Shown here: positions 1 to 64,000 of the stretch, piece by piece
Layout: each line of letters begins with the position of its first letter
Numbering within the stretch: position 1 is the first letter of the stretch
NCBI GenBank assembly: GCA_963847625.1
Contig: CAWKAR010000033.1
Location: 74,449-138,448 of the forward strand
Origin: a candidate division FCPU426 bacterium
GTDB lineage: Bacteria; Oederibacteriota; Muellerivitia; Muellerivitales; Muellerivitaceae
Direction of reading: 5' to 3'
DNA: 64,000 nucleotides
Made by a program: the position numbers and the translations under genes
Notes under the pieces: model-generated
What the model was told of the DNA's origin: nothing
The model's input: the letters and a program-made list of their open reading frames with translations, nothing else
The model's database searches: none

Positions 1-1
1 C

Positions 2-685
2 CAACGACACCAGGTAGCCGTGATCGACCTCCAAAGCTTGAAAGTGCTCGCCAAGGTCCCGGCGGGCCATCTTCCCGACGGCATGGCCTATGTTCCCGAG
101 CTCCACCAACTTTTCGTTTCCGATGAGTTGGGGGGGGAAGTCACCGTCATCGATGTCTTGAAGAACAAGCGCGTCGATTCCATTAAATTGGGCGGACAGG
201 CGGGGAACACCCGCTATGACTCGAGTTCGCGCCTCATTTTCACACCGGTCCAGACCAAGAATGAACTGGACGCCATCGATCCACAGACCCGGAAAATCAT
301 CGCGCGCTATCCCATCTACAGCGGCAAACATCCCCATGGGCTGTGGATTGATACCAATTCCCATTTGGCGTTTCTGGGCTGTGACAAGGACAGCAAGCTG
401 GTGGTTTTTGACCTTCAAAGCCGCCTGGAGACCGCCGTCTCCGACGTTGGTAAGGACCCCGACGTCCTGACTTTTGATTCCCAACAGGGGTACCTCTATG
501 TGGCCTCTGAGGCGGGAAAGGCCTCGGTTTTCCGTGTCCGGGACCGGAAGATCAAGAAGGTCGGTGATTTCGAAGTGGGGAACAAGGCCCATACCGTCGA
601 AGTGAACCCCCAGACGCACGAACTTTATTTCCCTTTGACGGTGGATAAAAAGCCGGTTCTGCGCGTCATGAAGCCCAATTTATAG
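2..685 (+). CDS. YVTN-family beta-propeller repeat protein; 5' end truncated by the window edge (reading frame is open back to position 2)
   Basis: About 40-residue repeats (GMAYVP..LFVSD, GKHPHGLWID.., GYLYVASEAG) typical of YVTN/WD-like propellers. No in-frame stop between nt 2 and the first ATG at 20. Confidence 0.6.
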   Translation, partial: QRHQVAVIDLQSLKVLAKVPAGHLPDGMAYVPELHQLFVSDELGGEVTVIDVLKNKRVDSIKLGGQAGNTRYDSSSRLIFTPVQTKNELDAIDPQTRKIIARYPIYSGKHPHGLWIDTNSHLAFLGCDKDSKLVVFDLQSRLETAVSDVGKDPDVLTFDSQQGYLYVASEAGKASVFRVRDRKIKKVGDFEVGNKAHTVEVNPQTHELYFPLTVDKKPVLRVMKPNL

Positions 686-697
686 GAACTTATTGGC

Positions 698-1567
698 TCA
701 AACCGGGAAGAGGCTGTCGTAGGAACGGATTTTGGCGATGACCTCGTCGATGAGGTAGTCGGGGGTGGATGCCCCCGCGGTGATTCCTGCTTTTAACTTC
801 CCCTGAAACCATTTCGAATCCAGTTCCTGGGCCGTCTCGATGTGGTAAGTCGCGTTGGGAAGGAAGGCCTGGCAAGTGTCGGCCAGTTTGTGGGTGTTGG
901 AAGAATTGCGGCCCCCGATGACGATCATAATTTCCACCTGCTTGGAAAGGGCCGCGGCGGCGGTTTGGCGGTCCTTGGTGGGCTTGCAGATGGTATCCAC
1001 TGCCACGACCTCGGCGCAGCGTTCCTTGAGCTTTTCGACGAATTTCGCGAATTTTTCCATCAATAAGGTGCTTTGAGTGATGACCCCGACCCGGGAACCT
1101 TCCGGGACTTTAACGATATCCGCCTCCTCGTAAATGATGATGGCGTCCTTCATGCGGCTGGCGATGCCCTTGACTTCTACGTGCTTAGGATCGCCGATGA
1201 TGACGATCCTAAGGCCTTTCTCCTGGAGCTTGTGGCCCTCGTTGTAAATGCGCGTCACCAGGGGGCAAGTGGTGTCGATGATATCCAAGCCCCTTTCCTT
1301 GATCTTGCCCAGGACGTTGATATCCAGGCCGTGCGCGGTGATGACTACGCGGTTGTCCTGAACATCGTCCAGCGAGGTCACGATCTTCTTATTGAGCGCG
1401 GCCAAACGGGCCACTTCCTGGGGGTTGTGGATCAGGGAACCGAAAATGAAGGCCTTGTCCATGGACTCGGCCTTTTCGATGGCGCGTTTCACCCCGAAAC
1501 AGAAACCGGCGGCGTTGGCGACCAGGATTTCACGGTTCATTACGACCCCAAAGCCGCTGTCAGCCAT
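698..1567 (-). CDS. ispH: 4-hydroxy-3-methylbut-2-enyl diphosphate reductase (IspH/LytB)
   Basis: Full-length LytB-like translation (AAGFCFGVKRAIE.., ITAHGL.., TTCPLVT.., ITQSTL.., IVIGGRNSSNT). The true start is probably the internal ATG at 1540 (MNREIL..). Confidence 0.9.
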   Translation of the reverse strand: MADSGFGVVMNREILVANAAGFCFGVKRAIEKAESMDKAFIFGSLIHNPQEVARLAALNKKIVTSLDDVQDNRVVITAHGLDINVLGKIKERGLDIIDTTCPLVTRIYNEGHKLQEKGLRIVIIGDPKHVEVKGIASRMKDAIIIYEEADIVKVPEGSRVGVITQSTLLMEKFAKFVEKLKERCAEVVAVDTICKPTKDRQTAAAALSKQVEIMIVIGGRNSSNTHKLADTCQAFLPNATYHIETAQELDSKWFQGKLKAGITAGASTPDYLIDEVIAKIRSYDSLFPV

Positions 1568-1675
1568 TAGTGGAGGGCTGCCAGCTGGATTTTGACTGCA
1601 AGTCCTTCAAAGGACGTTGATTATATATAATGCTTCCGGTGAAATAAAACCCAGACCCCCCCAAAGGAATAATCA

Positions 1676-4600
1676 GTGCGTTTTTCCCTCTATTTAGGCC
1701 CCTACCAGCCGTTCCTGGAGGAAGAACTCTTCGCCCGCGTCCGGGATCTTCGCTCTTCCGACCCCTTTTCACCCCTGGTGGTTTTGGTCCCAAACCGGCT
1801 TCTGGTGCGGCATTTGCGGGAGACCTTAGCCCGAAAGCACCAATGGGTCTTCAACATCCGTTTCCTCACCTTCCACCAATACCTCCTGGAGCGGATGGAG
1901 GATAAGTGGATGGTGGAAGGTTTCCGCGTGCTGCCCGAAGCCCTGGTGCCATGGGTCTTGAAGGAAAGGTCCAGGGCATCGCGGAAAACCGAGGGCCCTT
2001 TCGCGGCCGTGGAAAAGACTCCCGGGTTTTACAAGGCTCTCCGGACCACCCTTTCGGAACTCCAGCAGGGTTTTTTCAATCCCTTGTCCCTGAAGGAATC
2101 GGCGAAAAGGCTGTCGAGAGCCAAGGACCGCCAGCGCCTGTCGGCGAAGTTGAAGGAATTCTCCCTGTTGTTGGAATCCTACGAAACCTGGAAAAAGAAG
2201 GAAAAATGGAAGGATCTGGACGACCTCTACGTTGAAGCCTTGGATTTACCTCCCGCCCCGACACCCCTTTGGATTTACGGTTTTTACGATGCTTCTGTTC
2301 TCCAGCAAAAAGCGCTGAGGCACCTTTGTTCAGCCCAGGAAAGCAATTGGTTTATCCCCTACGAGGACCAGCCCGCTTTCGAGTACGCTAAGCCATTCCT
2401 GGAATGGGCCCAAGGGTTGGGGGAAGTAAAAAAGTTTGGAAATTGGAAAGGGGATAATGCGACACCGTTAAAAAGACTTCAGAAGAATATATTTGTTACT
2501 GAGGTTGCCACGCCGCAAACTTCGTCCTATCCGGACGAAGCTCCTCGCAATGACAACAGCTTTGAAAATTCGGATGTCAAAGTCCTTCTTTGCCCGGGCG
2601 AACCGCGTGAAATCCGGGAAGGAATCCGGACCCTGGTGTCTGAGGCGGAAAAACATGAAATCCCCTTTTCCCGCTGCGCGGTGGTATTCAGGCAGATGGA
2701 AAGCTATCGGCGGATGGTGGGCCCGTCTTTCTCGGCCCAGGGTGTGCCCCTTTCCAAGGAACCCACGGTTTTCCTCGTGGAAACCCCCGAAGGAAAGGCC
2801 GTGCTTCTTCTGCTCCAATGCTTCCAACAGGAATTTCCCCGCGATCTTTTATTCAACTTCCTATCCAGTCCTAACCTCAAGCCGGAGGGTTTCGAGCTGG
2901 GTCCGGACGGCTGGAATCCCCATTTGTGGGACAGGGTTTCCAAGGAAGCGGGGGTGGTGGAAGGGGAAAATGTCTGGCTGGACCATATCGACAGCTATCT
3001 TTACCGCCGGTCCCGTATTTCCGTGCCCGAGGAAGAGGAAATCTCAAAGGAAGAGGCGGAATCCCTCAAGGATTTCAAAAAGATCCTGAAAATACTGTTC
3101 ACAGCCCGCAAAAAATTCGAAAAGGAAAAAACTTGGGAAGGAAAATCCACGGTTCTCTTGTCCCAAGTGACGAGGCTTTTCCGGCTTTCGCGGGCCCAGG
3201 AACAATTGGAAGCAACCTTGAAGGGGATTCAAGCCTTGTCGCGCCTCTCCCTGACCGTGACCCGGGAGGATTTCACCTCGATTCTCCCGGAATTGCTGGC
3301 GGAACAAAAGGTTCCCGGGGAAAAATACGAGCCGGGTGGAGTGGAGGTTGCGGACCTGATGCAGGCCCGGGGCGTGTCTTTCGACGTGCTGGTTTTACCG
3401 GGGTTGGTGGAACAGGGTTTTCCCCGGGTGGCCCGCCAGGACCCGCTTCTTTTGGACGAGGAAAGGCGGATTCTCAATGGCTTGATGGAATCCACCGCCC
3501 GGATTCCAGAAAAAGCAGAGGGCAGACTGGAGGAAAAGCTCCTTTTCGCCCTGGCGGTCCGAAGCGCCCAAAAAACACTCGTGATCACCGTGCCCCATCT
3601 CGATCCTTCCACCGGGGGGCCGCGCATCCCTTCCCTTTATCTGTATGAGGCGGCCCAGGCCGTCACCGGAAAAAGGCAAATCCATTTGACCGAGGCGGGA
3701 ACCTTTGTGAAAAAAATCCCTGTGTCCGGTTGGATCCGGGAAAAGTGGAGCCAGTGCGCGGATGATCTGGAGCAGTTATTAAGCCGGTTCCAACTGGCCC
3801 GGAGGGGGGATCCTCTACCGGCCCTGGCCTACGTCTCGGAAAAGCCCTTTTACTTTAAGGCCCAAGAACTCCTCAAAAGCCGCCAGATGATACGTACCTT
3901 TACCCCATACGACGGCCTTTTCCAGGATCCCCGGGCTCTGGACGAACTTCAAAAAAGCCATTCCCTCCAGGACAAAACCGTATCAGCCTCCCGTTTGGAA
4001 ACCTTTGCCGCCTGTCCCATCCGATATTTCTTCAAGTATGTCTTAAGACTCAAAATCCATCCCGAGCCCGAAAGAATTTTCCAGTTGGAGGCCTCCGAAA
4101 AGGGGACCCTGATGCACGGCATATTGGAGGTCACCCTCACGCGGGGAATGAAGGAAGGCTGGTTCGACAAACGCGAGACCGAAAAGGGACTCAAGGTTCT
4201 AAGGGAGGAAACCCAAAAGGCCTTCGACCATTTCGAGAAGGAAGGCGTGCCGGGATCCCCCGCCCTTTGGGCCTGGAACCGCTTTTCCATGGCCCGGGAC
4301 CTGGAAAAGGCTTTCCAGGGCGTGATGGAAGACCGGGATTGGGTCCCCAAGGATTTTGAAAAGGGATTCGGTAAGAAGGACCAGGCCGAAGTTTTGTTCC
4401 CCACTTCCAAAGGGAATTTCCGGCTGGAAGGCTGGATGGACCGCGTGGATATTTCCTCCGACGGTAAGAGGTTGAGGGTCCTGGACTATAAAACCGGGAG
4501 CAGTACCTCGTTCAAGAAAGACGGTGTGCGAGAAGGCACGAAACTCCAAATGCCCCTCTATCTCTGGGCCTGCCGGAAACTTTATCCGGGAGTCGTCCCC

Positions 4601-4873
4601 GAAACGGCGGTCTTTGACTTTCTCACGTCCAAGGGGGGCTATCGGCGGGTTTCCTACGACGCTACCGACTGGAAAAAGGTAGAAGTACCCCTGGGAGTTG
4701 TCCTAGAAGCGGCGTCGGAGGCGGTTTCCCGTGGGCTTTTCCCGGCCGTGGCGAAGGCCTGCGACCAATGCGATTACCAGGCCCTTTGCGGGACGGGGCG
4801 GGAACGGCGGGCCGAGAGGAAGAAAGACGACGCCCGGGTAAAGGGCTATTACTGTCTGGAGGAACTTCCGTGA
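1676..4873 (+). CDS. addB: AddB-like PD-(D/E)XK helicase-nuclease subunit with C-terminal Fe-S cysteine cluster
   Basis: A 1065-aa ORF with a GTG start. The C-terminal nuclease motif (LDYKTG) and the Cys cluster (CP..., CDQCDYQALC) match AddB. It overlaps addA by GTGA. Confidence 0.8.
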   Translation: MRFSLYLGPYQPFLEEELFARVRDLRSSDPFSPLVVLVPNRLLVRHLRETLARKHQWVFNIRFLTFHQYLLERMEDKWMVEGFRVLPEALVPWVLKERSRASRKTEGPFAAVEKTPGFYKALRTTLSELQQGFFNPLSLKESAKRLSRAKDRQRLSAKLKEFSLLLESYETWKKKEKWKDLDDLYVEALDLPPAPTPLWIYGFYDASVLQQKALRHLCSAQESNWFIPYEDQPAFEYAKPFLEWAQGLGEVKKFGNWKGDNATPLKRLQKNIFVTEVATPQTSSYPDEAPRNDNSFENSDVKVLLCPGEPREIREGIRTLVSEAEKHEIPFSRCAVVFRQMESYRRMVGPSFSAQGVPLSKEPTVFLVETPEGKAVLLLLQCFQQEFPRDLLFNFLSSPNLKPEGFELGPDGWNPHLWDRVSKEAGVVEGENVWLDHIDSYLYRRSRISVPEEEEISKEEAESLKDFKKILKILFTARKKFEKEKTWEGKSTVLLSQVTRLFRLSRAQEQLEATLKGIQALSRLSLTVTREDFTSILPELLAEQKVPGEKYEPGGVEVADLMQARGVSFDVLVLPGLVEQGFPRVARQDPLLLDEERRILNGLMESTARIPEKAEGRLEEKLLFALAVRSAQKTLVITVPHLDPSTGGPRIPSLYLYEAAQAVTGKRQIHLTEAGTFVKKIPVSGWIREKWSQCADDLEQLLSRFQLARRGDPLPALAYVSEKPFYFKAQELLKSRQMIRTFTPYDGLFQDPRALDELQKSHSLQDKTVSASRLETFAACPIRYFFKYVLRLKIHPEPERIFQLEASEKGTLMHGILEVTLTRGMKEGWFDKRETEKGLKVLREETQKAFDHFEKEGVPGSPALWAWNRFSMARDLEKAFQGVMEDRDWVPKDFEKGFGKKDQAEVLFPTSKGNFRLEGWMDRVDISSDGKRLRVLDYKTGSSTSFKKDGVREGTKLQMPLYLWACRKLYPGVVPETAVFDFLTSKGGYRRVSYDATDWKKVEVPLGVVLEAASEAVSRGLFPAVAKACDQCDYQALCGTGRERRAERKKDDARVKGYYCLEELP

Positions 4874-7800
4874 TCAGCGACCAGACGGCCCGGGGCCGGG
4901 CGATTCAAGACCACGAAACCCTTTTCGCGGTGGATGCGGGCGCGGGCACGGGGAAAACCACGCTTTTAGTCTCCCGCCTGATCTCCCTGCTGGTGGAAAA
5001 AGAAGTTTCACTCGGGAAAATCGCCGCAATCACCTTCACCGAGAAGGCCGCCGCCGAATTGGTGGACCGGCTCCGTCAGAAATTGGAAAAGGAACTGGTT
5101 GAAAATCCCGCCAAAAAGGCCCTGATTCTTCAGGCCTTTCAAGACCTGGAAAGGGCCCCCATTTCCACCATCCATTCCTTCTGCGCCGCCCTCTTGCGGG
5201 AATACCCGGTGGAGGCGGGGGTGGACCCGCGCTTCACGATTCTGGACGATGTCCAAGCCGGGGCTTTCGAGTCCCAGGCCTGGGAAGACTGGCTGAAAAA
5301 ATCGCTCAACAAACCGGTGGGGTCTCTGTTCCATTTCCAAAGGTTGGGCGGGACCTTCGGGCACCTGGAGGAACTGAAAAGCTTCCTGAAACGAAACCAC
5401 TCCCTGTTGACTCCACCTGAAAGCCAAGCCTTGCCCGACAGCGCAGATTTCAGGCGAGCACTGAAAAAATTTCTCCAAAAGGTCCATCCATTGGCGTCTT
5501 CTTGCAAAGACTCCTCGGACGGACTTTTCGAAGCCCTTCAACAATTCCAGGGTGATTGCGCCTTCCTGGGCACAGTTTCGCCGGAAGAGATGGTTTTTGG
5601 GCTGGCGGTCCTGGAGATCCCCAAGACCGCAAAGAAGGGGAACCAGAAAAATTGGGACAAGACGGTTCTGGACAATATCCGGCGGGAATTTTCCCTGCTT
5701 TCCGGGGAGCATGAAATATTTTCCGCCGCCTTCAAGAACGCGGTGGTTTTAAACATCGTCCACTGGCTCTGGGATTACCTAAAGGAGTTCGAGGAGAAGA
5801 AAAACCGCCAGGGATTCCTGGACTTTGACGACCTGCTTATGAGGACCCGGAACCTTTTGAAAGACCATCCCGAAGCCCGGGAGGAATTGAAGAAGCGGCT
5901 CGATTATCTGCTGGTGGACGAGTTCCAGGATACGGATCCCCTGCAGGTGGAAATCGTCTTTTTCCTCGCGGAAAAAGAAGGAAAAAGCGAGACAAATTGG
6001 AAAAAGGTAAAGTTGAAACCCGGCAAACTTTTTCTGGTGGGGGACCCCAAGCAAAGCATTTACCGGTTCCGCAGGGCGGACGTGGAAATTTACGAGGAAA
6101 CCAAGAAACTGGTGACGGGTAACGGTGGGCGGGTGGAATTGCTCACGGAGAATTTCAGGACCGTGGGGAGCCTGGTCGACTGGGTCAATGCGAGATTCCC
6201 GTCCCTTTTCACAGGAACCCCCATCCAGTACAGCGCCCAAAACCCCAGCCGGAGGGAAAAAAGACCCCCAAAGGCCATTCCGCCACTTATTGGAATCCGG
6301 ATCGCCGTCCCGCCGGACGAGAAAACAGCCAAGGCTTCCTTGCGTCATCGGGAAGCGGAATGGACTGCGGCCTTCATCAGTGAAAAACTTCTCAAGGGCG
6401 GTTGGACCCTGTCGGACCCCAAGACCCACGAGTTGCGGCCGGTTGAGCCGGGGGACCTGGCGGTTCTTTTCCGGGATTTGTCCAACGAGAACGAGGAATT
6501 TTGGGAGGAAGCCTTCCGCAAGCGGAACCTGTCCTACCAGATCGTCGGGGGCAAACGGTTTTACAAGCGCCCCGAGATCGTAGCCCTTTCCACGCTCCTT
6601 AACTGCCTTTCCTCGCCCGCCGACGAGGCGGCCTGCGTGGCGGCCCTGAGAAGCTCTCTGTTCGGGTTTACGGACGAGAAAATCTTCCTGCACCGATCCT
6701 CCGGAGGCGTTTTTCAATTCCTAAAGCCGGCCCAGAAGGATATGGAAGAAGCTTTCAGTTTGTTACGCGATCTTTACGAGAAGACCCGCACTCTTTCGGT
6801 GTCGGAAACCTTGACCCAGTTCCTCGAAAAAACCAACCTGCTCGCGGTGGTGGCGGCCCAACCCCACGGGGAACAGCGGGTGGCCAACCTCCTCAAGGTC
6901 GTGGACCAAGCCCGTGAGTTGGAAACTTCCCAGCATTTCACCTATCGCGCTTTTACCCAATGGCTGGCGGCCCAGCAGGAAGACGAAACCATGGAAGGGG
7001 AGGCCCCGGGGCCCGACTCCTCGGAGAACCGCGTCACGCTCATGACCATCCACAAGGCCAAGGGCCTGGAATTTCCCGTGGTGATTGTCTCGGGAGCCGC
7101 CTCCGACAGCAAGGATTCGGGCAGCCTGCTGGAACGTAAGAATTCGGCCGGCGCCTATAAAGCGGGAAATATAGATTTGGGGCTGAGGACCTTGAACTAT
7201 GAAGGAGTCCGCTCCGAGGAGCAAATCCAGTGGGAAGCCGAAAATACACGCCTGCTTTATGTGGCCGCTACCCGGGCGATGGAATGCCTCATCCTGCCCT
7301 TTTTTCAGTTACCGATGGACTCCAGAATAAAATCGGAGGACCTCTTTCTCGCACCTTTACTGGCTGGCTTGGAAACCTCCCCTGCCCAGGGCTGGGTGGA
7401 TTTGAATCCCGGCGGAAAAATTTGGGTGGAAAACCCGGAGCCGGGGAAAGTTTCCCAGGAAGATCCTCCCGCTTTGGTGGTGGATTTGGACGAAAAACTT
7501 CTTAAAACCCCGGAAGCCAAAGTCGAAAAGGAAAAAATTTCTGCGCAGGAAGAGTCGCGAAGGCAAAAAATCCTAAAACTTGTGGGCATTCCGGAATTCC
7601 AATCGATTACTAGCAAACTTTCGGTGGATGAGGACAAGCAGGGACGCCAACGGGAAATCCTGGAGGAGGAAGAAACAAGGTTTTCTTCCCCCGGCGGGAA
7701 GGATTTCGGAAGCCTGGTCCACTTGCTCTTGGAAAAAGGCTGGGATTGGAACTCCGAAACCCTTTCCCGGGCGGCTCTTCTTTACGGCGAGAAGCTGGGT

Positions 7801-8148
7801 GTTTCCAAAGAGGAGGCGGAGGAAGCGGCGAAATTGGCCGAAAGAGCCGTAAAAAGCGATCTTCTTCAAAGGGCCAGAAAAGCAGACAGGGTTTTCCATG
7901 AATTACCTGTGACCGGCGCCCTTGAGAAGGGTAGCTTTCTCAACGCCGTCATCGACCTGGCTTTTCTGGAAGGGGACGAATGGGTGCTGGTGGATTACAA
8001 GACGGACCGGGACATGGAAAAAGAAAAGGACAAGTACCAAAAACAATTAGGGTATTACGCCACCCTTCTAACCAATATAACCGGGTACCCGGTTAAGGAA
8101 ACCTGGCTTTATTTTTTGCGGGATCCACAGGGCCCCCGGATCCTATAA
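4870..8148 (+). CDS. addA: AddA/UvrD-family ATP-dependent helicase with C-terminal PD-(D/E)XK nuclease
   Basis: Walker A (DAGAGTGKT), DExx (LLVDEFQDT), UvrD motif III (GDPKQSIYRFRRAD) and a C-terminal nuclease motif (VLVDYKTDR). A GTG at 4870 overlaps the addB stop (GTGA) with GGAGG 9 nt upstream. Confidence 0.85.
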   Translation: MISDQTARGRAIQDHETLFAVDAGAGTGKTTLLVSRLISLLVEKEVSLGKIAAITFTEKAAAELVDRLRQKLEKELVENPAKKALILQAFQDLERAPISTIHSFCAALLREYPVEAGVDPRFTILDDVQAGAFESQAWEDWLKKSLNKPVGSLFHFQRLGGTFGHLEELKSFLKRNHSLLTPPESQALPDSADFRRALKKFLQKVHPLASSCKDSSDGLFEALQQFQGDCAFLGTVSPEEMVFGLAVLEIPKTAKKGNQKNWDKTVLDNIRREFSLLSGEHEIFSAAFKNAVVLNIVHWLWDYLKEFEEKKNRQGFLDFDDLLMRTRNLLKDHPEAREELKKRLDYLLVDEFQDTDPLQVEIVFFLAEKEGKSETNWKKVKLKPGKLFLVGDPKQSIYRFRRADVEIYEETKKLVTGNGGRVELLTENFRTVGSLVDWVNARFPSLFTGTPIQYSAQNPSRREKRPPKAIPPLIGIRIAVPPDEKTAKASLRHREAEWTAAFISEKLLKGGWTLSDPKTHELRPVEPGDLAVLFRDLSNENEEFWEEAFRKRNLSYQIVGGKRFYKRPEIVALSTLLNCLSSPADEAACVAALRSSLFGFTDEKIFLHRSSGGVFQFLKPAQKDMEEAFSLLRDLYEKTRTLSVSETLTQFLEKTNLLAVVAAQPHGEQRVANLLKVVDQARELETSQHFTYRAFTQWLAAQQEDETMEGEAPGPDSSENRVTLMTIHKAKGLEFPVVIVSGAASDSKDSGSLLERKNSAGAYKAGNIDLGLRTLNYEGVRSEEQIQWEAENTRLLYVAATRAMECLILPFFQLPMDSRIKSEDLFLAPLLAGLETSPAQGWVDLNPGGKIWVENPEPGKVSQEDPPALVVDLDEKLLKTPEAKVEKEKISAQEESRRQKILKLVGIPEFQSITSKLSVDEDKQGRQREILEEEETRFSSPGGKDFGSLVHLLLEKGWDWNSETLSRAALLYGEKLGVSKEEAEEAAKLAERAVKSDLLQRARKADRVFHELPVTGALEKGSFLNAVIDLAFLEGDEWVLVDYKTDRDMEKEKDKYQKQLGYYATLLTNITGYPVKETWLYFLRDPQGPRIL

Positions 8149-8150
8149 AA

Positions 8151-10271
8151 CTAAGGGGAGGAAACATCCAACTCCCTGATTTCCTGAAGGAGCAAAGGGT
8201 TTCCGGGGGATTGAACAAGCGCTTTTTCGAACATCCGCCGGGCGTCAGACTTTTCACCTTCTGTGGCCAATAACCGGCCATATTTTTCACATAAAACCTC
8301 GTCCCGGTAACTCTTTCCAAAGGATTGTTGAAACAGATTGGAAAAAGTATGTCCATTCACCCAGGCGTCCTCCGGGTGGAAAGTCTTCTCCCAAGAATAA
8401 TTGAAAAGCAATTTCTCGAAAAACAGGGATTGGAGAAATGGATCGGGAGGGAGAGAGGGATAAAATTCTATCAACCTCGTCAAGATTTTCCGCCGGTTTT
8501 GACGGGATGGAATATCGATTATTTGCAAATTGATTTCTTGATTGAAGGCGTAAAAATCTTTCCAAGAGTTGAATAAGGGAACCAATTTGGGATTTAAAGA
8601 AAAAAAGCCCAGCGAATACCGGCTGGAGATTCCAGTTTGTCCAATCGGCAGATTCAACCAACGGCTTTGGGGAAATCGAGCGGAAAGAAAGGGAACGTAT
8701 TGCCTCTCAGTGAACAACGCCGCCCATTGGATCGACACATCTGGAAGTTTCGGATTCAAGGCGGCATTAAAGAAATAACTGCAGTAGGTTAATGAGTATT
8801 CCGGCGGATTAGTGACCATGTCGGAAAAAACGAAACCGGGGCCTTGTTCTTTAGAAGTCAAATTTAAGAAATCAAAGTAAGCCTTTTGCTCATTTTGGGA
8901 ATGCAAGTTGATGATCCCGGAGCGGCTGACATCGATGCAGGAGGAGAGAAGAATGAAGGCAATAAGGACCGGAATTCTTTTCCCGGGGTTTAAACTAAGA
9001 ATAAGGGCTTGGAGGCCAATGACGGTAAAAATAAGAAGTATGGGAAGAACGAGCAATATCCGGTGGAATTCGATATCGCGGGAAAGTATTCCCGGCAGCA
9101 GAAACAAAACAGCGGCCCCGCCTAAGAACCGGGAAACGGGTTCCCTACGGAATTTGTACAGTTCGACCAACCCCACGAAAAAACAGGAACTTAGGATTAC
9201 ATTCAGGAATCCGCCCCCGAAAGGCCGCCAGGTTCCTTCTGCAAGGCCTCCGAAGAAAAGACCCGAACCATAGCTGCCGATGAGGCGAACCTGCTTCATC
9301 CAATCAAAACCATTCATAAGGGAGTTATCCATAAGATAACCGCCATATTTTTCCGTCCGGATGGAATAAAGAAAAGGCAATAAAGAAAGGATGAAAAATA
9401 ATATAAATATAAAAGCGGCTCCGATATTATTTTTAAAGTCTTTCCATAGAATCCAACTCATGGTGACGAAAATCAGAAGAAATAAAACTGGCCAGGGGAA
9501 GAAAGTATAGGGACCTAATCCCAGAAACAAACCCAACCCGCAGGCCCAGTATTTCCGCTTTGAAGGACCGGATTTTAAGAATCGTCCCAAGAAATAAAGG
9601 ACGCCGAATTCCCAAAGCGGAAGCGTGATCCCCGGAAGAAAAACGTTGCTGATGGTGAGCAACCAGTAATGAAAAGCCATCAAGGCAATAAGAATAAAAG
9701 CGATTAAACGGGAAAAGTAAATTCGGGCTGCGTGGTACCCCGCCCAGAGTGTCAATATGGAAATAACCGCAGGCGGGATTTGGGTCCCTAAAAGAGGGGC
9801 GTGGGTTGTTTTTAAGACCAGATAACAAAGATAGCTTAAAGTGCTGGGTATCTGAGAAATATTGACGAATGGAATCCAACGCCAATGATTAAATAAGGCG
9901 ACGGCTTCGAGGGCATTCAAACTCTCATCCCCGCCCGGCCACCAGTCCGAACAGCCCAGTTTGTAGATCCTTAGAACAAGCGATGAGAGGAGAAAGACCA
10001 GCCAAATAGGTTGTAATATGGAAACACCTGTTAATTGGCTCTCTAAAACAAAGGAAGGTTTTTCATTGAGGGGAGGGGTACGGGAAAATTTTAGGAATAA
10101 GAAAAGCGGAACCATAAGACCCAACAGCAGGATGAAAAGCTTCGTGTTCATGGGCCATGAAAAGTATGTTAGAAGAATTTCAGCGATTAATACGACAAAA
10201 AAGAAAACCCATGGATGGTGTGAAAGATTCAAATCCTGAAAAAACGGGGTTTTTAAAGAATGATTTTTCAT
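8151..10271 (-). CDS. GT-C-fold membrane glycosyltransferase (PMT/ArnT-like, GT39/83-type) with C-terminal TPR-like repeats, paralog 1
   Basis: About 12 predicted TM helices. The first-loop motif is WWPGGDES followed by IPSTL, and the C-terminal soluble domain ends in TPR-like helices (ARRMFEKALVQSPGNP). Confidence 0.75.
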   Translation of the reverse strand: MKNHSLKTPFFQDLNLSHHPWVFFFVVLIAEILLTYFSWPMNTKLFILLLGLMVPLFLFLKFSRTPPLNEKPSFVLESQLTGVSILQPIWLVFLLSSLVLRIYKLGCSDWWPGGDESLNALEAVALFNHWRWIPFVNISQIPSTLSYLCYLVLKTTHAPLLGTQIPPAVISILTLWAGYHAARIYFSRLIAFILIALMAFHYWLLTISNVFLPGITLPLWEFGVLYFLGRFLKSGPSKRKYWACGLGLFLGLGPYTFFPWPVLFLLIFVTMSWILWKDFKNNIGAAFIFILFFILSLLPFLYSIRTEKYGGYLMDNSLMNGFDWMKQVRLIGSYGSGLFFGGLAEGTWRPFGGGFLNVILSSCFFVGLVELYKFRREPVSRFLGGAAVLFLLPGILSRDIEFHRILLVLPILLIFTVIGLQALILSLNPGKRIPVLIAFILLSSCIDVSRSGIINLHSQNEQKAYFDFLNLTSKEQGPGFVFSDMVTNPPEYSLTYCSYFFNAALNPKLPDVSIQWAALFTERQYVPFLSARFPQSRWLNLPIGQTGISSRYSLGFFSLNPKLVPLFNSWKDFYAFNQEINLQIIDIPSRQNRRKILTRLIEFYPSLPPDPFLQSLFFEKLLFNYSWEKTFHPEDAWVNGHTFSNLFQQSFGKSYRDEVLCEKYGRLLATEGEKSDARRMFEKALVQSPGNPLLLQEIRELDVSSP

Positions 10272-10278
10272 TATCGCC

Positions 10279-10494
10279 TCAGTGGAAAAGTGGAAAAGCC
10301 AGGCAGCCGATTGTAATCAACCGCCAATCGGCGGCCAGGAAAGGCGCGCCTATTCCAATCAAGGCCACCCATAATTTAAAAACCAAGGATGCCGGAGCGC
10401 AGTTAAGGAAAAGGCCGGAAAGTGTCCAAATAACCACCAAGAAAATAGGTGAAAGCCTATCGCCGGGTGTAAGGATCTTCTTATTCAATTTCAA
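10279..10494 (-). CDS. small two-TM membrane protein (71 aa) immediately upstream of GT-C paralog 1
   Basis: TTG start preceded by GGAGG with a 7-nt spacer. Hydrophobic translation. Its stop lies 7 nt before the GT-C start, which has a GAGG RBS. Confidence 0.4.
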   Translation of the reverse strand: MKLNKKILTPGDRLSPIFLVVIWTLSGLFLNCAPASLVFKLWVALIGIGAPFLAADWRLITIGCLAFPLFH

Positions 10495-10606
10495 GGATTT
10501 ACCTCCAGTGCTTTTAGAACCGGGGTGGCAGGCAATAAACCGGTTTTAGTAGACAATAGGAATTCTTTTTGCCTGCCGCCAAACCGCTATCAAGAAAATT
10601 CTCAAT

Positions 10607-10969
10607 TTACCGGATACCCGTGGCTTTCAACCATTCGTTCAAATGCTTATCGATCCCATTCAACCGTTTCACCCATCGGTCATGCAGTTCTTGTGAAAGA
10701 AGCACCTTTTTCAGGCAGAGAGACATCAAGGGCACGCATTCGTGGGTGAGGGCGACCGCATCCTGGAGGAACTTTTGGGTACGCGCCGCACTTTTGGATT
10801 TCTGGGCATTGGAAACGGCCTGCGAAAGCGCGTGAACTTTGCGTTTCAATCTCTCGACAGCGGCGTTTTTCAAGGCCCAGGGCAAGTGCTGGTAGGTCTT
10901 GTTGAGCTCACTCGCCAGGTCGTCACACAAAGTGGCAAGGTTGATATTCAAAAAGTCGGATTCCGTCAC
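10607..10969 (-). CDS. hypothetical helical cytoplasmic protein (120 aa)
   Basis: ORF with codon usage like its neighbours. No recognisable motif. GTG start. Confidence 0.35.
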   Translation of the reverse strand: MTESDFLNINLATLCDDLASELNKTYQHLPWALKNAAVERLKRKVHALSQAVSNAQKSKSAARTQKFLQDAVALTHECVPLMSLCLKKVLLSQELHDRWVKRLNGIDKHLNEWLKATGIR

Positions 10970-11121
10970 CTAAAGATTATAGCCACTCGATTGCTTTTGG
11001 AATGGTGGAATTATTTTTAAACGTTGGCTACCACGTCATCCTCCCTAAAGCCATGATCAATGGTTCGCTTAGAAACTCAAAATTGATTCTTTTTTTGTGG
11101 GAAAGTTGGCAGGGGCCACCG

Positions 11122-13314
11122 TTATTGGACATGTATTTTTTTGAGTTGATTTTGTTCCAGACGATCCAGCTTTTCTAAAGTTTCCTTAGGCGGACGGAAA
11201 AATGGATCTAATCGTCCCGCTATTTCATAGGACCGCCGAGCTTCGTGGTATTTCCCCGATGCAAAAAAAAGGTTTCCTAAGAAATGGTAGTTTTCGGCAG
11301 AAGGATAACCTTTCTTTAAACCCCATTGAACAGCCGAAAGAATCCTTGATTCGGGTTGTCCGGCCGACATCAAGTTATCGACAACCACTTTCCAAAAATG
11401 GGACTCTAAAAAAAGATCGCTCTTAAAGAGTTTATGATTTTCAAAGAGCCGGTAGTTCATGTCTTCACGGAAATGCAAATTCACTGGATTTAAGCTTTCA
11501 TAAAACAAATCCTGGAGGAATAAATTGGCAATGGACCACCGCTGGAAAGTTTCAGTATTTTGATTTGTGAGGGATGTCACCATCATCCAATAACGATGAG
11601 GAGGAGCGTTTGGGTATAAAGAAGGTCCTAGCTCAAACCATTTTGATTTTGGAAACCTTTGACTTAGAAACAACACGTCAGGTGTTTCAACCAATACAGC
11701 CGCCCAACGTGCCTTTTCAAAGCCCAGGGAGGAATTTCTTTGAGCATCGAAAGGAAAGCAAGCCACCGTCAGGCTTTGCTCCTTCGGATCTTTTCCCAAG
11801 CAGGTTGTGAACTCATTCAAAACTAATCCAGGCTCGCGTGTAACTTGAATCTGCTTCAGTATTTGGTATGCGTCGTAACACTGCCGTTGTTTGGCGTATT
11901 GTTCCCATTTTTCCGGGTGGGATTTCCAAAAATTAGGATAGATCCAAGATAAATGAAAAAAATCTATTCCAAAGGAACAAAGACAGATCATTCCCAGAAA
12001 GTAGACGGTTTTTTCCCCTGGGAGTCTTATTAACAACACTTGAAAACCAAGCGCCACACAGAATAACAAGAGGGGTAATACTGGAAGAATTCGAAATATC
12101 TCAAAATTACTTGTCAAAAAACCGGGCAGAAGAAAAAGAAGGAAAGCACCCATGATCCAACGTACCCATGGATGACGCCGTTGTTGAACAAGTTCAATTA
12201 GTCCTAAAAAAAATAAGGTATCCATCAAAGGATTGAGAAAGCCTCCCCAAAGGGGCCTGTAACCGAACTCATGAATTTCTGGGTCTATTCCCCAAAAAAG
12301 GGCAGTTAAGTAGGAACCGGCGATTTGTAGGTAATGAATCAAGGAAATATTATTTTTAAAGACCCAAAGACTTTCGAGGTAAGTATTTGTTGGAAGATTT
12401 ACGTATTGGATAATCAAAGGAATCAGAAGTAAAAAAATCGGGAGAAATCCGATTAAAAAGAGAAATATCTGTTGGCCCGTTTTTTTAATTGAACGCAGGG
12501 AGCAAAGATAGGCTATGCCGATCATGAACGCGATGAGAGGCCAGTGGAGATTGATATAGAAACCAAGACCCAGGCCAAGACTCAGGCATAAACCCCTTCG
12601 AATTTTTAACTCAAAAGATCGCGCATGCAGGTAATGACCCAGAAGAAGCAGACAAAAACACTCCCAAAAGGGAATTAGAATGGGGGAAATATTAAATCGC
12701 CCAAGATAGAGGGGCCAGAAACAAAATGACCAAAATAACGCCATTAAAGTAGAGAAAGATTTCGAAAAAAAATGTCTGGAAGCCAAGTATCCCATAGTCA
12801 ATGTTCCCATTGAAATTAAAGCGGGAAAAAGCCAAAGCGAAAACAGGGAAGGAGGAATAATTTTGAAAAAAAGAGCTAATAACCAATAAAAACCTGGTGG
12901 CAAATGACTGATGCCGAAGAAAAGATTCCAATGCCATTGGTGATTCAATTGCGTGGCAAAAAAAGCAGAAGCACCTTCGTCGGTTGTGGGCCAGACCGGA
13001 AGGTCGGTAAGTTTGTAAAGCCGTACGGCCAAAGCCAGCCCGATCAGGGTGGTCCAGAACCAAAGGGGCAAGGCCGGTAAGGATTCATATGCCCAAGGAG
13101 GTTTATTCTTTGGCTCGGGAGCATGGCGGACCAGGATGGCGGCGGCCATAATGGGAAGGAAACCCAGCAGGAAAATCCAAAATTGTCCCGACAAAGGGAG
13201 GGGGGCATAAGACAATATGGCACTCAATAATCCAAGAGAAACAAAGTAGATCCATGGATTTTTAGGCAAGGCTTGAGTAAATTGGGCATGGTCGGATGAG
13301 AAATTCCAAGTCAA
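11122..13314 (-). CDS. GT-C-fold membrane glycosyltransferase with C-terminal TPR-like repeats, paralog 2
   Basis: Motif LYKLTDLPVWPTTDEG..LPPGFYWL. Multi-TM N-terminal domain. C-terminal region LGNLFFASGKYHEARRSYEIAGRLDP is TPR-like. Confidence 0.75.
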   Translation of the reverse strand: MTWNFSSDHAQFTQALPKNPWIYFVSLGLLSAILSYAPLPLSGQFWIFLLGFLPIMAAAILVRHAPEPKNKPPWAYESLPALPLWFWTTLIGLALAVRLYKLTDLPVWPTTDEGASAFFATQLNHQWHWNLFFGISHLPPGFYWLLALFFKIIPPSLFSLWLFPALISMGTLTMGYLASRHFFSKSFSTLMALFWSFCFWPLYLGRFNISPILIPFWECFCLLLLGHYLHARSFELKIRRGLCLSLGLGLGFYINLHWPLIAFMIGIAYLCSLRSIKKTGQQIFLFLIGFLPIFLLLIPLIIQYVNLPTNTYLESLWVFKNNISLIHYLQIAGSYLTALFWGIDPEIHEFGYRPLWGGFLNPLMDTLFFLGLIELVQQRRHPWVRWIMGAFLLFLLPGFLTSNFEIFRILPVLPLLLFCVALGFQVLLIRLPGEKTVYFLGMICLCSFGIDFFHLSWIYPNFWKSHPEKWEQYAKQRQCYDAYQILKQIQVTREPGLVLNEFTTCLGKDPKEQSLTVACFPFDAQRNSSLGFEKARWAAVLVETPDVLFLSQRFPKSKWFELGPSLYPNAPPHRYWMMVTSLTNQNTETFQRWSIANLFLQDLFYESLNPVNLHFREDMNYRLFENHKLFKSDLFLESHFWKVVVDNLMSAGQPESRILSAVQWGLKKGYPSAENYHFLGNLFFASGKYHEARRSYEIAGRLDPFFRPPKETLEKLDRLEQNQLKKIHVQ

Positions 13315-13566
13315 TTCATTTTCTCCCCACGGAAGAGGCTTTTCTCCAATAGGAAAATTCCAATCGAAGAAATTTTTTCGGCAAATTTTCCATATTTTTT
13401 AATCTTAACACACCTTTTCAAAGGGTCCAATTTGAATCCCAAACTTTTCATCCAGAAACCCTTTTGTGCCGGAACCAAGTTCCTTTTCCCGTCGTTTTTT
13501 TATCGCCTGACCAGTGTGGAAGATATAATTTAGAATCACTCTTGAAAATTCAGAAAGAAGTTCTCA

Positions 13567-15108
13567 TTGAATCGAGAAGAAAAAACCAAGGTCTTCGAGT
13601 ATATCGCTTTTACCATAATGGCGGTAATCATTTGCCTGGAGCGATGGCACACCTACCTGGAACCGCTCGAGCGGGACATTACGACTTACGCAGTCATTGG
13701 ACACGAACTGCTTTCAGGCAGAAAACTTTATTCGGATCTTTGGGATTGCAAACCTCCCGTCCTTTACTTTTCCTTTTCCATGGCGGAAGTCCTGGCCGGA
13801 TACGGTCCCTCCGAAATCTACCTGCTCAATATCCTAACGGGCCTTTTGACCCTGTGGGGCGTGTACCGGGCGGGCTGCCGGATCGGCGGAAGGGCAGGAG
13901 GCCTGTGGGCTTCCCTTTTTTGGTCGGTTCTTTCAGGTGACCTTTACCTTCAAGCCAACCAGCCGAATATCGAAGTTTTCCTTAACGCATGCCTCACTTG
14001 GGCTTTTGTCTTTTGGCTGGGAGTCGGCGAAAAAAAATTTGATGCGCGAAAGGGGGCGGCCGTCGGGTTTTTACTTGCTTTAGCCTCGCTTTATAAACAT
14101 GTTTTCATTTTCAGTGACATCCTGATGGGCCTGCTTTACCTGGGTTTACAATGGAAAAATCATCTTGCCAGGCGAGCCGCTTATTCCATGGTTCTTTGGA
14201 TTTTTGGGTTTTTATCCGCAACCTGGGTCCTCCTGGTGGGGTACTTCGCCCTGACCCAGCGGATAAAAGACTTCATAGGCGCTATCGTTATCTACAATTT
14301 TTTCAACAATCACTTCGGTGTTGGCCGGGTTTCCATTTTTCTAGAGTTCTTCCAACACAATCAAACCGGTATGGAATTCCCGATTTTTATCCTACCCCTT
14401 TTGTTGTTGAGCTTAGGAGGGATTTTATTCCGCGATGAAAAAAATATTCAACCTTGGCTTTTATGGTTGGTTTTTCTCATTTCCTCTGAAGCCGCCCTTT
14501 TTGCACCTGGTCTCTTCCTTCCCCATTATTACCAACTCCTGCTGCCATGGCTTGTGATCGGAGGAGGTTGGAGTTCGGCCCGATTGGGACAAGTCCTTTC
14601 TGGTCGATGGAAAAAAACTTCCCTTTTACCCGGAATTCTCGTGCTCCTTATCCTGATTTTCCATGAAGCGCCCTTTTACCAGTGGCCGGCGGTGACTTGG
14701 TCGGAAAAAAAATACGGGGACGTTTTTACACAAACGGTCGATTTGGCGAAAAGGGTCGATCAAATCCTAGAACCAGGTGAGACCTTTTATGAATGGGGGA
14801 ACGAAACGGGCCTTTATTTTCTGACAAAAAGGTCCCCTCCTTGTGGGCTTTTTTATGGTTTTCCGCTGATGATTTCCAACTTGACGGATACCTTAAGCCT
14901 CAAAACCATTGAGCAACTGGGAAAAAACAAACCCGAGCTTTTCATTTTTTACACAGGTTATCTGCCAGAAGGCTGGGGGCGGAATCCTCTAATGGTTTGG
15001 CTCCGGGAACATTACCGATTATTGCCTGGTGAAAAAAAAGGGGGGAAATTCCTTTTTCTGATGCGAAAAGGAGGGCGTTTGGAAAAAAGGCTTTCCGATA
15101 AGATCTGA
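13567..15108 (+). CDS. GT-C-like polytopic membrane protein (513 aa, no TPR); paralog of 33343..34929
   Basis: Shares the motif HTY.EP.ERDI...DLW.CKPPV near the N-terminus with the 528-aa protein. It has more than 10 TM segments. Confidence 0.6.
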   Translation: MNREEKTKVFEYIAFTIMAVIICLERWHTYLEPLERDITTYAVIGHELLSGRKLYSDLWDCKPPVLYFSFSMAEVLAGYGPSEIYLLNILTGLLTLWGVYRAGCRIGGRAGGLWASLFWSVLSGDLYLQANQPNIEVFLNACLTWAFVFWLGVGEKKFDARKGAAVGFLLALASLYKHVFIFSDILMGLLYLGLQWKNHLARRAAYSMVLWIFGFLSATWVLLVGYFALTQRIKDFIGAIVIYNFFNNHFGVGRVSIFLEFFQHNQTGMEFPIFILPLLLLSLGGILFRDEKNIQPWLLWLVFLISSEAALFAPGLFLPHYYQLLLPWLVIGGGWSSARLGQVLSGRWKKTSLLPGILVLLILIFHEAPFYQWPAVTWSEKKYGDVFTQTVDLAKRVDQILEPGETFYEWGNETGLYFLTKRSPPCGLFYGFPLMISNLTDTLSLKTIEQLGKNKPELFIFYTGYLPEGWGRNPLMVWLREHYRLLPGEKKGGKFLFLMRKGGRLEKRLSDKI

Positions 15109-15214
15109 GATCACAAGAGTCGCTGTTCCATTTAAAAGTCCCCATGGAATTCAAGCAATTTTCGAAGAAAAGAAGGCCAAGGATTAATCGAAAGGTTGGA
15201 AAGAATCCGGGATT

Positions 15215-17377
15215 TCATGGCAGAAACTTTCTGGAATCGGTTAGATCAAGAGGCGCTTTGATAGCCCGCTGGAAAGCGCGTTTGGCCCGGTGCTTGTTTC
15301 CTGCCATAAGCCAGTAAATTCCCTGCTGGTAATACAAGTGGGCGGCCGGATAACCATGTTTAGAGGCATATTCCAAAGCCGACAAACTTTCTTTTAGGGC
15401 AGATTCGTTTAAAAGGGCCTCCGGAACGGGTTGGTTGATGATTTCTGAACGCGCAGGGGTGTCGTCCACATGGAGCGCTTTTAAAAAATTCTGTTGGAAA
15501 CAAAGAAGCGATTCCATTTCACCATAGGCAGATTCCAGAAAGGGATCACCTTGAAGCCAAGGTGACGCCTGACACAAGCTTTTCCGAAGATCGTCATAAC
15601 CATGATGCGGGACAAGGTAATTAAATTGGTCCCAGAAGGGGTTTAAGGCCCGGTCCGCGGACTTCCAAAGATCCAGGGTTTCACGGAGGGCGGGGGTGAG
15701 AGGGGAGACCCATAACATCAAACCCCCGTCGGATGGGGGATGATTCTTGTTCAACCAATAAACCTTCCCCCCGGGGAACCTTTTTTCAAGGAAAGGCTGA
15801 TAATTCACGTTTGTTAAAAGTCCCACCCAAGGGGTTTCTCCCTTCCGGGCTTGTCCGTGAAGAAGGTTGAATGAATAGGTACCAAAATCGATGTAGGGCG
15901 TCCAGGGTTTGCGGACAAACCGGGTAAAGATATAACCGGGCCCTTTTTCGGATTGAAGACGTTCCAGAAGATGGTAAGTCTGAAACATTTCAGGTAGCCC
16001 TGTATCGCGATTGGCGGCATCCCGGCTTTTACTAAGGTTCACCATGTCCAGCCCAAAGGAAAGCAACAGAACCAACCCCAGGAGTCCTCTGTAAAAGGGG
16101 ATCCGGATTCTGGACAAAAGGGCGAAAAAACCCAGGACCACCGTTCCCATGAAAAAAGGGATGAGGGAAATGACGTGGAACCAGTTCGTATTGTTCGCCA
16201 GGAGGCATGGAATAAAAAGAACGGCAAAACCTAGACCCACCCACCGAACCAAAGCCTGACGCCGCCATTTCCAGAGGATCCCGGTTCCGATAAAGAAAAA
16301 AGCCCCCTCTATGGGATTCAAAAACCCGCCCCACTGGGAGTTATAAGCGAAATTAACTTTCCACCCTTCCCAGAAAAATGCCGTGAAATAATCCAGGTTC
16401 CGCCAGGGACTCCAAGGGATGATGTTTTCCGGATTAGGATGGGACCAGAAAATACTGGAGAGGTATCCTCCAAAATCCGCCTGCAAAGCGGCCAGGATCA
16501 GCGGTGCGACGGCTAGGACAGAACCCGCGAGAAACCAGGACATATTTAGGGAGCTTAAAATTCCTTTTCGAACGCCTGCCCACACCGTAAGGCCCATCAA
16601 TAGGGCAACCAAAGGCCAGCCGAAATAAGTATAAAATCCGGCGCCCACCCACAGGCCCAGAAGGAAGGGAAGGGTTTTTTGCGAGGAGGAGACACCTTTT
16701 GAAAACAATTTCGCCAGGATCCAAAAGCCGACCGATTCCCAAAAAAACATCAAAACCGCTTGGTGGGAAAATCGTCCTACAAAACAAGGCCAGAATTGAA
16801 TGCATAATAAAGCCAGGAAGGCGAAAGCGAAAGAACGGGATACTCTGGGCCGCAGGGCTTTATAGAAAAAAAATATTGAAACAGCCGAGAGAAAAGCCGG
16901 GAACCCCCAAAGGGAAACGAAGGAGACCCCGGCAACCTTGTAAACTCCCGCCAGAAGCCAGATATAAAATGGAGGCAATTGACTCCAATTGAAAAAGAAC
17001 TCCCACGTCCATTTTTCCTTAAGCCGGATCGCGCAGAGGGCGTTGTTGATTTCGTCGAGCAATGGATAGTCCAAAAAAGTCGTCAATCGATAGAACCTAG
17101 TCAGCCCTCCCAGCGCCAATACCAGAAACCAAACCCATGGGGACGGGGAGGAAAACAATTCCTTCCGGTAAGGGGGTTCTTCCAGGGGGGAAGCCTTCGG
17201 CATGGAGCTTATCCACAATCCCAGAGGCAGAAGCCAACCTAGAAAACCAATCCACAGCTTGGCTTGAAGAGGCAAGGGGACATAAGCCAATAGGCCGTTG
17301 ACCAAGGCGAAAAGCCAAAAGAAGGGCCAGGGATTTTGAAAGAGATTTTTCGACCGTGTTTTGTTATGGCTTTTCAT
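15215..17377 (-). CDS. GT-C-fold membrane glycosyltransferase with C-terminal TPR-like repeats, paralog 3 (last gene of a coupled trio)
   Basis: First-loop motif YPLLDE and C-terminal region AAHLYYQQGIYWLMAGNKHRAKRAFQRAI. The start overlaps the upstream paralog by 14 nt. Confidence 0.75.
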   Translation of the reverse strand: MKSHNKTRSKNLFQNPWPFFWLFALVNGLLAYVPLPLQAKLWIGFLGWLLPLGLWISSMPKASPLEEPPYRKELFSSPSPWVWFLVLALGGLTRFYRLTTFLDYPLLDEINNALCAIRLKEKWTWEFFFNWSQLPPFYIWLLAGVYKVAGVSFVSLWGFPAFLSAVSIFFFYKALRPRVSRSFAFAFLALLCIQFWPCFVGRFSHQAVLMFFWESVGFWILAKLFSKGVSSSQKTLPFLLGLWVGAGFYTYFGWPLVALLMGLTVWAGVRKGILSSLNMSWFLAGSVLAVAPLILAALQADFGGYLSSIFWSHPNPENIIPWSPWRNLDYFTAFFWEGWKVNFAYNSQWGGFLNPIEGAFFFIGTGILWKWRRQALVRWVGLGFAVLFIPCLLANNTNWFHVISLIPFFMGTVVLGFFALLSRIRIPFYRGLLGLVLLLSFGLDMVNLSKSRDAANRDTGLPEMFQTYHLLERLQSEKGPGYIFTRFVRKPWTPYIDFGTYSFNLLHGQARKGETPWVGLLTNVNYQPFLEKRFPGGKVYWLNKNHPPSDGGLMLWVSPLTPALRETLDLWKSADRALNPFWDQFNYLVPHHGYDDLRKSLCQASPWLQGDPFLESAYGEMESLLCFQQNFLKALHVDDTPARSEIINQPVPEALLNESALKESLSALEYASKHGYPAAHLYYQQGIYWLMAGNKHRAKRAFQRAIKAPLDLTDSRKFLP

Positions 17378-19547
17378 CGTGTTCTCCGGAAGGTGGAAGA
17401 AGTTTTTCGTATGTGGAAGCCTGTGTCAAATCCACTAAAGCTCCCCTCGCTTTTCGGAAGCATTCTTTTGCTTCCGGGATTTTCCCCTGAATCGAATAAA
17501 GGGTCCCCATTTTGAAAAAAAGATGGGCGGAGGGATAACCTTTTTGAATGGCTGTTTTTAGATAAAGAAGGGCGGCCTGATATGCTTCCGGCCCGGAGGA
17601 AGGATCACAACCGGTAATCATCTTTCGCGTAGAGAGATCGGCCATTTTCTCGAAATAATAAGTTTCCAAGAGAGGATCACTTTGGAATAAGGAATGGATT
17701 TTTCGAAGGGCCATTTCCATGGGTTCCAAGGATTGCCCCGGAACATATAAAAGGCTTTTTTCAATGAAAAGCTTCAGGGCCGCCGAAGCCTGGAACCAAC
17801 GGCGGAAGATTTTCGCCGGCAAGTCTTTACCGGGAATCACCCAAAGCATCCATCCACCCTCCGGGCTTCCTATATCCTTGGAAATCCACCAGGCTTGCCC
17901 GGTTGGAAAACTTTTTTTCAAAAAGGGAATGAGATTGGCGTTCGCCAAAAGCCCCACCCATGGGACAGGCCCGGAAGTAAGCCCCTGAGGGTTCGATAAA
18001 TTAATACGGAAATCCGCCACCGACAGGGTTTGATCCGAAAGTCCCGGCACGAAATCGCTAAATAGGTAGCCGGGCCCCTGGGTTTTGGACAACTTTTCCA
18101 ATCGAAGAAAGGCTTGATACCTGGTGTAGGATTTCCCATAGCCATTCCAATTATCCAGGGACTTCCAAACGGCGGGATAGGCGGCGAAAAGGTGAAAAAA
18201 ATCCAATCCCGCCGCGATCACCAGGATCAGGGATAAGATCAAAACATTCCGCCGTGGGCGGTCGGAAAGCAAACGCCCCAAACCCAAGACCACCAGCACC
18301 GCCAAGATGGGGAAAGCCAACACCATCCGGGAAGTCGCTCTTTCGGAGGTCAAGATACCCGGAAGCAGGAAAAACGGAAGGGAGGCTAACAACCATTGAT
18401 AAAACCGGTTCTTGAGCCGGGGTATGACTTCAATTAATCCCATGAAAAAAAGGGAACCCATCAGCGGATTCAAATAACCCCCAAAAACCGGCTGGTAGGT
18501 GTGGTATTTCAAGTCCATCCCCCAAAAAAGGGAAGTGATATAAGAAAGGGAGATGTTGATTTGTTCATTTGGATGGACAGCCGGGTTTCCGGCCGAGAGG
18601 TGGCGCAGATAAAAAACCATCTGATCCAGTCCTTCGCCGGAAATCCACAAGGCAAGAGGCAACAAGAGGCACGCGCAGGGAAGAAGGAAGGACAGGAGAA
18701 TTTTCACCCGGAGGAAGTTTTTTCCCATCCCTTTATTTGCGGCCCAGAAAATCAGGGTCGCTCCAACCGCCGCGGCCAGAACGGGCCAGTGTAAATAAGT
18801 ATAAAAACCCAAACCGGTCATGGCTCCCAGGGCCGCGGCCAAGCCGGGTTTCCGGGCGGGTTCGGTCCGTGTCAGGAACCGGGCCAACAACCCCAATGTC
18901 AGGCATTCAAAAAGGAGTACCAAGCCGGTCATGAGGGAAAAACGGCCGACATAAAGGGGCCAGAAACTGAAGCCGAAAATGAAAGCCAGGGCCACGGAAC
19001 AGGACCGGTTAAAGAAACCACGGGCCGCCCAATAGGAAACAGGAAACAACAAGGATGATATCAATGCCGGAAGAAACCAAAGACTGAAGAGGGAAACCCC
19101 GAACCATTTGAAGGTCCCGGCAAGGAGCCAAAGGTAAAGGGGAGGGGCTTGGCTGGATCCGTACAATATTTGCCAGTTCCACTGACGGGAAAGTTGGGAG
19201 GCGTAGTAACCATACATTCCTTCGTCATAAAGGGGCCAAACCGAAAGGGTGGTAAGCTTGTAAAACCGGGCGAAGAGAGCCAAGGCCGCCACGAACAGCC
19301 AAACCCAGATTGGAATCGCCGGCAGAAATTCCTTTTGGTAAAGGGGCACTTCTTTTGGGGAAGGATTAGGAAAGGCGCGGCAAGCCATCATCCAGGGAAT
19401 GAACAACCCGAGCAGGCAGATTCCCATCTTGATCCAAAACGGGAAAGGAAAATAGGAAAGAAAGGTATTTGAAATAAGGAAAATAAAAAAATAAACCCAC
19501 GGATTGGTGTTCGAAAAAATTTTGGGCGCGAATTTTATTTTTGCCAT
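17364..19547 (-). CDS. GT-C-fold membrane glycosyltransferase with C-terminal TPR-like repeats, paralog 4
   Basis: Motif FYKLTTLSVWPLYDEG. Overlaps the upstream paralog by 13 nt and the downstream one by 14 nt. TPR-like C-terminus. Confidence 0.8.
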   Translation of the reverse strand: MAKIKFAPKIFSNTNPWVYFFIFLISNTFLSYFPFPFWIKMGICLLGLFIPWMMACRAFPNPSPKEVPLYQKEFLPAIPIWVWLFVAALALFARFYKLTTLSVWPLYDEGMYGYYASQLSRQWNWQILYGSSQAPPLYLWLLAGTFKWFGVSLFSLWFLPALISSLLFPVSYWAARGFFNRSCSVALAFIFGFSFWPLYVGRFSLMTGLVLLFECLTLGLLARFLTRTEPARKPGLAAALGAMTGLGFYTYLHWPVLAAAVGATLIFWAANKGMGKNFLRVKILLSFLLPCACLLLPLALWISGEGLDQMVFYLRHLSAGNPAVHPNEQINISLSYITSLFWGMDLKYHTYQPVFGGYLNPLMGSLFFMGLIEVIPRLKNRFYQWLLASLPFFLLPGILTSERATSRMVLAFPILAVLVVLGLGRLLSDRPRRNVLILSLILVIAAGLDFFHLFAAYPAVWKSLDNWNGYGKSYTRYQAFLRLEKLSKTQGPGYLFSDFVPGLSDQTLSVADFRINLSNPQGLTSGPVPWVGLLANANLIPFLKKSFPTGQAWWISKDIGSPEGGWMLWVIPGKDLPAKIFRRWFQASAALKLFIEKSLLYVPGQSLEPMEMALRKIHSLFQSDPLLETYYFEKMADLSTRKMITGCDPSSGPEAYQAALLYLKTAIQKGYPSAHLFFKMGTLYSIQGKIPEAKECFRKARGALVDLTQASTYEKLLPPSGEHDEKP

Positions 19548-21631
19548 AATTCCCGCAAGAGTTGGTCCGCATTGGTGAAATTCATGGGGGCATGACTCGC
19601 TTGTTGAAAAGCTTCCCGGGCTTCAACCCTATTCCGGTCAATGTATAAAAGAGTACCCAAAGTATAGTATAGGTGCGTCGCCGGATAACCGCTTTTCAAG
19701 GCTTGCCGAATGTCCTGGATGGATTCCCGGTGGTCCTGGAACCCCATCTTCAAATCATTGTCCGCGGCCTTTTCCCAAAAACAAGATTCCAGGAAGGGGT
19801 CTCCCCGGAAATAAGGATAGGCTTGTAAAAGCGAATCCCGGACCGGTTGAAAAGACTGGCCATGGACATAGGAAAGGAATTGGTGGATGAAGGGTTTTAA
19901 AGCCTCTGCGGCTTTTTCCCAACGCGCCATTACTTCCTGGCGATTGGGTGTCACAGGCATTACCCAAAGCATCGTCCCACCGTTGGGCTCAGGAGCTTCC
20001 TTGTCGAGGAAATAGGCCTTCCCGTCCGGAAATCGCTTGGCCAGGAAGGGACGGTAATGAACGTTCACGAGGACCGCAGCCCATTTAAACTTTTCCCCTA
20101 AAAGTTCCGGATTCCACACCTGATTGTAGGCATAAGTGGAAAGAGTGAGGGTCTGGTCGCAAAACCCGGGAGAAAAATCCGTGAAAATCAATCCTTGGCC
20201 TTCGTTACGGGCTTTTTGTTTCAGGATTTCATCCGCCTTAAATCGTATAAAAGATTTCGTGTTCCAATAGGACGGGGTTTCCCATGTTTTCCGGTAGGGC
20301 CCCGCTAAGTGGTAAAAATCCAATGCAAAAGAAGCCAAAAAGATTCCGGAAACTACAAAAAACGGTTTCATCACCGGTGAAAAAGACAAGAACCTGGATA
20401 AACCAAGGGCTGCGGCCGCCAGTATGAGTGGCATGAGGGGCAAAAGGCGAAAAGGCTCGAGGGTTTTGGTGAGTAGCGCCGGAACCAGGAACATGACCAG
20501 GCCGATTCCCAGACATCGATAGAGGGGCAGGGTGCGGTTTTTAAACATTTCAAGGCAAGCCAGGAAAAATGCGGACCCGAGGATAGGATTGAGGAACCCA
20601 CCCCAGGCGGGGTAGTAGGGATGGATATGGTCCTGAAATCCCCAGAAAGGCACCGCAAGATAGTCCAAGGATGTCTCCAACTGGTTATGGATGGGAGAGC
20701 TTTTCGAAAAGGCCCAAAGGTCGTTTAAATACCAGCCATATCCTTGGCGGATGGCGGCCAGAACCAGGGGGAAAAATAAGAAGATAGCGGCCATGGAAAA
20801 AATGAAAAAATGGGAAAAACCGGATTTCCTTTTCAGGGAAACGGCCAAAACAACGAGGCCAATGAATCCCGCGATGGGGGGCCAGGAAATATGGATGTAG
20901 AACCCGGCCCCGACGATCATGCCTAAAAACAGACTCCCTGTTTTTTGATCCTTCAGGGGGGCGTTTAAATATTTACCCAAAAAATAAAAGGCCAGGCATT
21001 CCCAAAATGGGATCAACACCGTCATCAACGAATACCGCCCTGCGTAAAAAGGCCAGAAACTACCCGCCAAAAAAAGAAGCAAGAGGAATGAGAACGACTT
21101 GGAAAAATATTGACGGAAGGCGAAATAACCCACGGGGACGGTCAATAACGAGACTAAAGCGGGGAAAAACCAAAGGGTGCCCAACGAGACGCCAAAAATT
21201 TTGAAAAAAAGTCCCAGCCCCCAAGCATACGCCGGAGGGGATTGACTGCTGAAGTAGAACAAGCGCCAGTCCCATTTCCGGGAAAGTTCCAAGGCGGAAT
21301 AATTGATGGAGCCTTCGTCGTAAAGCGGCCAGACCGAAAGAGTGGTGAGTTTGTAAAACCGCACGCAGATGGCCAAAGCCGCCACCGATAACCAAATCCA
21401 GGTTGGAATCGCCGGCAAAAATTCCTTTTGGTAAAGGGGGACTTCTTTTGGGGATGGGGCGGGAAAGAAGTGCCAGGCCATTACCCAGGGGAATACCAAC
21501 CCCAGCAGGCCGATTCCCAGCTTCATCCAAAACGGAAGGGGAAAATAGGCAATAAAGGCGTTAGAAAGGAAGAAAATAAATAAATATGGCCATGGGTTGG
21601 AGGGATAAAAATATCGAAACATGATTTTCAT
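19535..21631 (-). CDS. GT-C-fold membrane glycosyltransferase with C-terminal TPR-like repeats, paralog 5 (first of the coupled trio)
   Basis: Motif FYKLTTLSVWPLYDEG. The stretch SPKEVPLYQKEFLPAIP is identical to paralog 4. TPR-like C-terminus. Confidence 0.8.
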   Translation of the reverse strand: MKIMFRYFYPSNPWPYLFIFFLSNAFIAYFPLPFWMKLGIGLLGLVFPWVMAWHFFPAPSPKEVPLYQKEFLPAIPTWIWLSVAALAICVRFYKLTTLSVWPLYDEGSINYSALELSRKWDWRLFYFSSQSPPAYAWGLGLFFKIFGVSLGTLWFFPALVSLLTVPVGYFAFRQYFSKSFSFLLLLFLAGSFWPFYAGRYSLMTVLIPFWECLAFYFLGKYLNAPLKDQKTGSLFLGMIVGAGFYIHISWPPIAGFIGLVVLAVSLKRKSGFSHFFIFSMAAIFLFFPLVLAAIRQGYGWYLNDLWAFSKSSPIHNQLETSLDYLAVPFWGFQDHIHPYYPAWGGFLNPILGSAFFLACLEMFKNRTLPLYRCLGIGLVMFLVPALLTKTLEPFRLLPLMPLILAAAALGLSRFLSFSPVMKPFFVVSGIFLASFALDFYHLAGPYRKTWETPSYWNTKSFIRFKADEILKQKARNEGQGLIFTDFSPGFCDQTLTLSTYAYNQVWNPELLGEKFKWAAVLVNVHYRPFLAKRFPDGKAYFLDKEAPEPNGGTMLWVMPVTPNRQEVMARWEKAAEALKPFIHQFLSYVHGQSFQPVRDSLLQAYPYFRGDPFLESCFWEKAADNDLKMGFQDHRESIQDIRQALKSGYPATHLYYTLGTLLYIDRNRVEAREAFQQASHAPMNFTNADQLLRELWQK

Positions 21632-21867
21632 TTTGGCAATTTTACCTCGAATTTCCCAGATGAAATTTCTCTTTGAATATAATAAAGCATCGGTTGGCCG
21701 CGTAAACTAGGGTTTTTGCTCGTTTTTGGGATCATAAGAGGAGGAAATGAGATAGGGAAGAAAGTAAAAGAAAAAATAATTTCGATTGGCGGAGGAATAG
21801 AAAAATCATAAATCATACCTGGACCCATTTATTGTGTTAGGCCTGGCTGTCTCTTTAGTACTATTAC

Positions 21868-24077
21868 TTGATAAAAACAATCAGGGAGAATATCCTGCCA
21901 AAACAAAAAATCTTTTTATTTTTCATGTTTTTCCTGTCCGGGTTTAGCGGGCTCACTTATCAAACCATTTGGATTAGGCTGGCCTATGCCCACTTCGGCA
22001 TCACCACCCATGTATTGTCTGTGGTCCTCTCGGTTTTCATGATGGGACTGGCGCTAGGAAGTTGGGCGGGTGGTAGATGGGCTGCCCCACTGACTCGATG
22101 GTCCGGAAGGTCCGTCCTCTTTTTTTACGCCGCCATCGAGGGGCTTACCGGCCTGGGAGGCCGGATGGTTCCCCATTTTTTTTCTTGGGGCCGTCAATCA
22201 CTTTTATCTTTGGGTGACGCCGATTCGGCAAGCTACCTTTTTTTTCGGGCCTTGTCATTCTTGTTTCCCTCCTTCCCTGGTGCTTCGCCATGGGCACCAC
22301 TTTTCCTCTGGGGATGCAATTCATCCGGGAGAAAAGAGCGGCCGAAAAGGAAAGTTTTAGTTTCCTCTACTTGGCCAATGTTTTAGGGGCTTGCACCGGA
22401 ACCTTAGCCACCGCCTATATTCTGGTGGAATGGCTTGGCTTTAATGACACCCTTAAAACAGCATCCGTGGTCAATTTTACAGTCGGGGCGGGAGCCTTAA
22501 TTTGGGCCCTCGTCCTTCCTACTCCTCCCCGGCGCTTACCCCAAAGCGGAAACAGCCAGGCACTCCCAAAAAACTCCATCCGTGCCTGGTATCCGGCTTT
22601 GTTGTTCTCAACAGGCTTCACCTCCATGGCGATGGAAGTGGCTTGGGTGCGTGATTACACTCCCATCCTAGGCAACGAGGTTTATGCTTTCTCGGGCCTG
22701 CTGGCGGTTTATCTTTTCGCCACCTGGATGGGCTCTTGGCTTTACCGACGGCAGACGGTCTTCCAAAAAGTCGTTTCCATTGAAACCCTTTTGGCACTCT
22801 TGTCCTCCTTTGCTTTCCTCCCTGTGGCGCTCAATGATCCGCGCTGGCACCATACCCCGTGGGTGGCGCTTTTAAGCCTGGTCCCCTTTTGCGGCACGCT
22901 GGGTTACTTGACTCCTTGTTTGATTGACCGCTTGTCCAAGGGCGATGCCCGGATCGCGGGCAGGGGATACGCTTTTAATATCCTAGGCTGTATTTTGGGC
23001 CCCCTTTTAGCGTCCTATTTGCTACTTCCTTTCCTTGGATCCCGGTGGTCCCTCGTCGTATTGGCCCTTCCTTTTCTCTTTTTCTACTTAGTTTTGGCAG
23101 GTAAATTCAGTGGGGTTTCATTCCGTCCCTCCCTGCTTTTTCCGGCCTTTGGCCTTTTTATTTTTTCGGGTTTTTTTTGCGGCAGCTATGAGGAAGGGAC
23201 CGACTTGTCAGGGATGAAACAGATGGTTTTAAGACGGGATGCCACAGCAACCGTCATTTCCTACCAGGGTTCCTCGCAAAAGGCCCTATTAGTCAACGGC
23301 ATCGGGATGACCGCCATGACGCCCATCCCGAAAATCATGGCCCATTTACCCATGCTTTTCTGTCCTCATTCCCCCCGATCGGCCCTAGTCATTTGCTTTG
23401 GCATGGGGACAACCTTCCGGTCGATTGCTAGTTGGGGTGTGGATACCACCGCAGTAGAGCTTGTGCCGAGCGTCAGGGACGCTTTTGGTTATTATTTCAC
23501 TGACGCGCAAGCCATTCTAAACAACCCCAAGAACCGCGTGGTTATTGATGACGGGCGGAGGTTTCTTTCCAGGACGCGTCGGAAATTCGACGTGATTACC
23601 CTGGATCCTCCCCCGCCCCCGGAAGCCGCGGGTTCCAGCCTTCTTTATACTGGGGAGTTTTACGCCGCGCTGAAAAACCATCTTCAAGAGGGTGGAGTGG
23701 TACAGCAATGGATCAACTGGGGTAATGCCAAAAGCATGCAAGCCTTCATACGTTCCTTCACCCGTTCTTTCCCCTATGTCAGGGCCTTTGTTTCCTTGCA
23801 CGGGGGGGGCCTTCATATGATTGGTTCTCTACAGCCCCTCACTTTCCCGCCGATTTTGAAGGCGCTTTCCCTTATGCCTGCTTTGGCCCGGAAAGATTTT
23901 GTAGAATGGAATCTAACCAACAAAGACCCAGCCTGGTTCTTAAACCTCATCTTGTCATCGGAAGCGGACTTGAACTCAATGCTCAATCCGGATGAACAAA
24001 TAACCGTCACCGACGACCGGCCCTTTAATGAGTATTATTTGCTTCGCCGGGCGTTCCCAACCGTTTTTCGGTATTAG
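21868..24077 (+). pseudogene. spermidine-synthase-like (polyamine aminopropyltransferase fold) protein fused to an N-terminal polytopic membrane domain; reading frame broken at a T8 tract (22238..22245)
   Basis: ORF 21868..22386 (TM-rich N-terminus, TTG start) and ORF 22290..24077 (C-terminus with the aminopropyltransferase-like region LVICFGMGTT...ITLDPPPP) lie in different frames. Shifting +/-1 at the T8 run gives one continuous protein (..SASYLFFSGLVILVSLLPWCFAMGTTFPLG..). This could be a real frameshift or a homopolymer sequencing error. Confidence 0.55.
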
Positions 24078-24177
24078 AGTCTAATAAAACTTCAAATTTG
24101 CCACAACAGTGCTTCAAACCGCACAGTTTAGAAATTTGAAATGGAAAAGTTTTTAGATTCGAGAAACACACCAGTCA

Positions 24178-26283
24178 TTACCCGGGGGTCTTCCTTAAAT
24201 TTTCCAAAGCGTTTGTGTGGTTCAGGGGGGAACGGAGCGCGGACTCAAAGGCCTGACGGGCTTTGGCGTAATCCCCCTGGGTAAACCAAAATACCCCCAA
24301 GTCATTGAATAAATGAGCGGCGGGGTAACCCATGGTAAGGGCCTGACGCAGAGCTTCAAGGCCAAGGGCAGGTTTTGAATCCACCATTGCATTGAAAAAT
24401 ATTTTTTCCGCAAGGCAGGATTTTAAAAAAGGGTCTGAATTAGCCAGGGTCTGCAATCTGGCCATGGAATCCAAAATATGCTGATGCGACTTGCCGAAAC
24501 CGAGATTTACTGTCTCCCAAACCAATGGTCGCATGGCCCGTTCGAATTCCATCCAATGGCCCAATATCGCCCGGATTTCGGGATGGTTCATGTCCAATAT
24601 CCCCAAGATCAAGATTTCTTGGGACCGGTAGTTTTCAGGGATTGTTTGAAACCATTGTATCTCAGGAAATCGCCTTGCCAGGAAGGGCGCGTAATTGATG
24701 TTAGTTAAGAAACCGATCCACGTTGAATTTGTCGGAGATAACCTTGGATTCCACGCCGCATTAAAAGGATAGGTGGCTAAGGTGAGTGTTTGGTTAAAAG
24801 AGGATGATTCAAACGATGTAAAAATGAGGCCCGGACCTTTATTTTGTGCTTTTTCCCGAAGGATATCATATGCCTTCATCCGTTCGTAAGACCTGGTATC
24901 GGCATTAAAGGTTAAGTAATCCGAATGACAAGATTGTTGATAAGGGCCGAGCAGGTGGTAAAAATCCAAACCCGTCGAAATTGCGAGAATGCCCAAAATT
25001 GCGCCAAGACGAACCGAAGGAGAAAGCTTTAAAGCTAAAACTGACATGCCCATCATAATAACTGCCAGCAACAAAGGAATGATTAATACTAGCCGGAAAA
25101 ATTCAAGTTCCATGGTTAACCAACCCGGCAAAATAAAAAGAACTAACCCAAAACCTAATAAAAGACCCATGGCCGTATTACGGAATCGATACAACTCCAC
25201 CAAGCCCAAGAAGAAAAAACTATCCAATAATGGATTTAAATAACCTCCCCAAAAAGGTTTATAACCGTGCCTATTGGTTTCTACACCCCAAAAAATACTG
25301 CAGAAATAGTTCCAACAAATTTTCGTCTGAGATTGCCAATCATGATGAGCTTGAAAGGCCCAAAGCATGGAAAAATAAGTTCCAAGTCTTTGATAAAAGG
25401 CGGCTACTAAAAACGGGGTGGCGGAAAGAATCAATGGAATGAGAAACCAAAAGAGGGTGGAAAATTTAAAGGATGAGCCCCTTAAAGCCATTGCCACTGT
25501 CAAAAATATCAATAACACCATGAAAGGCCATGATAGGTAGGCATAAAATCCCACGCCCGTCAGCACTCCAAGTAACGCTGCTTTTTTATTTTGACCATAA
25601 CCGCTGAGACTTTTTAAAAAACCTCCCAAACTGATAAAAACCAATAGTTCCCAAAACACGAGGAACAGCGGAGGGACACTATAACGACCCAAATAAAAAG
25701 GCCAAAAACTAAGAGCGAATAAAGAACCACCGATCCAGGCAAAGGAACGGTTGAAAAAAAGCTTGCATGCCCAAAAATACAAGAGAATTAAAAGGAATGA
25801 CAGGCAGGCAGGGAAAAGCCAGAGGGAAGTCAAGGAAGGACCCAATATTTTAAAAAATAAACCAAGAGACCAGGGAAATAGCGGCGGACTTTGAAAAGGG
25901 AGGTAAAAAAGACTCCACTTTCTTTCTTCAGAAAGTTCCAAGGCGGCAAAACCGAAATATCCCTCGTCGATAAGGGGCCAACCTGAGAGATTGGTGAGCT
26001 TGTAAAACCGGATGAAAATGGCAAGAAGCCCAATAACAACCATCACTCCAATTGGAAAAGTCGGCAGGAATTCCACGGGCACCATCGATTCCCCTCTCGC
26101 TGCTGGTGGGCAACTCGATAATGCCAAGACCAACGGCAAGAGAAGACATGTCACGGCAATCCATAATTGGGAGGTGACGGAAAGATGGAAATAGGATAGA
26201 AGAAAATTCCCGATTAAAATAAATGGAATATAAAACCAGGGATTGTAAGGAATATCGAATTTATTTATTTTGGATAAATCCAT
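24178..26283 (-). CDS. GT-C-fold membrane glycosyltransferase with C-terminal TPR-like repeats, paralog 6
   Basis: Motif FYKLTNLSGWPLIDEG and C-terminal PAAHLFNDLGVFWFTQGDYAKARQAFESAL. I chose the start at 26283 (MDLSKINKFDIPYNPW) because it matches the N-termini of the other paralogs. The ORF extends 34 codons further upstream, to 26385. Confidence 0.7.
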   Translation of the reverse strand: MDLSKINKFDIPYNPWFYIPFILIGNFLLSYFHLSVTSQLWIAVTCLLLPLVLALSSCPPAARGESMVPVEFLPTFPIGVMVVIGLLAIFIRFYKLTNLSGWPLIDEGYFGFAALELSEERKWSLFYLPFQSPPLFPWSLGLFFKILGPSLTSLWLFPACLSFLLILLYFWACKLFFNRSFAWIGGSLFALSFWPFYLGRYSVPPLFLVFWELLVFISLGGFLKSLSGYGQNKKAALLGVLTGVGFYAYLSWPFMVLLIFLTVAMALRGSSFKFSTLFWFLIPLILSATPFLVAAFYQRLGTYFSMLWAFQAHHDWQSQTKICWNYFCSIFWGVETNRHGYKPFWGGYLNPLLDSFFFLGLVELYRFRNTAMGLLLGFGLVLFILPGWLTMELEFFRLVLIIPLLLAVIMMGMSVLALKLSPSVRLGAILGILAISTGLDFYHLLGPYQQSCHSDYLTFNADTRSYERMKAYDILREKAQNKGPGLIFTSFESSSFNQTLTLATYPFNAAWNPRLSPTNSTWIGFLTNINYAPFLARRFPEIQWFQTIPENYRSQEILILGILDMNHPEIRAILGHWMEFERAMRPLVWETVNLGFGKSHQHILDSMARLQTLANSDPFLKSCLAEKIFFNAMVDSKPALGLEALRQALTMGYPAAHLFNDLGVFWFTQGDYAKARQAFESALRSPLNHTNALENLRKTPG

Positions 26284-26419
26284 GGTTCTATTTGCTTTCT
26301 TTGAAAAGTATTTTAATTTTTTCAGCGGGCCTTGTGGCCCGAAGAACAGGCATCTGGGACAAATTGCATCCGTGGTATTTGCCAAAGTTACCTAAGAGTT
26401 TCAGCTTTTTCATTTTCCT

Positions 26420-28576
26420 TTAACTTGCCCCATTCCCCTGTGGTTTATCCTGGAAAATTTTTTCCTGCGGCTGTTTATGGTTATCCCGGAGGATCCGATC
26501 GAGAATTTTAATATTCTCCCAGGCTGAATTGGAATTATACGGGGATAAAACAGCTTTTTGAAAAGCGGACCGGGCCTCAGCGAACCTTCCCATATCAGTC
26601 AAAAGCGACCCTTCTAGGTAATAGAGATGAGGGACTGGAAAACCTTTTTTTATGGCTTGTTGAAAGGCTTGAAGAGCGCCCAAACTGTCCTGAATGGAAA
26701 CACGATGAAAAGCCACTTTCTCCCATAGGCAGGTCATTAGAAAGGGATCCGACTTGACAGTAGGTTCGATTTCCAGGAGCTGACGGATGATTGGTAACTT
26801 CGATTCACCCATAAAAAGATCGAAAGTTTGAGAAGTAATGGGTTGAAGGCGTCTATTGAACTCGTACCAGGAGCGAAGGGTTTGGATGTTGAAGGGATCG
26901 ACAGGTATGACGCCGAGCATTTCATTTTGTTCCAGCCAGTACCAATGGCCAGTTGGAAAGGCTTTTGACAAGAACTGCCTGTAATCAGGATGGACCAGAA
27001 GGGCGGCCCAACGCGCCTCCGAGAAAGGGATCCGATTGTTACGGGCAGCATTGAATGAATATGTGGCAATGGTAAGAGTTTGATCCCCGATTTCAGGGCG
27101 AAATTCCGAAAGTATCATGCCGGGGCCTTTTTCCTTGTTTATTTTTTCCAAAATTCCATAAGCCCTCCAGTATTGGATTAATTTCAAATGATTCCAAGCG
27201 GGCCCAGGCGTTCCCCCAAGGCGGTGATAGGGACCTTCCAAATGGTAAAGGTCCAAAGTGATCGAAGCCAACAACAGCAGGACCATTCCCGCCGACTTCC
27301 AGGAGGAAAACTTGCCCGGCCTGAAAAACAAGTCGAACCATCCCAGGCAGGAGATAAAAACCAGCAACGGAAAAATTTGAGTCATCCGGAATATTTCAAA
27401 CCCTTGGGCGAGAAAACCCGGCAAAGAAAACAGGATCAAGCTAAACAAAATCCATTGGAAAAAACCCTGACGGCGGTACTGGATGCATTTCAAGATGCCC
27501 AGGAAGAAACCTGTGTCCAGGATGGGATTCAGCATGCCGCCCCAAAGGGGACCGAAACAATTAGGCGGGCTGGCCGCCCAAAAAAGGGAGGCCCATTTGA
27601 GGAAGCCTTCCGTAATTGAAGCGGCCCAATCCGAATCTGGAGAAAAAGCCCAAATATGTTTTACGTGTACACCGTTGTTTAATTTCCATGAAAGGAAGAA
27701 AAATATTCCGGTAAAAAAAAACAAGGGTAGAGCCATTGAAAATAATATTTTTATCGTCTGGGGACCTTTTTGTTTTATAGGACCAATCACCGCCGATATA
27801 ACACAAAGAGCCACCACGGGCCAGGCCGCACCGGTGAAAAAACCAATCCCGACCACCATTCCTAAACCAAAAGCGGACAAAAAAAGAGCAGCAGGAGTTG
27901 ACGATCTTAAGAGTTGTATCAAGGTAGTAAAAGCAAGGACTGTCCAAAAAAGTATTATGACATACCATACACAAAATTTAGCGGTGTAAAGAAAAGGAAA
28001 ACTAAAGGAAAAAAGTGCCAAAAGCATAAAAGAAAAATAATCGAAAAAAAACCGTCTATTAAACCAAGCCACGATAACGGTAAAAATTGAAACCAAGCCG
28101 GGAAAGAACCAAAGGGAAAAAAGGGATGGGGGAAAGATTTTAAAGAAAAGCGCCAAAAGCCATTGGGTGAGTGGCGGAACTTGGGCGTAGCTAAAAAAAA
28201 ATTTCCAATCCCATTTTTTAGCTAATTCCATTGCGTAATAACAGTAAAGTCCATCGTCTCCGGTGGGCCAAGTCGATAGGGTCGTCAATTGGGCTAGGCG
28301 TGGCAAACAAGCGAGAATGAGCAAGGACGACCAACACCACCAAGGCAAAACAAATTGGTTGGGTTTTTTCCAGGGAATGGGTTGTTCCGCGGAGCCTAAG
28401 GGTACCCACCCAAAAGCCGCCACTAAGGGTAAGATAATTCCCGCAAGAACGACAACAAGTTTGATGTTTCCGGGAAGAGGAAAATACGATAGAAGCGTGT
28501 TGGTGAGCAGAAAAATAAAAAAATAGATCCAGGAGTTTTGAGGCAGGGAAACATTTTTATGAAAACAAGAGAACAT
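26420..28576 (-). CDS. GT-C-fold membrane glycosyltransferase with C-terminal TPR-like repeats, paralog 7
   Basis: Motif TWPTGDDG..VPPLTQWL and C-terminal PVPHLYYLEGSLLTDMGRFAEARSAFQKAV. I chose the start at the internal ATG 28576 (MFSCFHKNVSLPQNSWIYFF), 10 nt after the hpnE stop. The longer ORF, to 28723, would overlap hpnE by 137 nt with an Arg/Pro-rich extension. Confidence 0.7.
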   Translation of the reverse strand: MFSCFHKNVSLPQNSWIYFFIFLLTNTLLSYFPLPGNIKLVVVLAGIILPLVAAFGWVPLGSAEQPIPWKKPNQFVLPWWCWSSLLILACLPRLAQLTTLSTWPTGDDGLYCYYAMELAKKWDWKFFFSYAQVPPLTQWLLALFFKIFPPSLFSLWFFPGLVSIFTVIVAWFNRRFFFDYFSFMLLALFSFSFPFLYTAKFCVWYVIILFWTVLAFTTLIQLLRSSTPAALFLSAFGLGMVVGIGFFTGAAWPVVALCVISAVIGPIKQKGPQTIKILFSMALPLFFFTGIFFFLSWKLNNGVHVKHIWAFSPDSDWAASITEGFLKWASLFWAASPPNCFGPLWGGMLNPILDTGFFLGILKCIQYRRQGFFQWILFSLILFSLPGFLAQGFEIFRMTQIFPLLVFISCLGWFDLFFRPGKFSSWKSAGMVLLLLASITLDLYHLEGPYHRLGGTPGPAWNHLKLIQYWRAYGILEKINKEKGPGMILSEFRPEIGDQTLTIATYSFNAARNNRIPFSEARWAALLVHPDYRQFLSKAFPTGHWYWLEQNEMLGVIPVDPFNIQTLRSWYEFNRRLQPITSQTFDLFMGESKLPIIRQLLEIEPTVKSDPFLMTCLWEKVAFHRVSIQDSLGALQAFQQAIKKGFPVPHLYYLEGSLLTDMGRFAEARSAFQKAVLSPYNSNSAWENIKILDRILRDNHKQPQEKIFQDKPQGNGAS

Positions 28577-28586
28577 TAGTCCTATT

Positions 28587-29921
28587 TTATGTTTTTTTGC
28601 CAAGGACTTCTTGAGCTTTCTCCGCAGCCTTGTGGCCCGAAAGGCAGGCGCCCTCGATGGTGGCCGGGAGTCCGGTATCGGTAAAGTCGCCGGCCAGGAA
28701 GATATGGGGGAAAGGCGTCTCACAAGGAGGTCTCAGGGAGTCCGTTTCCCGTGACCAGCGGAAGGTCGCCGACATTTCACGAGTGACTTTAGAATGAAGC
28801 ACCTGGGCTTTCCGGGCTAATGGACAACGAACCTTTAATTCTTCCGCCGCCAAGTCCACCAGTTCCTTATCCGTCATTCGGGAGAGTTTTTCGGCGGCGC
28901 TGGCCGTGAAGCTGAGGTACTGGCCCTCCCCCCTCCAATTCCAGTTGGCGTTGCGGTTGAAAACCCACTCGAATTGGGCGCCTGACAGCCCCACCAGGGA
29001 CTCGCAGGTGACTTCCAGGGAGAGGATCAAGTGAACCGACAGGATGGGGGATTTGCCCAGTTTTGGCAGGGTTTCCAAGGCGGGCCAGCTTCCTTTCGGC
29101 CAAACGGCGTGAAGGGAAGCGGGGGAAACGGCCAGGACCAGGGCATCGCCGGAATAAGTTTTTCCAGATCGGCCGGTGAGAGTGAAATCATTTCCATGAA
29201 CTTGAATTGTTTGGATTCTCTCATGAAAATGAACCATCCCCCCTTTTTCTTCAAGGTAAGGAGCCACCTGGGGAAAGGCTAATTCGCTCAAGGGTTTGAT
29301 GGCGAGCCCAAAGGCGCTGTCAAAGCGGGAACCGAAGAAAACATGGTGAAGCACCTCTCCCAGGCCCCTCAGGGGGGCGATATCCGTCCCTATGTTCATC
29401 ACCGCGTTGGAAAGAGGAACCCAGAACCTTTTCCGGGCGGCGGGACCTTGGCCCGAGGCGTCTAAAAATTGGGAGACAGTCTCCAAGCCAGGATTGATCT
29501 TGAAGGGTTTTTTTGAAAAAACCAAGAGAGCCCTGGCCAGGCTTATTTTTTCCCCGAAGGGAAAGGCGTTGGAAGTCAGAAGGCCATAGGCCAAGTGGAA
29601 AGGCGCGGGAAAGCGAGCGCATTGAAGCGATACTTTTCCCCCGGGTGTGAGCCAGGAAAGACGCAGGGGATCGATCCATCGGAAAGAATTTTCCACCCCC
29701 AAGCGTCTTAACAGCGCCAATGTTTCCCGGTAACAACCCATGAAAAGATGCGGGCCATTGTCGCAGGCATAGGGAAAAGCCTTGGTGGGGGCGGTGGAAT
29801 AGACTCGGCCGCCCAAAAACCCGCGGGATTCCAGAAGGTCCACCGAATGGCCCTTTTGCGCCAAGGCAGTGGCGGCCGCCACTCCGGCAAAACCACCCCC
29901 GACCACCAGGACCTTCGGCAT
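28587..29921 (-). CDS. hpnE: hydroxysqualene dehydroxylase (squalene-associated FAD-dependent desaturase, amine-oxidase fold)
   Basis: N-terminal FAD dinucleotide-binding motif VLVVGGGFAGVAAA. It is 444 aa and lies directly downstream of an hpnD-like gene. Confidence 0.75.
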   Translation of the reverse strand: MPKVLVVGGGFAGVAAATALAQKGHSVDLLESRGFLGGRVYSTAPTKAFPYACDNGPHLFMGCYRETLALLRRLGVENSFRWIDPLRLSWLTPGGKVSLQCARFPAPFHLAYGLLTSNAFPFGEKISLARALLVFSKKPFKINPGLETVSQFLDASGQGPAARKRFWVPLSNAVMNIGTDIAPLRGLGEVLHHVFFGSRFDSAFGLAIKPLSELAFPQVAPYLEEKGGMVHFHERIQTIQVHGNDFTLTGRSGKTYSGDALVLAVSPASLHAVWPKGSWPALETLPKLGKSPILSVHLILSLEVTCESLVGLSGAQFEWVFNRNANWNWRGEGQYLSFTASAAEKLSRMTDKELVDLAAEELKVRCPLARKAQVLHSKVTREMSATFRWSRETDSLRPPCETPFPHIFLAGDFTDTGLPATIEGACLSGHKAAEKAQEVLGKKT

Positions 29922-29960
29922 GAAAACCTCCTAAGATCACCCGGCCATTTACCGGATGGA

Positions 29961-30830
29961 TTAAAGCCACTTCAGCAAAAAACACCGGCCCATGGCGCCA
30001 AGAACCGAAAGGCCCTTATCCAATGAAGTCAAGGAAACCCTTCCCTCTAGGATTTTCTGCGGATGAATCCTTAATTGTTGGAAGAGCTTCACGTAAACAG
30101 CGGCAATGGCCTCGGCTGTTTTCAGCTCGCCCCTCTCCCGGGGAGTGAGGACCGCGCGGGCTTTCTCCAAAAAAGACCAGGCCCGGTCCAATTGGAATTC
30201 GATGAAGGAAACCCAATTGGAATCGTTCTCTCCGATCACGGCGGGATTTACATGGAAGCGTTTGAAATCCACTTGGGGGAAATACCGGCGTTTAAGGCCC
30301 GTGTCCTCCAGATAATCCCTCGTGATATTGACCAATTGCAGGAAAACCCCCAGATTTTCCGCGTAGCTGCGGTGGGCGGGGTCCTTGTAACCGAATATTT
30401 CCATGCTGGAAAGGCCTGGACCTCCCGCCACCTTCAAAGCATAGTTGTGGAGTTCCCGGAAGGATTTGAACTGGACGGGCTTCAAATCCATTTCCACCCC
30501 TGAAACAACGCGCCAAAGGGGTTCGGAGGACAGCCTGTGACGGATCACCACTGCCTGAAGCTTTTGGAACAGGGGTTGACCAGCTTTTCCTGCGAGACAA
30601 CCCTTGAGGTCCCGCTTGAAATCCGCCAACTTCTTTCTTTTGATGGGTAACGGGTCGGTTCCATCCGAAATTTCGTCTGCTTCCCAACAAAACCGGTAGA
30701 GGACCTCCATGGCTTCCCTCTTATCCCGGGGAAGAAGGAGCAGGGGCAAATAGAAACTGGTTTTTTTCCGAAGCAAGCCATCCTGGGGATTCACCAATCC
30801 CTCCTCACAGATTCTAAATGACGCGGTCAA
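29961..30830 (-). CDS. hpnD: presqualene diphosphate synthase (squalene/phytoene synthase family)
   Basis: Squalene/phytoene synthase family. It is 289 aa, carries the motif YLPLLLLPRDKREAMEVLYRFCWEADEISD and is adjacent to hpnE. Confidence 0.7.
   Translation of the reverse strand: MTASFRICEEGLVNPQDGLLRKKTSFYLPLLLLPRDKREAMEVLYRFCWEADEISDGTDPLPIKRKKLADFKRDLKGCLAGKAGQPLFQKLQAVVIRHRLSSEPLWRVVSGVEMDLKPVQFKSFRELHNYALKVAGGPGLSSMEIFGYKDPAHRSYAENLGVFLQLVNITRDYLEDTGLKRRYFPQVDFKRFHVNPAVIGENDSNWVSFIEFQLDRAWSFLEKARAVLTPRERGELKTAEAIAAVYVKLFQQLRIHPQKILEGRVSLTSLDKGLSVLGAMGRCFLLKWL
30643..30803. repeat. direct repeat copy 1 (within the hpnD 5' coding end); a near-identical copy lies at 32763..32924
   Basis: A 161-nt segment is repeated 2120 nt away with about 5 mismatches (gggtaacgggtcggttccatccgaaat...caccaatccctcc). 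Confidence 0.85.
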
Positions 30831-30906
30831 AATTAAAGAAAGTAAATTCCTTTTGTTTTAATAAGTTAATTTAAACTTTTTCCAGAAAGTCATTGGACTG
30901 TGTAGT

Positions 30907-32604
30907 TTACCTGTTCAAATGGTATCCGGAGAAAGAAAAACTTCGGTAGGGAGGGATGGCGTTTGGATAATAGGGAAAAGAGTTGATGATGGCCGAATTG
31001 TCCTTCGCTGGCGCAATCGAAGTGCCAGGTATTTCATAATAATAGATGGTTCCTCCCACGTTTCCAGTTGGTCGTAAGCGTCCCACCCAAGGGGATTTTT
31101 TAAAAAAGAGAAAGTCATAATTGAAAGAACCCAGGATAGTGGGGCTCAGAACATAAACTGTTCCCGGCTGGGGCCACGAAAGGTCCCGCTGGGTCCATGG
31201 TTCCCAAGAAAGGCCATAAAAATAAGGGTCCGTCCTCATGCCCGAAATGAACTTCACCTTTTTCCAATCCTTTTGAAGGGCTGTTTCCGCCAGGCGTTTC
31301 ATGTCCTGCCCCAAATTCCAGTCATAGATGTATAAGCAGGAGGTTTTTTGTTCCGTGGTCATGAAGTCGTTGGCGTAGGCAATATGATGAGGAAAATTGC
31401 AAATCGTGGTCAAGGGATGCCAGGCCAGCAAAAGAATCGGAAAAGCCTTAACGATGGCCGAGGAATGGGAACGGAGTGTTTCCCAAAGCCGTTGAAAAAC
31501 CCTGGCCGAGATGAGTATGAGAAAGGGATAAATAGGGAGGGCGTGCCGGATGAGCATGGATTTATCAAGAAAATAAAAAACTGCCAAATAAACAAGGGGT
31601 GGAACCCACAGACAGGGTGGAAGTGAAATTTTCCTCCTTAACACGGCTGCGACTGCCAGGCCAACGAGACAGAAAAATGGAACGGTGTTTTTAAAGAAGA
31701 AATGATAGGGGAAATTGAGGTAGGAACCGTTCGGCCAGAATCTCCCGGCAAAGAAAATTGGATGACTGGAAATGTCCGGTTGAATATCGGCATAAATTTG
31801 CAGGTAATGCAAATAAAAGTGGAGGGGCCAGGGATGGCTGGCCACAAGAATGGTTCCTGGCAGGTACACCAGGGAAACGCTTACGAGAAAACCCAAAAGT
31901 CCGGACAGCCACAGAGGGACCCTTCCGGCCCACTTTTTCCGCCCGCCTTCCGTTTCGCGGCAAAAAAGGATTTCAAGGACCAGAATAGACGGCAGGACCA
32001 ACATGCCGTTGTAACGGGTGGCAGCCGCCAATCCAGCCAGAAGACCCGAAATAAAAAAAGGTAAAATCCGCCCTTTGGGCTGGATCCGGGAAAAATAGAA
32101 CAGGCAAAGGAAAAACCAGAAAACCACAGCGATATCCGTTTTAGCCGTACCGGTAAAGGCCAGAAGATTCGGCTCAAAAGCCCAAAGGACAAGGGCAGCC
32201 GCGCCCTCGACTAATGGGCCGTCACGGACTGTTCGGAAAAGGAGGAAGCCGATCAAAAGCCCCAGCAGCCAATTGATGTTTCGGCTCCAAAAAGTCATGG
32301 CGGTCAGGTGATCGTGATTGTCCATGAAAAGAAACCGTAAGGATCGGTCGACGTATACGGGTGGAAGGGTTGGGTCCAGCTTGAGGTTCATCCCCAGGAG
32401 CGGAAGGGCACAAAGGGCGCCCGGTGCGGTGTTGCCCCAGGGCGTCCAAACGTCACCTGTTTTGAGGTAGTAATAAGATGCCGTGAGTTCCCATTCCTCG
32501 TCCATGACGATGGAATCGCTCCACCAACGGGGAATGATTTGGAGGCTAAAGAAAATGGCGCAAGCGAGAAAACATTTCCAAAGCGTGTTAGATGTTCGGG
32601 TCAT
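30907..32604 (-). CDS. GT-C-fold membrane glycosyltransferase (GT39/ArnT-like, no TPR)
   Basis: Polytopic protein. It has a DEEWE motif in the first extracytoplasmic loop and PLLG..PPVY. I chose the start at ATG 32604 (MTRTSNTLW..). The ORF extends to 32718 through AT-rich sequence that looks intergenic. Confidence 0.65.
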   Translation of the reverse strand: MTRTSNTLWKCFLACAIFFSLQIIPRWWSDSIVMDEEWELTASYYYLKTGDVWTPWGNTAPGALCALPLLGMNLKLDPTLPPVYVDRSLRFLFMDNHDHLTAMTFWSRNINWLLGLLIGFLLFRTVRDGPLVEGAAALVLWAFEPNLLAFTGTAKTDIAVVFWFFLCLFYFSRIQPKGRILPFFISGLLAGLAAATRYNGMLVLPSILVLEILFCRETEGGRKKWAGRVPLWLSGLLGFLVSVSLVYLPGTILVASHPWPLHFYLHYLQIYADIQPDISSHPIFFAGRFWPNGSYLNFPYHFFFKNTVPFFCLVGLAVAAVLRRKISLPPCLWVPPLVYLAVFYFLDKSMLIRHALPIYPFLILISARVFQRLWETLRSHSSAIVKAFPILLLAWHPLTTICNFPHHIAYANDFMTTEQKTSCLYIYDWNLGQDMKRLAETALQKDWKKVKFISGMRTDPYFYGLSWEPWTQRDLSWPQPGTVYVLSPTILGSFNYDFLFFKKSPWVGRLRPTGNVGGTIYYYEIPGTSIAPAKDNSAIINSFPYYPNAIPPYRSFSFSGYHLNR

Positions 32605-32762
32605 ATTTGGATTATATTTGAACGGCAACCGACAGGTATCCTCAACTTGTCTTTTTTTAAAAAAAGTAAAGGGTGTATATTCCGGTTTTTTCGATTCATT
32701 ACCTCTTATATCCACCATGCATCTGGCTCTTGGATGGGTATATATCGATTCACCCTGGGCCT

Positions 32763-32924
32763 ATGGGTAACGGGTCGGTTCCATCCGAAATCTCGTCTGC
32801 TTCCCAACAAAACCGGTAGAGGACCTCCATGGCTTCCTTCTTATCCCGGGGAAGAAAGAGCAGGGGCAAATAGAAACTGGTTTTTTCCGAAGCGAGCCAT
32901 CCTGGGGATTCACCAATCCCTCCC
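32763..32924. repeat. direct repeat copy 2: an orphan fragment of the hpnD 5' end (about 53 codons), not part of an intact gene
   Basis: See copy 1. On the minus strand it encodes ..KTSFYLPLLFLPRDKKEAMEVLYRFCWEADEISDGTDPLP and then diverges. Confidence 0.85.
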
Positions 32925-33342
32925 AAACACTCTTAAATTGGTGATTTAAATTAAAAAAAGATAGCTGAATTCAATCAGTAAGTGCAGCAAGTAGGCGAAA
33001 GACCTGCTCAAGCATTCTGAAACCAAAGCTTTTACAAGGACGGTTATTAAGAATTCATTCCATACGGTGTGCTTTCGCCAGAATTATGGTAGCAAAATAG
33101 GTCTTTTTGGGATAGAAGCGTCAAACCAAATCAGAGGTATTTTCGATAATGCCTTATTCCTAACTTTGGAAAAACACACATAAAAGGAATGGATGCCAAA
33201 TGCAATAATAACTTGTAGATGTTCAAAATTTTGGAGCTGTTATAAAGTGAAATAAGTAGGTGTGGACCTTTTACCAGTGACTAACACAAATTCTCCACGT
33301 TCTTTAATATTCAACGGTCCTGAACTTGATTGAATTACTCAA

Positions 33343-34929
33343 TCAATAGAGCCCAAGTTGCGGGTTGTTTTGGATCCGTTTTTCCAACTCTCCGCCTTTC
33401 CGCACCATAACGAGAAAATGACCGTCCTCTGGATAAGTCTGCCAAACTCTGTATTCTTTCTCAAACCAAGAAGCATTTTCTGGATAGCGTTTTTGATCGA
33501 TAACAACCGCCTCAGGTTTTTTATTCTTCAGATCTGCTTTCAATCGATTTGAAAGTTGGCCAACCATCGGACCTTCCTTTAAAAACCAAGCACAATATGC
33601 GCCGGTTGGAGGATCCCGTCGACTGGCAAAATAAATTCCTAATTCGTTTCCGAAATGGTAAAAAGTTTCTTCTGGAAGCAAAACCTTATCCAGCGCCGTC
33701 CCGAGCCGTTGCGCATCCACAAAGGTCGCTTCGTAACGCTTCGTCGACCATTGATCCGCTGAAAGGAAATAAAAGGGAATTTCATGATAAAGAATCAAAA
33801 GTAACGCGATGGAGGGTAAGAAAAAGGCCCTAGACGTTGAAATCCTCCAAAGCAACGCGGCTGACCATCCCCCGGCCACCATCAAGACAGGAAGGCCTAA
33901 TTGAAAATAATGTGGAAACCAATGACCTGATGCATTGGTTTCAATAAAAACGGCGATACCGTAAGCCACTAAGACTTTCCAATAGGAATAATTCATTTTG
34001 TAAAAGCGGCCTGCTAAGAGGGTGGTCAAAATTAAAAGAGGCCAAAGAATCCACCGGATATCACGGTAAAACATAAGTCCAGGGATCAAACCCTTGGCAA
34101 GATGATGCCAAATACTCCCCGCCAAATAGGAATCGTATGTCACCAATGCATCCCAACAATCTTGAAAACGATTATGGATCGCGAAATAAATGAAAGTGAG
34201 TGCCCAAAATAAAAAAGAAGGAAGAACAAAAAGAATCAGTCTTGGAATATCCAGTTTCCATTTTCGATTTTTCCAAACCGCCAAACCCGACCCCAGGGCC
34301 AATAAAATCGGGAAAATCAGCATGGGATGCTTGTAACAAGCCGACAGGCCCCCAAGAAGACCGATACAACCGCAGCGGACCAACGACATGGGTTTATGAC
34401 CCCAAACCGCCAAGGCGAAAGCGGAAGCCTGCAAGGCAATAACAAACACCTCGGTATTAGGTTCATTGGCCTCCAACATGAGGTCCGTGCACGAGGCGGC
34501 CCAAAACACCGCCGCCCAAAGGCCTCCGACCTCCCCCATGACACGACCCGCGGAATAAACAGCCACTAAGGTAACGCTCGCTGCCAAAAGCCAAAGCAAA
34601 TAAAATTCAAAAGGCCCGTATCCGGCGATTTTTTCTCCCAAAGCATAGGTAATAAAAATGGCTGGCGGTGTGTTAACCCAAAGGTCCGTGAAAAGAAGCC
34701 GCCCCTTCAGCATTTCATGAGCTGTAACCGCATAAATGTGGATATCGCGTTCCATAGGTTCCCGATAGGTGTGAAACCGGGCTGCTGCCATCACCGCCCA
34801 GAGCGCAAACAGGAAAAAAATTGAATAAATCGAAACTTTCCGGGGAGGGCCAGGGTTTTTGGGGGTTTGCGGTCCGATTTCTTCGATGGGGTAACCAGAA
34901 AAGTCTGCAACTCTATGTAACACTTTCAC
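33343..34929 (-). CDS. GT-C-like polytopic membrane protein (528 aa), paralog of 13567..15108
   Basis: Shares RFHTYREPMERDI..DLWVNTPPAIF with the 513-aa protein. More than 10 TM helices. Confidence 0.6.
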   Translation of the reverse strand: MKVLHRVADFSGYPIEEIGPQTPKNPGPPRKVSIYSIFFLFALWAVMAAARFHTYREPMERDIHIYAVTAHEMLKGRLLFTDLWVNTPPAIFITYALGEKIAGYGPFEFYLLWLLAASVTLVAVYSAGRVMGEVGGLWAAVFWAASCTDLMLEANEPNTEVFVIALQASAFALAVWGHKPMSLVRCGCIGLLGGLSACYKHPMLIFPILLALGSGLAVWKNRKWKLDIPRLILFVLPSFLFWALTFIYFAIHNRFQDCWDALVTYDSYLAGSIWHHLAKGLIPGLMFYRDIRWILWPLLILTTLLAGRFYKMNYSYWKVLVAYGIAVFIETNASGHWFPHYFQLGLPVLMVAGGWSAALLWRISTSRAFFLPSIALLLILYHEIPFYFLSADQWSTKRYEATFVDAQRLGTALDKVLLPEETFYHFGNELGIYFASRRDPPTGAYCAWFLKEGPMVGQLSNRLKADLKNKKPEAVVIDQKRYPENASWFEKEYRVWQTYPEDGHFLVMVRKGGELEKRIQNNPQLGLY

Positions 34930-35081
34930 AATTTATCCTTTAAATAAACCTCGCACAACTAAGTGTTCTGGCCAACATTCAACAATTTTTGAATATCACA
35001 TACTTTGAAGTTTTCAAACGATTTGCATTTCCCACCAACGCATTAAACAATATAATTTTGGAAATTCAATACTTACAAGTC

Positions 35082-35954
35082 TTAAGTATTAAAAAGACCG
35101 GAAAAGGTTTTCAAAATTAAAAGTGTTTTATCCAAGGGGTTCAAAACGGGACGACTTTCGAAAACATTGTAGTCCATATCCCGGATTTTATTCAGGGTTC
35201 CTTGGCCGCTCAGGTAAGTGGCCTTCAGTTCCAGCTTCAGGCGTCCGTCGACCGCGGAAAGAAGAGGATAACCCTGGCGGAAATAGTTCTCCGTAAAATC
35301 CACGGCATTTTTCACCAAATACCTGGTACCGTCCGAATTCTTTCCTTTAAAAAAATCCTGTTCCGCCAATCCGGCTTTTTTCCATTCTCTTTTGGGGTAA
35401 TAGATCCGGTCGCGGCGTAAATCTATGGCGGTATCCTGCCAAAAGTTGATGAGTTGCAGACCGCCGCAAATGTAATCCGAGTAACGGTGGAGTTTCTCCT
35501 CGCGGATGCCTGAAATATAAAGCACCATGCGGCCCACGGGATTGGCGCTATGGCGGCAATAATAAAGCAAGGAGTTCCAAGTGGAATACCGGTGGATTCT
35601 CAAGTCCATCCGGTAGGCTTTTAGAAGGCACAAGGGAAGCGATAAGGGTATTTGAAAGGTTTTGATCGTATGGGCGAAGGCCTGGAGGATGGGAGGCGCT
35701 TTCTTGCCCTTCAGGGCGTTTTGAAGCCCCTTTTCCCAACGGTTCAATGCGGAAAGGCGTTTTCCTTCGTAGGCTTCCTCATCAGCGAAGTCATCTGCGG
35801 CGCGGGCAAAAGTGTATAAAGCCGCCACATGGAGACGGCTTTCCCCGGGCAACATCCAGGAAGCCACGGGAAAATTCTCGTAATGGCTTTGGGCCAAGCG
35901 AAGGCATTCCCGGTAGGCCGATTCCAAGCCGGATGGAAAGGTGTATTTCATCAA
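35082..35954 (-). CDS. hpnC: hydroxysqualene synthase (squalene/phytoene synthase family)
   Basis: N-terminal HYENFPVASWMLP...ALYTFARAADDFADE, which is characteristic of HpnC-type squalene synthase-like enzymes. 290 aa. Confidence 0.7.
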   Translation of the reverse strand: MMKYTFPSGLESAYRECLRLAQSHYENFPVASWMLPGESRLHVAALYTFARAADDFADEEAYEGKRLSALNRWEKGLQNALKGKKAPPILQAFAHTIKTFQIPLSLPLCLLKAYRMDLRIHRYSTWNSLLYYCRHSANPVGRMVLYISGIREEKLHRYSDYICGGLQLINFWQDTAIDLRRDRIYYPKREWKKAGLAEQDFFKGKNSDGTRYLVKNAVDFTENYFRQGYPLLSAVDGRLKLELKATYLSGQGTLNKIRDMDYNVFESRPVLNPLDKTLLILKTFSGLFNT

Positions 35955-36220
35955 TCGCCATTATTCAGAAAAATAGGTTGGGGGAGAACTTAAAAAGGAA
36001 AAAACCCTAATAAAACCTTCTTCTGGGAGGCTTACCATCCCACCGAATGGTCCTCTGAGGGGCATTGGAGCCGGTCTGAAAATTCAGGAGAGAGGGGACT
36101 CTTTTTTTGCCATATTCCAAGCCATTTTGAGGGGAATACCTTTCAAAAGCGCAAAAACAAATGGGAAATGGTAAACTTCTTTCCTGTTTGACTACCCCTT
36201 AACTACGGAACTTTTTTGGA

Positions 36221-37303
36221 ATGAATTTCAGCAAATCCTTTTACCTGGGAGCCCTCACTTCCTTCTTCGGATCGATCCTTTTGGCGGAAATCGCTTTAAG
36301 AATGACGGTTCCGGCAGGATTTTGGTACCGTCATTTCGACTTTTCCGGGGATATGACCAGCCTGGCGGAATTAAGGGACCGGCTTCAATATTTTCCCCGG
36401 AAAGAACCCGGTGATAAGCCGATCCTGCTGTTAGGAGACAGTGTTCTGGGAGCCAGCGCCCTGATGGAACACCGTGTTCCCGGCGCCCGGGGAAAAACCC
36501 TTTCAATTTTTTTAAGGGAGGACCTCCAAAGTTCAAATCAGTTCCCCCTGAGCTTGGGCTCCGACGGCCTTTTGCTCCCGGATATCCAAGCCCTGACCCC
36601 CGAGTTACTTCCCTTAAAACTACGCCGTATTCTTCTATTGTTGAACTTCCGGATGTTTTCCCAGGAATTCAATGGAGGCACCAAGGCCCTTTCGCGGTAT
36701 TTTCTCCAGGAGAACCTGCCGCAGGACATACAACAAAGGTTAGGGCAGGATTCCAAAGCGACTCCCGAGACCCGCCTCAGTGATAACCTGTACACCTTCT
36801 TCAGCTGGCATTGGTTCCTGTTCCGGGAAACCCAGATGGCCAAAACCCTTTGGTATTACCCCAGTCAAAAGGATTTCTTCCAGAGGTTTCTGGAAAAGGT
36901 GGTGGGGAAAAACGACACCCAATCGGATATTTTCGAGGCGGCCTTGAAACAAAAGGTGGCATCCTTTTATCAACCTTACCTTTGGGATATCCAGGGACTT
37001 CCCTTCACCAGCTTGAAGGCCATCTTGGACCAGTGGGCAGGACAAAATATTCCCGTACTTGTGGTCATGACTCCGCAAAACAAGAAATTCATGGGAAGTT
37101 ACTTGGATGAGGCCAGTTTCGGGAAAAATCGGAAGATTCTCGCAGCCTTCATGATGCCTTTTGAAAAAAAGGGCATGGTGTATCTGGATTGGGCCGACCA
37201 TTACCCGTCCGCTGATTTCCTCGACCATTGCCATTTGAAACCACAGGGAAACGAGAAATTTGCGATGGAATTGGCCGCGTTGTTAGAAAAGGAACTGCCA
37301 TGA
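36221..37303 (+). CDS. SGNH/GDSL-type hydrolase/acyltransferase-like protein (AlgX/AlgJ/DltD-like) with N-terminal membrane anchor
   Basis: GDS motif (ILLLGDSVLG) and a C-terminal DHCH..G motif resembling the SGNH catalytic Asp/His. Followed by a coupled small peptide and an MBOAT. Confidence 0.55.
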   Translation: MNFSKSFYLGALTSFFGSILLAEIALRMTVPAGFWYRHFDFSGDMTSLAELRDRLQYFPRKEPGDKPILLLGDSVLGASALMEHRVPGARGKTLSIFLREDLQSSNQFPLSLGSDGLLLPDIQALTPELLPLKLRRILLLLNFRMFSQEFNGGTKALSRYFLQENLPQDIQQRLGQDSKATPETRLSDNLYTFFSWHWFLFRETQMAKTLWYYPSQKDFFQRFLEKVVGKNDTQSDIFEAALKQKVASFYQPYLWDIQGLPFTSLKAILDQWAGQNIPVLVVMTPQNKKFMGSYLDEASFGKNRKILAAFMMPFEKKGMVYLDWADHYPSADFLDHCHLKPQGNEKFAMELAALLEKELP

Positions 37304-37422
37304 AGAACACCGATTTCTGGAAGGGGATTGGAATGGGGTTGGTCTTATTCCTTTTGTTCTTGGCGATCCTGTTTTTTTCCGGGGACCTGTCGGCTTCCAA
37401 ATTCATTTACGTGGATTTTTAA
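37300..37422 (+). CDS. 40-aa single-TM peptide translationally coupled between the SGNH and MBOAT genes
   Basis: ATG overlaps the SGNH stop (ATGA). Hydrophobic core GIGMGLVLFLLFLAILFF. Its stop is immediately followed by the MBOAT ATG. Confidence 0.4.
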   Translation: MKNTDFWKGIGMGLVLFLLFLAILFFSGDLSASKFIYVDF

Positions 37423-38625
37423 ATGATATTCAACACCAGCTGGTTCATGCTTTTTTTCTTCGTTTTTTATTTACTCTTGTGGCTGATTCCTCAGGCCCGG
37501 GTGCGTTTTTTTTACCTCCTGGTTTGCAGCTTCATATTCCAGTACCACTTCGCAGGTCCGGCCGGCATCACCCCCATCATCCTGATGGCCATTCTGACTT
37601 ATTTTTTCGGCCTTTGGGTCGGAAGATACCCTAAAGAAAATCCCGCCCGGAAAAAAATATTCATCTTCGGATTGCTGATCCCGGTTATTGGATTAGTTTG
37701 CTATAAGTATCCCTTTTTATTAATAAACTCCGCGGGGTCGGCGATCGGGGGAGGATGGGGGCAATGGATGACCAGCCATGCTTATCAGCCCGCTCTGCCC
37801 CTGGGAATCTCTTTTTTCACCTTCGAATTCGTTCATTACCTGACTGATATTTACCGAGGATCCGAACCAGTAAAAAATCCATTCAAATTCGGGATCTTCT
37901 GCCTTTTTTTCTCCTCGATCGTGGCCGGTCCCATCAAGCGGTACCAGCCTTTCCTTGCCCAAATGGAAGAAGACTTAAACCGGCCTCTTTGGCCTAAGGC
38001 TGTCCTTGGCTTGGCGCAAATGCTGCTGGGTTTTTTCAAGAAACTGGTGATCGCAGATAACGCAACCACTCTCATTCACCTGCTGGAGAAACGCACCGAC
38101 TTGACCTTTGGGCCGGTTTGCCTGCTGATGGCGCTGCTGTCCGTCAGGATTTTATTTGATTTCAGCGGTTATAGCGATATTGCGATCGGCATCGGTAAAA
38201 TGATCGGGCTTGACCTGCCGGTTAATTTCAATTTTCCATACATCTCCCGGAATATTTCCGAGTTCTGGAGGCGCTGGCATATTTCCTTGAGCAGTTGGAT
38301 CCGGGATTACATCTACATTTCTTTAGGTGGCAATCGCCTCGGTTGGGTGAGAAAATTCTTCAACCTCATGGTGACGATGTTCGTTTGCGGTTTATGGCAC
38401 GGAGCCAGCTGGCATTTCGGCCTCTGGGGCCTTTATCATGGAATGGGCTTGGTGCTTCATAATCTCTGGGAAAAATCATCCGTAGGCCGGAAGTGGTTCT
38501 CCTTGGGGCCCAGCCGTTGGGTGGATATCGCGGTGACGAATGTCTTCGTGGCTTACGGCTGGCTTTTATTTTTTTATCCCATGGACCAAGTCGTGAAAAT
38601 CACACGGTATTTATTTCAACTATAA
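37423..38625 (+). CDS. membrane-bound O-acyltransferase (MBOAT; AlgI/DltB/PatA-like)
   Basis: 400 aa and polytopic. It has the conserved MBOAT region RRWHISLSSWIRDYIYISLGGNR...LWHGASW with the invariant His. Confidence 0.8.
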   Translation: MIFNTSWFMLFFFVFYLLLWLIPQARVRFFYLLVCSFIFQYHFAGPAGITPIILMAILTYFFGLWVGRYPKENPARKKIFIFGLLIPVIGLVCYKYPFLLINSAGSAIGGGWGQWMTSHAYQPALPLGISFFTFEFVHYLTDIYRGSEPVKNPFKFGIFCLFFSSIVAGPIKRYQPFLAQMEEDLNRPLWPKAVLGLAQMLLGFFKKLVIADNATTLIHLLEKRTDLTFGPVCLLMALLSVRILFDFSGYSDIAIGIGKMIGLDLPVNFNFPYISRNISEFWRRWHISLSSWIRDYIYISLGGNRLGWVRKFFNLMVTMFVCGLWHGASWHFGLWGLYHGMGLVLHNLWEKSSVGRKWFSLGPSRWVDIAVTNVFVAYGWLLFFYPMDQVVKITRYLFQL

Positions 38626-38697
38626 TTTAAAGGGGAAAGTAAGCGAGCGGGAAAGCTGGGAAAAGGAAATTCAAAAATATCAATTAGGAGGAAAGGC

Positions 38698-39225
38698 ATG
38701 AAAAAGATCATGGTTTTTGGCTTTTTTTTAATAATTTTCTCACCGGTTTTTTCACAAGTTACGCCTGTTCCTACAAACGGAAATCAAGGTTTTTTAATGG
38801 TTTTCACCACCGTTACCCCCACTCCTTGGATCGTCAAGACGTGGAACGAAGCGAAATTGCCCTGGGATGTTTGGTTCAAGAAAAACACCATGGTCACGGA
38901 TAAAACCGATTACGTGCATTTCTTCTGGAATGCGCAAGATTTCAAGGCAAATTTCGAGGGGAAGGAAAAAAAGCTGCGTTTGTCCGAGGCCGCTTTGCAA
39001 TTGGTGAAGCGGCTTTATCCCGGCGACGCCAAGGCGGACTTGGTCAAGGTCGATATTGTTTACGTTTTGGAAAGGGATTCCTATGGCCTGCCTAAGTGGG
39101 ACAGCCTGCAACAGGTCGCCCACATAGAGTTTTTAAAATCCAAGGCTTTGAAATCAACCAAGAAAAAGAAGCGGCTATCGGAAACTGATTTATCCAAGGG
39201 TTTTGACAAATTCGTTATATATTGA
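38698..39225 (+). CDS. secreted hypothetical protein (175 aa) with signal peptide
   Basis: N-terminal MKKIMVFGFFLIIFSPVFSQ signal-like sequence. No recognised domain. Confidence 0.5.
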   Translation: MKKIMVFGFFLIIFSPVFSQVTPVPTNGNQGFLMVFTTVTPTPWIVKTWNEAKLPWDVWFKKNTMVTDKTDYVHFFWNAQDFKANFEGKEKKLRLSEAALQLVKRLYPGDAKADLVKVDIVYVLERDSYGLPKWDSLQQVAHIEFLKSKALKSTKKKKRLSETDLSKGFDKFVIY

Positions 39226-39384
39226 CATTATCCTTCAGCCAAAGAGTAGAGACTGAATCGGAGTTAATGGAAACCCTTTACGCTTTGAGATTTGTGTTTT
39301 CTTGAAATTGATTTTTATTCCGAATAAACTACAAATTCTTCAATACTATCAAGTTCATCGCCAATCAATTTATTTTAGTTTGAA

Positions 39385-39461
39385 GGACGTTTAGCTCAGC
39401 TGGTTAGAGCGTCGCGTTCACATCGCGAAGGTCACTGGTTCAAGTCCAGTAACGTCCACCA
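39385..39461 (+). tRNA. tRNA-Val (anticodon CAC), CCA encoded
   Basis: Cloverleaf read by eye: acceptor GGACGTT/AACGTCC, D-arm GCTC..GAGC, anticodon stem TCGCG/CGCGA with loop TTCACAT, and a T-arm ACTGG-TTCAAGT-CCAGT. Confidence 0.85.
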
Positions 39462-39467
39462 CTTGAA

Positions 39468-39502
39468 AAAGCCCGTTTCCTGGGGGGAATGGGCTTTTTT
39501 TT
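39468..39502 (+). terminator. rho-independent terminator after tRNA-Val
   Basis: GC-rich hairpin gcccgtt..aatgggc followed by T8. Confidence 0.7.
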
Positions 39503-39748
39503 GGCCCCCTCCCGACCCTACTTATCAGAAGGGGCTCGAGAGGGATGAGTTTATGGCAGATCAGATCGTAGGCCAACAAGGTACTGACCAGGAAGTTCCC
39601 GGTTGCCGTTAAATAATCCCCGCCATAGAGTTCCGAATATGGAGGAAGGTCCAATGTATCGGGCTTAACTGTTTATATTCCCATAAGTCAGGCATAAAAA
39701 CCCAATTAGGACACCGCCCTTGACCTTTTAGTTTCAGAATGAGTTAAT

Positions 39749-40534
39749 ATGGGCTTATCAATGGAAACTTTATCTCAAATCATTCAAAAATCTAAAAAAC
39801 GCCTTCTTCAAATGCACTTCGAAAGCGGTGTAGGACACATCGGGGGCAATCTTTCCTGCCTGGACACCCTCATGGTTTTGCACCACCAAGTCCTAAAAAA
39901 AGAGGATCTCTTCATCCTTTCCAAGGGTCATGCCGCGGGAGCCCTTTATATCACTCTCTGGTCGAGGGGAAAACTCAAGGATGAGGATTTAAAGCTTTTT
40001 CACAAGGAACCCACCAAACTCAGCGGCCATCCCGCCCCCAACTGGCATGAGGATATTATTTTCGCCACCGGCAGTCTGGGGCATGGTTTTTCCCTGTCGG
40101 CCGGGCTGGCTTTGGCCAAAAAATTCAAGGGCGAATCTGGGAGGGTTTTCTGCCTGATGTCGGACGGAGAATGGCAGGAAGGCTCCAACTGGGAGGCTCT
40201 CATCTTTTCCCTCCACCAGAAATTGGAATCCTTGACTATCATCATTGACGCCAACGGCTTCCAGGGATTCGGATCGACCAAGGAAGTCGCCGGCTTGGAT
40301 TCCCTGAATGGGAAATTCCGTTCTTTTGGGATGCCTACCCAGGAGGTCAATGGCCATGATTTAAATGCCATGGAGAAGGCCCTCAATCAAAACACGCCCG
40401 GACCCCGGGCCATCATCGCCAATACCGTCAAGGGCCATGGTGTTTCTTTCATGGAAAATAAATGGGAATGGCATTACCTGCCCTTGAAAGAGGATCAGTA
40501 CCGCCAAGCCCTCCAAGAGATGGAAAAACCATGA
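39749..40534 (+). CDS. tkt: transketolase, N-terminal (TPP-binding) subunit of a split transketolase
   Basis: 261 aa with a GDG-type TPP motif (LMSDGEWQEGSNWEA) and HIGGNLS..SKGHA. ATGA coupling to the next gene. Confidence 0.8.
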   Translation: MGLSMETLSQIIQKSKKRLLQMHFESGVGHIGGNLSCLDTLMVLHHQVLKKEDLFILSKGHAAGALYITLWSRGKLKDEDLKLFHKEPTKLSGHPAPNWHEDIIFATGSLGHGFSLSAGLALAKKFKGESGRVFCLMSDGEWQEGSNWEALIFSLHQKLESLTIIIDANGFQGFGSTKEVAGLDSLNGKFRSFGMPTQEVNGHDLNAMEKALNQNTPGPRAIIANTVKGHGVSFMENKWEWHYLPLKEDQYRQALQEMEKP

Positions 40535-41436
40535 GAAACATCTTTTGCGATACCCTGGTTAAAAGCGCTGGCCGGCCCGACTTTGTTTTTCTCACTGGCG
40601 ATTTGGGATACATGGCCCTCGAACCCCTGCAAAAAGCCGCAAAAACACGTTTTATCAACGCGGGTATTTCGGAGCAAAACATGGTATCGGTGGCGGCAGG
40701 CCTGGCTAGAGGGGGTTTTTCCCCTTGGGCCTACAGTATTGCCCCTTTTATTTACGCCCGTCCCCTGGAGCAGGTCCGTAACGACGTGTGTTTCCACGAT
40801 TTGCCGGTCAAACTGGTTGCTAACGGCGGCGGCTACGCCTATGGGGTCATGGGGGCCACCCACCACGCCATCGAGGATTACGGCATCCTGCTTTCTCTTT
40901 TAAACATGCATGTTTTCGTTCCCGCTTTCGGGTCGGATATTCCGCCGATCGTGGAAAAACTCTTTCATTTAAACCATCCCTCCTATTTACGGCTGGGCCG
41001 CGATGAAAAACCCAAGGATTTGGAGATACCAAGTTACGCTCCCTGGCGAAAGGTCCTGGAAGGCGGAGGCCCTGTCCTTCTCATCGTCGGCCCTTTAGTC
41101 GGCGGAATTCTCTCCGTATTAAGCCAATTGGAAGAAAAAAAACGCCCTCGAATTTGGGTTTTAACCGAATTGCCCCTGGAGGAAGGAACCATTCCGGCGG
41201 AATTCCTAAACGATTTGCGGCATTCCAAGCGTCTGATGGTGGCCGAGGAACACGTGGCCCACGGGGGCGCCGGGGAAATGATAAGCCGGGTTCTTCTCTT
41301 AAAAGGGGAAGCCCCGAAACGATTTTCTCATTTTTACGCCCAAGGATACCCTTCCGGTTATTATGGGTCCCAGACTTTCCATCGAAAAGAATCCGGCTTG
41401 GCGGCGGACAACCTCTTGAAAGAATTGGAATTCTAA
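40531..41436 (+). CDS. tkt: transketolase, C-terminal (pyrimidine-binding/C-domain) subunit
   Basis: About 300 aa. Contains FINAGISEQNMVSVAAGLA. Its start overlaps the upstream stop (ATGA). The ORF in the six-frame track begins further upstream in the same frame. Confidence 0.8.
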   Translation: MRNIFCDTLVKSAGRPDFVFLTGDLGYMALEPLQKAAKTRFINAGISEQNMVSVAAGLARGGFSPWAYSIAPFIYARPLEQVRNDVCFHDLPVKLVANGGGYAYGVMGATHHAIEDYGILLSLLNMHVFVPAFGSDIPPIVEKLFHLNHPSYLRLGRDEKPKDLEIPSYAPWRKVLEGGGPVLLIVGPLVGGILSVLSQLEEKKRPRIWVLTELPLEEGTIPAEFLNDLRHSKRLMVAEEHVAHGGAGEMISRVLLLKGEAPKRFSHFYAQGYPSGYYGSQTFHRKESGLAADNLLKELEF

Positions 41437-43391
41437 TGCACATCGAGGAGAAGGTAAAAAAAATCCAAGGGCCCATATTGGTTTTAGGTGCCAGCGGTTT
41501 TATCGGCAGCCATCTGCTTCAAATGCTGTTGAAATACCGGGACGACGCCTTTGGCACGGTTTTCCATATCCCCGCGTGGCGGTTGGAGAGCTGCCCCCCG
41601 GCTCAGGTGCTCCACGCCGATCTCCTAGTGGACGCGAATCTGGATTCCCTTTTTAACCAGATCAACCCTAAAACGGTTTTTAACTGCGTCGCCTATGGCG
41701 CCTATTCTTTTGAAATCGACAGCTCCCTGATTTACCGCACCAATTTTAATATGACCGAGAAAATCCTCAGCCACCTGGAAAAAAGGAGTATTGCCGCTTA
41801 TGTCCATGCCGGCAGTTCTTCCGAATATGGCGATAACGCTTCAGGGCCGGTTGAAAACGATCCACTGGCCCCCAATAGCGATTACGCGGTTTCAAAGGTG
41901 GCGGCCGCGAATCTTCTTTTCTTTTATGGCTGCAAAAAAAACTTCCCCTGCGCCAACCTGCGCCTTTATTCGGTTTACGGCCCCTTGGAGGACTCCTCCC
42001 GGTTGATCCCGAACCTGGTTAAATCGGGCCTGGAAGGGAAATATCCCGAATTGGTCAACCCTGAGGTTTCACGTGACTTTGTCTATATCCAGGACGTTTG
42101 TGAAGCTTTCCTGGACACGGCCATCAACCTCAAGCCCCCTTATTACGGTGACTCATTCAATATCGGGAGCGGAAAAAAAACCACCATCCGAGAAGCGGCA
42201 AAAATAACCGGGGAACTCTTTAAGATCAAGAATCCGCCACCCTTTAATTCCATGCCCGAACGAAAATGGGACGTGAAAGATTGGTTTGCGGACACGCGCA
42301 AAGCCAAGGAACTCCTGGGTTGGGAAGCACGCACTTCCTTCCGGCAAGGGTTTGAGTTGACCGCCGCGTGGTATCAAAAGCTTGAGGACAAGGAAAAGTA
42401 CCGGAAGTCCTCCAAACTATTCGCGTTGGATGCCAAACACAGCCTCTCCGGCGTGATTTCCTGTTATAAAAACGCCGAGACCATTCCTTTGATATACGAA
42501 AGAGTAAAGGCGGCCTTTGAAAAACTAAAAATCGATTACGAAATCATTCTCGTGAATGACAACAGCCCGGATAACAGCGAGGAAATCATTCTCGACCTCA
42601 GCCGCAAGGACGACCATGTCATCGGAGTCTCCCATTCGAGCAAATTCGGTACCCAGGCGGCCTATCGAAGTGGAATGGAAATTTCCACCAAAAACGGGTG
42701 CGTGTTATTGAACGCCGACCTCCAGGATCCGCCGGAATTGATCGAAAAATTCGTGGAAAAATGGCGCGAAGGCAACGATGTGGTGTTTGGAAGGCAAAAA
42801 AACAGCGATATTCCTTTTTTCATGAGGACGGTTTACAACCTCTTTTATTTCATCTTTGATTACTTCTCTTACCTGGCCATTCCCCATTATGCCGGTGACT
42901 TTTCACTGATCGACCGGCGGGTGGTGAAAGCCATCCTCCAATTCCAGGAGAGGGCCTTTTTTATGAGGGGAGTCCGGGCCTACGTGGGATTCAAACAAAC
43001 GGGCGTGGACTACACCCGTACCGGAAACGCTTCGGGGAAAACCATCGCCAATTTCTTTAAAAACATCGATAACGCGAAGAAAGGGATCCTGTCTTACAGT
43101 TATACGCCCCTATCGATCCTCAGTTTCTCAGGATCCATGCTTTTCCTTTTGAGCCTGACCCTGGGCGCCCTGCAAGTCGTCGTCCGTTTGCTTTGGCCCG
43201 ACCGCGCCCCCAGGGGGACTACGACCATCCTTCTTGCTGTCCTCTTGTTCGGGTCCATTAATTTATTCGCCCTCGCCATTTTGGGCGAGTACATCGCCAA
43301 AATATTCGAGGAAGTCAAACAACGGCCGCACTTTATCCGGCGCAGCGTCATTAAGGGTGGCGAGGTCCGGTCAGTGATTGAAAATTCCTGA
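41436..43391 (+). CDS. fusion protein: N-terminal extended-SDR NAD-dependent sugar epimerase/dehydratase plus C-terminal ArnC/DPM1-like GT2 polyprenyl-phosphate glycosyltransferase with two C-terminal TM helices
   Basis: SDR region: GASGFIGSHL (GxxGxxG) and YAVSKVAAANL (YxxxK). GT2 region: ..EIILVNDNSPDNS.., SSKFGTQAAYRSG and LNADLQDPPELI (compare the DPM1/ArnC MDADLQHPP motif), then two TM helices. The start TAATG overlaps the upstream stop. Confidence 0.75.
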   Translation: MHIEEKVKKIQGPILVLGASGFIGSHLLQMLLKYRDDAFGTVFHIPAWRLESCPPAQVLHADLLVDANLDSLFNQINPKTVFNCVAYGAYSFEIDSSLIYRTNFNMTEKILSHLEKRSIAAYVHAGSSSEYGDNASGPVENDPLAPNSDYAVSKVAAANLLFFYGCKKNFPCANLRLYSVYGPLEDSSRLIPNLVKSGLEGKYPELVNPEVSRDFVYIQDVCEAFLDTAINLKPPYYGDSFNIGSGKKTTIREAAKITGELFKIKNPPPFNSMPERKWDVKDWFADTRKAKELLGWEARTSFRQGFELTAAWYQKLEDKEKYRKSSKLFALDAKHSLSGVISCYKNAETIPLIYERVKAAFEKLKIDYEIILVNDNSPDNSEEIILDLSRKDDHVIGVSHSSKFGTQAAYRSGMEISTKNGCVLLNADLQDPPELIEKFVEKWREGNDVVFGRQKNSDIPFFMRTVYNLFYFIFDYFSYLAIPHYAGDFSLIDRRVVKAILQFQERAFFMRGVRAYVGFKQTGVDYTRTGNASGKTIANFFKNIDNAKKGILSYSYTPLSILSFSGSMLFLLSLTLGALQVVVRLLWPDRAPRGTTTILLAVLLFGSINLFALAILGEYIAKIFEEVKQRPHFIRRSVIKGGEVRSVIENS

Positions 43392-43467
43392 TAAAGTTGG
43401 ATGAGCTTCCAAAGGCCGATCGCCAGGGTGGAACTTCCCGCTGTCCTGGTTTCCGGGTTACAATTCC

Positions 43468-44538
43468 CTAACGGGAATCACCGTAATAATAAAAAAGTTT
43501 TTTAACGTCGTTCTTCCCCCCAAAAGGTAGCTGGGTGCGCTCGATCCAGTCGATGGCGAATATCTGGTTTCCGCGGGGCCAGGTCAGCCGTCCAAGAACT
43601 CTTCCGGTGGCGGGATGGAGGGCGACGATACCACACCGGCTCTTGCGATGGTCCAAGCCCGGGGCGTAAGAATGAAACTTCGGAAGCACCTTGGAGACTC
43701 CCACAAAGAGAACATCCTTGACGAAACAAAGACCGCGCGTCCAGCTTTCAAGCCTTTGGACCGGCACAAAACGGTCTCCGAGGATAGGCCCGACTTCGCC
43801 GAAACCGCTGTTGTCCACCCATAAGTCCTTCCCGTGGAACCGGGCTGAATGGGGCCGCGTGAGCCCGCGCACCACCATTTCGCGTGTGCGCCCGGAAAAA
43901 ATCCCCCCCCTGCCTTCCACCGGGTAATCCGGATCACCGGGAACCTTCTTCGTCACTTGGTCGCTAGTAGCCGAGAAGAAAGAATCTCTCAATGTTCTTC
44001 CAGCCGCGATGGAGTTTAATTGAATGTGGTTTTTCTGAAAAATGGGTTTGCGGTCCCCGATGCATTTCGGCCACCAGACCCGCGTGGCTCCCAGGTCGTA
44101 ATCCAGCCGGACGACCACATTCTGGCCGACCGCGTTTCCATGCAGTTGGGCGCCGATGAAGGCGAGATCATGCAGGTAAAGACGTCCGGGAAGAAACCGC
44201 GCGCGGGTCGGCAAAAGGGGGTTTCCCCCCAGTTCCATCAAAAGGTTGGGGTTGCGGGTACAGGCGATATGGACTGTCCCTTTTGGGCGGTTGACGGCCA
44301 AACCGGATGGATGGGGGACATGAATCCACGTGGTGGTTGGGTGGCTTAAAGCCAGGACAAGATGCTCGTATTCCCGGGTCACTAAAAGGGTGATGCCGAG
44401 CCGTTCGAGGGTTTGCTTCCATCCCTTGTCCGCCTGGCACTCCAGAAGCTTGGGATCGACGCCCGTCTCGTTCCAAAGCCCTACGATTTGCGCCGGATCG
44501 CGTAGCATAAATTGATGTTTTTCGTGTAGCGGGTTCAT
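43468..44538 (-). CDS. hypothetical protein (about 356 aa), last gene of the sulfotransferase-like/GT2 operon
   Basis: I chose the start at ATG 44538 (MNPLHEKHQ..), which is ATGA-coupled to the GT2 stop. No motif recognised with confidence. Confidence 0.45.
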   Translation of the reverse strand: MNPLHEKHQFMLRDPAQIVGLWNETGVDPKLLECQADKGWKQTLERLGITLLVTREYEHLVLALSHPTTTWIHVPHPSGLAVNRPKGTVHIACTRNPNLLMELGGNPLLPTRARFLPGRLYLHDLAFIGAQLHGNAVGQNVVVRLDYDLGATRVWWPKCIGDRKPIFQKNHIQLNSIAAGRTLRDSFFSATSDQVTKKVPGDPDYPVEGRGGIFSGRTREMVVRGLTRPHSARFHGKDLWVDNSGFGEVGPILGDRFVPVQRLESWTRGLCFVKDVLFVGVSKVLPKFHSYAPGLDHRKSRCGIVALHPATGRVLGRLTWPRGNQIFAIDWIERTQLPFGGKNDVKKLFYYYGDSR

Positions 44539-45221
44539 TTCATTCTTAACCAAAGTTGGAAGGCCCCCCAATACATGCGCGCCGCGCTTTTGAAATTCGT
44601 CGTGGACTTGCCCCCGTGGCGGCTCCATCCCCCCTGCCGTATTTCCAAAACGGGTACCTTCATCCGGCTGCATCTTGCCAGAATCTCGGCATCCAGGAGG
44701 TCGCCGTCCGAGTCCAAGGAGACGCGACGCAAGAGGCTCGAATCGAAGATTTTAGGAGTTCCATTCACATCATGGCATTTTACGCGAAAAAGAATACAGC
44801 ACTCCAGGTTATACAACAGGGAGCCCATCTCCCGTAAAAAATGGCCCCGGGTGTGCCTCGAGATTTTAGCCATGGAGCCGGGTTTTTCCAAAAGTTGCTT
44901 GAAGAGCGCGGGAATCGTGGCCGGGTCGGTGCGGGCGGAATTGGCATAACAGAGAAAACGTCCCCGGGCCGATTCCAGGCCCTTTCTCACCGAAAGGCCC
45001 CATCCTCCCAACGGATTTTCAACGACACGGACATTTTTATGTTTTTTCGATAATTCCCGGCAAATTTGAGGAGAGTTATCCCAGCAAGCGTTGGGAACCA
45101 GGATGATTTCCCAGGGTTTTCCCCGGAACTCGCTCAAATAACTATCGATGACCCCAGCGATATGGTCGGCTTGGTTATGCACCGGAAGAACGACCGAAAG
45201 TTCCGGCTTCATCATCGCCAC
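44535..45221 (-). CDS. family-2 glycosyltransferase (GT-A fold)
   Basis: LSVVLPVHNQADHI (compare the GT2 motif LSVVIPxYNE) and a DXD-like region. 228 aa. Confidence 0.7.
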   Translation of the reverse strand: MAMMKPELSVVLPVHNQADHIAGVIDSYLSEFRGKPWEIILVPNACWDNSPQICRELSKKHKNVRVVENPLGGWGLSVRKGLESARGRFLCYANSARTDPATIPALFKQLLEKPGSMAKISRHTRGHFLREMGSLLYNLECCILFRVKCHDVNGTPKIFDSSLLRRVSLDSDGDLLDAEILARCSRMKVPVLEIRQGGWSRHGGKSTTNFKSAARMYWGAFQLWLRMK

Positions 45222-45239
45222 TTCCTGACGGGCAATCGA

Positions 45240-46178
45240 CTATCGCCAGAAATCTTCGTAACCCAGGATTTTAAGCCAGGGGCCCGCTTGTTCGCCGACT
45301 TGCTTGCGTTCCTCGGCGCTTAATTCCTTCGCGGTAGCCATATTGGCCTCGGACGTGGGGGTCCGGATGGTGCCCCAAGGATGAACCGTTTGGAGGGGTT
45401 GACTGTTCCATGACGGCTTCGCGAGTGTCGGCGCGGATTTCAAGCCGGCTTTTTCGCAAAAAGCGCCGAGCACACCCACGGGATCCTTCACGATATCCTC
45501 AAAACGAAGGACATGCACCCGTTTGGGCTCGCGTTCCTTCCAAAGCAGGGCGTAATACTGGCAAAGCGTCCAACCGATCAAGTAATGTTCGAGGGAAAGG
45601 GGAACAGCCCGTTTCTTGGTGTCCGCGTAGGCGGACCAAGGGTTGCGGACGATGTGAAGGATTTGGAAATCCGGCGAATCCGCCAAAATCCTGGGGGCGT
45701 CCACGACGATGATGGGGCTGTAACCCACATAAGCCTGAGGATCGGACGGCCTTTTATAATCCTTCCAAGCCTCAAAGGTTGAATAGTAGAAGGATTCCAC
45801 AATCCGGGCGCGGGTTCTCGGCCCCTTGGCCAGGTGTTCGATGAAGATTTTCCTGCGCTCGGCGTCGTCCAATTGCATCGGCGTGTCGCGGAACTTGCTC
45901 GACTGGGGAGTCTTGATGCGCACCTTGCATTCCTCGTCGATAATGGCGTGATAATCCCCCGCCGGGGATGCGCTGAGATCAAAAACCGGCCAGCGGTACT
46001 TTTGGGGGAATGTCGACTCGAAATGGTCCCGTACCAGGCGGGTGCCCGGCTGGGACTCGAAAGGATATACGAACAGCTGGGGATGGCCGTCGAGCAGGCG
46101 GTGCGTCGTATTGCCGCCATTTTCGTACATCGCGGAGATCATGATCAGCTTGAATTTGTCGGGCATGGCACGCTCCAA
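45240..46178 (-). CDS. sulfotransferase-family-like protein (tentative)
   Basis: 312 aa. The N-terminal P-loop-like IMISAMYENGGNTTH and overall composition resemble bacterial sulfotransferase families. I could not confirm a PAPS-binding motif by eye. Confidence 0.35.
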   Translation of the reverse strand: MERAMPDKFKLIMISAMYENGGNTTHRLLDGHPQLFVYPFESQPGTRLVRDHFESTFPQKYRWPVFDLSASPAGDYHAIIDEECKVRIKTPQSSKFRDTPMQLDDAERRKIFIEHLAKGPRTRARIVESFYYSTFEAWKDYKRPSDPQAYVGYSPIIVVDAPRILADSPDFQILHIVRNPWSAYADTKKRAVPLSLEHYLIGWTLCQYYALLWKEREPKRVHVLRFEDIVKDPVGVLGAFCEKAGLKSAPTLAKPSWNSQPLQTVHPWGTIRTPTSEANMATAKELSAEERKQVGEQAGPWLKILGYEDFWR

Positions 46179-46353
46179 AATTTATTAAGGTTGAACACTT
46201 CACTTAAAAACAAGAATAATAATCATATCGCAGGAATCATCATTCCTAAAATCAAATATTTCGACAAACATGATTAAAAAAACCGAAAATCCATGAAATT
46301 TCCAATCAAAATACGAGAAATATGATAACAACATTTCAGTTATGGAAAACTAT

Positions 46354-46436
46354 ACCGGCTGCCATGGCCCCTGGCTTGTGCCGATTTTCATAACAGACTT
46401 ATGGGGAATCGGTGCATGCCCCGGCCAAGTAGCGAC
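46354..46436. repeat. conserved intergenic palindromic element, copy A (shared core CATGCCCCGGCCAAGTrGCGAC)
   Basis: ACCGGCTG..GGCCCC.GGCTT..CATGCCCCGGCCAAGTAGCGAC. A homologous copy lies at 53036..53116. Confidence 0.6.
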
Positions 46437-46786
46437 CCGAAACCCTGCCTACGCTGTGCCGATCTACAAGAAATAAATAATGAAATCGGTACTTTACCGA
46501 CCTGCCCAAAAGCCTAATGGATAGTCGGCATGTGGTGCGGAGGGCCATCTCTTGACAAATCAGCCAGGATTTTTAAGAAGAAACGATTTGACCCTTCAAA
46601 GGACATTGTTGGGGGAAGCGAACAAAGTCCTTGCCCTGAGGAATGTTAACAGGCTGACGGAAATTCACCGTGTTACTATGGGGCCTCCGAAACCCACTCC
46701 CCCACTTGATGAAGTGTCCCCGCTTGAACCCTAGGTTGGTTTTTTTGCGAAAATGAATCAGTAAAATTATTAAAAATCGTATTGAA

Positions 46787-48805
46787 TCACCACTTGTCAG
46801 ACCGGGGTTCGAAAGGGACGATCTTGTGGCGGATCAGTTCAAAGGCCAACCAAGAAGCGACAAGGATATGACCCCCCCGGTACATATGGTCATTTCCTCC
46901 GATTTCCGAAAGGGGATAAAAACTAACGCGGAAGGTCTTCATTTCAGGACTCAAATCGAAGTAATCGACATGGGCTTTCTCACAAACTTTCTTGAAGACG
47001 TCCATGCTCATCTGCGGCAATACTGTCCCGGGCAAGGTAAACAGGGCTTCCTCCAGCCTAACCGGGTTTCCTTGCGAGGTCTTTATTGCGTTCAGCTTTT
47101 TCTTCAAAAGCGCCACCGGCTCCGAGATCATTTGAGCGGCGCAATCCACTAGTTCAGGATCCGTAGGTTTGGCGGGCAACATCCATTGGATCGTGTTGAT
47201 GGGGTTAATGAGACAGTACTTTTTGGCGAGGAGCAGGTCCAAAAATTTCCTCGGGGTGCCTTTGGTCCTTTCCAGGACGGGCTTCAGAATAAACTCAGGA
47301 TCGAACGTGTACGAGGGAATGCCTTCGTCGGTCAGGGGCTTTTGAAAATAACCCCCCACCAAAAAGTCGGGAGGATAAAGGCACATAACCAAGTCCACGT
47401 CGAACTTCTTGGCGAGGTCGGGTATCGTGTAATAGGACCAGATCACAAAGTCATCGTCCACCGCCCTCGACGAATTGAAAACCTCGAAACGAGTCGGTAC
47501 ATCCCAAAGGCAGGCCATCATATTGAGGGTCTCCTCCAACCGCTTGCATATGCCGTTACTGCGTTGCCCATAGACCCCATCTGGCGAAGGATTGGGATCC
47601 TCAGGCATGACGCCCGCGGAGCGCGAATCGCCAAAGAGAATAATGCGAAATGTATGGGGTGGTTTTTTCCAGGGATACTCATAGTCCAGAAGGCCGCCGG
47701 TGTTTCCCAAATGAGGAGCTTGCAGGTCGTACAAATCCATTTCGCGATAGGAGGTCACGATGTTGAGTTGGGGGTGCGAGAAGAAAAGTTTGCGCTCCGA
47801 TTGCGGGTCCGGAATCAAAGCCATGGGAGAACTGTCATGGATATCGCTGAAAAAGGCCTCCAGAAGTGGATCCTTGGTCGTTTTTCCCCAGACCGAAACG
47901 AAAGTGACGGGTTGATATTGCGGGAGCAGGCGGGCCAGGGGGGCGGTATCCATCCTTTGGACCGCGTAGAGGATTTTCCCGGCCCAGGCCAAGCTTTCAA
48001 TTTTTTCCCCATGTGCGCAGAGGTTCCAATTGAAGGTGGCCGCCTGTCCGGCGGCGGTGACGGGAACGCCCTCGTAAACCTCTTGCCCCGCTTGGTTCGC
48101 CACGTAAAGCCGGTCGCCGGCCCCACAGAGGGCCGCTGGCTTGGGGATTTCGGCCTTCCCTTGAAAGAGCGTGGTGACTTGGTGCGTCTTCAAATCCAAT
48201 GCCCTCATGGCCCCAGGGTCCGGCTGGGTAAAGAAAAGTTTCCCTTGGGAGGCCAGGTAAACCATGTTTCCCACGATTCCCACCTGGGCTTTATCGCCTA
48301 TTCCATCGCTGACACCGGCCTGGCCGTTCCCGGCCAAGGTGGACACGGTTTTCGTTTTCAGGTTGATCAAGCGAATGCGGGAATTGCCCTCATCGCTGAC
48401 GGCGATTTGATCATCCGGGAGGACGGCCAGTTGATTGGGAAGGTTGAACACGGCGGCGGAAAGGGAGCCGTCCTTAAAGCCGGCTTGGCCTGTCCCCGCC
48501 ACAGTGGAAACCTGGTTGGCATGTTCAAAATCCACCATTCGGACGCAATGGTTGCCCCGGTCGGCGACGTAAAGCTTGGTTCCCTCCGGGTTGATGGCCA
48601 TTCCGCAGGGATTGTTAAAACGGGAGGAATAAAAGACCCCGTTGATCAATCCTGGGTCCCAGTCGCCGGCCACCAGGTCCTGGAAGCTGCTCATGGGACC
48701 GATGGCCAGGGAGGGAAGGGGAATCAAAAGCGAAATGATTAGCGGACATAGGAATCGCTTCATCACCCCAAGGGCTGTTCCCTGAAGAACCAGTCTTCGT
48801 TTCAT
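46787..48805 (-). CDS. secreted NHL-repeat beta-propeller protein fused to a C-terminal SGNH/AlgX-AlgJ-like domain
   Basis: Start ATG 48805 with GGAGG 5 nt upstream. Signal peptide KRFLCPLIISLLIPLPSLA. NHL-type repeats (LYVADRGNHCVRMVD, IAVSDEGNSRIRLIN). C-terminal GDS motif (ILFGDSRS) and GGNDHMYRGGH. Confidence 0.65.
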   Translation of the reverse strand: MKRRLVLQGTALGVMKRFLCPLIISLLIPLPSLAIGPMSSFQDLVAGDWDPGLINGVFYSSRFNNPCGMAINPEGTKLYVADRGNHCVRMVDFEHANQVSTVAGTGQAGFKDGSLSAAVFNLPNQLAVLPDDQIAVSDEGNSRIRLINLKTKTVSTLAGNGQAGVSDGIGDKAQVGIVGNMVYLASQGKLFFTQPDPGAMRALDLKTHQVTTLFQGKAEIPKPAALCGAGDRLYVANQAGQEVYEGVPVTAAGQAATFNWNLCAHGEKIESLAWAGKILYAVQRMDTAPLARLLPQYQPVTFVSVWGKTTKDPLLEAFFSDIHDSSPMALIPDPQSERKLFFSHPQLNIVTSYREMDLYDLQAPHLGNTGGLLDYEYPWKKPPHTFRIILFGDSRSAGVMPEDPNPSPDGVYGQRSNGICKRLEETLNMMACLWDVPTRFEVFNSSRAVDDDFVIWSYYTIPDLAKKFDVDLVMCLYPPDFLVGGYFQKPLTDEGIPSYTFDPEFILKPVLERTKGTPRKFLDLLLAKKYCLINPINTIQWMLPAKPTDPELVDCAAQMISEPVALLKKKLNAIKTSQGNPVRLEEALFTLPGTVLPQMSMDVFKKVCEKAHVDYFDLSPEMKTFRVSFYPLSEIGGNDHMYRGGHILVASWLAFELIRHKIVPFEPRSDKW

Positions 48806-48980
48806 ACTTGCCTCCGGATCCAATTTAAAATTCACTAGGGAGAATCGGCGCATATCCTCCCCTGACAAAAACCCCAAAAACGTCCCTGTAGCTTATCCCA
48901 ATCACCTTCAGGGGGCAACTTATAAGGAAAGATTCCAAGGTTGAATATGCTGAGATGATAAAAAAATACTTGGATTAAAG

Positions 48981-49024
48981 AAAAACCCCTACCGATTTTT
49001 ATATCGAGGGGTTTTATCTCTTTT
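48981..49024. terminator. bidirectional terminator-like hairpin inside a divergent intergenic region
   Basis: Stem aaaacccct/aggggtttt (9 bp) plus an inner ccgat/atcg stem around a T-rich loop, followed by atctcttttt. Confidence 0.35.
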
Positions 49025-49245
49025 TGTCATCATAATAAAAAGTGTAATTATGGGCGTGTCAGATGTCCTACAATCCGAAAATGTGTCATAGAGCTAATAG
49101 TTATTGATCACATCTTCTACTCTAGACGGCAAAAAACCGATTTATTTCATAAATTTTATCATATTGGTAAAAACCTTATAGTTTTCCTTATTATCTGAAC
49201 CAAATTCTGGTATGACGTTTCAAACAGACGAGTGAAAGAGAAAGG

Positions 49246-49908
49246 ATGCATGGGAACATGAGCGACGACCGAATAGAAGATCGCCGGGACATGGTGAAGG
49301 AGCAATTGGAAAAGCGGGCCATCCGGAATCCCCTGGTCCTGCAGGCCATGCTGGATATTCCGCGGCACCTCTTCGTGCCGTCCCACTTGCAGGATGAGGC
49401 CTACCGTGACGGCGCTCTCGATCTCGGGAAAAATCAATCCATCAGCCAGCCCTATATCGTTGCCTCCATGATTCAATCCATCGAGCCCCAAAACACCCAC
49501 CGGGTCCTGGAAGTTGGGACGGGGAGCGGTTATTCGGCGGCGGTCCTGTCCCACCTGGTGGAAAAGGTCTATTCCATCGAACGGGACGAAAGCCTGATCG
49601 CCCCGGCCTTGAAGATATTCAAAGATTTAAACATAACCAATATCCTGGTGAAAAAAGGGGACGGCTCGCTCGGTTGGGCCGAGGAGGGACCCTTTGATGC
49701 GATCCTTGTGACCGCGGCGGCCCCCCAGGTCCCTCCCGCCCTGGTGGCGCAATTAAAGGTAGGCGGTGTCCTCGTGCTTCCCATCGGGGGGCGGGGAGAG
49801 CAAAAACTTTTCAGGGTGGTCAAGCGCGGAGAAGGCCGTTACCAGGAAAAAGAGCTTTACGCCGTCCGGTTCGTCCCCTTGATCGGGGAACAAGGTTGGA
49901 AGGAATAA
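49246..49908 (+). CDS. pcm: protein-L-isoaspartate O-methyltransferase
   Basis: VLQAMLDIPRHLFVP, the SAM motif VLEVGTGSGY, and ILVTAAAPQVPPALVAQLKVGGVLVLPIG. The likely start is ATG 49258, which has an AAAGGA RBS. Confidence 0.85.
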   Translation: MHGNMSDDRIEDRRDMVKEQLEKRAIRNPLVLQAMLDIPRHLFVPSHLQDEAYRDGALDLGKNQSISQPYIVASMIQSIEPQNTHRVLEVGTGSGYSAAVLSHLVEKVYSIERDESLIAPALKIFKDLNITNILVKKGDGSLGWAEEGPFDAILVTAAAPQVPPALVAQLKVGGVLVLPIGGRGEQKLFRVVKRGEGRYQEKELYAVRFVPLIGEQGWKE

Positions 49909-49913
49909 CGATC

Positions 49914-50780
49914 ATGAATCGCCCAAATACCAAGCTGCCGGAAACTGATTGGTTTACCTTCGCGAAAATAATTTTCCCGGTTTTTTCCGTGGTATTAACA
50001 GGGTTTTTTACCCAACCAAGTTTGTGCCGGGCCGAGGACCAAGAAAAGTCCGCCGCGTATGAGTTCCAAAAGGGTTTGGCGGCCCTTCAAGAGCGGAACT
50101 TCGAGGAAGCCAAGAAGTGGTTCCTTTATTCCGCGAACAAGGGGTATCCCGACGCCCAGTACTTCGTGGGATACATGGATTCCAAGGGTTGGGTCGGGCA
50201 GGTGGACTGGGACCAGGCCTTCCTCTGGTTCAAGAAATCGGCGAAAGCCGGAAAAAAAGAAGCCCAATATCAAACAGCCAGCTGTTATTTCGACGGAAAA
50301 GGAACGAAAAAGGACCCGGCCCTGGGCATGGAATGGCTGGAGAAATCCGTGAACCAGGGGGAGCCGGACGCCGAGTGCCGTTTGGGGATTTGTTACGCCC
50401 GGGGGGAAGGGGTCACAAAAAACCCAGTGATGGCCACGAAATGTTTCAAATCGGCCCTGGAACACGGCTGTAAATTGATCCCCCCAGACCCGGCCCGGAT
50501 GAACCTGGAGGGGGCTTCCGTAATGGTGGAGGGCTATTTAAAGGCGAATACCGATAAAACCTCCGGGAAGACGACGGGCTGGGTTCTCTTCCTCGAGAAG
50601 CCGATCGCTCTGGGAAAGAAAAAAAACATCGCGGCCCTCCAGGTGGACCCGGCCCAAGTGACGGACGAAATGTCCCAACAAAGGGTTTTTATAAGGGGCA
50701 TTTACCATTGGCTTACCAACCCCCAACAGGGGTTCGAGTTGGAAGTCATTCCCACCCGGATCAATGTGCAGGATCAATAA
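49914..50780 (+). CDS. Sel1-like repeat (TPR-like) exported protein
   Basis: Signal-like N-terminus, then Sel1-type repeats (AQYFVGYMDSKG..AFLWFKKSAKAG, AQYQTASCYFDGKG, CRLGICYARGEG). Starts at ATG 49914 with an AAGGAA RBS. A TTG at 49896 opens the ORF. Confidence 0.7.
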   Translation: MNRPNTKLPETDWFTFAKIIFPVFSVVLTGFFTQPSLCRAEDQEKSAAYEFQKGLAALQERNFEEAKKWFLYSANKGYPDAQYFVGYMDSKGWVGQVDWDQAFLWFKKSAKAGKKEAQYQTASCYFDGKGTKKDPALGMEWLEKSVNQGEPDAECRLGICYARGEGVTKNPVMATKCFKSALEHGCKLIPPDPARMNLEGASVMVEGYLKANTDKTSGKTTGWVLFLEKPIALGKKKNIAALQVDPAQVTDEMSQQRVFIRGIYHWLTNPQQGFELEVIPTRINVQDQ

Positions 50781-50799
50781 TCCGCCTGTTTCCGGGAAG

Positions 50800-52992
50800 T
50801 CATTTCTTTTGAGTGATCTTGCCGAAAGCTGAGGCGGGTACCATCTCCCAACCTTTGTCGCCGGGTTTTTCCCAAATCAAATGAACCGCCAGGTTGGAGC
50901 CCTGATCCTTCTCGAATTCCAGCCGGATGGGATGGGACCCGGTCCTGAGGGATACCGGCTTCTCCAGAAGAATGGGTTTGTTGTCCAGGGACAACCTGGC
51001 CCGGTCCGTGGTCAATACTTGGAACTGGTAATTTCCTTTGCGGGGGACGGTCAGGCTTCCATCCCACCGGATGCGGAAGGGAGGGGCGGCGGTGAAGGGG
51101 AATTCCCATTTGGTGCCGAAATTCAAAAGGGCATCCCACCGAACCACCAATGGCCGGGCCTTCCAACGGCCCGACTGGATGTAAACGCCCTTCAAACCCC
51201 GGTCCCAAGGCTTGTAACTGGAGAAGGTTTCCTTTGCGACCGCGTCCACGTACACCAAGGTATGGCCCAGGGCGTCCCTCAACCCCGTTTGCTGGCCCAT
51301 GGGAAACAATAGCTGGAGGAAATCCAGTGTGCCGGCTTTATCCTCGCCTAAGAGGAATATCGAGTCCTTATCGGCGGGGAGGCGGCCGCGGGAAAGGGCC
51401 GCCAGGCTGAAGGCCGACATGTTGCCCCGGGCCGAGTAACCCAAAAAGTCCACGGTGTGATTTTTATAATAAAAGGGCTCGATATAGTAATAAAAGCCCC
51501 CGGGGACGTGGCGTTCCAAGTCTTCCAAAGTCCGGCCGATATAGGTTTGCTCCACCCCGAAACTCCTCCAGCATTCCTCGTTTCCGGCTTGGTCCGCGAA
51601 ATAAGTGCGGGCATTTTGCGAGGCGATGATACCCAACAAAAGATATAGAAGAACCGCCGGAATCCTTGAGCCCCGGAAAGCCCCGGCTTTTTGCCAGAAA
51701 AAATCCAACGCGCTGCCGGCGAAATAGGCCGCGAAAGGCGTCAAAGCCACCAGGCGGTTGGAATGCGACACATCGGTGGATAGGAGCCCGGGAAGGGCCA
51801 TGACCCAAAATCCCCAGAGTGAATAAAAGCCGGAGGGTTCCCGTCTTTTTCTCCAAAGAAGCGCCAGGCCCAGGACAAAAAGGATGGCGGTGGAGTCGTC
51901 GAGCATCCGATGGCCGGGAATGTTGTGGCGGGGATTCCGGTCCCCGGAGCGGTTGAACATCAAGGCGGTTCCGGTCCAGACGTCCCAAAGGGGTTCCAAG
52001 CTCTTCTGCCGCAAGATCTCGGTGCCGATGAATAATTCCTTCTCCCGGTGCCCGATATTTCCCCGGCTCCACATGCAGGCCAGGAGCGGCGCGGTCAGGG
52101 CCAGCACCAACAGGAAATAAATCAGGATAGGCCGAAGCATGTTTTTCCTTTTACGCACGACCAACTCGTAAAAAGAAAAAACCACCATGAGCAGAGGCAC
52201 GATCTTGAAGGCCTGGTAAGTGTAGAAGCCGGCACTTACAAACAATGCGGAAAGATAAAAGGCCCACTTCTTACCGCTTTGAAGCCAGTGGGACCAAAAG
52301 GCGATTGCCCCGAAGAGGTAGAAGGGAACCTGGAGGCTGGGGTAGCCGTTGCGGGTTTCGATCCAATTCCAACGCATGACGGCCAGGAGGAACAAAGAAA
52401 AAAGCGCCGTGCGTTGCCCGGACCATTGCCGGATGGCCCAGTAAACCAAGGGGAAGGCGGCCAGGGACAGGAGGATGAAGAAGAGGTGGAAAGTGAAATA
52501 GGAAGAACCCACCAGGCCGAACCATCCCGCCAATTGGTAGAAGAGAAGGATCTCGGGCACCTCGTAGTCCAACAACTCCCCGAAAGGGCGCCAGCCCTCG
52601 TGCAGGATGCGCAAGGCGCAAAGGCCGGTCAAACCCTGGTCGGTATGCATTCCCGAGGGCATGGAATCCAGGCGGTAGACCCGGAGAAAAAAGCCCAATC
52701 CCAGGATCAGCGCGGCCAGTAGGATCTCGATTTTCAAGGGAAGAGGGTTGGAGATGGCTGGGGAAGGGGAGGAAAGGCCCCGGAGCTTCCAAAGAGCCAA
52801 CCCGTAGAACAACAGGCCGGGCCAAAGAGTGAGGGGGTTTCCGGTCCTGGAAAGAAAAGCCTGTCCCACCAGGGCCAGGATGAGTACCGGAAAAACCGGC
52901 ATAAACGGTGAAATGGACGGTGCCGGCCTTTTTTCCGGATTTTTAAAAAGTTGGGATAAAACCAACTCAAAACTCCTTTTTAGTTTGTTCAA
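50800..52992 (-). CDS. GT-C-fold membrane glycosyltransferase with a C-terminal PA14-like carbohydrate-binding domain, paralog 8
   Basis: The polytopic N-terminal about 550 aa are GT-C-like, with a first-loop D-Q/G motif. The C-terminal about 110 aa (RWDGSLTVPRKGNYQFQVLTTDRARLSLDNKPIL..AVHLIWEKPGDKGWEMVPASAF) look like PA14/GLEYA. Confidence 0.65.
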   Translation of the reverse strand: MNKLKRSFELVLSQLFKNPEKRPAPSISPFMPVFPVLILALVGQAFLSRTGNPLTLWPGLLFYGLALWKLRGLSSPSPAISNPLPLKIEILLAALILGLGFFLRVYRLDSMPSGMHTDQGLTGLCALRILHEGWRPFGELLDYEVPEILLFYQLAGWFGLVGSSYFTFHLFFILLSLAAFPLVYWAIRQWSGQRTALFSLFLLAVMRWNWIETRNGYPSLQVPFYLFGAIAFWSHWLQSGKKWAFYLSALFVSAGFYTYQAFKIVPLLMVVFSFYELVVRKRKNMLRPILIYFLLVLALTAPLLACMWSRGNIGHREKELFIGTEILRQKSLEPLWDVWTGTALMFNRSGDRNPRHNIPGHRMLDDSTAILFVLGLALLWRKRREPSGFYSLWGFWVMALPGLLSTDVSHSNRLVALTPFAAYFAGSALDFFWQKAGAFRGSRIPAVLLYLLLGIIASQNARTYFADQAGNEECWRSFGVEQTYIGRTLEDLERHVPGGFYYYIEPFYYKNHTVDFLGYSARGNMSAFSLAALSRGRLPADKDSIFLLGEDKAGTLDFLQLLFPMGQQTGLRDALGHTLVYVDAVAKETFSSYKPWDRGLKGVYIQSGRWKARPLVVRWDALLNFGTKWEFPFTAAPPFRIRWDGSLTVPRKGNYQFQVLTTDRARLSLDNKPILLEKPVSLRTGSHPIRLEFEKDQGSNLAVHLIWEKPGDKGWEMVPASAFGKITQKK

Positions 52993-53035
52993 AATACCAA
53001 ACCATCATACTCGAAAAAGGGCATTATCAACGTTG

Positions 53036-53116
53036 ACCGGCTGGTTTAAGGCCCCGGCTTTAGCCGGGGACAAGCCGTGTACTTGGCCGGGGTACATGCC
53101 CCGGCCAAGTGGCGAC
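53036..53116. repeat. conserved intergenic palindromic element, copy B (perfect 12-bp inverted repeat acttggccgggg/ccccggccaagt)
   Basis: Homologous to 46354..46436. Flanked by further hairpins (gccccggc-ttta-gccgggg and ggcgactc-gaa-gagtcgtc). Confidence 0.6.
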
Positions 53117-53213
53117 TCGAAGAGTCGTCCCTTGACGGTGGAGAATGGGCTGAATAGGATAGCTCCGCCGCGTTTGACACGGCTTAAAACGAAATTATCC
53201 ATATCGAGCCACC

Positions 53214-53600
53214 ATGCTTCCAAGTAAAAACTTTCCCCTATTTTCCCTGTCAGCCGGTCCTTTTCGTTCATGGACCCTGATCCCGGCGCTTTTGGTTTGG
53301 GCGGCCTTGGCTGTCTACCAACCGGTTCTTTCCTTGAACCCATTAAGCGGGATCGGCCCTTTGCCCTTGTCCATCGCCGCCGACGCTGTTTTCCTTTTCG
53401 TGGTGATGAATCTGTTTGTTTCCTCATTCCTTTCACCCGACTATTCAATGGTTTTCCGGCTGTTCCTCGCCGGGATGGCCGGGTTGGCTTTTTTCGAAGC
53501 GCTTCTCGGGGCGGTGGACTTGGCCTTCGGCCAGCTCTTTTGGGGCTGGATCTTGGCCGGCATCCATCACCTGATCATTCAAAAGGGGAGGCCGGGTTGA
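53214..53600 (+). CDS. small polytopic membrane protein, first gene of the Mrp-like module (possible MrpE/F/G-like)
   Basis: 128 aa and hydrophobic. Its stop overlaps the TTG start of the next gene (TTGA). Confidence 0.4.
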   Translation: MLPSKNFPLFSLSAGPFRSWTLIPALLVWAALAVYQPVLSLNPLSGIGPLPLSIAADAVFLFVVMNLFVSSFLSPDYSMVFRLFLAGMAGLAFFEALLGAVDLAFGQLFWGWILAGIHHLIIQKGRPG

Positions 53601-54136
53601 AACGAGCCTCCTGGATTTTAACGGCCCTTCTGGCCCCGGTGATGTTCTATGCCTGCGTCCAGCTGCCAGGTACGGTGGAACCCTCGTCCCCGCTCGCCTC
53701 GCACGTAACCAACCGTTTCCTGGAAAGGGCTTCCCAGGAAACCGGGTGGTCCCAGCCCGTTCCGGCGATATTGTGCGATTACAGGAGTTTCGACCTTTTC
53801 ACTTTAAGCGTCTTTTTCTTTGCGATAGTTTTGCTGGGCCTGCTGCTCGGATTGGAAGAGGACTCCTCTTGCTCTTTCCGCGGAAGGGCCGGGAAAGCGG
53901 CCGCCCTGGGCATCCTGGGTTCGGGTATCGGATTCCTCTTGGGCGCCTATAGCCTGTGGAAGGGATATAATTTCCTGGATTTCGACCCACTGGCTTCTTT
54001 TTTCAAACCAGCCACGGCTAGGTGGACTGGCTCCTCTTTATTAGGACTGGGGATGGCCGTCGCCTTGACCGGCATCCTCCTCTCTTTCCCCGGGAAACCG
54101 GCTATCAGGAAGAAGGAGGAAACCCATGACCGCTGA
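53597..54136 (+). CDS. mrpB: MnhB/MrpB-like cation:proton antiporter membrane subunit
   Basis: TTG start with GGGAGG upstream. The MnhB-type motif AILCDYRSFDLFTLSV is present. The ORF in the six-frame track (from 53270) has an Arg/Gly-rich out-of-frame-looking N-terminus, so I take the start as 53597. Confidence 0.55.
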   Translation: MKRASWILTALLAPVMFYACVQLPGTVEPSSPLASHVTNRFLERASQETGWSQPVPAILCDYRSFDLFTLSVFFFAIVLLGLLLGLEEDSSCSFRGRAGKAAALGILGSGIGFLLGAYSLWKGYNFLDFDPLASFFKPATARWTGSSLLGLGMAVALTGILLSFPGKPAIRKKEETHDR

Positions 54137-54467
54137 GTGGGAGGTTATTCTCCATTACGCTTTATTAACCCTCCTTTCGTTGGTGGGGTTTCACGGGCTT
54201 TTTTTCCATGAAAACCTCCTGAAAAAAGTCCTGTCCCTCGTTCTTTTCCAATCCGGGTTGATCCTATTGCTTTTGACCTTGGCGAACGTCCGCGGGCGAA
54301 CCGGGCTTTCCCCGGCGGGGTTGAACCCCTTGGCCCACGCCTGGGCCTTGCTGCTGGGTTTGGCTTTTATCGGAACCACCCTGGCTCTCCTGATTTTTTG
54401 CGCGGCTTTTTTCAGGAAATTCGGATCACTTGATCCCGATGAAATCGACAAACGGAACGTCTTGTGA
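54126..54467 (+). CDS. mrpC: MnhC/MrpC (NuoK-like) antiporter subunit
   Basis: 113 aa with 3 TM helices. Size and hydropathy are typical of MrpC/NuoK. It overlaps its neighbours. Confidence 0.55.
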   Translation: MTAEWEVILHYALLTLLSLVGFHGLFFHENLLKKVLSLVLFQSGLILLLLTLANVRGRTGLSPAGLNPLAHAWALLLGLAFIGTTLALLIFCAAFFRKFGSLDPDEIDKRNVL

Positions 54468-55975
54468 ACGAACACATCCCTATCCTCATTCTTCTCTCTC
54501 CCCTGGCGGGATCATTGTTTTGCGTTTTCTCCCCGTTTTTCTCCGGCCGTTTGACCAGGTTTTTAGCGTGGTTTTCCCTCGCGGCGGGACTCATTTTCAC
54601 GCTGGAAAGCTTCGGCCCCCTCCTTTCAACGGGTGACTGGCGTTATGCACTGGGCGGTTGGCCCCCACCCTGGGGCATCGAACTCGTTCTCACCCCTTTT
54701 ACGGCGTTCTTCGCCTGCCTGCTCCTGGTGCTGTCCCTGGTGGTCTTGGTTTATTTCCGGAGCCTGCGGTTGCCGGGATCTTCGGGTATCTGGAAGGAAA
54801 ACCTGGCGCATTCATTCCACCTCCTGATGACCGCCGCCGGATTGGCCCTTCTTTTCACGCGGGACGCGGTCAACCTGTTCCTTTTTTTGGAGGTTTTCCT
54901 GTTGGCAGGGGCCGGCCTCATGGCTTCCCTGGGCGAAAAGGCATGGTTGGCGGCCTTTAATTTTTTTTTCTGGGGGTCCGTCGGGGCGACCCTGTACCTC
55001 GCGGGCATTGTTTTCCTTTACTCGGCGACCGCAACGCCGAACCTGGATGACATTCTCGCCCAGCTTTTCATCGCCAAGAATTTTTCCATGGCCCTGACGG
55101 CGGGGTTTTTCCTGGGCTTCGGTTTTATTTTTCTCTTGGTTTTTCCCGCGCCCTTCTTTTTCCAAAAGACCTTGAACCGGATCCCTTCCTTTCTTTTGGC
55201 TTTTTTTTCCTCCGTGATACCGAGGCTGGCGGCGGTTTTATTGTTCGGCTTTTATTTTTTCGTGCTGGACGTTCCGGGATTGACGGCACCAACGTGGCTC
55301 ACGGTCCTGGCCTACCTGGTTTCCCTCGCTTTTTTAACGGGTTTTTTCTTCGCCTCCCGGCAGAAGGATTACCTGGTTACGCTGGGTTTTTTGGGTGCGG
55401 CCCAAATGGGGTTTCTTTTCCTGGGTTTTTACCTGGGGAACAAGAGCGCCTTGACCGGGTCCTTGTTGGAGGTCCTCAGCCAGGTTTTGACGGTGGCCGG
55501 ATTGTTTTTCATCGGGCAGAACCTGAGGGAAGACGCCGGCATCCAGTCCCTTTCCCGCCTGACGGGCTTGGCCCGTCAAAGGCCCTTGATGGGATTGGCG
55601 TTGGTGATTTTCGCGTCCTCCATCGTGGGGGTCCCTCCCACGGGGGGGTTTTTTGGAAAGTGGTTCCTGGCCCAGGGGGCGATGGAAAAACACGATTGGC
55701 TCGCTTTGGCCACGCTGGCGGCGGTGACGGTTTTTAATTTCCTCTTTTTCGCCCGGCTCACCCGATTGCTATACGAGCACCATTCGGATTATCCCGCGTT
55801 GCCCCCTACGCGCATGGAATCCCGATTGCCGGTTCTGTTGCTGGCGGCCGCCATCCTTCTTTTGGGGGTTTTCCACGAGGGATTGATCCACAAATTCATC
55901 GAGCCCGCCCTGCCCAAGGCCTTCCAGAACCTGCCGGTGCCCAACGTGCCTTTCCTGGGCAAGGAAGTGGAGTAA
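54464..55975 (+). CDS. mrpD: MnhD/MrpD (NuoN/NuoM-like) proton-conducting membrane transporter subunit
   Basis: 503 aa and about 14 TM helices, with complex I antiporter-like composition. Start overlaps the mrpC stop. Confidence 0.6.
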   Translation: MNEHIPILILLSPLAGSLFCVFSPFFSGRLTRFLAWFSLAAGLIFTLESFGPLLSTGDWRYALGGWPPPWGIELVLTPFTAFFACLLLVLSLVVLVYFRSLRLPGSSGIWKENLAHSFHLLMTAAGLALLFTRDAVNLFLFLEVFLLAGAGLMASLGEKAWLAAFNFFFWGSVGATLYLAGIVFLYSATATPNLDDILAQLFIAKNFSMALTAGFFLGFGFIFLLVFPAPFFFQKTLNRIPSFLLAFFSSVIPRLAAVLLFGFYFFVLDVPGLTAPTWLTVLAYLVSLAFLTGFFFASRQKDYLVTLGFLGAAQMGFLFLGFYLGNKSALTGSLLEVLSQVLTVAGLFFIGQNLREDAGIQSLSRLTGLARQRPLMGLALVIFASSIVGVPPTGGFFGKWFLAQGAMEKHDWLALATLAAVTVFNFLFFARLTRLLYEHHSDYPALPPTRMESRLPVLLLAAAILLLGVFHEGLIHKFIEPALPKAFQNLPVPNVPFLGKEVE

Positions 55976-56110
55976 GTCAAGGGACTGCCCTCCGCGCCGC
56001 ATGCCGACTATCCATTGGGTTTTTGGGAAGGTCAGTACCGATTTCCATATTGGCTTTTATAGCGAATCGGCACAAGTCCGGGGCCTTGGCAGGCGGTCAA
56101 ACGGCAAGCG

Positions 56111-57277
56111 CTACTGTGTCCGTTGTCCTAGGGGCTGCTTTAATAACCTGGCCGGCCGGCCCCATTTATTCCGGAAAAATAAATTGGCGGGCATTTCAAA
56201 AAAGCGGTAGGACAAGTAGGCGATGGCGACAACAGCACCCGTGAAAAGAAGAAAAGCCAAGTATTCGTTTTTTCCCTCTAAAAACGGCCAAAGGAAAAAG
56301 AGGATCAAAGGGTGAAGCAGATATCCTCCGTAACTTAACTGACCCGGGAAGCCCAGCCATTTCCATCCTTTGGAACCGAAGAAATCCAGGTAAATTCCCC
56401 CGAGAATGAAAAAGAACGCCCCAAACCCCACGCAAGTGAACCCGTAAGCGTGGTTCCAAAAATCAGCCTTGTAGTCCCGGTGAAAGTAATTGAGTAAAAA
56501 CAAGGCCAGCCCACTGAGGCAGAAATACAGGCTTTCAGCCTTATTGGCATTGAGCCGGGCTCCCATGCGTTCAGTGACTAGGTATAACAAGCAACCCATG
56601 GCAATCCAGCTGTAGGGTTGGAGTGGGTAAATATCCAGCAAGATATGGCGGGGAGAAAATAGAAGCTGGAGGACATTGAATAGAGGGGGAAAAAATATGA
56701 TCACCGTGAGGAAGACGACCAGCTTTCTCATGTTGCCGAGCCGGTTTAAAACGAGGGGGTAAAACAGATAGAACTGTTCCTCCACCGACAAGCTCCAAAG
56801 CAAGTCCCAGTGCAATCCATAGTTGGGGGTGGCCATGGAATTTGCCTGTTGGAACCAGTTGAACCAAAAAGTGCAGATCGATATCCAAAATGGAGGGGAA
56901 AAAGAGGCATGTGGATTCTTAATGCAAGTTTCATACGGCTGGGAGGCGGCGTGCGGGATCGAAAGCGCGATCATTCCAAGAACGATTGACAGGGAAAGCA
57001 GCGGGACGATCCGTCCGAAACGCCGGGCGTAGAAATCCCTGAAATCCGGCTGGAAAAGACCCCGCGGGTTTGACGCGATCAACCGGGTGATGACAAAGCC
57101 GGAGACCACAAAAAAAACCGCCACGCCCAGGGCGCCGTTGTACCAAAGCTTCCACCAAAGCGCCGCCAGAAAGGGGGGCGAGGAGGGGTGGGTGATGAAC
57201 CGTTGGCCCAAATGAACGCTTAAAACCGCCAGGATGGAAAAAGTGCGGGCCAAATCAATAACGGGGATTCGTTTCAT
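56111..57277 (-). CDS. acyltransferase family 3 (OafA/OatA-like) membrane protein
   Basis: N-terminal IPVIDLARTFSILAVLSVHL and about 10 TM helices, typical of Acyl_transf_3. Confidence 0.7.
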   Translation of the reverse strand: MKRIPVIDLARTFSILAVLSVHLGQRFITHPSSPPFLAALWWKLWYNGALGVAVFFVVSGFVITRLIASNPRGLFQPDFRDFYARRFGRIVPLLSLSIVLGMIALSIPHAASQPYETCIKNPHASFSPPFWISICTFWFNWFQQANSMATPNYGLHWDLLWSLSVEEQFYLFYPLVLNRLGNMRKLVVFLTVIIFFPPLFNVLQLLFSPRHILLDIYPLQPYSWIAMGCLLYLVTERMGARLNANKAESLYFCLSGLALFLLNYFHRDYKADFWNHAYGFTCVGFGAFFFILGGIYLDFFGSKGWKWLGFPGQLSYGGYLLHPLILFFLWPFLEGKNEYLAFLLFTGAVVAIAYLSYRFFEMPANLFFRNKWGRPARLLKQPLGQRTQ

Positions 57278-57565
57278 GGATATGGGGTTTCCTGGAAAAA
57301 AAGGTTTTAAGAAATCCTTGGGTTATTAAATCGCTTTATTTTAACAATATGCCACTTGTACAACTGGATTAAGTCGGTTGTTGGGAATTCCACAAGGGGA
57401 AAAGTCCTAAAATTCCTTATTTTCCCTGAGAAGGAAAAGGATATGCCTATGCGGGAATGGCATGATCCATGCGGGATGGATCGAGCAACTTCCATCCGGG
57501 TGCCGAAGGGATTGTTGGTATAATTAATAGATATCCGTGATTTTCCTTCCCTAAGGCGGGTCCCT

Positions 57566-60500
57566 TTGAAGCCCCTATTCGGCAAAATTTCCAAACTTTG
57601 TTTGGCCGGCTTAGCTTTAAGCCTGTTTCCCCAGGCGGCGACAGCCGCGTCCATCCTAGGGCATATCAAGATCGACAACTTCGGTTACCGAACGGCCGAC
57701 CAAAAGATCGCTTATTTCACCGCCAACCCCGGCACCAGTGTGGGAGTGTACAACGCCGCGACCAGCACTCTGGCTTACACCACCACCACCATCACCAGCA
57801 AGGGGACCGACCCGACGAACCCGCAAATTTCCGGGGACACTTTATGGTGGGTCGATTTTTCCGCCTTTACCACGGCCGGACAGTACTATTTGTATTCCTC
57901 CACCCTGAACGAACAGTCCTATAACTTCACGATCTCCGATTCCGTCTACCAGGCCCCCATGTCGGCCACCCTCAAGGCCATCTATTACCAAAGGTGCGGG
58001 ACCGCCAAACCCGCGGCTTATACCGGGGCCAACTGGTCCGACGCCGCCGCCTGCCATACCTCGGACGCGACGTGCGCACCGGCGTCCGGCTGCACCTTTC
58101 CCAACGCCTACGGCACCCTGAACCTGTCGGGCGGCTGGCACGACGCCGGGGATTACAACAAGTACATTGGCTCCACGCCCTCCGGGTCCTGCGCCAGCTG
58201 GGGAGGGGACAGCGGGGAAGCCCTTTGGGACCTGCTCACGGCCTACGAGTGGAACCCCACCCTTTTCGCGGGCATCACCAGCAACATCCCCGAGTCAGGC
58301 AACGGCATTCCCGATATCCTCAACGAGGCCAAGTGGGAATTGGACTGGTACCTGAAGATGCAGATGACGGATAACCATATTCTTTCGGTTGTTCATGCGC
58401 CGGGGGGAGGTGGGTCCTCTCCCCCCAGCGCTGATACCACCGCGCGCAATTACTATCCCCCCAACCCCGCGGGGGAGGCCCAGTTTGTCGCCATCATGTC
58501 CCACGCCGCCCGGGTGATGTCCGGGGTCTCGGGGCTGGCCAGCTACGCGGTGACTCTTCGAACCGCCGCCGAGAAAACCTGGAACAGCTTCGTGGCCACG
58601 GCCGCCTCCAGCGACCAGCGGTTCTGGGCCGCCGCCGAGATCTTCCGCATGGAAGAGGCCCTGGGCGGGCCGGCCTCCATCACCAGCGCGGCGCAATCCA
58701 TCGTGGATAACTATGAGGCCTGGAACGGTTTCTGGCTCAATGAGGATTTATTCCAGCAGAATTGGGGCATGTTGACCTATATGCAGGCCACCAACGCCAC
58801 GGCATCGATCGTTACCTATATGAAGGCGGATTGGGGCGTTTTGATGGGCGACCTCTTCGGCCAGAACGATTATTACAACTCGGGCATGCACAGTTACGAC
58901 TATTTCTGGGGGGCCGACGAGGTGAAGATGAACTATGGCATGCAACTGGTTTGGGCCTCCAAGCTGGGCGCGACGGGGACCTACACCAGCGCCCAGTGCC
59001 TGCAACACGCCGAGGACTTCATTCATTATATGAACGGAAGCAACCCGATCAACATGACCCTCATGACCAACGCGGCCGCCCTGGGCGCCTCCCACGGGGT
59101 TTGGCGGATTTACCACCAATGGTTCGGCAATTACAGCGTCACTTCTTCCTATAACAATTTCATCGGCAAACCCGCCTCGGTCATCGACCCGCTCTACCCT
59201 TATTTCGCGGGAACGGATAATTTCGGCATCAGCGATAGCGGCCCTTCCAGCTTCGGCCCTCCTCCGGGAATCGTTCCGGATGGGCCCGGCCACGGGTACG
59301 CCGCCGACAATGGAACAGCCCAGCCGCCCATGTTGGCTGGCAACGTGGAACCTCCCTATGAAAAAGAATACCGGGATTGGGATTGGGTGGACCCCAATGG
59401 CAACCAAAGTGTGCCCTGGGTCGTGAATGAAACGGGCCTTTATTACACCGGTTCCTACATGGCCCTGGCCTCGTTCTTTGTCACTTCCACCAGCACCACG
59501 CCCACGAATACGCCGACCATTTCGTCCACACCAACCCGGACGCTCACTCCCACCAATACGCCGACGCCGATCTCTACCGCGACCCGGACGAATTCGCCCA
59601 CCAATACGGCAACACCCACGCCAACCGCAACCAGGACGAATTCGCCCACCAATACGGCGACCCCGACTACAACCCCGACCAGGACGAATTCACCCACCAA
59701 TACGGCGACCCCGACTACAACCCCGACCAGGACGAATTCGCCCACGGCTTCGACTACGGCAACTCCTACGTCGTCGCCTACGCTCACCGCTACGCCTTCG
59801 GCTTCGCCAACGGCAACCAGGACGAACACCCCGACGAATACGGTCACGATTACACCCACGAATACTTCAACCAGCACCCCCACCAATACGGCGATCCCGA
59901 CCTCAACCCCGACCAGGACGAATTCGCCCACCAATACGATCACAGCTACACCCACGAATACGGCAACACCCACGCCAACCGCAACCAGGACGAACACCCC
60001 GACGAATACTGTCACGATTACACCCACGAATACTTCAACCAGCACCCCCACCAATACGGCGATCCCGACCTCAACCCCAACCAGGACGAATTCGCCTACC
60101 AATACGATCACGGCTACACCCACGAATACGGCAACACCCACGCCAACTGCAACCAGGACGAACACCCCGACGAATACGGTCACGATTACACCCACGAATA
60201 CGCTGACACCCACGCCTTCCGCAACTAGGACGAATACGCCCACCTCTACTCCCACCGCAACAGCCACCAGTACACCGACAGTGACACCTACGGTTACCAA
60301 TACCAGCACGGGAACCACATCACCCACACCGACCTACACGAACACCCTGACTCGTACGCTGACTCCTACATCCACGAATACGGCTACCTCTACCCCAACT
60401 CCGACAGTAACAAACACGTCCACCAACACATCCACAGCGACGCCGACTAGGTCACTTACTCCCACCTCCACAAACACTCCGTCGAACACGCCCACAGCTA

Positions 60501-62803
60501 CTCTGACGAATACTTTAACCAGTACGAGAACGAATACGCCGGCCTCTACCCCCACTGCCACGGCCAGCAATACACCGACAGTGACTTCCACGGTCACCAA
60601 TACCAGCACAGGAACCACATCTCCCACGCCGACTTTCACGAACACCCCCACCCGGACCCAAACTTCAACACCCACGAATACGGCAACTTCTACCCCGACT
60701 CCGACGGCGACCAACTCTTCCACAAGCACGCCTACGGCGACACCGACTAGGACCTTGACTCCCACTTCCACGAATACCCCGTCGAATACGGCGACAGCCA
60801 CGCCGACGAACACTTTAACCAGTACAAGAACGAATACGCCGACCTCTACCCCCACCGCCACGGCCACCAGTACACCGACGGTTACGCCTACAATCACCAA
60901 TACCAGCACGGGAACCACATCACCCACACCGACTTATACCAACACCCCCACCCGGACCCAAACTCCAACACTCACAAATACGGCAACTTCTACCCCGACT
61001 CCGACGGTGACCAACTCTTCCACAAGCACGCCTCCGGCGACACCGACTAGGACCTTGACTCCCACTTCCACGAATACCCCGTCGAATACGGCGACAGCCA
61101 CGCCGACGAACACTTTAACCAGTACAAGAACGAATACGCCGACCTCTACCCCCACCGCCACGGCCAGCAATACACCGACGGTGACGCCTACGGTTACCAA
61201 TACCACCACGGGAACCACATCTCCCACGCCGACTTACACCAACACCCCAACCCGGACCCAAACTCCAACACCCGCGAATACGGCAACTTCTACCCCGACT
61301 CCGACGGTGACCAACTCTTCCACCAACACGGCTACGGCGACACCGACTAGGACCTTAACTCCCACATCCACAAATACCCCGTCGAATACGGCGACAGTCA
61401 CGCCGACTAACACTTTAACCAGTACGAGAACGAATACGCCGACCTCTACCCCCACCGCCACGGCCAGCAGTACACCGACGGTGACGCCTACGGTCACCAA
61501 TTCCAACACGGGAACCACATCACCCACACCGACTTACACCAACACCCCAACCCGGACCCAAACTCCAACACCCACAAATACGGCAACTTCTACCCAGACT
61601 CCGACGGTGACCAACTCTTCCACCAACACGCCTCCGGCGACACCGACTAGGACACCGAGTGCGAGTGCAACGCCCTCCAGCACCCAAACTTTTACACCAA
61701 CATCGAGCTGGACCGCCTCCCAGACTCCAACGACTTCTTCGACATTAACTGGGACTCCCACATCCACGAATACCCCGTCGAATACGGCGACAGCCACGCC
61801 GACCCATACATTGACGGGGACCTCTACGCCCACCCTGACGAACACTTTAACCAGCACGAGGACGAATACGCCGACGGTGACGTCTACAGTCACCAATACC
61901 AACACCGGGACTCAATCGCCCACGCCCACTGCGACTAACACGTCCACGGTTACCAACAGCGCGACAGCCTCCCAGACTCCTACGGCTTCCTTAACATCAA
62001 CTGGGACGCCGACTTATACGCTGACCGGGACATCTACCAGCACGCCGACAAGCACCCCAAGCGCGACAGCGAGTTCGACAAGCTCACCGTCACCCTCCCA
62101 CACTCCTACGGCTTCCTTAACATCAACTGGGACGCCCACTTATACGCTGACCGGGACATCGACGGATTCGATGACGCCTACGGCGTCCCTCACCGCTACG
62201 CCTTCGGCTTCGCCAACACCGACACCAACGCCTACGAACACTTCCACCCCAACCCGTACGATGACAAATACGCCGACGATAACCTCTACCAACAGCACGA
62301 CGAACTCGCCCACTTCCACGTCAACCTATACTGAGACGCCGACAGCGACAGACACCCCAACGGCTACATCCACAACCACAACCACCAATACGGAAACAGC
62401 AACCCCCACTGCGACTTTCACGGTCAACCTGACTTTTACGTCGGCCAGCACCTCCACGAACACCCCTGCGGTTTCGGCAACAGCTACGGCCACTTCGACG
62501 GGAACTGCCGCTCCCGTTGGGAAAAATGGAGTGGTTGTTTATCCAAACCCAGTGAGAGGCCCAGGTCCGGTGACGATCCGCATTGCCTTAACCCAAAGGG
62601 AATCACTTGTTCGGGTGGAGATATTTACGCTGGCCTTCCGGAAAGTGAATGAGATTGATCTCATCCAAGTGCCGGCGGGGATTACCCCTCTTACCATCCC
62701 CCTGACGGACAAGGGAGGAAAACCCCTAGCCAATGGAATCTATTACGTGGTTGTCCAAACGCCCCAGGGCCGACAAATCGTTAAAATGTTGATTCTGCGT
62801 TAA
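57566..62803 (+). CDS. secreted giant glycoside hydrolase family 9-like protein. It has an N-terminal Ig-like/GH9 catalytic region, an about 1000-aa Thr/Pro/Ser/Asn-rich tandem-repeat stalk, and a C-terminal T9SS-like sorting/beta-sandwich domain
   Basis: TTG start with AAGG upstream and signal peptide [19 protein letters not shown]9 signatures [12 protein letters not shown] and [19 protein letters not shown]-rich repeats. C-terminal [11 protein letters not shown]...IVKMLILR resembles a T9SS CTD (YPNP motif, basic hydrophobic end). Confidence 0.75.
59487..62515 (+). repeat. coding low-complexity Thr/Pro-rich region with nested tandem repeats. The units are about 51 nt, about 168 nt (two copies from 59811) and 300 nt (five in-phase copies, 60226..61725)
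   Basis: The 50-mers at 60301, 60601, 60901, 61201 and 61501 (taccagcacgggaaccacat...) are near-identical at exactly 300-nt spacing. The blocks at 59811 and 59979 are near-identical. Confidence 0.85.
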
Positions 62804-63090
62804 GCCATTGTCCTTCTAGTGGATCCCATCAAACTCAATTCCAAAAACACGGTACGTTTCTTTTCCTGATGAGGTCCAATACTTAGTGAAAGCGTTTTAA
62901 TTCTGCGATTTTCCCAGCGAATTCGTTGATTTTATTCAGCATCGCTTGTATTCCTTTGCGGAGGGGAGTGATAAAATTATATTCTCGGTAAATTTTATTA
63001 AAAATCTGAAAACGTTTTTATGAAATTGAGACCTTAACATTCATTTCAAGTTAAAAAAATAAATTGGAACCGGTTACGGAAAATAGAACA

Positions 63091-64000
63091 ATGAAGAGTA
63101 AAAATAATCCCAAAGAAAAAATAAATACTTATACCTGGGTTCGAAACGAACTTGCCTGGATGGCATTGGCCCTCGTAATCCTAGGCTTAATGACCCCTGC
63201 CCAAGGCCAAGTCACCGGTAGCGGCAACGGGCTTTGCGCCGCCTATTACTCGGGCGAGAATTTTGATACTTTTTATTACAACGAACTCGATACCACCATC
63301 AACTTCAACTGGCCGGCAAACGGCGTGGCTCCTTCCAACGGTTCCGTAACCATTCCCAATGGCCCCTTTTCGGTCAAGTGGACCGGCATGATTATGGCTT
63401 CCTATTCCGAGCCCTATACTTTTTGTACCGCCAGCGATGACGGCGCGAGGCTTTGGATCAATGGGGTGCAGCTTGTCAACGCCTGGGTGGACCAGGGTTC
63501 CACCACCTACTGCGGGTCCATCACCCTGGTGGCGGGACAATACTACGACATTGAGATGGATTATTACGAGAACGGGGTCGGACCGGCCAACGCCCAGCTC
63601 TTATGGTCTTCCACCAGCACGACCCAGCAAATTATCCCCCAAAGCCAGCTTTATTGTTCCTGCCTGGGGCCCACCAAGTCCGTCAACACCAAGGTCGCAT
63701 CAGTTGGGAGCACCATCACCTACGTCCTGACCAACACCGATTGCGGTAGCGCCGTTTCAAATGCCTTGGTTTGGGACACATTACCTTCCTACGTCACCTA
63801 CATTTCCAGCAACCCTCCGCCCACCACCTCCAACAATCCCTATTATCTTTGGAACATCGGCTCCGTGGCCGCCAGCCAAGTCTACTCAGTCACCATCGTG
63901 GCTCGGGTGACTTCCGGCACCAACGGCACGGTCGTGAACAACTGGTCGGCGGACACGGCAGGCGGTCTTCCGCCCGAAGTATCCAATGATGCTTCCTTCA
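63091..64000 (+). CDS. secreted PA14-domain protein with downstream DUF11-like repeat region; 3' end truncated by the window edge
   Basis: Signal peptide LAWMALALVILGLMTPAQG. PA14 consensus (LCAAYYSGENF..FSVKWTGMI..YTFCTASDDGARLWINGVQLVNAW..ITLVAGQYYDIEMDYYENGG.A..QLLWSS). No stop codon before nt 64000. Confidence 0.7.
   Translation, partial: MKSKNNPKEKINTYTWVRNELAWMALALVILGLMTPAQGQVTGSGNGLCAAYYSGENFDTFYYNELDTTINFNWPANGVAPSNGSVTIPNGPFSVKWTGMIMASYSEPYTFCTASDDGARLWINGVQLVNAWVDQGSTTYCGSITLVAGQYYDIEMDYYENGVGPANAQLLWSSTSTTQQIIPQSQLYCSCLGPTKSVNTKVASVGSTITYVLTNTDCGSAVSNALVWDTLPSYVTYISSNPPPTTSNNPYYLWNIGSVAASQVYSVTIVARVTSGTNGTVVNNWSADTAGGLPPEVSNDASF

Follow-up and report, generated by a model that had tools for sequence, protein, structure and literature searches.

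An SDR and polyprenyl-phosphate glycosyltransferase-type fusion encoded beside a split transketolase-like enzyme in a candidate division FCPU426 bacterium

Within the 64-kb stretch of DNA analyzed here (the window), positions 41436-43391 (+) form a single intact open reading frame (ORF) of 651 codons for amino acids. The frame is open without interruption over 41154-43391 (+), and we place the start within it at ATG 41436 because homologues begin at most a few residues away and because this codon overlaps the upstream stop as TAATG (41434-41438). The encoded protein consists of an extended-SDR domain (residues 14-320) followed by a complete polyprenyl-phosphate glycosyltransferase (Pren-P GT) of the GtrB/ArnC type with two TM helices. 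Pfam, NCBIfam, PDB and Foldseek agree on this assignment, bearing out a preliminary description, made from the sequence alone, of an SDR and an ArnC/GtrB/DPM1-type GT2 in one polypeptide with a two-TM C-terminus. Neighboring genes include a split transketolase (TK)-like pair and an accessory trio (Table 1).

Table 1. Features of the fusion locus and selected neighbors in the window
Positions	Strand	Feature	Basis
39385..39461	+	tRNA-Val(CAC), directly upstream of the TK-fusion operon	Rfam tRNA 71 bits; ARAGORN
39749..40534	+	TK-N, N-terminal (PP-domain) subunit of split transketolase-like ThDP enzyme, 261 aa	Pfam Transketolase_N 1e-24
40531..41436	+	TK-C, C-terminal (Pyr-domain) subunit of split transketolase-like enzyme	Pfam Transket_pyr 8.5e-20
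41436..42410	+	Fusion, SDR half (aa 1-325): extended-SDR NDP-sugar oxidoreductase/epimerase-like domain	Pfam, NCBIfam, PDB, profile, Foldseek
42411..42443	+	Fusion, conserved inter-domain linker (aa 326-336), SSK..F.LD..HS	Alignment A1
42444..43070	+	Fusion, GT-A catalytic domain, GtrB/ArnC type (aa 337-545), divergent active site	Alignments to GtrB/ArnC
43071..43391	+	Fusion, juxtamembrane helix 2, TM helices (aa 557-586 and 595-627), C-terminal beta-hairpin, stop codon	GtrB alignment, AF2
43468..44508	-	DUF4915/TIGR03032 six-bladed beta-propeller, first of accessory trio	
44535..45221	-	Small soluble GT2-fold protein, 228 aa, second of trio	Pfam Glycos_transf_2 3.8e-13
45240..46178	-	Sulfotransfer_3 family sulfotransferase, 312 aa, third of trio	Pfam 2.6e-11
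50800..52992	-	PMT_2 GT-C glycosyltransferase with C-terminal PA14 domain	Pfam PMT_2 and PA14

The fusion is a widespread architecture and not peculiar to this locus. At least 572 relatives occur in species genomes from about ten phyla, and the best 120 matches and 80 genomic loci all encode full-length proteins of ~650 residues with 56-78% identity. These homologues carry generic annotation only, and a literature search found no functional study of the family. More distantly, fused, SDR-only and GT2-only forms all exist. The chance that a sequencing or assembly frameshift joined separate SDR and GT2 genes is practically nil: nothing was found in favor of such an artefact, though unfused relatives of both kinds exist, and it is refuted by hundreds of independent assemblies with a continuous ORF of this length and a conserved linker, in which S326, K327, D332 and S336 are invariant (alignment A1). 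The frameshift or stop between the halves that the preliminary description had allowed for is likewise contradicted by more than 120 database proteins and the 80 loci with matching architecture.

The strongest genomic partner of the fusion, which the preliminary description had not linked to it, is the split TK-like pair immediately upstream. Both TK genes directly precede the fusion in 49 of 66 informative loci, 61 of the 66 have a TK gene no farther than 10 kb away, and the linkage holds for fusions of 36-41% identity with shuffled gene order. In the window, the likely TK-C start is ATG 40531, which overlaps the TK-N stop as ATGA; in alignment, proteins of the family begin at M24 of the longer ORF. 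Through this overlap and the TAATG junction between TK-C and the fusion gene, all three genes are translationally coupled. In the PDB, TK-N is matched best by the N-chain of a split TK from Carboxydothermus (6yak, 5e-49), and TK-C matches 6yaj (4.6e-31). Transketolases carry a ThDP/metal motif, GDG...N, a cofactor-activating Glu and, in the E. coli enzyme, the ketol-donor histidines H26, H66, H100 and H261. TK-N keeps H30, H61, H94 and H242 and an SDG variant of the ThDP motif (S138-D139-G140...N169) in 54 homologues, and the cofactor-activating Glu of TK-C, in the motif SEQN, is kept in 58 of 60. The sugar-phosphate acceptor motif of transketolases reads THAG...GEDGxSHQ, its His and Asp being H461 and D469 of E. 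coli. In TK-C it is replaced by GNGGGYxYGVMGxTHH, with Gly in place of the His and Met in place of the Asp (54-60 of 60 sequences). By these motifs, the TK-like enzyme is predicted to combine an intact ThDP and ketol-donor site with an acceptor site remodeled family-wide.

The SDR half (Pfam Epimerase PF01370, residues 14-244, E = 5.6e-39; GDP_Man_Dehyd, residues 15-307) carries the Rossmann motif GASGFIG at 18-24 and the catalytic residues S127, Y150 and K154. Together with G18, G21 and G24, these correspond to S124, Y149, K153, G7, G10 and G13 of GalE and are kept in at least 192 of 196 homologues. Moreover, R213, R276 and D279, equivalent to the NDP-binding residues R231, R292 and D295 of E. 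coli GalE, are kept in 195-196 of the 196; this invariance supports an NDP-sugar as the substrate of the SDR half, and an SDR-degenerate paralogue (P0121) has lost precisely these three equivalents. D62, E130 and W283 are also invariant or nearly so in the same set. At family columns that are at least 95% conserved, the SDR half of the window protein shows 0 mismatches in 93, versus 23 changes at the 124 near-invariant positions of the GT2 half, for which it is the top outlier among 196 members. An inactive SDR, which the preliminary description had entertained, is thus the reverse of what is seen.

As for the class of SDR, the PDB sequence matches are UDP-sugar 4-epimerases (MoeE5, 5e-26; TM0509, 2.5e-24), and Foldseek returns epimerases at 0.81-0.84, including mycobacterial Rv3634c (TMt 0.82-0.84; 0.82 for 7ys8). 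Profile scores place BcUGAepi (114 bits), TM0509 (113) and MoeE5 (107) above RmlB (98), by a margin too narrow to assign the class, and the score against GalE TIGR01179 is 68-71 bits, for a cut-off of 262. UDP-GlcA decarboxylases (UXS and the ArnA C-terminal domain) have the catalytic loop T-S-E-V-Y-G. We rejected this class: the loop here is G-S-S-S-E-Y-G, with T-S-E not in register, ArnA NF005998 covers only residues 8-35 (E = 7e-4), and PDB matches to UXS reach just ~1e-9 to 1e-10. In NDP-hexose 4,6-dehydratases, the catalytic Thr is immediately followed by an acid/base pair (T-D-E in RmlB, T-S-E in GMD). That type was also rejected, the loop being S127-S128-S129-E130-Y131 with its Glu one position later, at the place of GalE V127; RmlB and LegB NCBIfam models score 83-90 bits against cut-offs of 365-475. 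The invariant E130 of this catalytic loop is non-canonical.

The GT2 half is matched by Pfam Glycos_transf_2 (residues 340-500, E = 5.7e-24). Its best NCBIfam match is PgfS (residues 337-634, 7e-56), at 190 bits against a cut-off of 500; ArnC PRK10714 (residues 336-640, 3.5e-41) scores 141 bits against an equivalog cut-off of 529. It matches ArnC in the PDB (1e-33) and GtrB (sll0501) over its full length, TM region included (phmmer 2e-57, chain 5eke residues 23-325), with a family-profile score of 263 bits for GtrB and a Foldseek TMt of 0.78 for the AF2 model. The Pren-P GT layout of GT-A domain, two juxtamembrane helices and C-terminal TM anchor is present; the model has low confidence at 533-555, and secondary structure supports the arrangement of C-terminal helices and hairpin. 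GtrB (Synechocystis sll0501; PDB 5EKP, 9NYC/9NYD) is the Und-P-glucose synthase of the three-component Gtr systems for O-antigen glucosylation (GtrA flippase, GtrB and a GT-C) and aligns with the C-terminal 315 residues of the fusion at ~34% identity, whereas the N-terminal 325-residue SDR is extra.

The active site of this half diverges in the window copy. The GxxGxxG, YxxxK and ADLQDPPE motifs reported earlier are present, but the region reads LLN426-A-D428-LQD, with Asn (codon AAC, 42711-42713) where the DXD motif has its first Asp, a residue that is Asp in 192 of 196 family members (GtrB D94). Q454 and S457 replace GtrB R122 and R125, which 190 and 193 of the 196 relatives, respectively, have as Arg, and N531 replaces R200. 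The role of catalytic base is proposed for the first DXD Asp (GtrB D94, ArnC D100, PfDPMS D89), and arginines R122, R125 and R197 of GtrB (R128, R137 and R205 of ArnC) hold the Und-P phosphate; GtrB mutants at the proposed base and the Und-P-binding arginines lose activity entirely (PMC12698845; ArnC preprint). With this base and two of these arginines gone, a role as Und-P-sugar synthase is doubtful. The identity of the base in GtrB is unsettled between D94 and D157 (PMC12698845), and the window protein retains D428 (D96), Q430 (Q98), D431 (D99), D488 (D157) and R528 (R197), of which D96 and Q98, the second DXD Asp and the following Gln, are metal/nucleotide ligands (PMC12698845; ArnC preprint). 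Since the D157, D96/Q98 and R197 equivalents are all kept, the half could still be active, and R453 and K455 might stand in for the lost arginines. Identity to P0002 is 78.5% in the GT-A domain, 82% in the TM part and 77% in the SDR, so that the first two are as conserved as the SDR; despite its divergence, the GT2 half is still under purifying selection.

The window copy belongs to a recurrent six-gene set of TK-N, TK-C, the fusion, the DUF4915 β-propeller, the small GT2 and the sulfotransferase. In place of a DXD motif, the small GT2 has a conserved Y-T/A-N-S/A-A-R-T (YANSARTDP in the window; alignment A3, six orthologues), and its PDB matches are to generic GT2 enzymes only. Orthologues of the sulfotransferase are 94% identical in one related locus (L081) and 49-72% in three others (L086, L088, L090). 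Degeneration of the GT2 half accompanies the DUF4915 and sulfotransferase genes in 6 of 6 loci, versus 2 of 48 (Fisher p = 1e-6, ignoring phylogenetic non-independence); this sample was partly chosen post hoc, with one member (P0035) serving as a prospective test. Elsewhere in the family, a SAM methyltransferase gene usually lies downstream of the fusion.

Our recount confirms 11 GT-C genes in the window: seven paralogues of ~700-770 residues (26-41% identical among themselves), two of ~520 residues, one 603-residue PMT_2 protein and one PMT_2+PA14 protein. Only the last type recurs beside the module elsewhere (tblastn matches in L002, L019, L055 and L090; clusters c11 and c18 are PMT_2+PA14). 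The seven TPR-type paralogues accompany the module in no related locus. The family is enriched beside GT-C genes: of 52 long loci, 23 have a PMT_2-type gene no more than 10 kb from the fusion, and 23-37 contain GT-C genes. Gtr-like neighbors comprise GtrA, PMT_2, YfhO and polytopic proteins, and some related loci encode both GtrA and a GT-C, as in Gtr systems. A GtrA (PF04138) flippase gene adjoins the module in 5 of 80 loci; the 64-kb window contains no GtrA-like ORF, and here, unlike in Gtr systems, the operon partner is a split TK.

These data bear on the proposal that the fusion is a single-protein donor synthase for the 11 GT-Cs, in which a fully active bifunctional enzyme would epimerize, dehydrate or decarboxylate a UDP-sugar and load it onto Und-P. 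The fusion is real and its family lies near GT-C genes; the full-length GtrB/ArnC homology, the retained metal and UDP ligands (D428, Q430 and D431) along with D488 and R528, the purifying selection on the GT2 half, the many GT-C genes and the failure to find another obvious Pren-P GT in the 64-kb window that could take over lipid loading all fit this reading. We nevertheless consider it possible but somewhat unlikely, given the loss of the proposed base and Und-P binders in the most divergent member at conserved GT2 positions and the absence of TPR-type GT-Cs beside the module elsewhere; it also leaves the conserved TK pair out of account. The divergence of the window GT2 half, and degeneration that tracks the six-gene set, leave the proposal only partly supported.

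Known systems offer partial parallels. The Arn pathway of E. coli and Salmonella follows the same logic, from SDR action on a UDP-sugar, through synthesis of the Und-P-sugar by a GT2 Pren-P GT, to its use by a GT-C; ArnA, however, fuses its SDR to a formyltransferase and not to ArnC, and the module lacks an aminotransferase, formyltransferase and deformylase. The Pgf system of Streptococcus mutans pairs an SDR epimerase (PgfE) with a GtrB-type synthase (PgfS) and YfhO-type GT-Cs (PgfM1/PgfM2) for extracytoplasmic glycosylation, but as separate proteins and with no TK, methyltransferase, DUF4915 or sulfotransferase; falling below the PgfS cut-off, the fusion is not an equivalog. Likewise, the mycobacterial galactosamine pathway encodes an epimerase (GalE1, Rv3634c), a polyprenyl-P-HexNAc synthase (PpgS, Rv3631) and a GT-C (Rv3779) close together, unfused and without a TK; Rv3634c, whose structure is one of those that best match the SDR half, resembles it in fold. 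It is very improbable that the fusion works simply in this manner, as an ordinary UDP-hexose or UDP-HexNAc 4-epimerase plus Und-P-sugar synthase with housekeeping pentose-phosphate TK genes as chance neighbors. Top SDR matches to 4-epimerases and the equal logic of the unfused Pgf proteins speak for it, but TK is co-localized in 74-92% of loci, over some ten phyla and in fusions as little as 36% identical, and is translationally coupled, and neither the family-specific, remodeled acceptor motif nor E130 fits.

Some pathways modify the sugar on its lipid-linked form, as mycobacterial DprE1/DprE2 do. In the three-component pentofuranose system of Citrobacter youngae O1/O2 (GT136), an auxiliary SDR epimerase (ORF13, in O2) diversifies a lipid-linked monosaccharide donor, and the GT-C that consumes this donor bears a carbohydrate-binding module (compare the PA14-bearing GT-C here). 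Its synthase, however, is a PRPP-dependent PPPRS, not a GT2, and the substrate proposed for its epimerase is the sugar already transferred to the lipid (PMC11127046). That precedent, and the fact that fusion holds the SDR at the membrane beside the GT2 active site, would suit a reversed order, in which synthesis of a polyprenyl-phosphate sugar by the GT2 half precedes its modification at the membrane by the SDR and TK. We find this order quite improbable: the fusion retains the full, invariant NDP-binding set, and in lineages with a dead GT2 half, the SDR and TK are still intact, which is hard to square with an SDR that needs the product of its fused GT2.

Our best explanation, to which as a whole we give an even chance, is that the gene encodes a two-domain inner-membrane protein of a large uncharacterized family, joining an NDP-sugar-modifying extended SDR to a Pren-P GT-type half that in the window copy is impaired and serves as a scaffold. 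Domain identities and gene linkage are the demonstrated part of the family-level picture; which sugar is involved, what reaction TK catalyzes and how the steps follow one another we infer. In the family, the SDR half would bind a UDP/NDP-sugar and create or reduce a keto group, the TK-like enzyme would probably equip the keto-sugar with two further carbons as a hydroxyacetyl unit, the GT2 half would place the product on undecaprenyl phosphate at the cytoplasmic face, and, after a flippase, periplasmic GT-C enzymes would consume it. In miharamycin and amipurimycin biosynthesis, split-gene TKs are proposed, as yet unproven in vitro, to move a hydroxyacetyl unit onto an oxidoreductase-made keto-sugar (PMC12247030). 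There, too, a split TK is described as paired with an oxidoreductase (PMC12247030), but those are Streptomyces secondary-metabolite clusters, whereas the present module spans many phyla and ties its TK pair to a membrane Pren-P GT. The leading candidate for the product, we infer, is a C2-branched keto-sugar made by TK. The 4-epimerases that the SDR half resembles normally keep their keto intermediate bound, which fits poorly with a free keto-sugar passed to TK.

Within this explanation, the window copy is most likely a membrane-tethered SDR partner of TK, in which the GT2-like half would provide a scaffold or bind sugar nucleotides, its lipid loading weakened or altered, and not a canonical Und-P-sugar synthase feeding the GT-C array. 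We further speculate, with low confidence, that the module makes a previously unknown C2-branched sugar through TK-catalyzed C-C bond formation on a nucleotide keto-sugar, methylated in the common version and sulfated in that of the window, where the GT2 domain would be a pseudoenzyme scaffold. If true, no earlier pathway to a branched sugar in the synthesis of cell-envelope glycans would have depended on TK, and this first one would extend across about ten bacterial phyla.

The fusion gene occupies a single uninterrupted frame, of which the longest ORF begins at 41154. We take the ATG at 41436 as the real start because every homologue starts no more than a few residues away, with a conserved EEKIKKLQGPILVLGASGF, and because it shares a TAATG overlap with the stop codon of the preceding gene. 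Pfam domains cover both halves of the product (see table), and the C-terminal half matches PgfS (residues 337-634, 7e-56) and ArnC (336-640, 3.5e-41) end to end in NCBIfam, at scores far under the equivalog cut-offs. In the PDB, this half aligns over the whole of GtrB (2e-57), two transmembrane (TM) helices included, and with ArnC (1e-33), and the N-terminal half matches UDP-sugar 4-epimerases. Both folds are present in an AlphaFold2 model (pLDDT 79.4), which places TM helices at residues 557-586 and 595-627 and shows at the C-terminus the beta-hairpin characteristic of GtrB. With this model, Foldseek matched epimerases at TMt 0.81-0.84 and GtrB at TMt 0.78, and returned no solved chain spanning both halves. 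ORF, Pfam, NCBIfam, PDB and AlphaFold2/Foldseek analyses thus confirm that an SDR and an ArnC/DPM1-like GT2 are joined in one polypeptide, as the preliminary description had proposed. The frameshift or assembly artefact that it had raised as an alternative is rejected, since many homologues, among database proteins and across loci, carry the same full-length architecture.

The fusion is a member of a large conserved family. The best 120 database matches are all 650-690 aa long, contain both domains and are 61-78% identical to it. Scanning a single genome for each species, we found at least 572 relatives, the best 80 of which come from Acidobacteriota, Planctomycetota (Tundrisphaera sp. TA3, with a complete genome, among them), Armatimonadota, Myxococcota, Geobacteraceae, Nostoc, Nitrospinales, Bdellovibrionaceae, FCPU426 and Firestonebacteria. 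When 50%-identity representatives were searched exhaustively, the core family reduced to one of them; over 30 others, 28-45% identical, are also fused, and SDR-only and GT2-only relatives occur at 42-49%. The homologues are annotated as nothing more specific than "NAD-dependent epimerase/dehydratase family protein" or "dolichol-phosphate mannosyltransferase", and our literature search found no paper on a fusion of an SDR with a polyprenyl-phosphate glycosyltransferase or on its link to a transketolase.

Using E. coli GalE as the reference for a family alignment, we counted conservation in 196 homologues. All of the GalE-equivalent residues listed in the table, UDP binders included, are invariant or nearly so, which argues at the sequence level that the SDR half is intact and acts on a nucleotide sugar rather than one attached to a lipid. 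In the catalytic loop, S127-S128-S129-E130-Y131, an invariant Glu occupies the position of a GalE Val. Identities as a 4,6-dehydratase or decarboxylase were rejected, as the T-D-E and T-S-E motifs are not in register. Profile ranking placed BcUGAepi (114 bits), TM0509 (113) and MoeE5 (107) at the top, with RmlB near at 98. 4-Epimerases rank first in NCBIfam, PDB phmmer, the family profile and Foldseek, a few bits over dehydratases, a margin too small to point to one sugar from SDR similarity.

The GT2 half has a divergent active site. GtrB numbering was taken from a 2025 cryo-TREM paper (PMC12698845) and an ArnC study and carried over through the PDB alignment of the C-terminal half. In these studies, D94, the first Asp of the DXD motif, is the proposed catalytic base, and R122 and R125 bind the phosphate of undecaprenyl phosphate (Und-P); mutating these arginines abolishes GtrB activity. 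The window protein has replaced all three, as well as R200 (see table), and keeps the equivalents of D96, Q98, D99, D157 and R197. At columns conserved to at least 95%, it mismatches the family at 0/93 positions in the SDR half and 23/124 in the GT2 half, where the family median is 1, making it the top outlier of the 196. This divergence is not decay, because identity to P0002, a homologue that is ~78% identical overall, is similar in the GT-A domain (78.5%), the TM region (82%) and the SDR half (77%). Eight identical derived residues are common to the two proteins. The window GT2 is a GtrB/ArnC homologue in whose lineage the Und-P-handling residues were lost.

A remodelled split transketolase (TK), a ThDP enzyme encoded by TK-N and TK-C, is the close genetic partner of the fusion. 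In the window, ATGA and TAATG overlaps couple translation of the two TK genes and the fusion. Clustering the neighbours in 80 loci without prior assumptions, we found an emergent module of TK-N, TK-C and fusion, usually followed by one or two Zn-ribbon SAM methyltransferases. Among the 66 loci with at least 2 kb of upstream sequence, both TK genes lie directly upstream of the fusion on the same strand in 49, and a TK gene lies within 10 kb in 61. A methyltransferase is directly 3' of the fusion in 44/69 loci; the cluster-2 methyltransferase is absent from the window. Rfam returned tRNA-Val and nothing else in a search for a riboswitch or other RNA 5' of the TK genes, and promoter and terminator predictions were at chance level. 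That tRNA gene is immediately upstream of the operon, and G+C in the 40-46 kb block is 0.52-0.56 versus 0.45-0.50 in the flanks; together these features may be a sign of a horizontally acquired island.

The TK-N subunit retains the ThDP/metal motif, as an SDG...N variant, and four histidines that match the ketol-donor site of classical TK. In TK-C, GNGGGYxYGVMGxTHH stands throughout the family where canonical TK has THAG...GEDGxSHQ, which eliminates the His and Asp that hold the sugar-phosphate acceptor. For miharamycin and amipurimycin biosynthesis, it has been proposed that split-gene TKs attach a hydroxyacetyl branch to an oxidoreductase-made keto-sugar, a reaction never demonstrated in vitro (2025 review, PMC12247030). 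The pairing of oxidoreductase and split TK proposed for those pathways is hard-wired in the fusion module.

A second gene context accompanies the altered GT2 domains. The contig that encodes P0002 (locus L081) is syntenic with the block downstream of the fusion in the window, comprising DUF4915, a GT2 of ~226 aa and a 94% identical sulfotransferase, and carries two tandem fusion genes followed by a methyltransferase. Copy A (P0002) has an intact SDR (0/93 mismatches) and a divergent GT2 (19/124). Copy B (P0121) has an intact GT2, with 7 conservative changes, and a divergent SDR (16/93), in which the changes hit exactly the NDP binders (R213Y, R276Q, D279E). The pair is a case of complementary degeneration and looks like sub-functionalisation of a bifunctional fusion. 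With the second L081 copy as query, we found no orthologue above 67% identity for the window genome and none on the 143,779-bp contig.

The more distant fused representatives P0164, P0175 and P0035 have an obviously dead GT2 (D94E/D96N in P0035) and an intact SDR. Their operons contain TK-N, TK-C, the sulfotransferase, DUF4915 and the small GT2 in shuffled order; the context of P0051 includes at least DUF4915 and the TK pair. Among loci with visible context, GT2 degeneration coincides with DUF4915 and the sulfotransferase in 6/6, versus 2/48 canonical loci (Fisher p = 1e-6, ignoring phylogeny; the sample is partly post hoc, with P0035 as a prospective test). Loss of the Und-P-handling residues thus correlates with the trio of DUF4915, small GT2 and sulfotransferase. 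In the wider SDR-GT2 superfamily (P0157, P0164, P0175 and P0177), either domain can degenerate: three of these four lack the GT2 DXD motif and GDF region and keep the SDR, and P0177 has lost the SDR motifs and kept the GT2.

The small GT2 family, always accompanied by DUF4915 and the sulfotransferase, conserves Y-T/A-N-S/A-A-R-T in place of DXD (YANSARTDP in the window), along with DxNGTPK and GGxSTT. We rejected this protein as a substitute polyprenyl-phosphate glycosyltransferase, as it has no DXD and its similarity to ArnC/DPMS is weak and generic (E about 2e-3); a profile search with alignment A3 was discounted because two fusion sequences contaminate that alignment. The DUF4915 model is a six-bladed beta-propeller (pLDDT 89.9), for which a fold search returned generic propellers and no specific functional match. 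A literature search for DUF4915/TIGR03032 gave zero results.

Features of the window and of related sequences. Positions are window nucleotides, or residues (aa) of the fusion, unless a locus is named.
Feature	Position	Strand	Details
IspH	698-1567
Seven GT-C-like paralogues	8151-28723	-	~700-770 aa each
Protein with spermine/spermidine-synthase domain	22290-24077	+	595 aa; domain at aa 349-499
Squalene/phytoene-synthase pair and flavin amine oxidase	28587-30830, 35082-35954	-
MBOAT O-acyltransferase	37423-38625	+	within 36221-38625
tRNA-Val(CAC)	39385-39461
TK-N	39749-40534		upstream of fusion; best PDB match Carboxydothermus split TK, 5e-49
TK-C	40531-41436		upstream of fusion; best PDB match Carboxydothermus split TK, 4.6e-31
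SDR-GT2 fusion	41436-43391	+
Epimerase (Pfam)	aa 14-244		5.6e-39
GDP_Man_Dehyd (Pfam)	aa 15-307
Glycos_transf_2 (Pfam)	aa 340-500		5.7e-24
GalE G7/G10/G13	G18/G21/G24
GalE S124/Y149/K153	S127/Y150/K154
GalE R231/R292/D295	R213/R276/D279		UDP binders
GalE Y299	W283
GtrB D94	N426		proposed catalytic base; D in 192/196
GtrB R122	Q454		Und-P phosphate binder; R in 190/196
GtrB R125	S457		Und-P phosphate binder; R in 193/196
GtrB R200	N531		conserved Arg after R197; R in 191/196
Small soluble GT2-fold protein	44535-45221	-	orthologues at L015, L058, L064, L081, L086, L088, L090
PMT_2-PA14 GT-C	50800-52992
GH9 cellulase-like protein	57566-62803	+	1745 aa
Tandem SDR-GT2 fusion pair	L081:10001-14212		JGI 3300020984 contig; also L082

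The eleven GT-C genes of the preliminary description are borne out by our count of GT-C-like genes in the window. It had proposed to look for co-occurrence of the fusion with GT-C/TPR arrays in related genomes: the window's seven TPR-type paralogues are never found with the module in the related loci examined, and only the PMT_2-PA14 type and the NHL proteins recur beside it. GT-C-like genes are nevertheless enriched near family members: PMT_2-type genes occur in 23/52 long family loci, and 37/52 encode some protein of 450 aa or more that has 8 or more TM segments. The flippase GtrA is present in 5/80 family loci, including Nostoc loci that resemble complete Gtr-type systems; none was found in the window.

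The seven paralogues form a near-tandem array, are 26-41% identical to one another and in several cases bear C-terminal TPRs; only some reach Pfam PMT_2, and none of the related loci examined contains orthologues. Within the array is a protein whose N-terminal ~350 aa, preceding a spermine/spermidine-synthase domain, have no Pfam match. Interspersed with the GT-Cs, two genes of the squalene/phytoene-synthase family and one for a flavin amine oxidase constitute an HpnC/HpnD/HpnE-like set for squalene synthesis, and IspH is also encoded in the window. The MBOAT-family membrane O-acyltransferase gene is preceded by one for a 360-aa protein without a family match, a layout resembling AlgI/DltB-type glycan acylation pairs. 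The GH9 gene contains a strongly skewed region (GC skew -0.44), especially at 60300-61900. Val-rich antisense ORFs in that region show a periodicity of ~100 aa, suggesting that the coding sequence carries tandem repeats of ~300 nt.

LPS, teichoic acids, arabinogalactan and proteins are glycosylated in the periplasm from lipid-linked monosaccharide donors that GtrB/ArnC/DPM1-type enzymes make, and such modifications underlie serotype conversion and polymyxin resistance. We propose that the SDR and TK jointly build a modified, probably C2-branched, sugar nucleotide, which in canonical members the fused GT2 would place onto Und-P for use by GT-C enzymes. In the window copy, the GT2-like half may act chiefly as a scaffold at the membrane or for oligomerisation, or may have an altered activity. 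An Arn-like donor synthase is thus a fair account of the family architecture, but is only partly supported for this copy and its link to the eleven GT-Cs.

Association with a remodelled split TK and with methyl- and sulfotransferases points to a new modified sugar. It may also point to novel ThDP chemistry acting on nucleotide sugars, a reaction that biocatalysis groups seek. The catalytic site of one fusion domain decays repeatedly, in a manner dependent on gene context, while the other domain is invariant; with the complementary tandem pair, this is a clear case in nature of sub-functionalisation and of the formation of pseudoenzymes. The family, highly conserved across hundreds of species and without a characterised member, is of real interest because it is large, untouched by experiment and hints at unfamiliar sugar chemistry. 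Its role can be tested in carriers that are in culture, among them Nostoc punctiforme and Tundrisphaera sp. TA3.

Follow-up and report, generated by a model that had tools for sequence, protein, structure and literature searches.

A putative surface-held GH9 glucanase with a long (x-Thr/Ser)n stalk and a T9SS-like C-terminal domain in a candidate division FCPU426 bacterium

The GH9 gene and its likely substrate

The window, a 64,000-nucleotide stretch of a contig from candidate division FCPU426, contains a complete open reading frame encoding a 1745-aa protein composed of a predicted signal peptide, a CelD_N domain, a GH9 module, a stalk of ~1011 aa and a C-terminal domain (CTD) of 90 aa, in that order (Table 1). 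The start codon is TTG; sequence inspection upstream of it revealed no further in-frame start codon and a stop at 57521-57523. By eye, the leader displays a basic n-region, a hydrophobic core and an A-x-A site, and this region is conserved in the related locus L001 and in P0001-P0018. The source lineage is a little-known, Goldbacteria-related, cellulose-degrading phylum, which Doud et al. (PMC7031533) place beside its sister groups Firestonebacteria and Elusimicrobia and not in the FCB group.

Table 1 Features of the GH9 gene and of candidate partner genes in the window
Feature	Position	Strand	Details
Complete ORF	57566..62803	+	1745 aa, stop codon included
Shine-Dalgarno-like AAGG	57553..57556	+	9 nt upstream of the TTG start, read from sequence
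Predicted Sec signal peptide	57566..57646	+	aa 1-27, then AS; by inspection
CelD_N Ig-like domain	57662..57901	+	aa 33-112; Pfam PF02927, 45.9 bits (cut-off 24.6)
GH9 catalytic module	57947..59461	+	aa 128-632; Pfam PF00759 (Glyco_hydro_9), 104.2 bits (cut-off 27.7)
Stalk	59483..62515	+	aa 640-1650, ~1011 aa, 3.03 kb; (x-Thr/Ser)n dipeptide polymer
48-nt (16-aa) tandem array	59549..59745	+	4.1 copies; Tandem Repeats Finder
168-nt (56-aa) tandem array	59805..60201	+	2.4 copies, 96% matches; Tandem Repeats Finder
300-nt (100-aa) tandem array	60230..61653	+	4.7 copies, 89% matches, no indels; Tandem Repeats Finder
CTD	62528..62800	+	aa 1655-1745; seven-strand beta-sandwich, end KMLILR; homologous to T9SS type A CTDs
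Seven tandem GT-C paralogs	8151..28723	-	700-770 aa (~720), two C-terminal TPR motifs each; candidate partners
Further GT-C gene	13567..15108	+	
PMT_2-type GT-C	30907..32718	-	~565 aa, without TPR; candidate partner
Further GT-C gene	33343..34929		
SDR dehydratase/epimerase-GT2 fusion	41154..43391	+	GtrB/ArnC/PgfS-like polyprenyl-phosphate-sugar synthase; candidate partner
Distant GT-C paralog with PA14 domain	50800..52992	-	4.6 kb upstream of the GH9 gene; candidate partner

The GH9 identity proposed in an earlier note on this DNA was upheld by a Pfam score above the cut-off and by intact catalytic residues, D193 and D196 (DAGD) and E622 (NETG), which are invariant across 26 sequences. The motifs quoted in that note were also found (12 residues at aa 189-200, 17 at aa 250-266 and YPNP at aa 1659-1662). 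A profile of the GH9 clade matched 3X17 at E 6e-68 and CelD (1CLC) at 2e-63, with the E622 region aligned to 'ETNEPAIDYNA' of 3X17. Good alignment to the nearest characterised GH9 enzymes was limited to the N-terminal two thirds, and the clade carries an insertion at ~aa 500-600.

Judged from its sequence, the product is best read as a secreted GH9 beta-1,4-glucanase, most likely a cellulase. We consider it unlikely that the enzyme is not a feeding cellulase and acts on another beta-glucan (xyloglucan, mixed-linkage glucan or chitosan-type oligomers) or on exopolysaccharide made by the cell itself. Such a role would fit the breadth of the family, which includes xyloglucanases (BoGH9A was matched), cellobiohydrolases and exo-glucosaminidases, the distance of the clade from characterised members together with its clade-specific insertion, the lack of any CBM in the 1745-aa protein by Pfam search, and the neighbours of the gene in the window, which are envelope-glycan genes and not other hydrolases. 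By contrast, the ortholog in relatives sits in GH5-GH8-GH9 tandem clusters (L002 and L003) and near a CBM3-bearing lyase, and the lineage, known for cellulose binding and for its richness in GH5/8/9/44, was captured through that binding, with some of its cellulases validated (PMC7031533).

The arrangement of catalytic module, (xT)n stalk and CTD is common to ~40 secreted CAZymes in related loci, including GH5, GH8, GH9, PL4+CBM3 and beta-helix lyase-like enzymes. This design is the lineage standard, and the stalk is unusually long in the 1745-aa protein. Homologs from Bacteroidota and Calditrichota have GH9 followed by a CTD-sized tail without a stalk.

The stalk and its tandem repeats

The stalk consists of T 45%, P 14%, S 12%, N 8% and A 7%, and no Pfam domain was detected inside it (aa 640-1650). 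The probability of T at both i and i+2 was 0.379, compared with 0.202 in shuffles (sd 0.008), and that of adjacent TT was 0.019. Among 505 register positions, 438 are T and 56 are S (98% Thr or Ser), and this single register is held over ~1000 residues with no slip anywhere. Only 28% of the x positions are Pro. One register at 98% hydroxyl across ~1000 residues and in ~40 proteins points to selection on side chains.

At the DNA level, copies 3 and 4 of the 48-nt array share 98% nucleotide identity, and the two full copies of the 168-nt array differ at 5 nucleotides (97% identity) and encode the same amino acids (100% identity). In the 300-nt array, copies 2-4 are mutually 92-93% identical in nucleotides and copy 1 is 80-83% identical to them, with lag-300 self-identity falling to background beyond 61360. 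The arrays reported by Tandem Repeats Finder leave about one third of the stalk (aa 1350-1650) uncovered. Because all repeat periods are multiples of 3, the reading frame is preserved, and the stalk was built partly through in-frame tandem duplication. Composition and arrays bear out the mucin-like Thr/Pro tandem-repeat stalk of ~1000 aa described earlier; of the units given for it (about 17, 56 and 100 aa), the latter two stand and the first is 16 aa, and the DNA repeats are nested, as described, in the case of the 168-nt array, with its sub-periods of 18, 24, 72 and 96 nt.

Stalk length proved variable, as had been predicted, ranging among orthologs from ~0 to 955 aa, and that of the 1745-aa protein (~1011 aa) is the longest seen; catalytic modules at least 68% identical are followed by stalks of ~0 to 1024 aa. 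We regard it as very unlikely that this length is an assembly artefact, in which repeats were expanded or mis-joined and the true protein is ~1000 aa, even though 168- and 300-nt tandem repeats are difficult in short-read assembly and most relatives' proteins are only 840-1112 aa long. The worry about assembly raised earlier is largely answered by L001, since this independent MAG holds, on a 486-kb contig, an ortholog of 1679 aa whose GH9 module is 92% identical and whose stalk of 943-955 aa is made of different repeat units. In addition, the repeat copies can be told apart, with 22-59 differences between two 300-nt copies and 5 between the 168-nt ones, the frame and the dipeptide register are intact through 3 kb, and about a third of the stalk is not part of the arrays.

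The C-terminal domain

As judged by its family profile and modelled fold, the CTD is homologous to the type A CTDs of type IX secretion (T9SS) substrates. The T9SS-like assignment made earlier is supported by that profile, by the AF2 model (pLDDT 92.6) and by TIGR04183 matches in 19 of 24 CTD family members, whereas the window's own copy scored below the curated cut-offs, at 18.7-19.6 bits for TIGR04183 (cut-off 23), the profile proposed earlier as a check, and 25.0 bits for FlgD_ig (PF13860; cut-off 27). Searching the family profile against the PDB returned PorU, 8glk_D, 8glj_D, PorZ and mirolase; every match at E < 0.1 was a T9SS CTD, two of them caught in the SprA/PorV translocon. With Foldseek, the top matches of the model were the CTDs of PorU (29% identity, TM 0.72) and PorZ, and the three best were all T9SS CTDs at 27-29% identity.

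There is a smaller but appreciable chance that the CTD is no T9SS signal and is instead an Ig-like beta-sandwich with affinity for carbohydrate of the cell surface or the substrate, or is recognised by another, undescribed export or anchoring system of the lineage. The sub-threshold scores of the window copy are in keeping with this, as are the placement of the lineage beyond the FCB group, for which T9SS is established (our literature search found no report of T9SS in the FCPU426 lineage), the presence of a porphyran-binding CBM, FlgD and generic Ig-like domains in the fold list (E ~1e-3), and a conserved FT-x-AFRKV motif that is particular to the family and missing from the aligned T9SS CTDs. 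A T9SS relationship is favoured over it by the profile and fold matches above, by the sorting-signal-like placement of the domain, which forms the very C-terminus of each of the ~40 proteins seen, many of whose catalytic modules are unrelated, and by the homologous Bacteroidota GH9 enzymes, in which a tail of CTD size takes up this position.

Candidate glycosylation of the stalk and comparison with known systems

The window is, as had been noted, saturated with GT-C genes: we found 11, identified by PMT_2 matches or by membership in families with such matches, seven of them tandem paralogs in an array broken by + strand genes at 13567-15108 and 22290-24077. The GT2 part of the SDR fusion matched sll0501 (GtrB) at E 7e-57, ArnC at 6e-33 and NCBIfam PgfS at 1e-55. 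The GT-C fold of the main ~700-aa family was confirmed on one modelled member, and the closest solved fold was that of ArnT, not PMT. ArnT is a lipid A glycosyltransferase.

By analogy with strong precedents, O-glycosylation of the stalk is plausible. The precedent cited earlier, GT39 glycosylation of Thr/Pro cellulase linkers, holds (PMC12757957), and a closer one is available in Caldicellulosiruptor bescii (PMC6151902); experiments have shown that GT-C enzymes glycosylate Ser/Thr-rich disordered regions or linkers in which Thr and Pro alternate (PMC6151902, PMC12757957, PMC12041528). The Bacteroidota-type motif D-S/T-A/I/L/V/M/T was not enriched in the stalk, where it occurs once. The proximity of GT-C genes, offered earlier as a reason to see the stalk as an acceptor, proved a weak argument: in 23 of 25 related loci, the 10 kb on either side of the GH9 gene contain no member of the three GT-C subfamilies, GT-C genes flanking it in the other two, and homologs of the subfamily adjoining GH9 in L001 and L003 were located elsewhere in all five further contexts. 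The acceptor could equally be a lipid or a glycan, because the modelled GT-C fold is closest to ArnT, and the window may simply be a cell-envelope glycan region, since it also encodes Acyl_transf_3, MBOAT and a sulfotransferase.

These observations lend some credit to a competing explanation, possible but clearly the less probable one, that the stalk is an unglycosylated disordered spacer and that the GT-C array merely shares the chromosome region and, in the manner of ArnT and GtrC-type enzymes, modifies lipids or polysaccharides (lipid A, LPS core, O-antigen or capsule). The ArnT-like fold, the name '4-amino-4-deoxy-L-arabinose transferase-like' given by JGI to some GT-C homologs, the resemblance of the dehydratase-GT2 fusion to ArnA + ArnC logic, the envelope-modifying neighbours and the 23 loci without flanking GT-C genes would all agree with it. 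It is countered by the characterised bacterial Thr/Pro linkers and Ser/Thr-rich extracytoplasmic regions studied so far, all of which are O-glycosylated by GT-C enzymes (PMC6151902, PMC12757957, PMC12041528), and by the high protease exposure of a bare 1000-residue disordered chain. The hydroxyl register, with the selection on side chains that it suggests, also speaks against a mere spacer, as do the C-terminal TPR motifs of the seven GT-Cs, which suggest protein partners, and the L001 homolog of the PMT_2-type GT-C (30907..32718), which directly precedes the GH9 ortholog there, 192 bp upstream and with the same orientation.

Taken as a whole, the locus is best explained, with somewhat better than even confidence, as encoding a surface-held, stalked, secreted GH9 beta-1,4-glucanase with a T9SS-like CTD and a stalk that is probably O-glycosylated. 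In the proposed mechanism, the enzyme would cross the inner membrane by Sec, and the CTD would route it across, or onto, the outer membrane through a T9SS-like path, its C-terminus remaining attached to the cell surface. The stalk may then keep the catalytic part at a distance of tens to a few hundred nanometres from the cell, giving access to insoluble plant polymer. Its ~500 evenly spaced hydroxyl residues would probably be O-glycosylated in the periplasm by a GT-C transferase taking polyprenyl-phosphate sugar from the GtrB-like GT2, and the glycans could stiffen the stalk and shield it from proteases. Stalk length may change quickly as repeats are gained or lost in two-residue units.

The design can be compared with several known systems. 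GH9 and further cellulases secreted by the T9SS of Bacteroidota (e.g. Cytophaga; GH9 homologs in loci L046-L080) share the Sec leader, the Ig-like domain with GH9 and, as the last ~80-90 aa, a type A-like beta-sandwich CTD. However, they have little or no linker and tails of 70-110 aa, whereas the FCPU426 enzyme has a ~1011-aa stalk inserted; its host lies outside the FCB group, its putative T9SS-like route is suggested by the CTD, and its CTD family differs in the FT-x-AFRKV motif and in a window copy below the TIGR04183 cut-off.

The O-glycosylated Pro/Thr cellulase linkers of Cellulomonas fimi and C. flavigena, and those of Caldicellulosiruptor bescii CelA, which are GT39-dependent, likewise alternate x-Thr/Ser between modules in genomes with GT-C (PMT-type) genes, and the C. 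bescii GT39 gene lies inside the cellulase locus, much as a GT-C gene adjoins the GH9 ortholog in L001. These linkers, from Gram-positive hosts, are ~30-63 aa long and join the catalytic module to a CBM, whereas the FCPU426 stalk is ~16-35 times longer and leads to a sorting or anchoring domain. The stalk further differs in the low share of Pro at x, in a modelled GT-C at least as ArnT-like as PMT-like, and in being only a candidate for glycosylation.

The streptococcal systems, GtrB + PgtC2 and Pgf (acting on Cnm and WapA), follow the two-step logic suggested by the GtrB/PgfS-like GT2 and the GT-C genes of the window, with an extracytoplasmic Ser/Thr-rich disordered region as acceptor, and there the glycans protect from proteolysis (PMC12041528). 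By comparison, the window has 11 GT-C genes and not one or two, its GT2 forms a fusion with an SDR dehydratase/epimerase, and the acceptor relationship is putative.

Finally, the serine-rich repeat adhesins and 'periscope' proteins of Gram-positive bacteria have, as here, an N-terminal head, a long repetitive stalk and a C-terminal anchor, and DNA tandem repeats make the stalk longer or shorter from strain to strain. The likeness is one of analogy, not homology: they differ in their LPXTG/sortase anchor, their cytoplasmic glycosylation by GtfA/B and their repeat chemistry.

Domain organization of the GH9 protein

The GH9 gene is a single ORF encoding 1745 aa from a TTG start, with AAGG located 9 nt 5' of this codon and no further in-frame start present upstream. 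Pfam searches identified a CelD_N domain (PF02927, aa 33-112; 45.9 bits, cut-off 24.6) followed by a Glyco_hydro_9 domain (PF00759, aa 128-632), whose score of 104.2 bits is far above the cut-off of 27.7 and upholds the GH9 assignment that an earlier note had made from the sequence. No CBM was detected in the protein by Pfam. An N-terminal Sec leader was assigned by inspection, and a lipoprotein signal was rejected, as the leader has no lipobox and its Cys12 lies in the n-region.

The nearest solved relatives of the catalytic part are 3X17, C. thermocellum CelD (1CLC), J30, BoGH9A, CbhA and Alicyclobacillus Cel9A, all of them GH9 endoglucanases with an N-terminal Ig-like domain, and a profile of the 26-member clade matched 3X17 at E 6e-68 and CelD (1CLC) at E 2e-63. 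D193 and D196 (DAGD) as well as E622 were invariant in 26/26 clade members, and in the clade profile alignment the E622 segment aligned with the C-terminal 'ETNEPAIDYNA' of 3X17, the Glu of which we take to be the GH9 proton donor. Because these catalytic residues are invariant and the E622 segment aligns in this manner, the module looks catalytically competent. The clade also carries extra sequence at approximately aa 500-600 that the solved GH9 structures lack. As to substrate specificity, we predict beta-1,4-glucosidic hydrolysis, for which the GH5-GH8-GH9 clusters found in relatives are only suggestive.

At the other end of the protein, the C-terminal domain (CTD) of the window copy scored below the curated cut-offs, both for FlgD_ig in Pfam (PF13860, aa 1667-1732; 25.0 bits, cut-off 27) and, in NCBIfam searches of the last 117 aa, for the T9SS type A sorting domain TIGR04183 (18.7-19.6 bits, cut-off 23), with weak matches to PorZ and PorU tails also seen. 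With the last 100 aa as query, jackhmmer located the same CTD in 20 large ORFs of related loci and in 20 more ORFs in metagenome loci, each time at the extreme C-terminus, such that approximately 40 of 40 end at the last residue, with the consensus YPNP ... V.V.VFT.AFRKV ... G.PLA.GLYYVV ... KLLILR. When a profile of 24 CTD copies was searched against PDB, only T9SS CTDs were recovered at E < 0.1, namely PorU (4e-6), PorZ, and chains 8glk_D and 8glj_D, the CTDs of two substrates present in translocon structures from Flavobacterium (8glk and 8glj); mirolase and a GH167 tail were lower-scoring matches. TIGR04183 itself was matched by 19 of the 24 copies at E < 0.01 (best 1.3e-6), and one related protein, P0010, carries a PF18962 annotation. 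For the CTD of the window, the AF2 model (pLDDT 92.6, seven strands) gave as best Foldseek matches the CTDs of PorU (29% identity, TM 0.72) and PorZ (27%), with mirolase also listed, while generic Ig-like domains, FlgD and a CBM ranked next at E ~1e-3. Given these profile matches, the TIGR04183 matches of sister copies and the modelled fold, we regard the CTD as a homolog of T9SS type A CTDs, though the window copy falls under the curated cut-offs. The proposal of a T9SS-like domain is therefore supported in fold and profile homology but not by the named TIGR04183 check.

We found no relevant report on T9SS in Goldbacteria, FCPU426 or Elusimicrobia, no relevant report on Thr-rich stalks of T9SS cellulases, and no paper reporting SprA/Sov, PorV, PorU or GldK/L/M/N in this lineage; our own survey covered the 64-kb window itself and, in related loci, at most 10 kb of flanking sequence. 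In an FCPU426-like genome (locus L081), two small proteins encoded at 2322-2834 (170 aa) and 5400-6959 (519 aa, DUF1349) showed weak FlgD_ig matches; if these are the same CTD, the domain extends beyond carbohydrate-active enzymes.

The stalk and its variation in the FCPU426 lineage

The GH9 module and the CTD are joined by a stalk (approximately aa 640-1650) in which T, P, S, N and A together account for 80-94% of each 50-residue block. The stalk is low-complexity, Ser/Thr-rich and predicted to be extracytoplasmic; Lys and Cys are absent by composition count, and Asp and Glu occur just twice each. Pfam finds no domain in it, and given also its unbroken register, a hidden folded domain was rejected.

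Tandem Repeats Finder reported three arrays in the stalk DNA: 48 nt in 4.1 copies, 168 nt in 2.4 copies (96% matches) and 300 nt in 4.7 copies (89% matches, no indels). All three periods are multiples of three, and the in-phase 300-nt repeats described earlier were recovered; the predicted units of about 56 and 100 aa agree as well, while the third, put at about 17 aa, measured 16. The two 168-nt copies differ at 5 nucleotides and encode identical peptides. Copies 2-4 of the 300-nt unit share 92-93% identity with one another and 80-83% with copy 1.

The stalk had been described as Thr/Pro-rich, which is correct as to composition, but the actual pattern is more regular, namely x-Thr/Ser in a single register. 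Across the 1011 residues, Thr occurred at both i and i+2 with a frequency of 0.379, compared with 0.202 expected from 1000 shuffles (sd 0.008, maximum 0.228), and adjacent TT had a frequency of just 0.019. The contrast between even and odd positions in Thr held unchanged to lags of 500 residues, and a sliding-window track displayed one unbroken register across the entire stalk. Register positions are occupied by hydroxyl residues in 494 of 505 cases (98%; T 438, S 56); the residues between them are P 144, N 83, A 70, S 69, R 27, L 25 and V 22, among others. The repeat units of 16, 56 and 100 aa are all even-numbered; however, duplication of even-length units alone cannot explain the pattern, since the last third of the stalk, beyond the reported tandem arrays, stays in the same register. 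Single-codon indels would be removed either by selection or by a six-nucleotide slippage bias.

The stalk draws on all four Thr codons, while the catalytic module prefers ACC. The strong GC/AT skew and the Val/Gly-rich antisense ORFs at the stalk follow from the ACN-rich coding strand, and the antisense and out-of-frame ORFs at 58.7-61.9 kb (Val/Gly- or Arg/Pro-rich) were rejected as genes, being by-products of ACN-NNN periodicity. An extended polypeptide spans 0.2-0.34 nm per residue; from these general polymer figures, 1011 residues, if extended, would reach approximately 200-340 nm, and an unmodified coil would be much shorter.

To place the protein in its lineage, we compared it with related loci. 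The best genome match, L001, is a candidate division FCPU426 MAG with a 92% identical GH9 module on a 486-kb contig, and most other close loci are likewise labelled FCPU426. Doud et al. 2019 identified the FCPU426 16S cluster as Goldbacteria, beside Firestonebacteria and Elusimicrobia, recovered the lineage through cellulose binding and described many GH5, GH8, GH9 and GH44 genes, with secretion and linkers unmentioned (PMC7031533). In the related loci, nearly all CTD proteins, with few exceptions, bear an (x-T)n stalk of 75-1024 aa, which is divided into between one and three register blocks, each 50-955 residues long, and their N-terminal modules comprise GH5, GH8, GH9, GH5 with malectin, a PL4-type lyase with CBM3, and beta-helix lyase-like domains. 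By contrast, the more distant GH9 homologs of Bacteroidota and Calditrichota pass directly from GH9 to a 70-110-aa tail, several of which the CTD model recognises, and a CTD is absent from those of Acidobacteriota, Brocadiaceae and other phyla. By these sequence comparisons, insertion of the stalk is a feature of the FCPU426 lineage itself.

The window's stalk is the longest among approximately 40 seen. On catalytic modules that share 68% identity or more with that of the window, the stalks measure ~0 (L007), 118, 294, 395, 434, 611, 943-955 (L001) and 1024 aa (window), so that the length variation predicted from the repeats is found among relatives and stalk length evolves quickly. The L001 stalk is built from different repeat units, and its DNA aligns with the window only in the GH9 module; this independent evidence argues that giant stalks are real. 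An exact 45-nt scan of JGI metagenomes for an independent assembly of the same strain returned no match.

GH5, GH8 and GH9 genes occur in tandem in two related loci, L002 and L003. Three to four genes for large secreted enzymes form tandem clusters in these loci (L002 803-13819, comprising GH5, GH8 and GH9, and L003 2213-12514, likewise) and in L089 (2293-19307), each enzyme having its own (x-T)n stalk and CTD. The clusters have the appearance of the lineage's core cellulase locus, and the GH9 gene of the window has become detached from such a cluster. In P0001, a related protein, the non-Thr positions of the stalk (aa 637-993) are, as in some other relatives, often occupied by Trp, Phe, Tyr and Leu, an example being TWTLTPTWTATSTWTQTPSFTITPTV; if extended, such stalks would present aromatics and Thr on opposite faces. 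Aromatics are scarce in the window's stalk (Y 7, F 4, W 1).

Glycosyltransferases of the window and their candidate acceptors

The window had been called rich in GT-C genes, and we counted 11, listed with their neighbours in the table.

Coordinates of the GH9 gene, the GT-C genes and other neighbours in the window
Feature	Position	Strand	Remarks
AddB/AddA-type helicase-nuclease pair	1676-8148	+	left window end; ordinary housekeeping
Seven tandem GT-C paralogs, 700-770 aa	8151-28723	-	mutually 27-40% identical; two C-terminal TPR motifs
513-aa PMT_2 (GT-C) gene	13567-15108	+	within paralog array
595-aa spermidine-synthase-like gene	22290-24077	+	interspersed in GT-C array
Two squalene/phytoene-synthase-family genes and a flavin amine-oxidase-family gene	28587-30830 and 35082-35954	-	between GT-C genes
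TPR-less GT-C, ~565 aa	30907-32718	-	PMT_2-type
Further GT-C gene	33343-34929		
Split transketolase-like pair	39749-40534 and 40462-41436		directly upstream of SDR-GT2 fusion
SDR dehydratase/epimerase fused to GtrB/ArnC/PgfS-like GT2	41154-43391	+	GtrB sll0501 match 7e-57; ArnC and PgfS too
DUF4915, sulfotransferase-family and NHL-repeat proteins	43468-46178 and 46787-48877	-	between sugar-donor and GH9 genes
Distant GT-C paralog with PA14 (carbohydrate-binding type) domain	50800-52992	-	
GH9 gene	57566-62803	+	
ORF with signal-like leader, PA14, DUF11	63055-64000	+	directly 3' of GH9 gene; continues past window end

The GT-C subfamilies are restricted to certain lineages: among 5.8 billion proteins, one subfamily has 27 homologs, and the main family of 700-770 aa has 69 at E <= 1e-10. 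PMT_2 scores of the window's GT-Cs were 23-36 bits, straddling the cut-off of 26.1; no NCBIfam family matched them, and single-sequence and profile searches gave no sequence match to solved GT-C structures, but TPR motifs at most. An AF2 model of one main-family member (pLDDT 91.7) adopted a GT-C fold, for which ArnT was the best match (E 1.6e-8), followed by ALG9, STT3, Pmt4 (rank 6), ALG12 and Pmt1/2. The GT-C genes tend to cluster together, as with the PA14-bearing paralog of the window and in the related locus L083, where a 734-aa protein with a weak PA14 match (6383-8587) lies close to a homolog of the 565-aa GT-C. The squalene/phytoene-synthase and amine-oxidase set of the window looks like HpnC/HpnD/HpnE squalene synthesis.

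Enzymes of the GtrB/ArnC/PgfS type supply polyprenyl-phosphate sugars to GT-C transferases, and the SDR-GT2 fusion may, jointly with the transketolase-like pair, make an unusual lipid-linked sugar donor. With GT-C genes and a GtrB-like GT2 both encoded, the window contains, by homology and modelling, the biochemical parts for periplasmic O-glycosylation. In C. bescii, a single GT39 gene sits in the glucan degradation locus and its deletion abolishes glycosylation of cellulases whose linkers consist of alternating Thr and Pro (PMC6151902). Cellulomonas PT linkers of 30-63 aa are heavily mannosylated (PMC12757957), and in streptococci GtrB/PgtC2 and the Pgf system attach glycans to disordered regions rich in Ser and Thr, which are thereby protected from proteolysis (PMC12041528).

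A comparable arrangement was observed in L001, where a 566-aa GT-C (8085-9785, +) lies 192 bp upstream of the 1679-aa GH9 ortholog (9977-15016, +) on the same strand. This GT-C is 52% identical to the TPR-less GT-C of the window, and another homolog stands beside the L003 cluster. The pairing in L001 resembles the placement of the GT39 gene among the cellulase genes of C. bescii, but other loci do not conserve it: no GT-C of any subfamily was present in the other 23 of 25 GH9 loci, and no stalked enzyme lay next to GT-Cs of the TPR-less subfamily in 5 further contexts. A conserved GT-C/GH9 operon linkage was thus rejected, adjacency being confined to L001 and L003. The earlier suggestion that the surrounding GT-C genes mark the stalk as an acceptor is accordingly weakened, since GT-Cs are not conserved neighbours of stalked enzymes (2 of 25 GH9 loci). 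That the window's GT-Cs act instead on a lipid or polysaccharide acceptor fits the data equally well, and is consistent with the ArnT-like fold of the modelled enzyme and with the acyltransferase, MBOAT and sulfotransferase genes nearby. The Bacteroidota-type O-glycosylation motif was also considered as a signal in the stalk and rejected, as it occurs once in the whole stalk.

Proposed model and relation to known cellulolytic strategies

In summary, we observed the domains, catalytic residues, repeats, register, CTD homology and lineage-wide layout of this protein, and we infer its export route, anchoring, glycosylation and substrate. In the best-supported reading, the GH9 glucanase would be exported by Sec; the T9SS-type CTD would then sort it to the cell surface, where it probably tethers the protein, and the very long (x-Thr)n stalk, probably O-glycosylated, would keep the enzyme off the cell. 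If the stalk is unglycosylated or the CTD serves another role, the protein would amount to a conventional modular cellulase whose linker is unusually long.

A broader reading, which we put forward tentatively and consider rather unlikely, is that FCPU426 has a type IX-like CTD-dependent pathway outside the FCB group, by which a whole set of polysaccharide-degrading enzymes reaches the cell surface on (x-Thr)n stalks of 100-1000 residues, with a lineage-specific, expanded GT-C set glycosylating every second stalk residue. This would yield bottle-brush tethers of up to a few hundred nm and a new type of cellulolytic layer, attached to the cell but non-cellulosomal, with its reach adjusted as repeats are gained and lost.

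The clear T9SS-type CTD on dozens of enzymes in a phylum beside Elusimicrobia would point to either a wider range of type IX secretion or a related pathway. The 505-fold x-Thr/Ser in one register represents an extreme and regular candidate acceptor amid 11 GT-C genes and a lipid-sugar synthase, and this regularity together with the GT-C/lipid-sugar synthase region makes it a natural system for studying how GT-Cs choose protein substrates and how dense O-glycosylation affects a tether. Linker length and glycosylation matter in the engineering of such enzymes. Long-stalk surface enzymes, if confirmed in this uncultured lineage, would add a third strategy to those based on free enzymes and on cellulosomes. 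Both T9SS cellulases and PT linkers bearing glycans are already known; what is new here is their combination, the strict phasing of a stalk 16-35 times as long as those linkers, and the phylum of the host.
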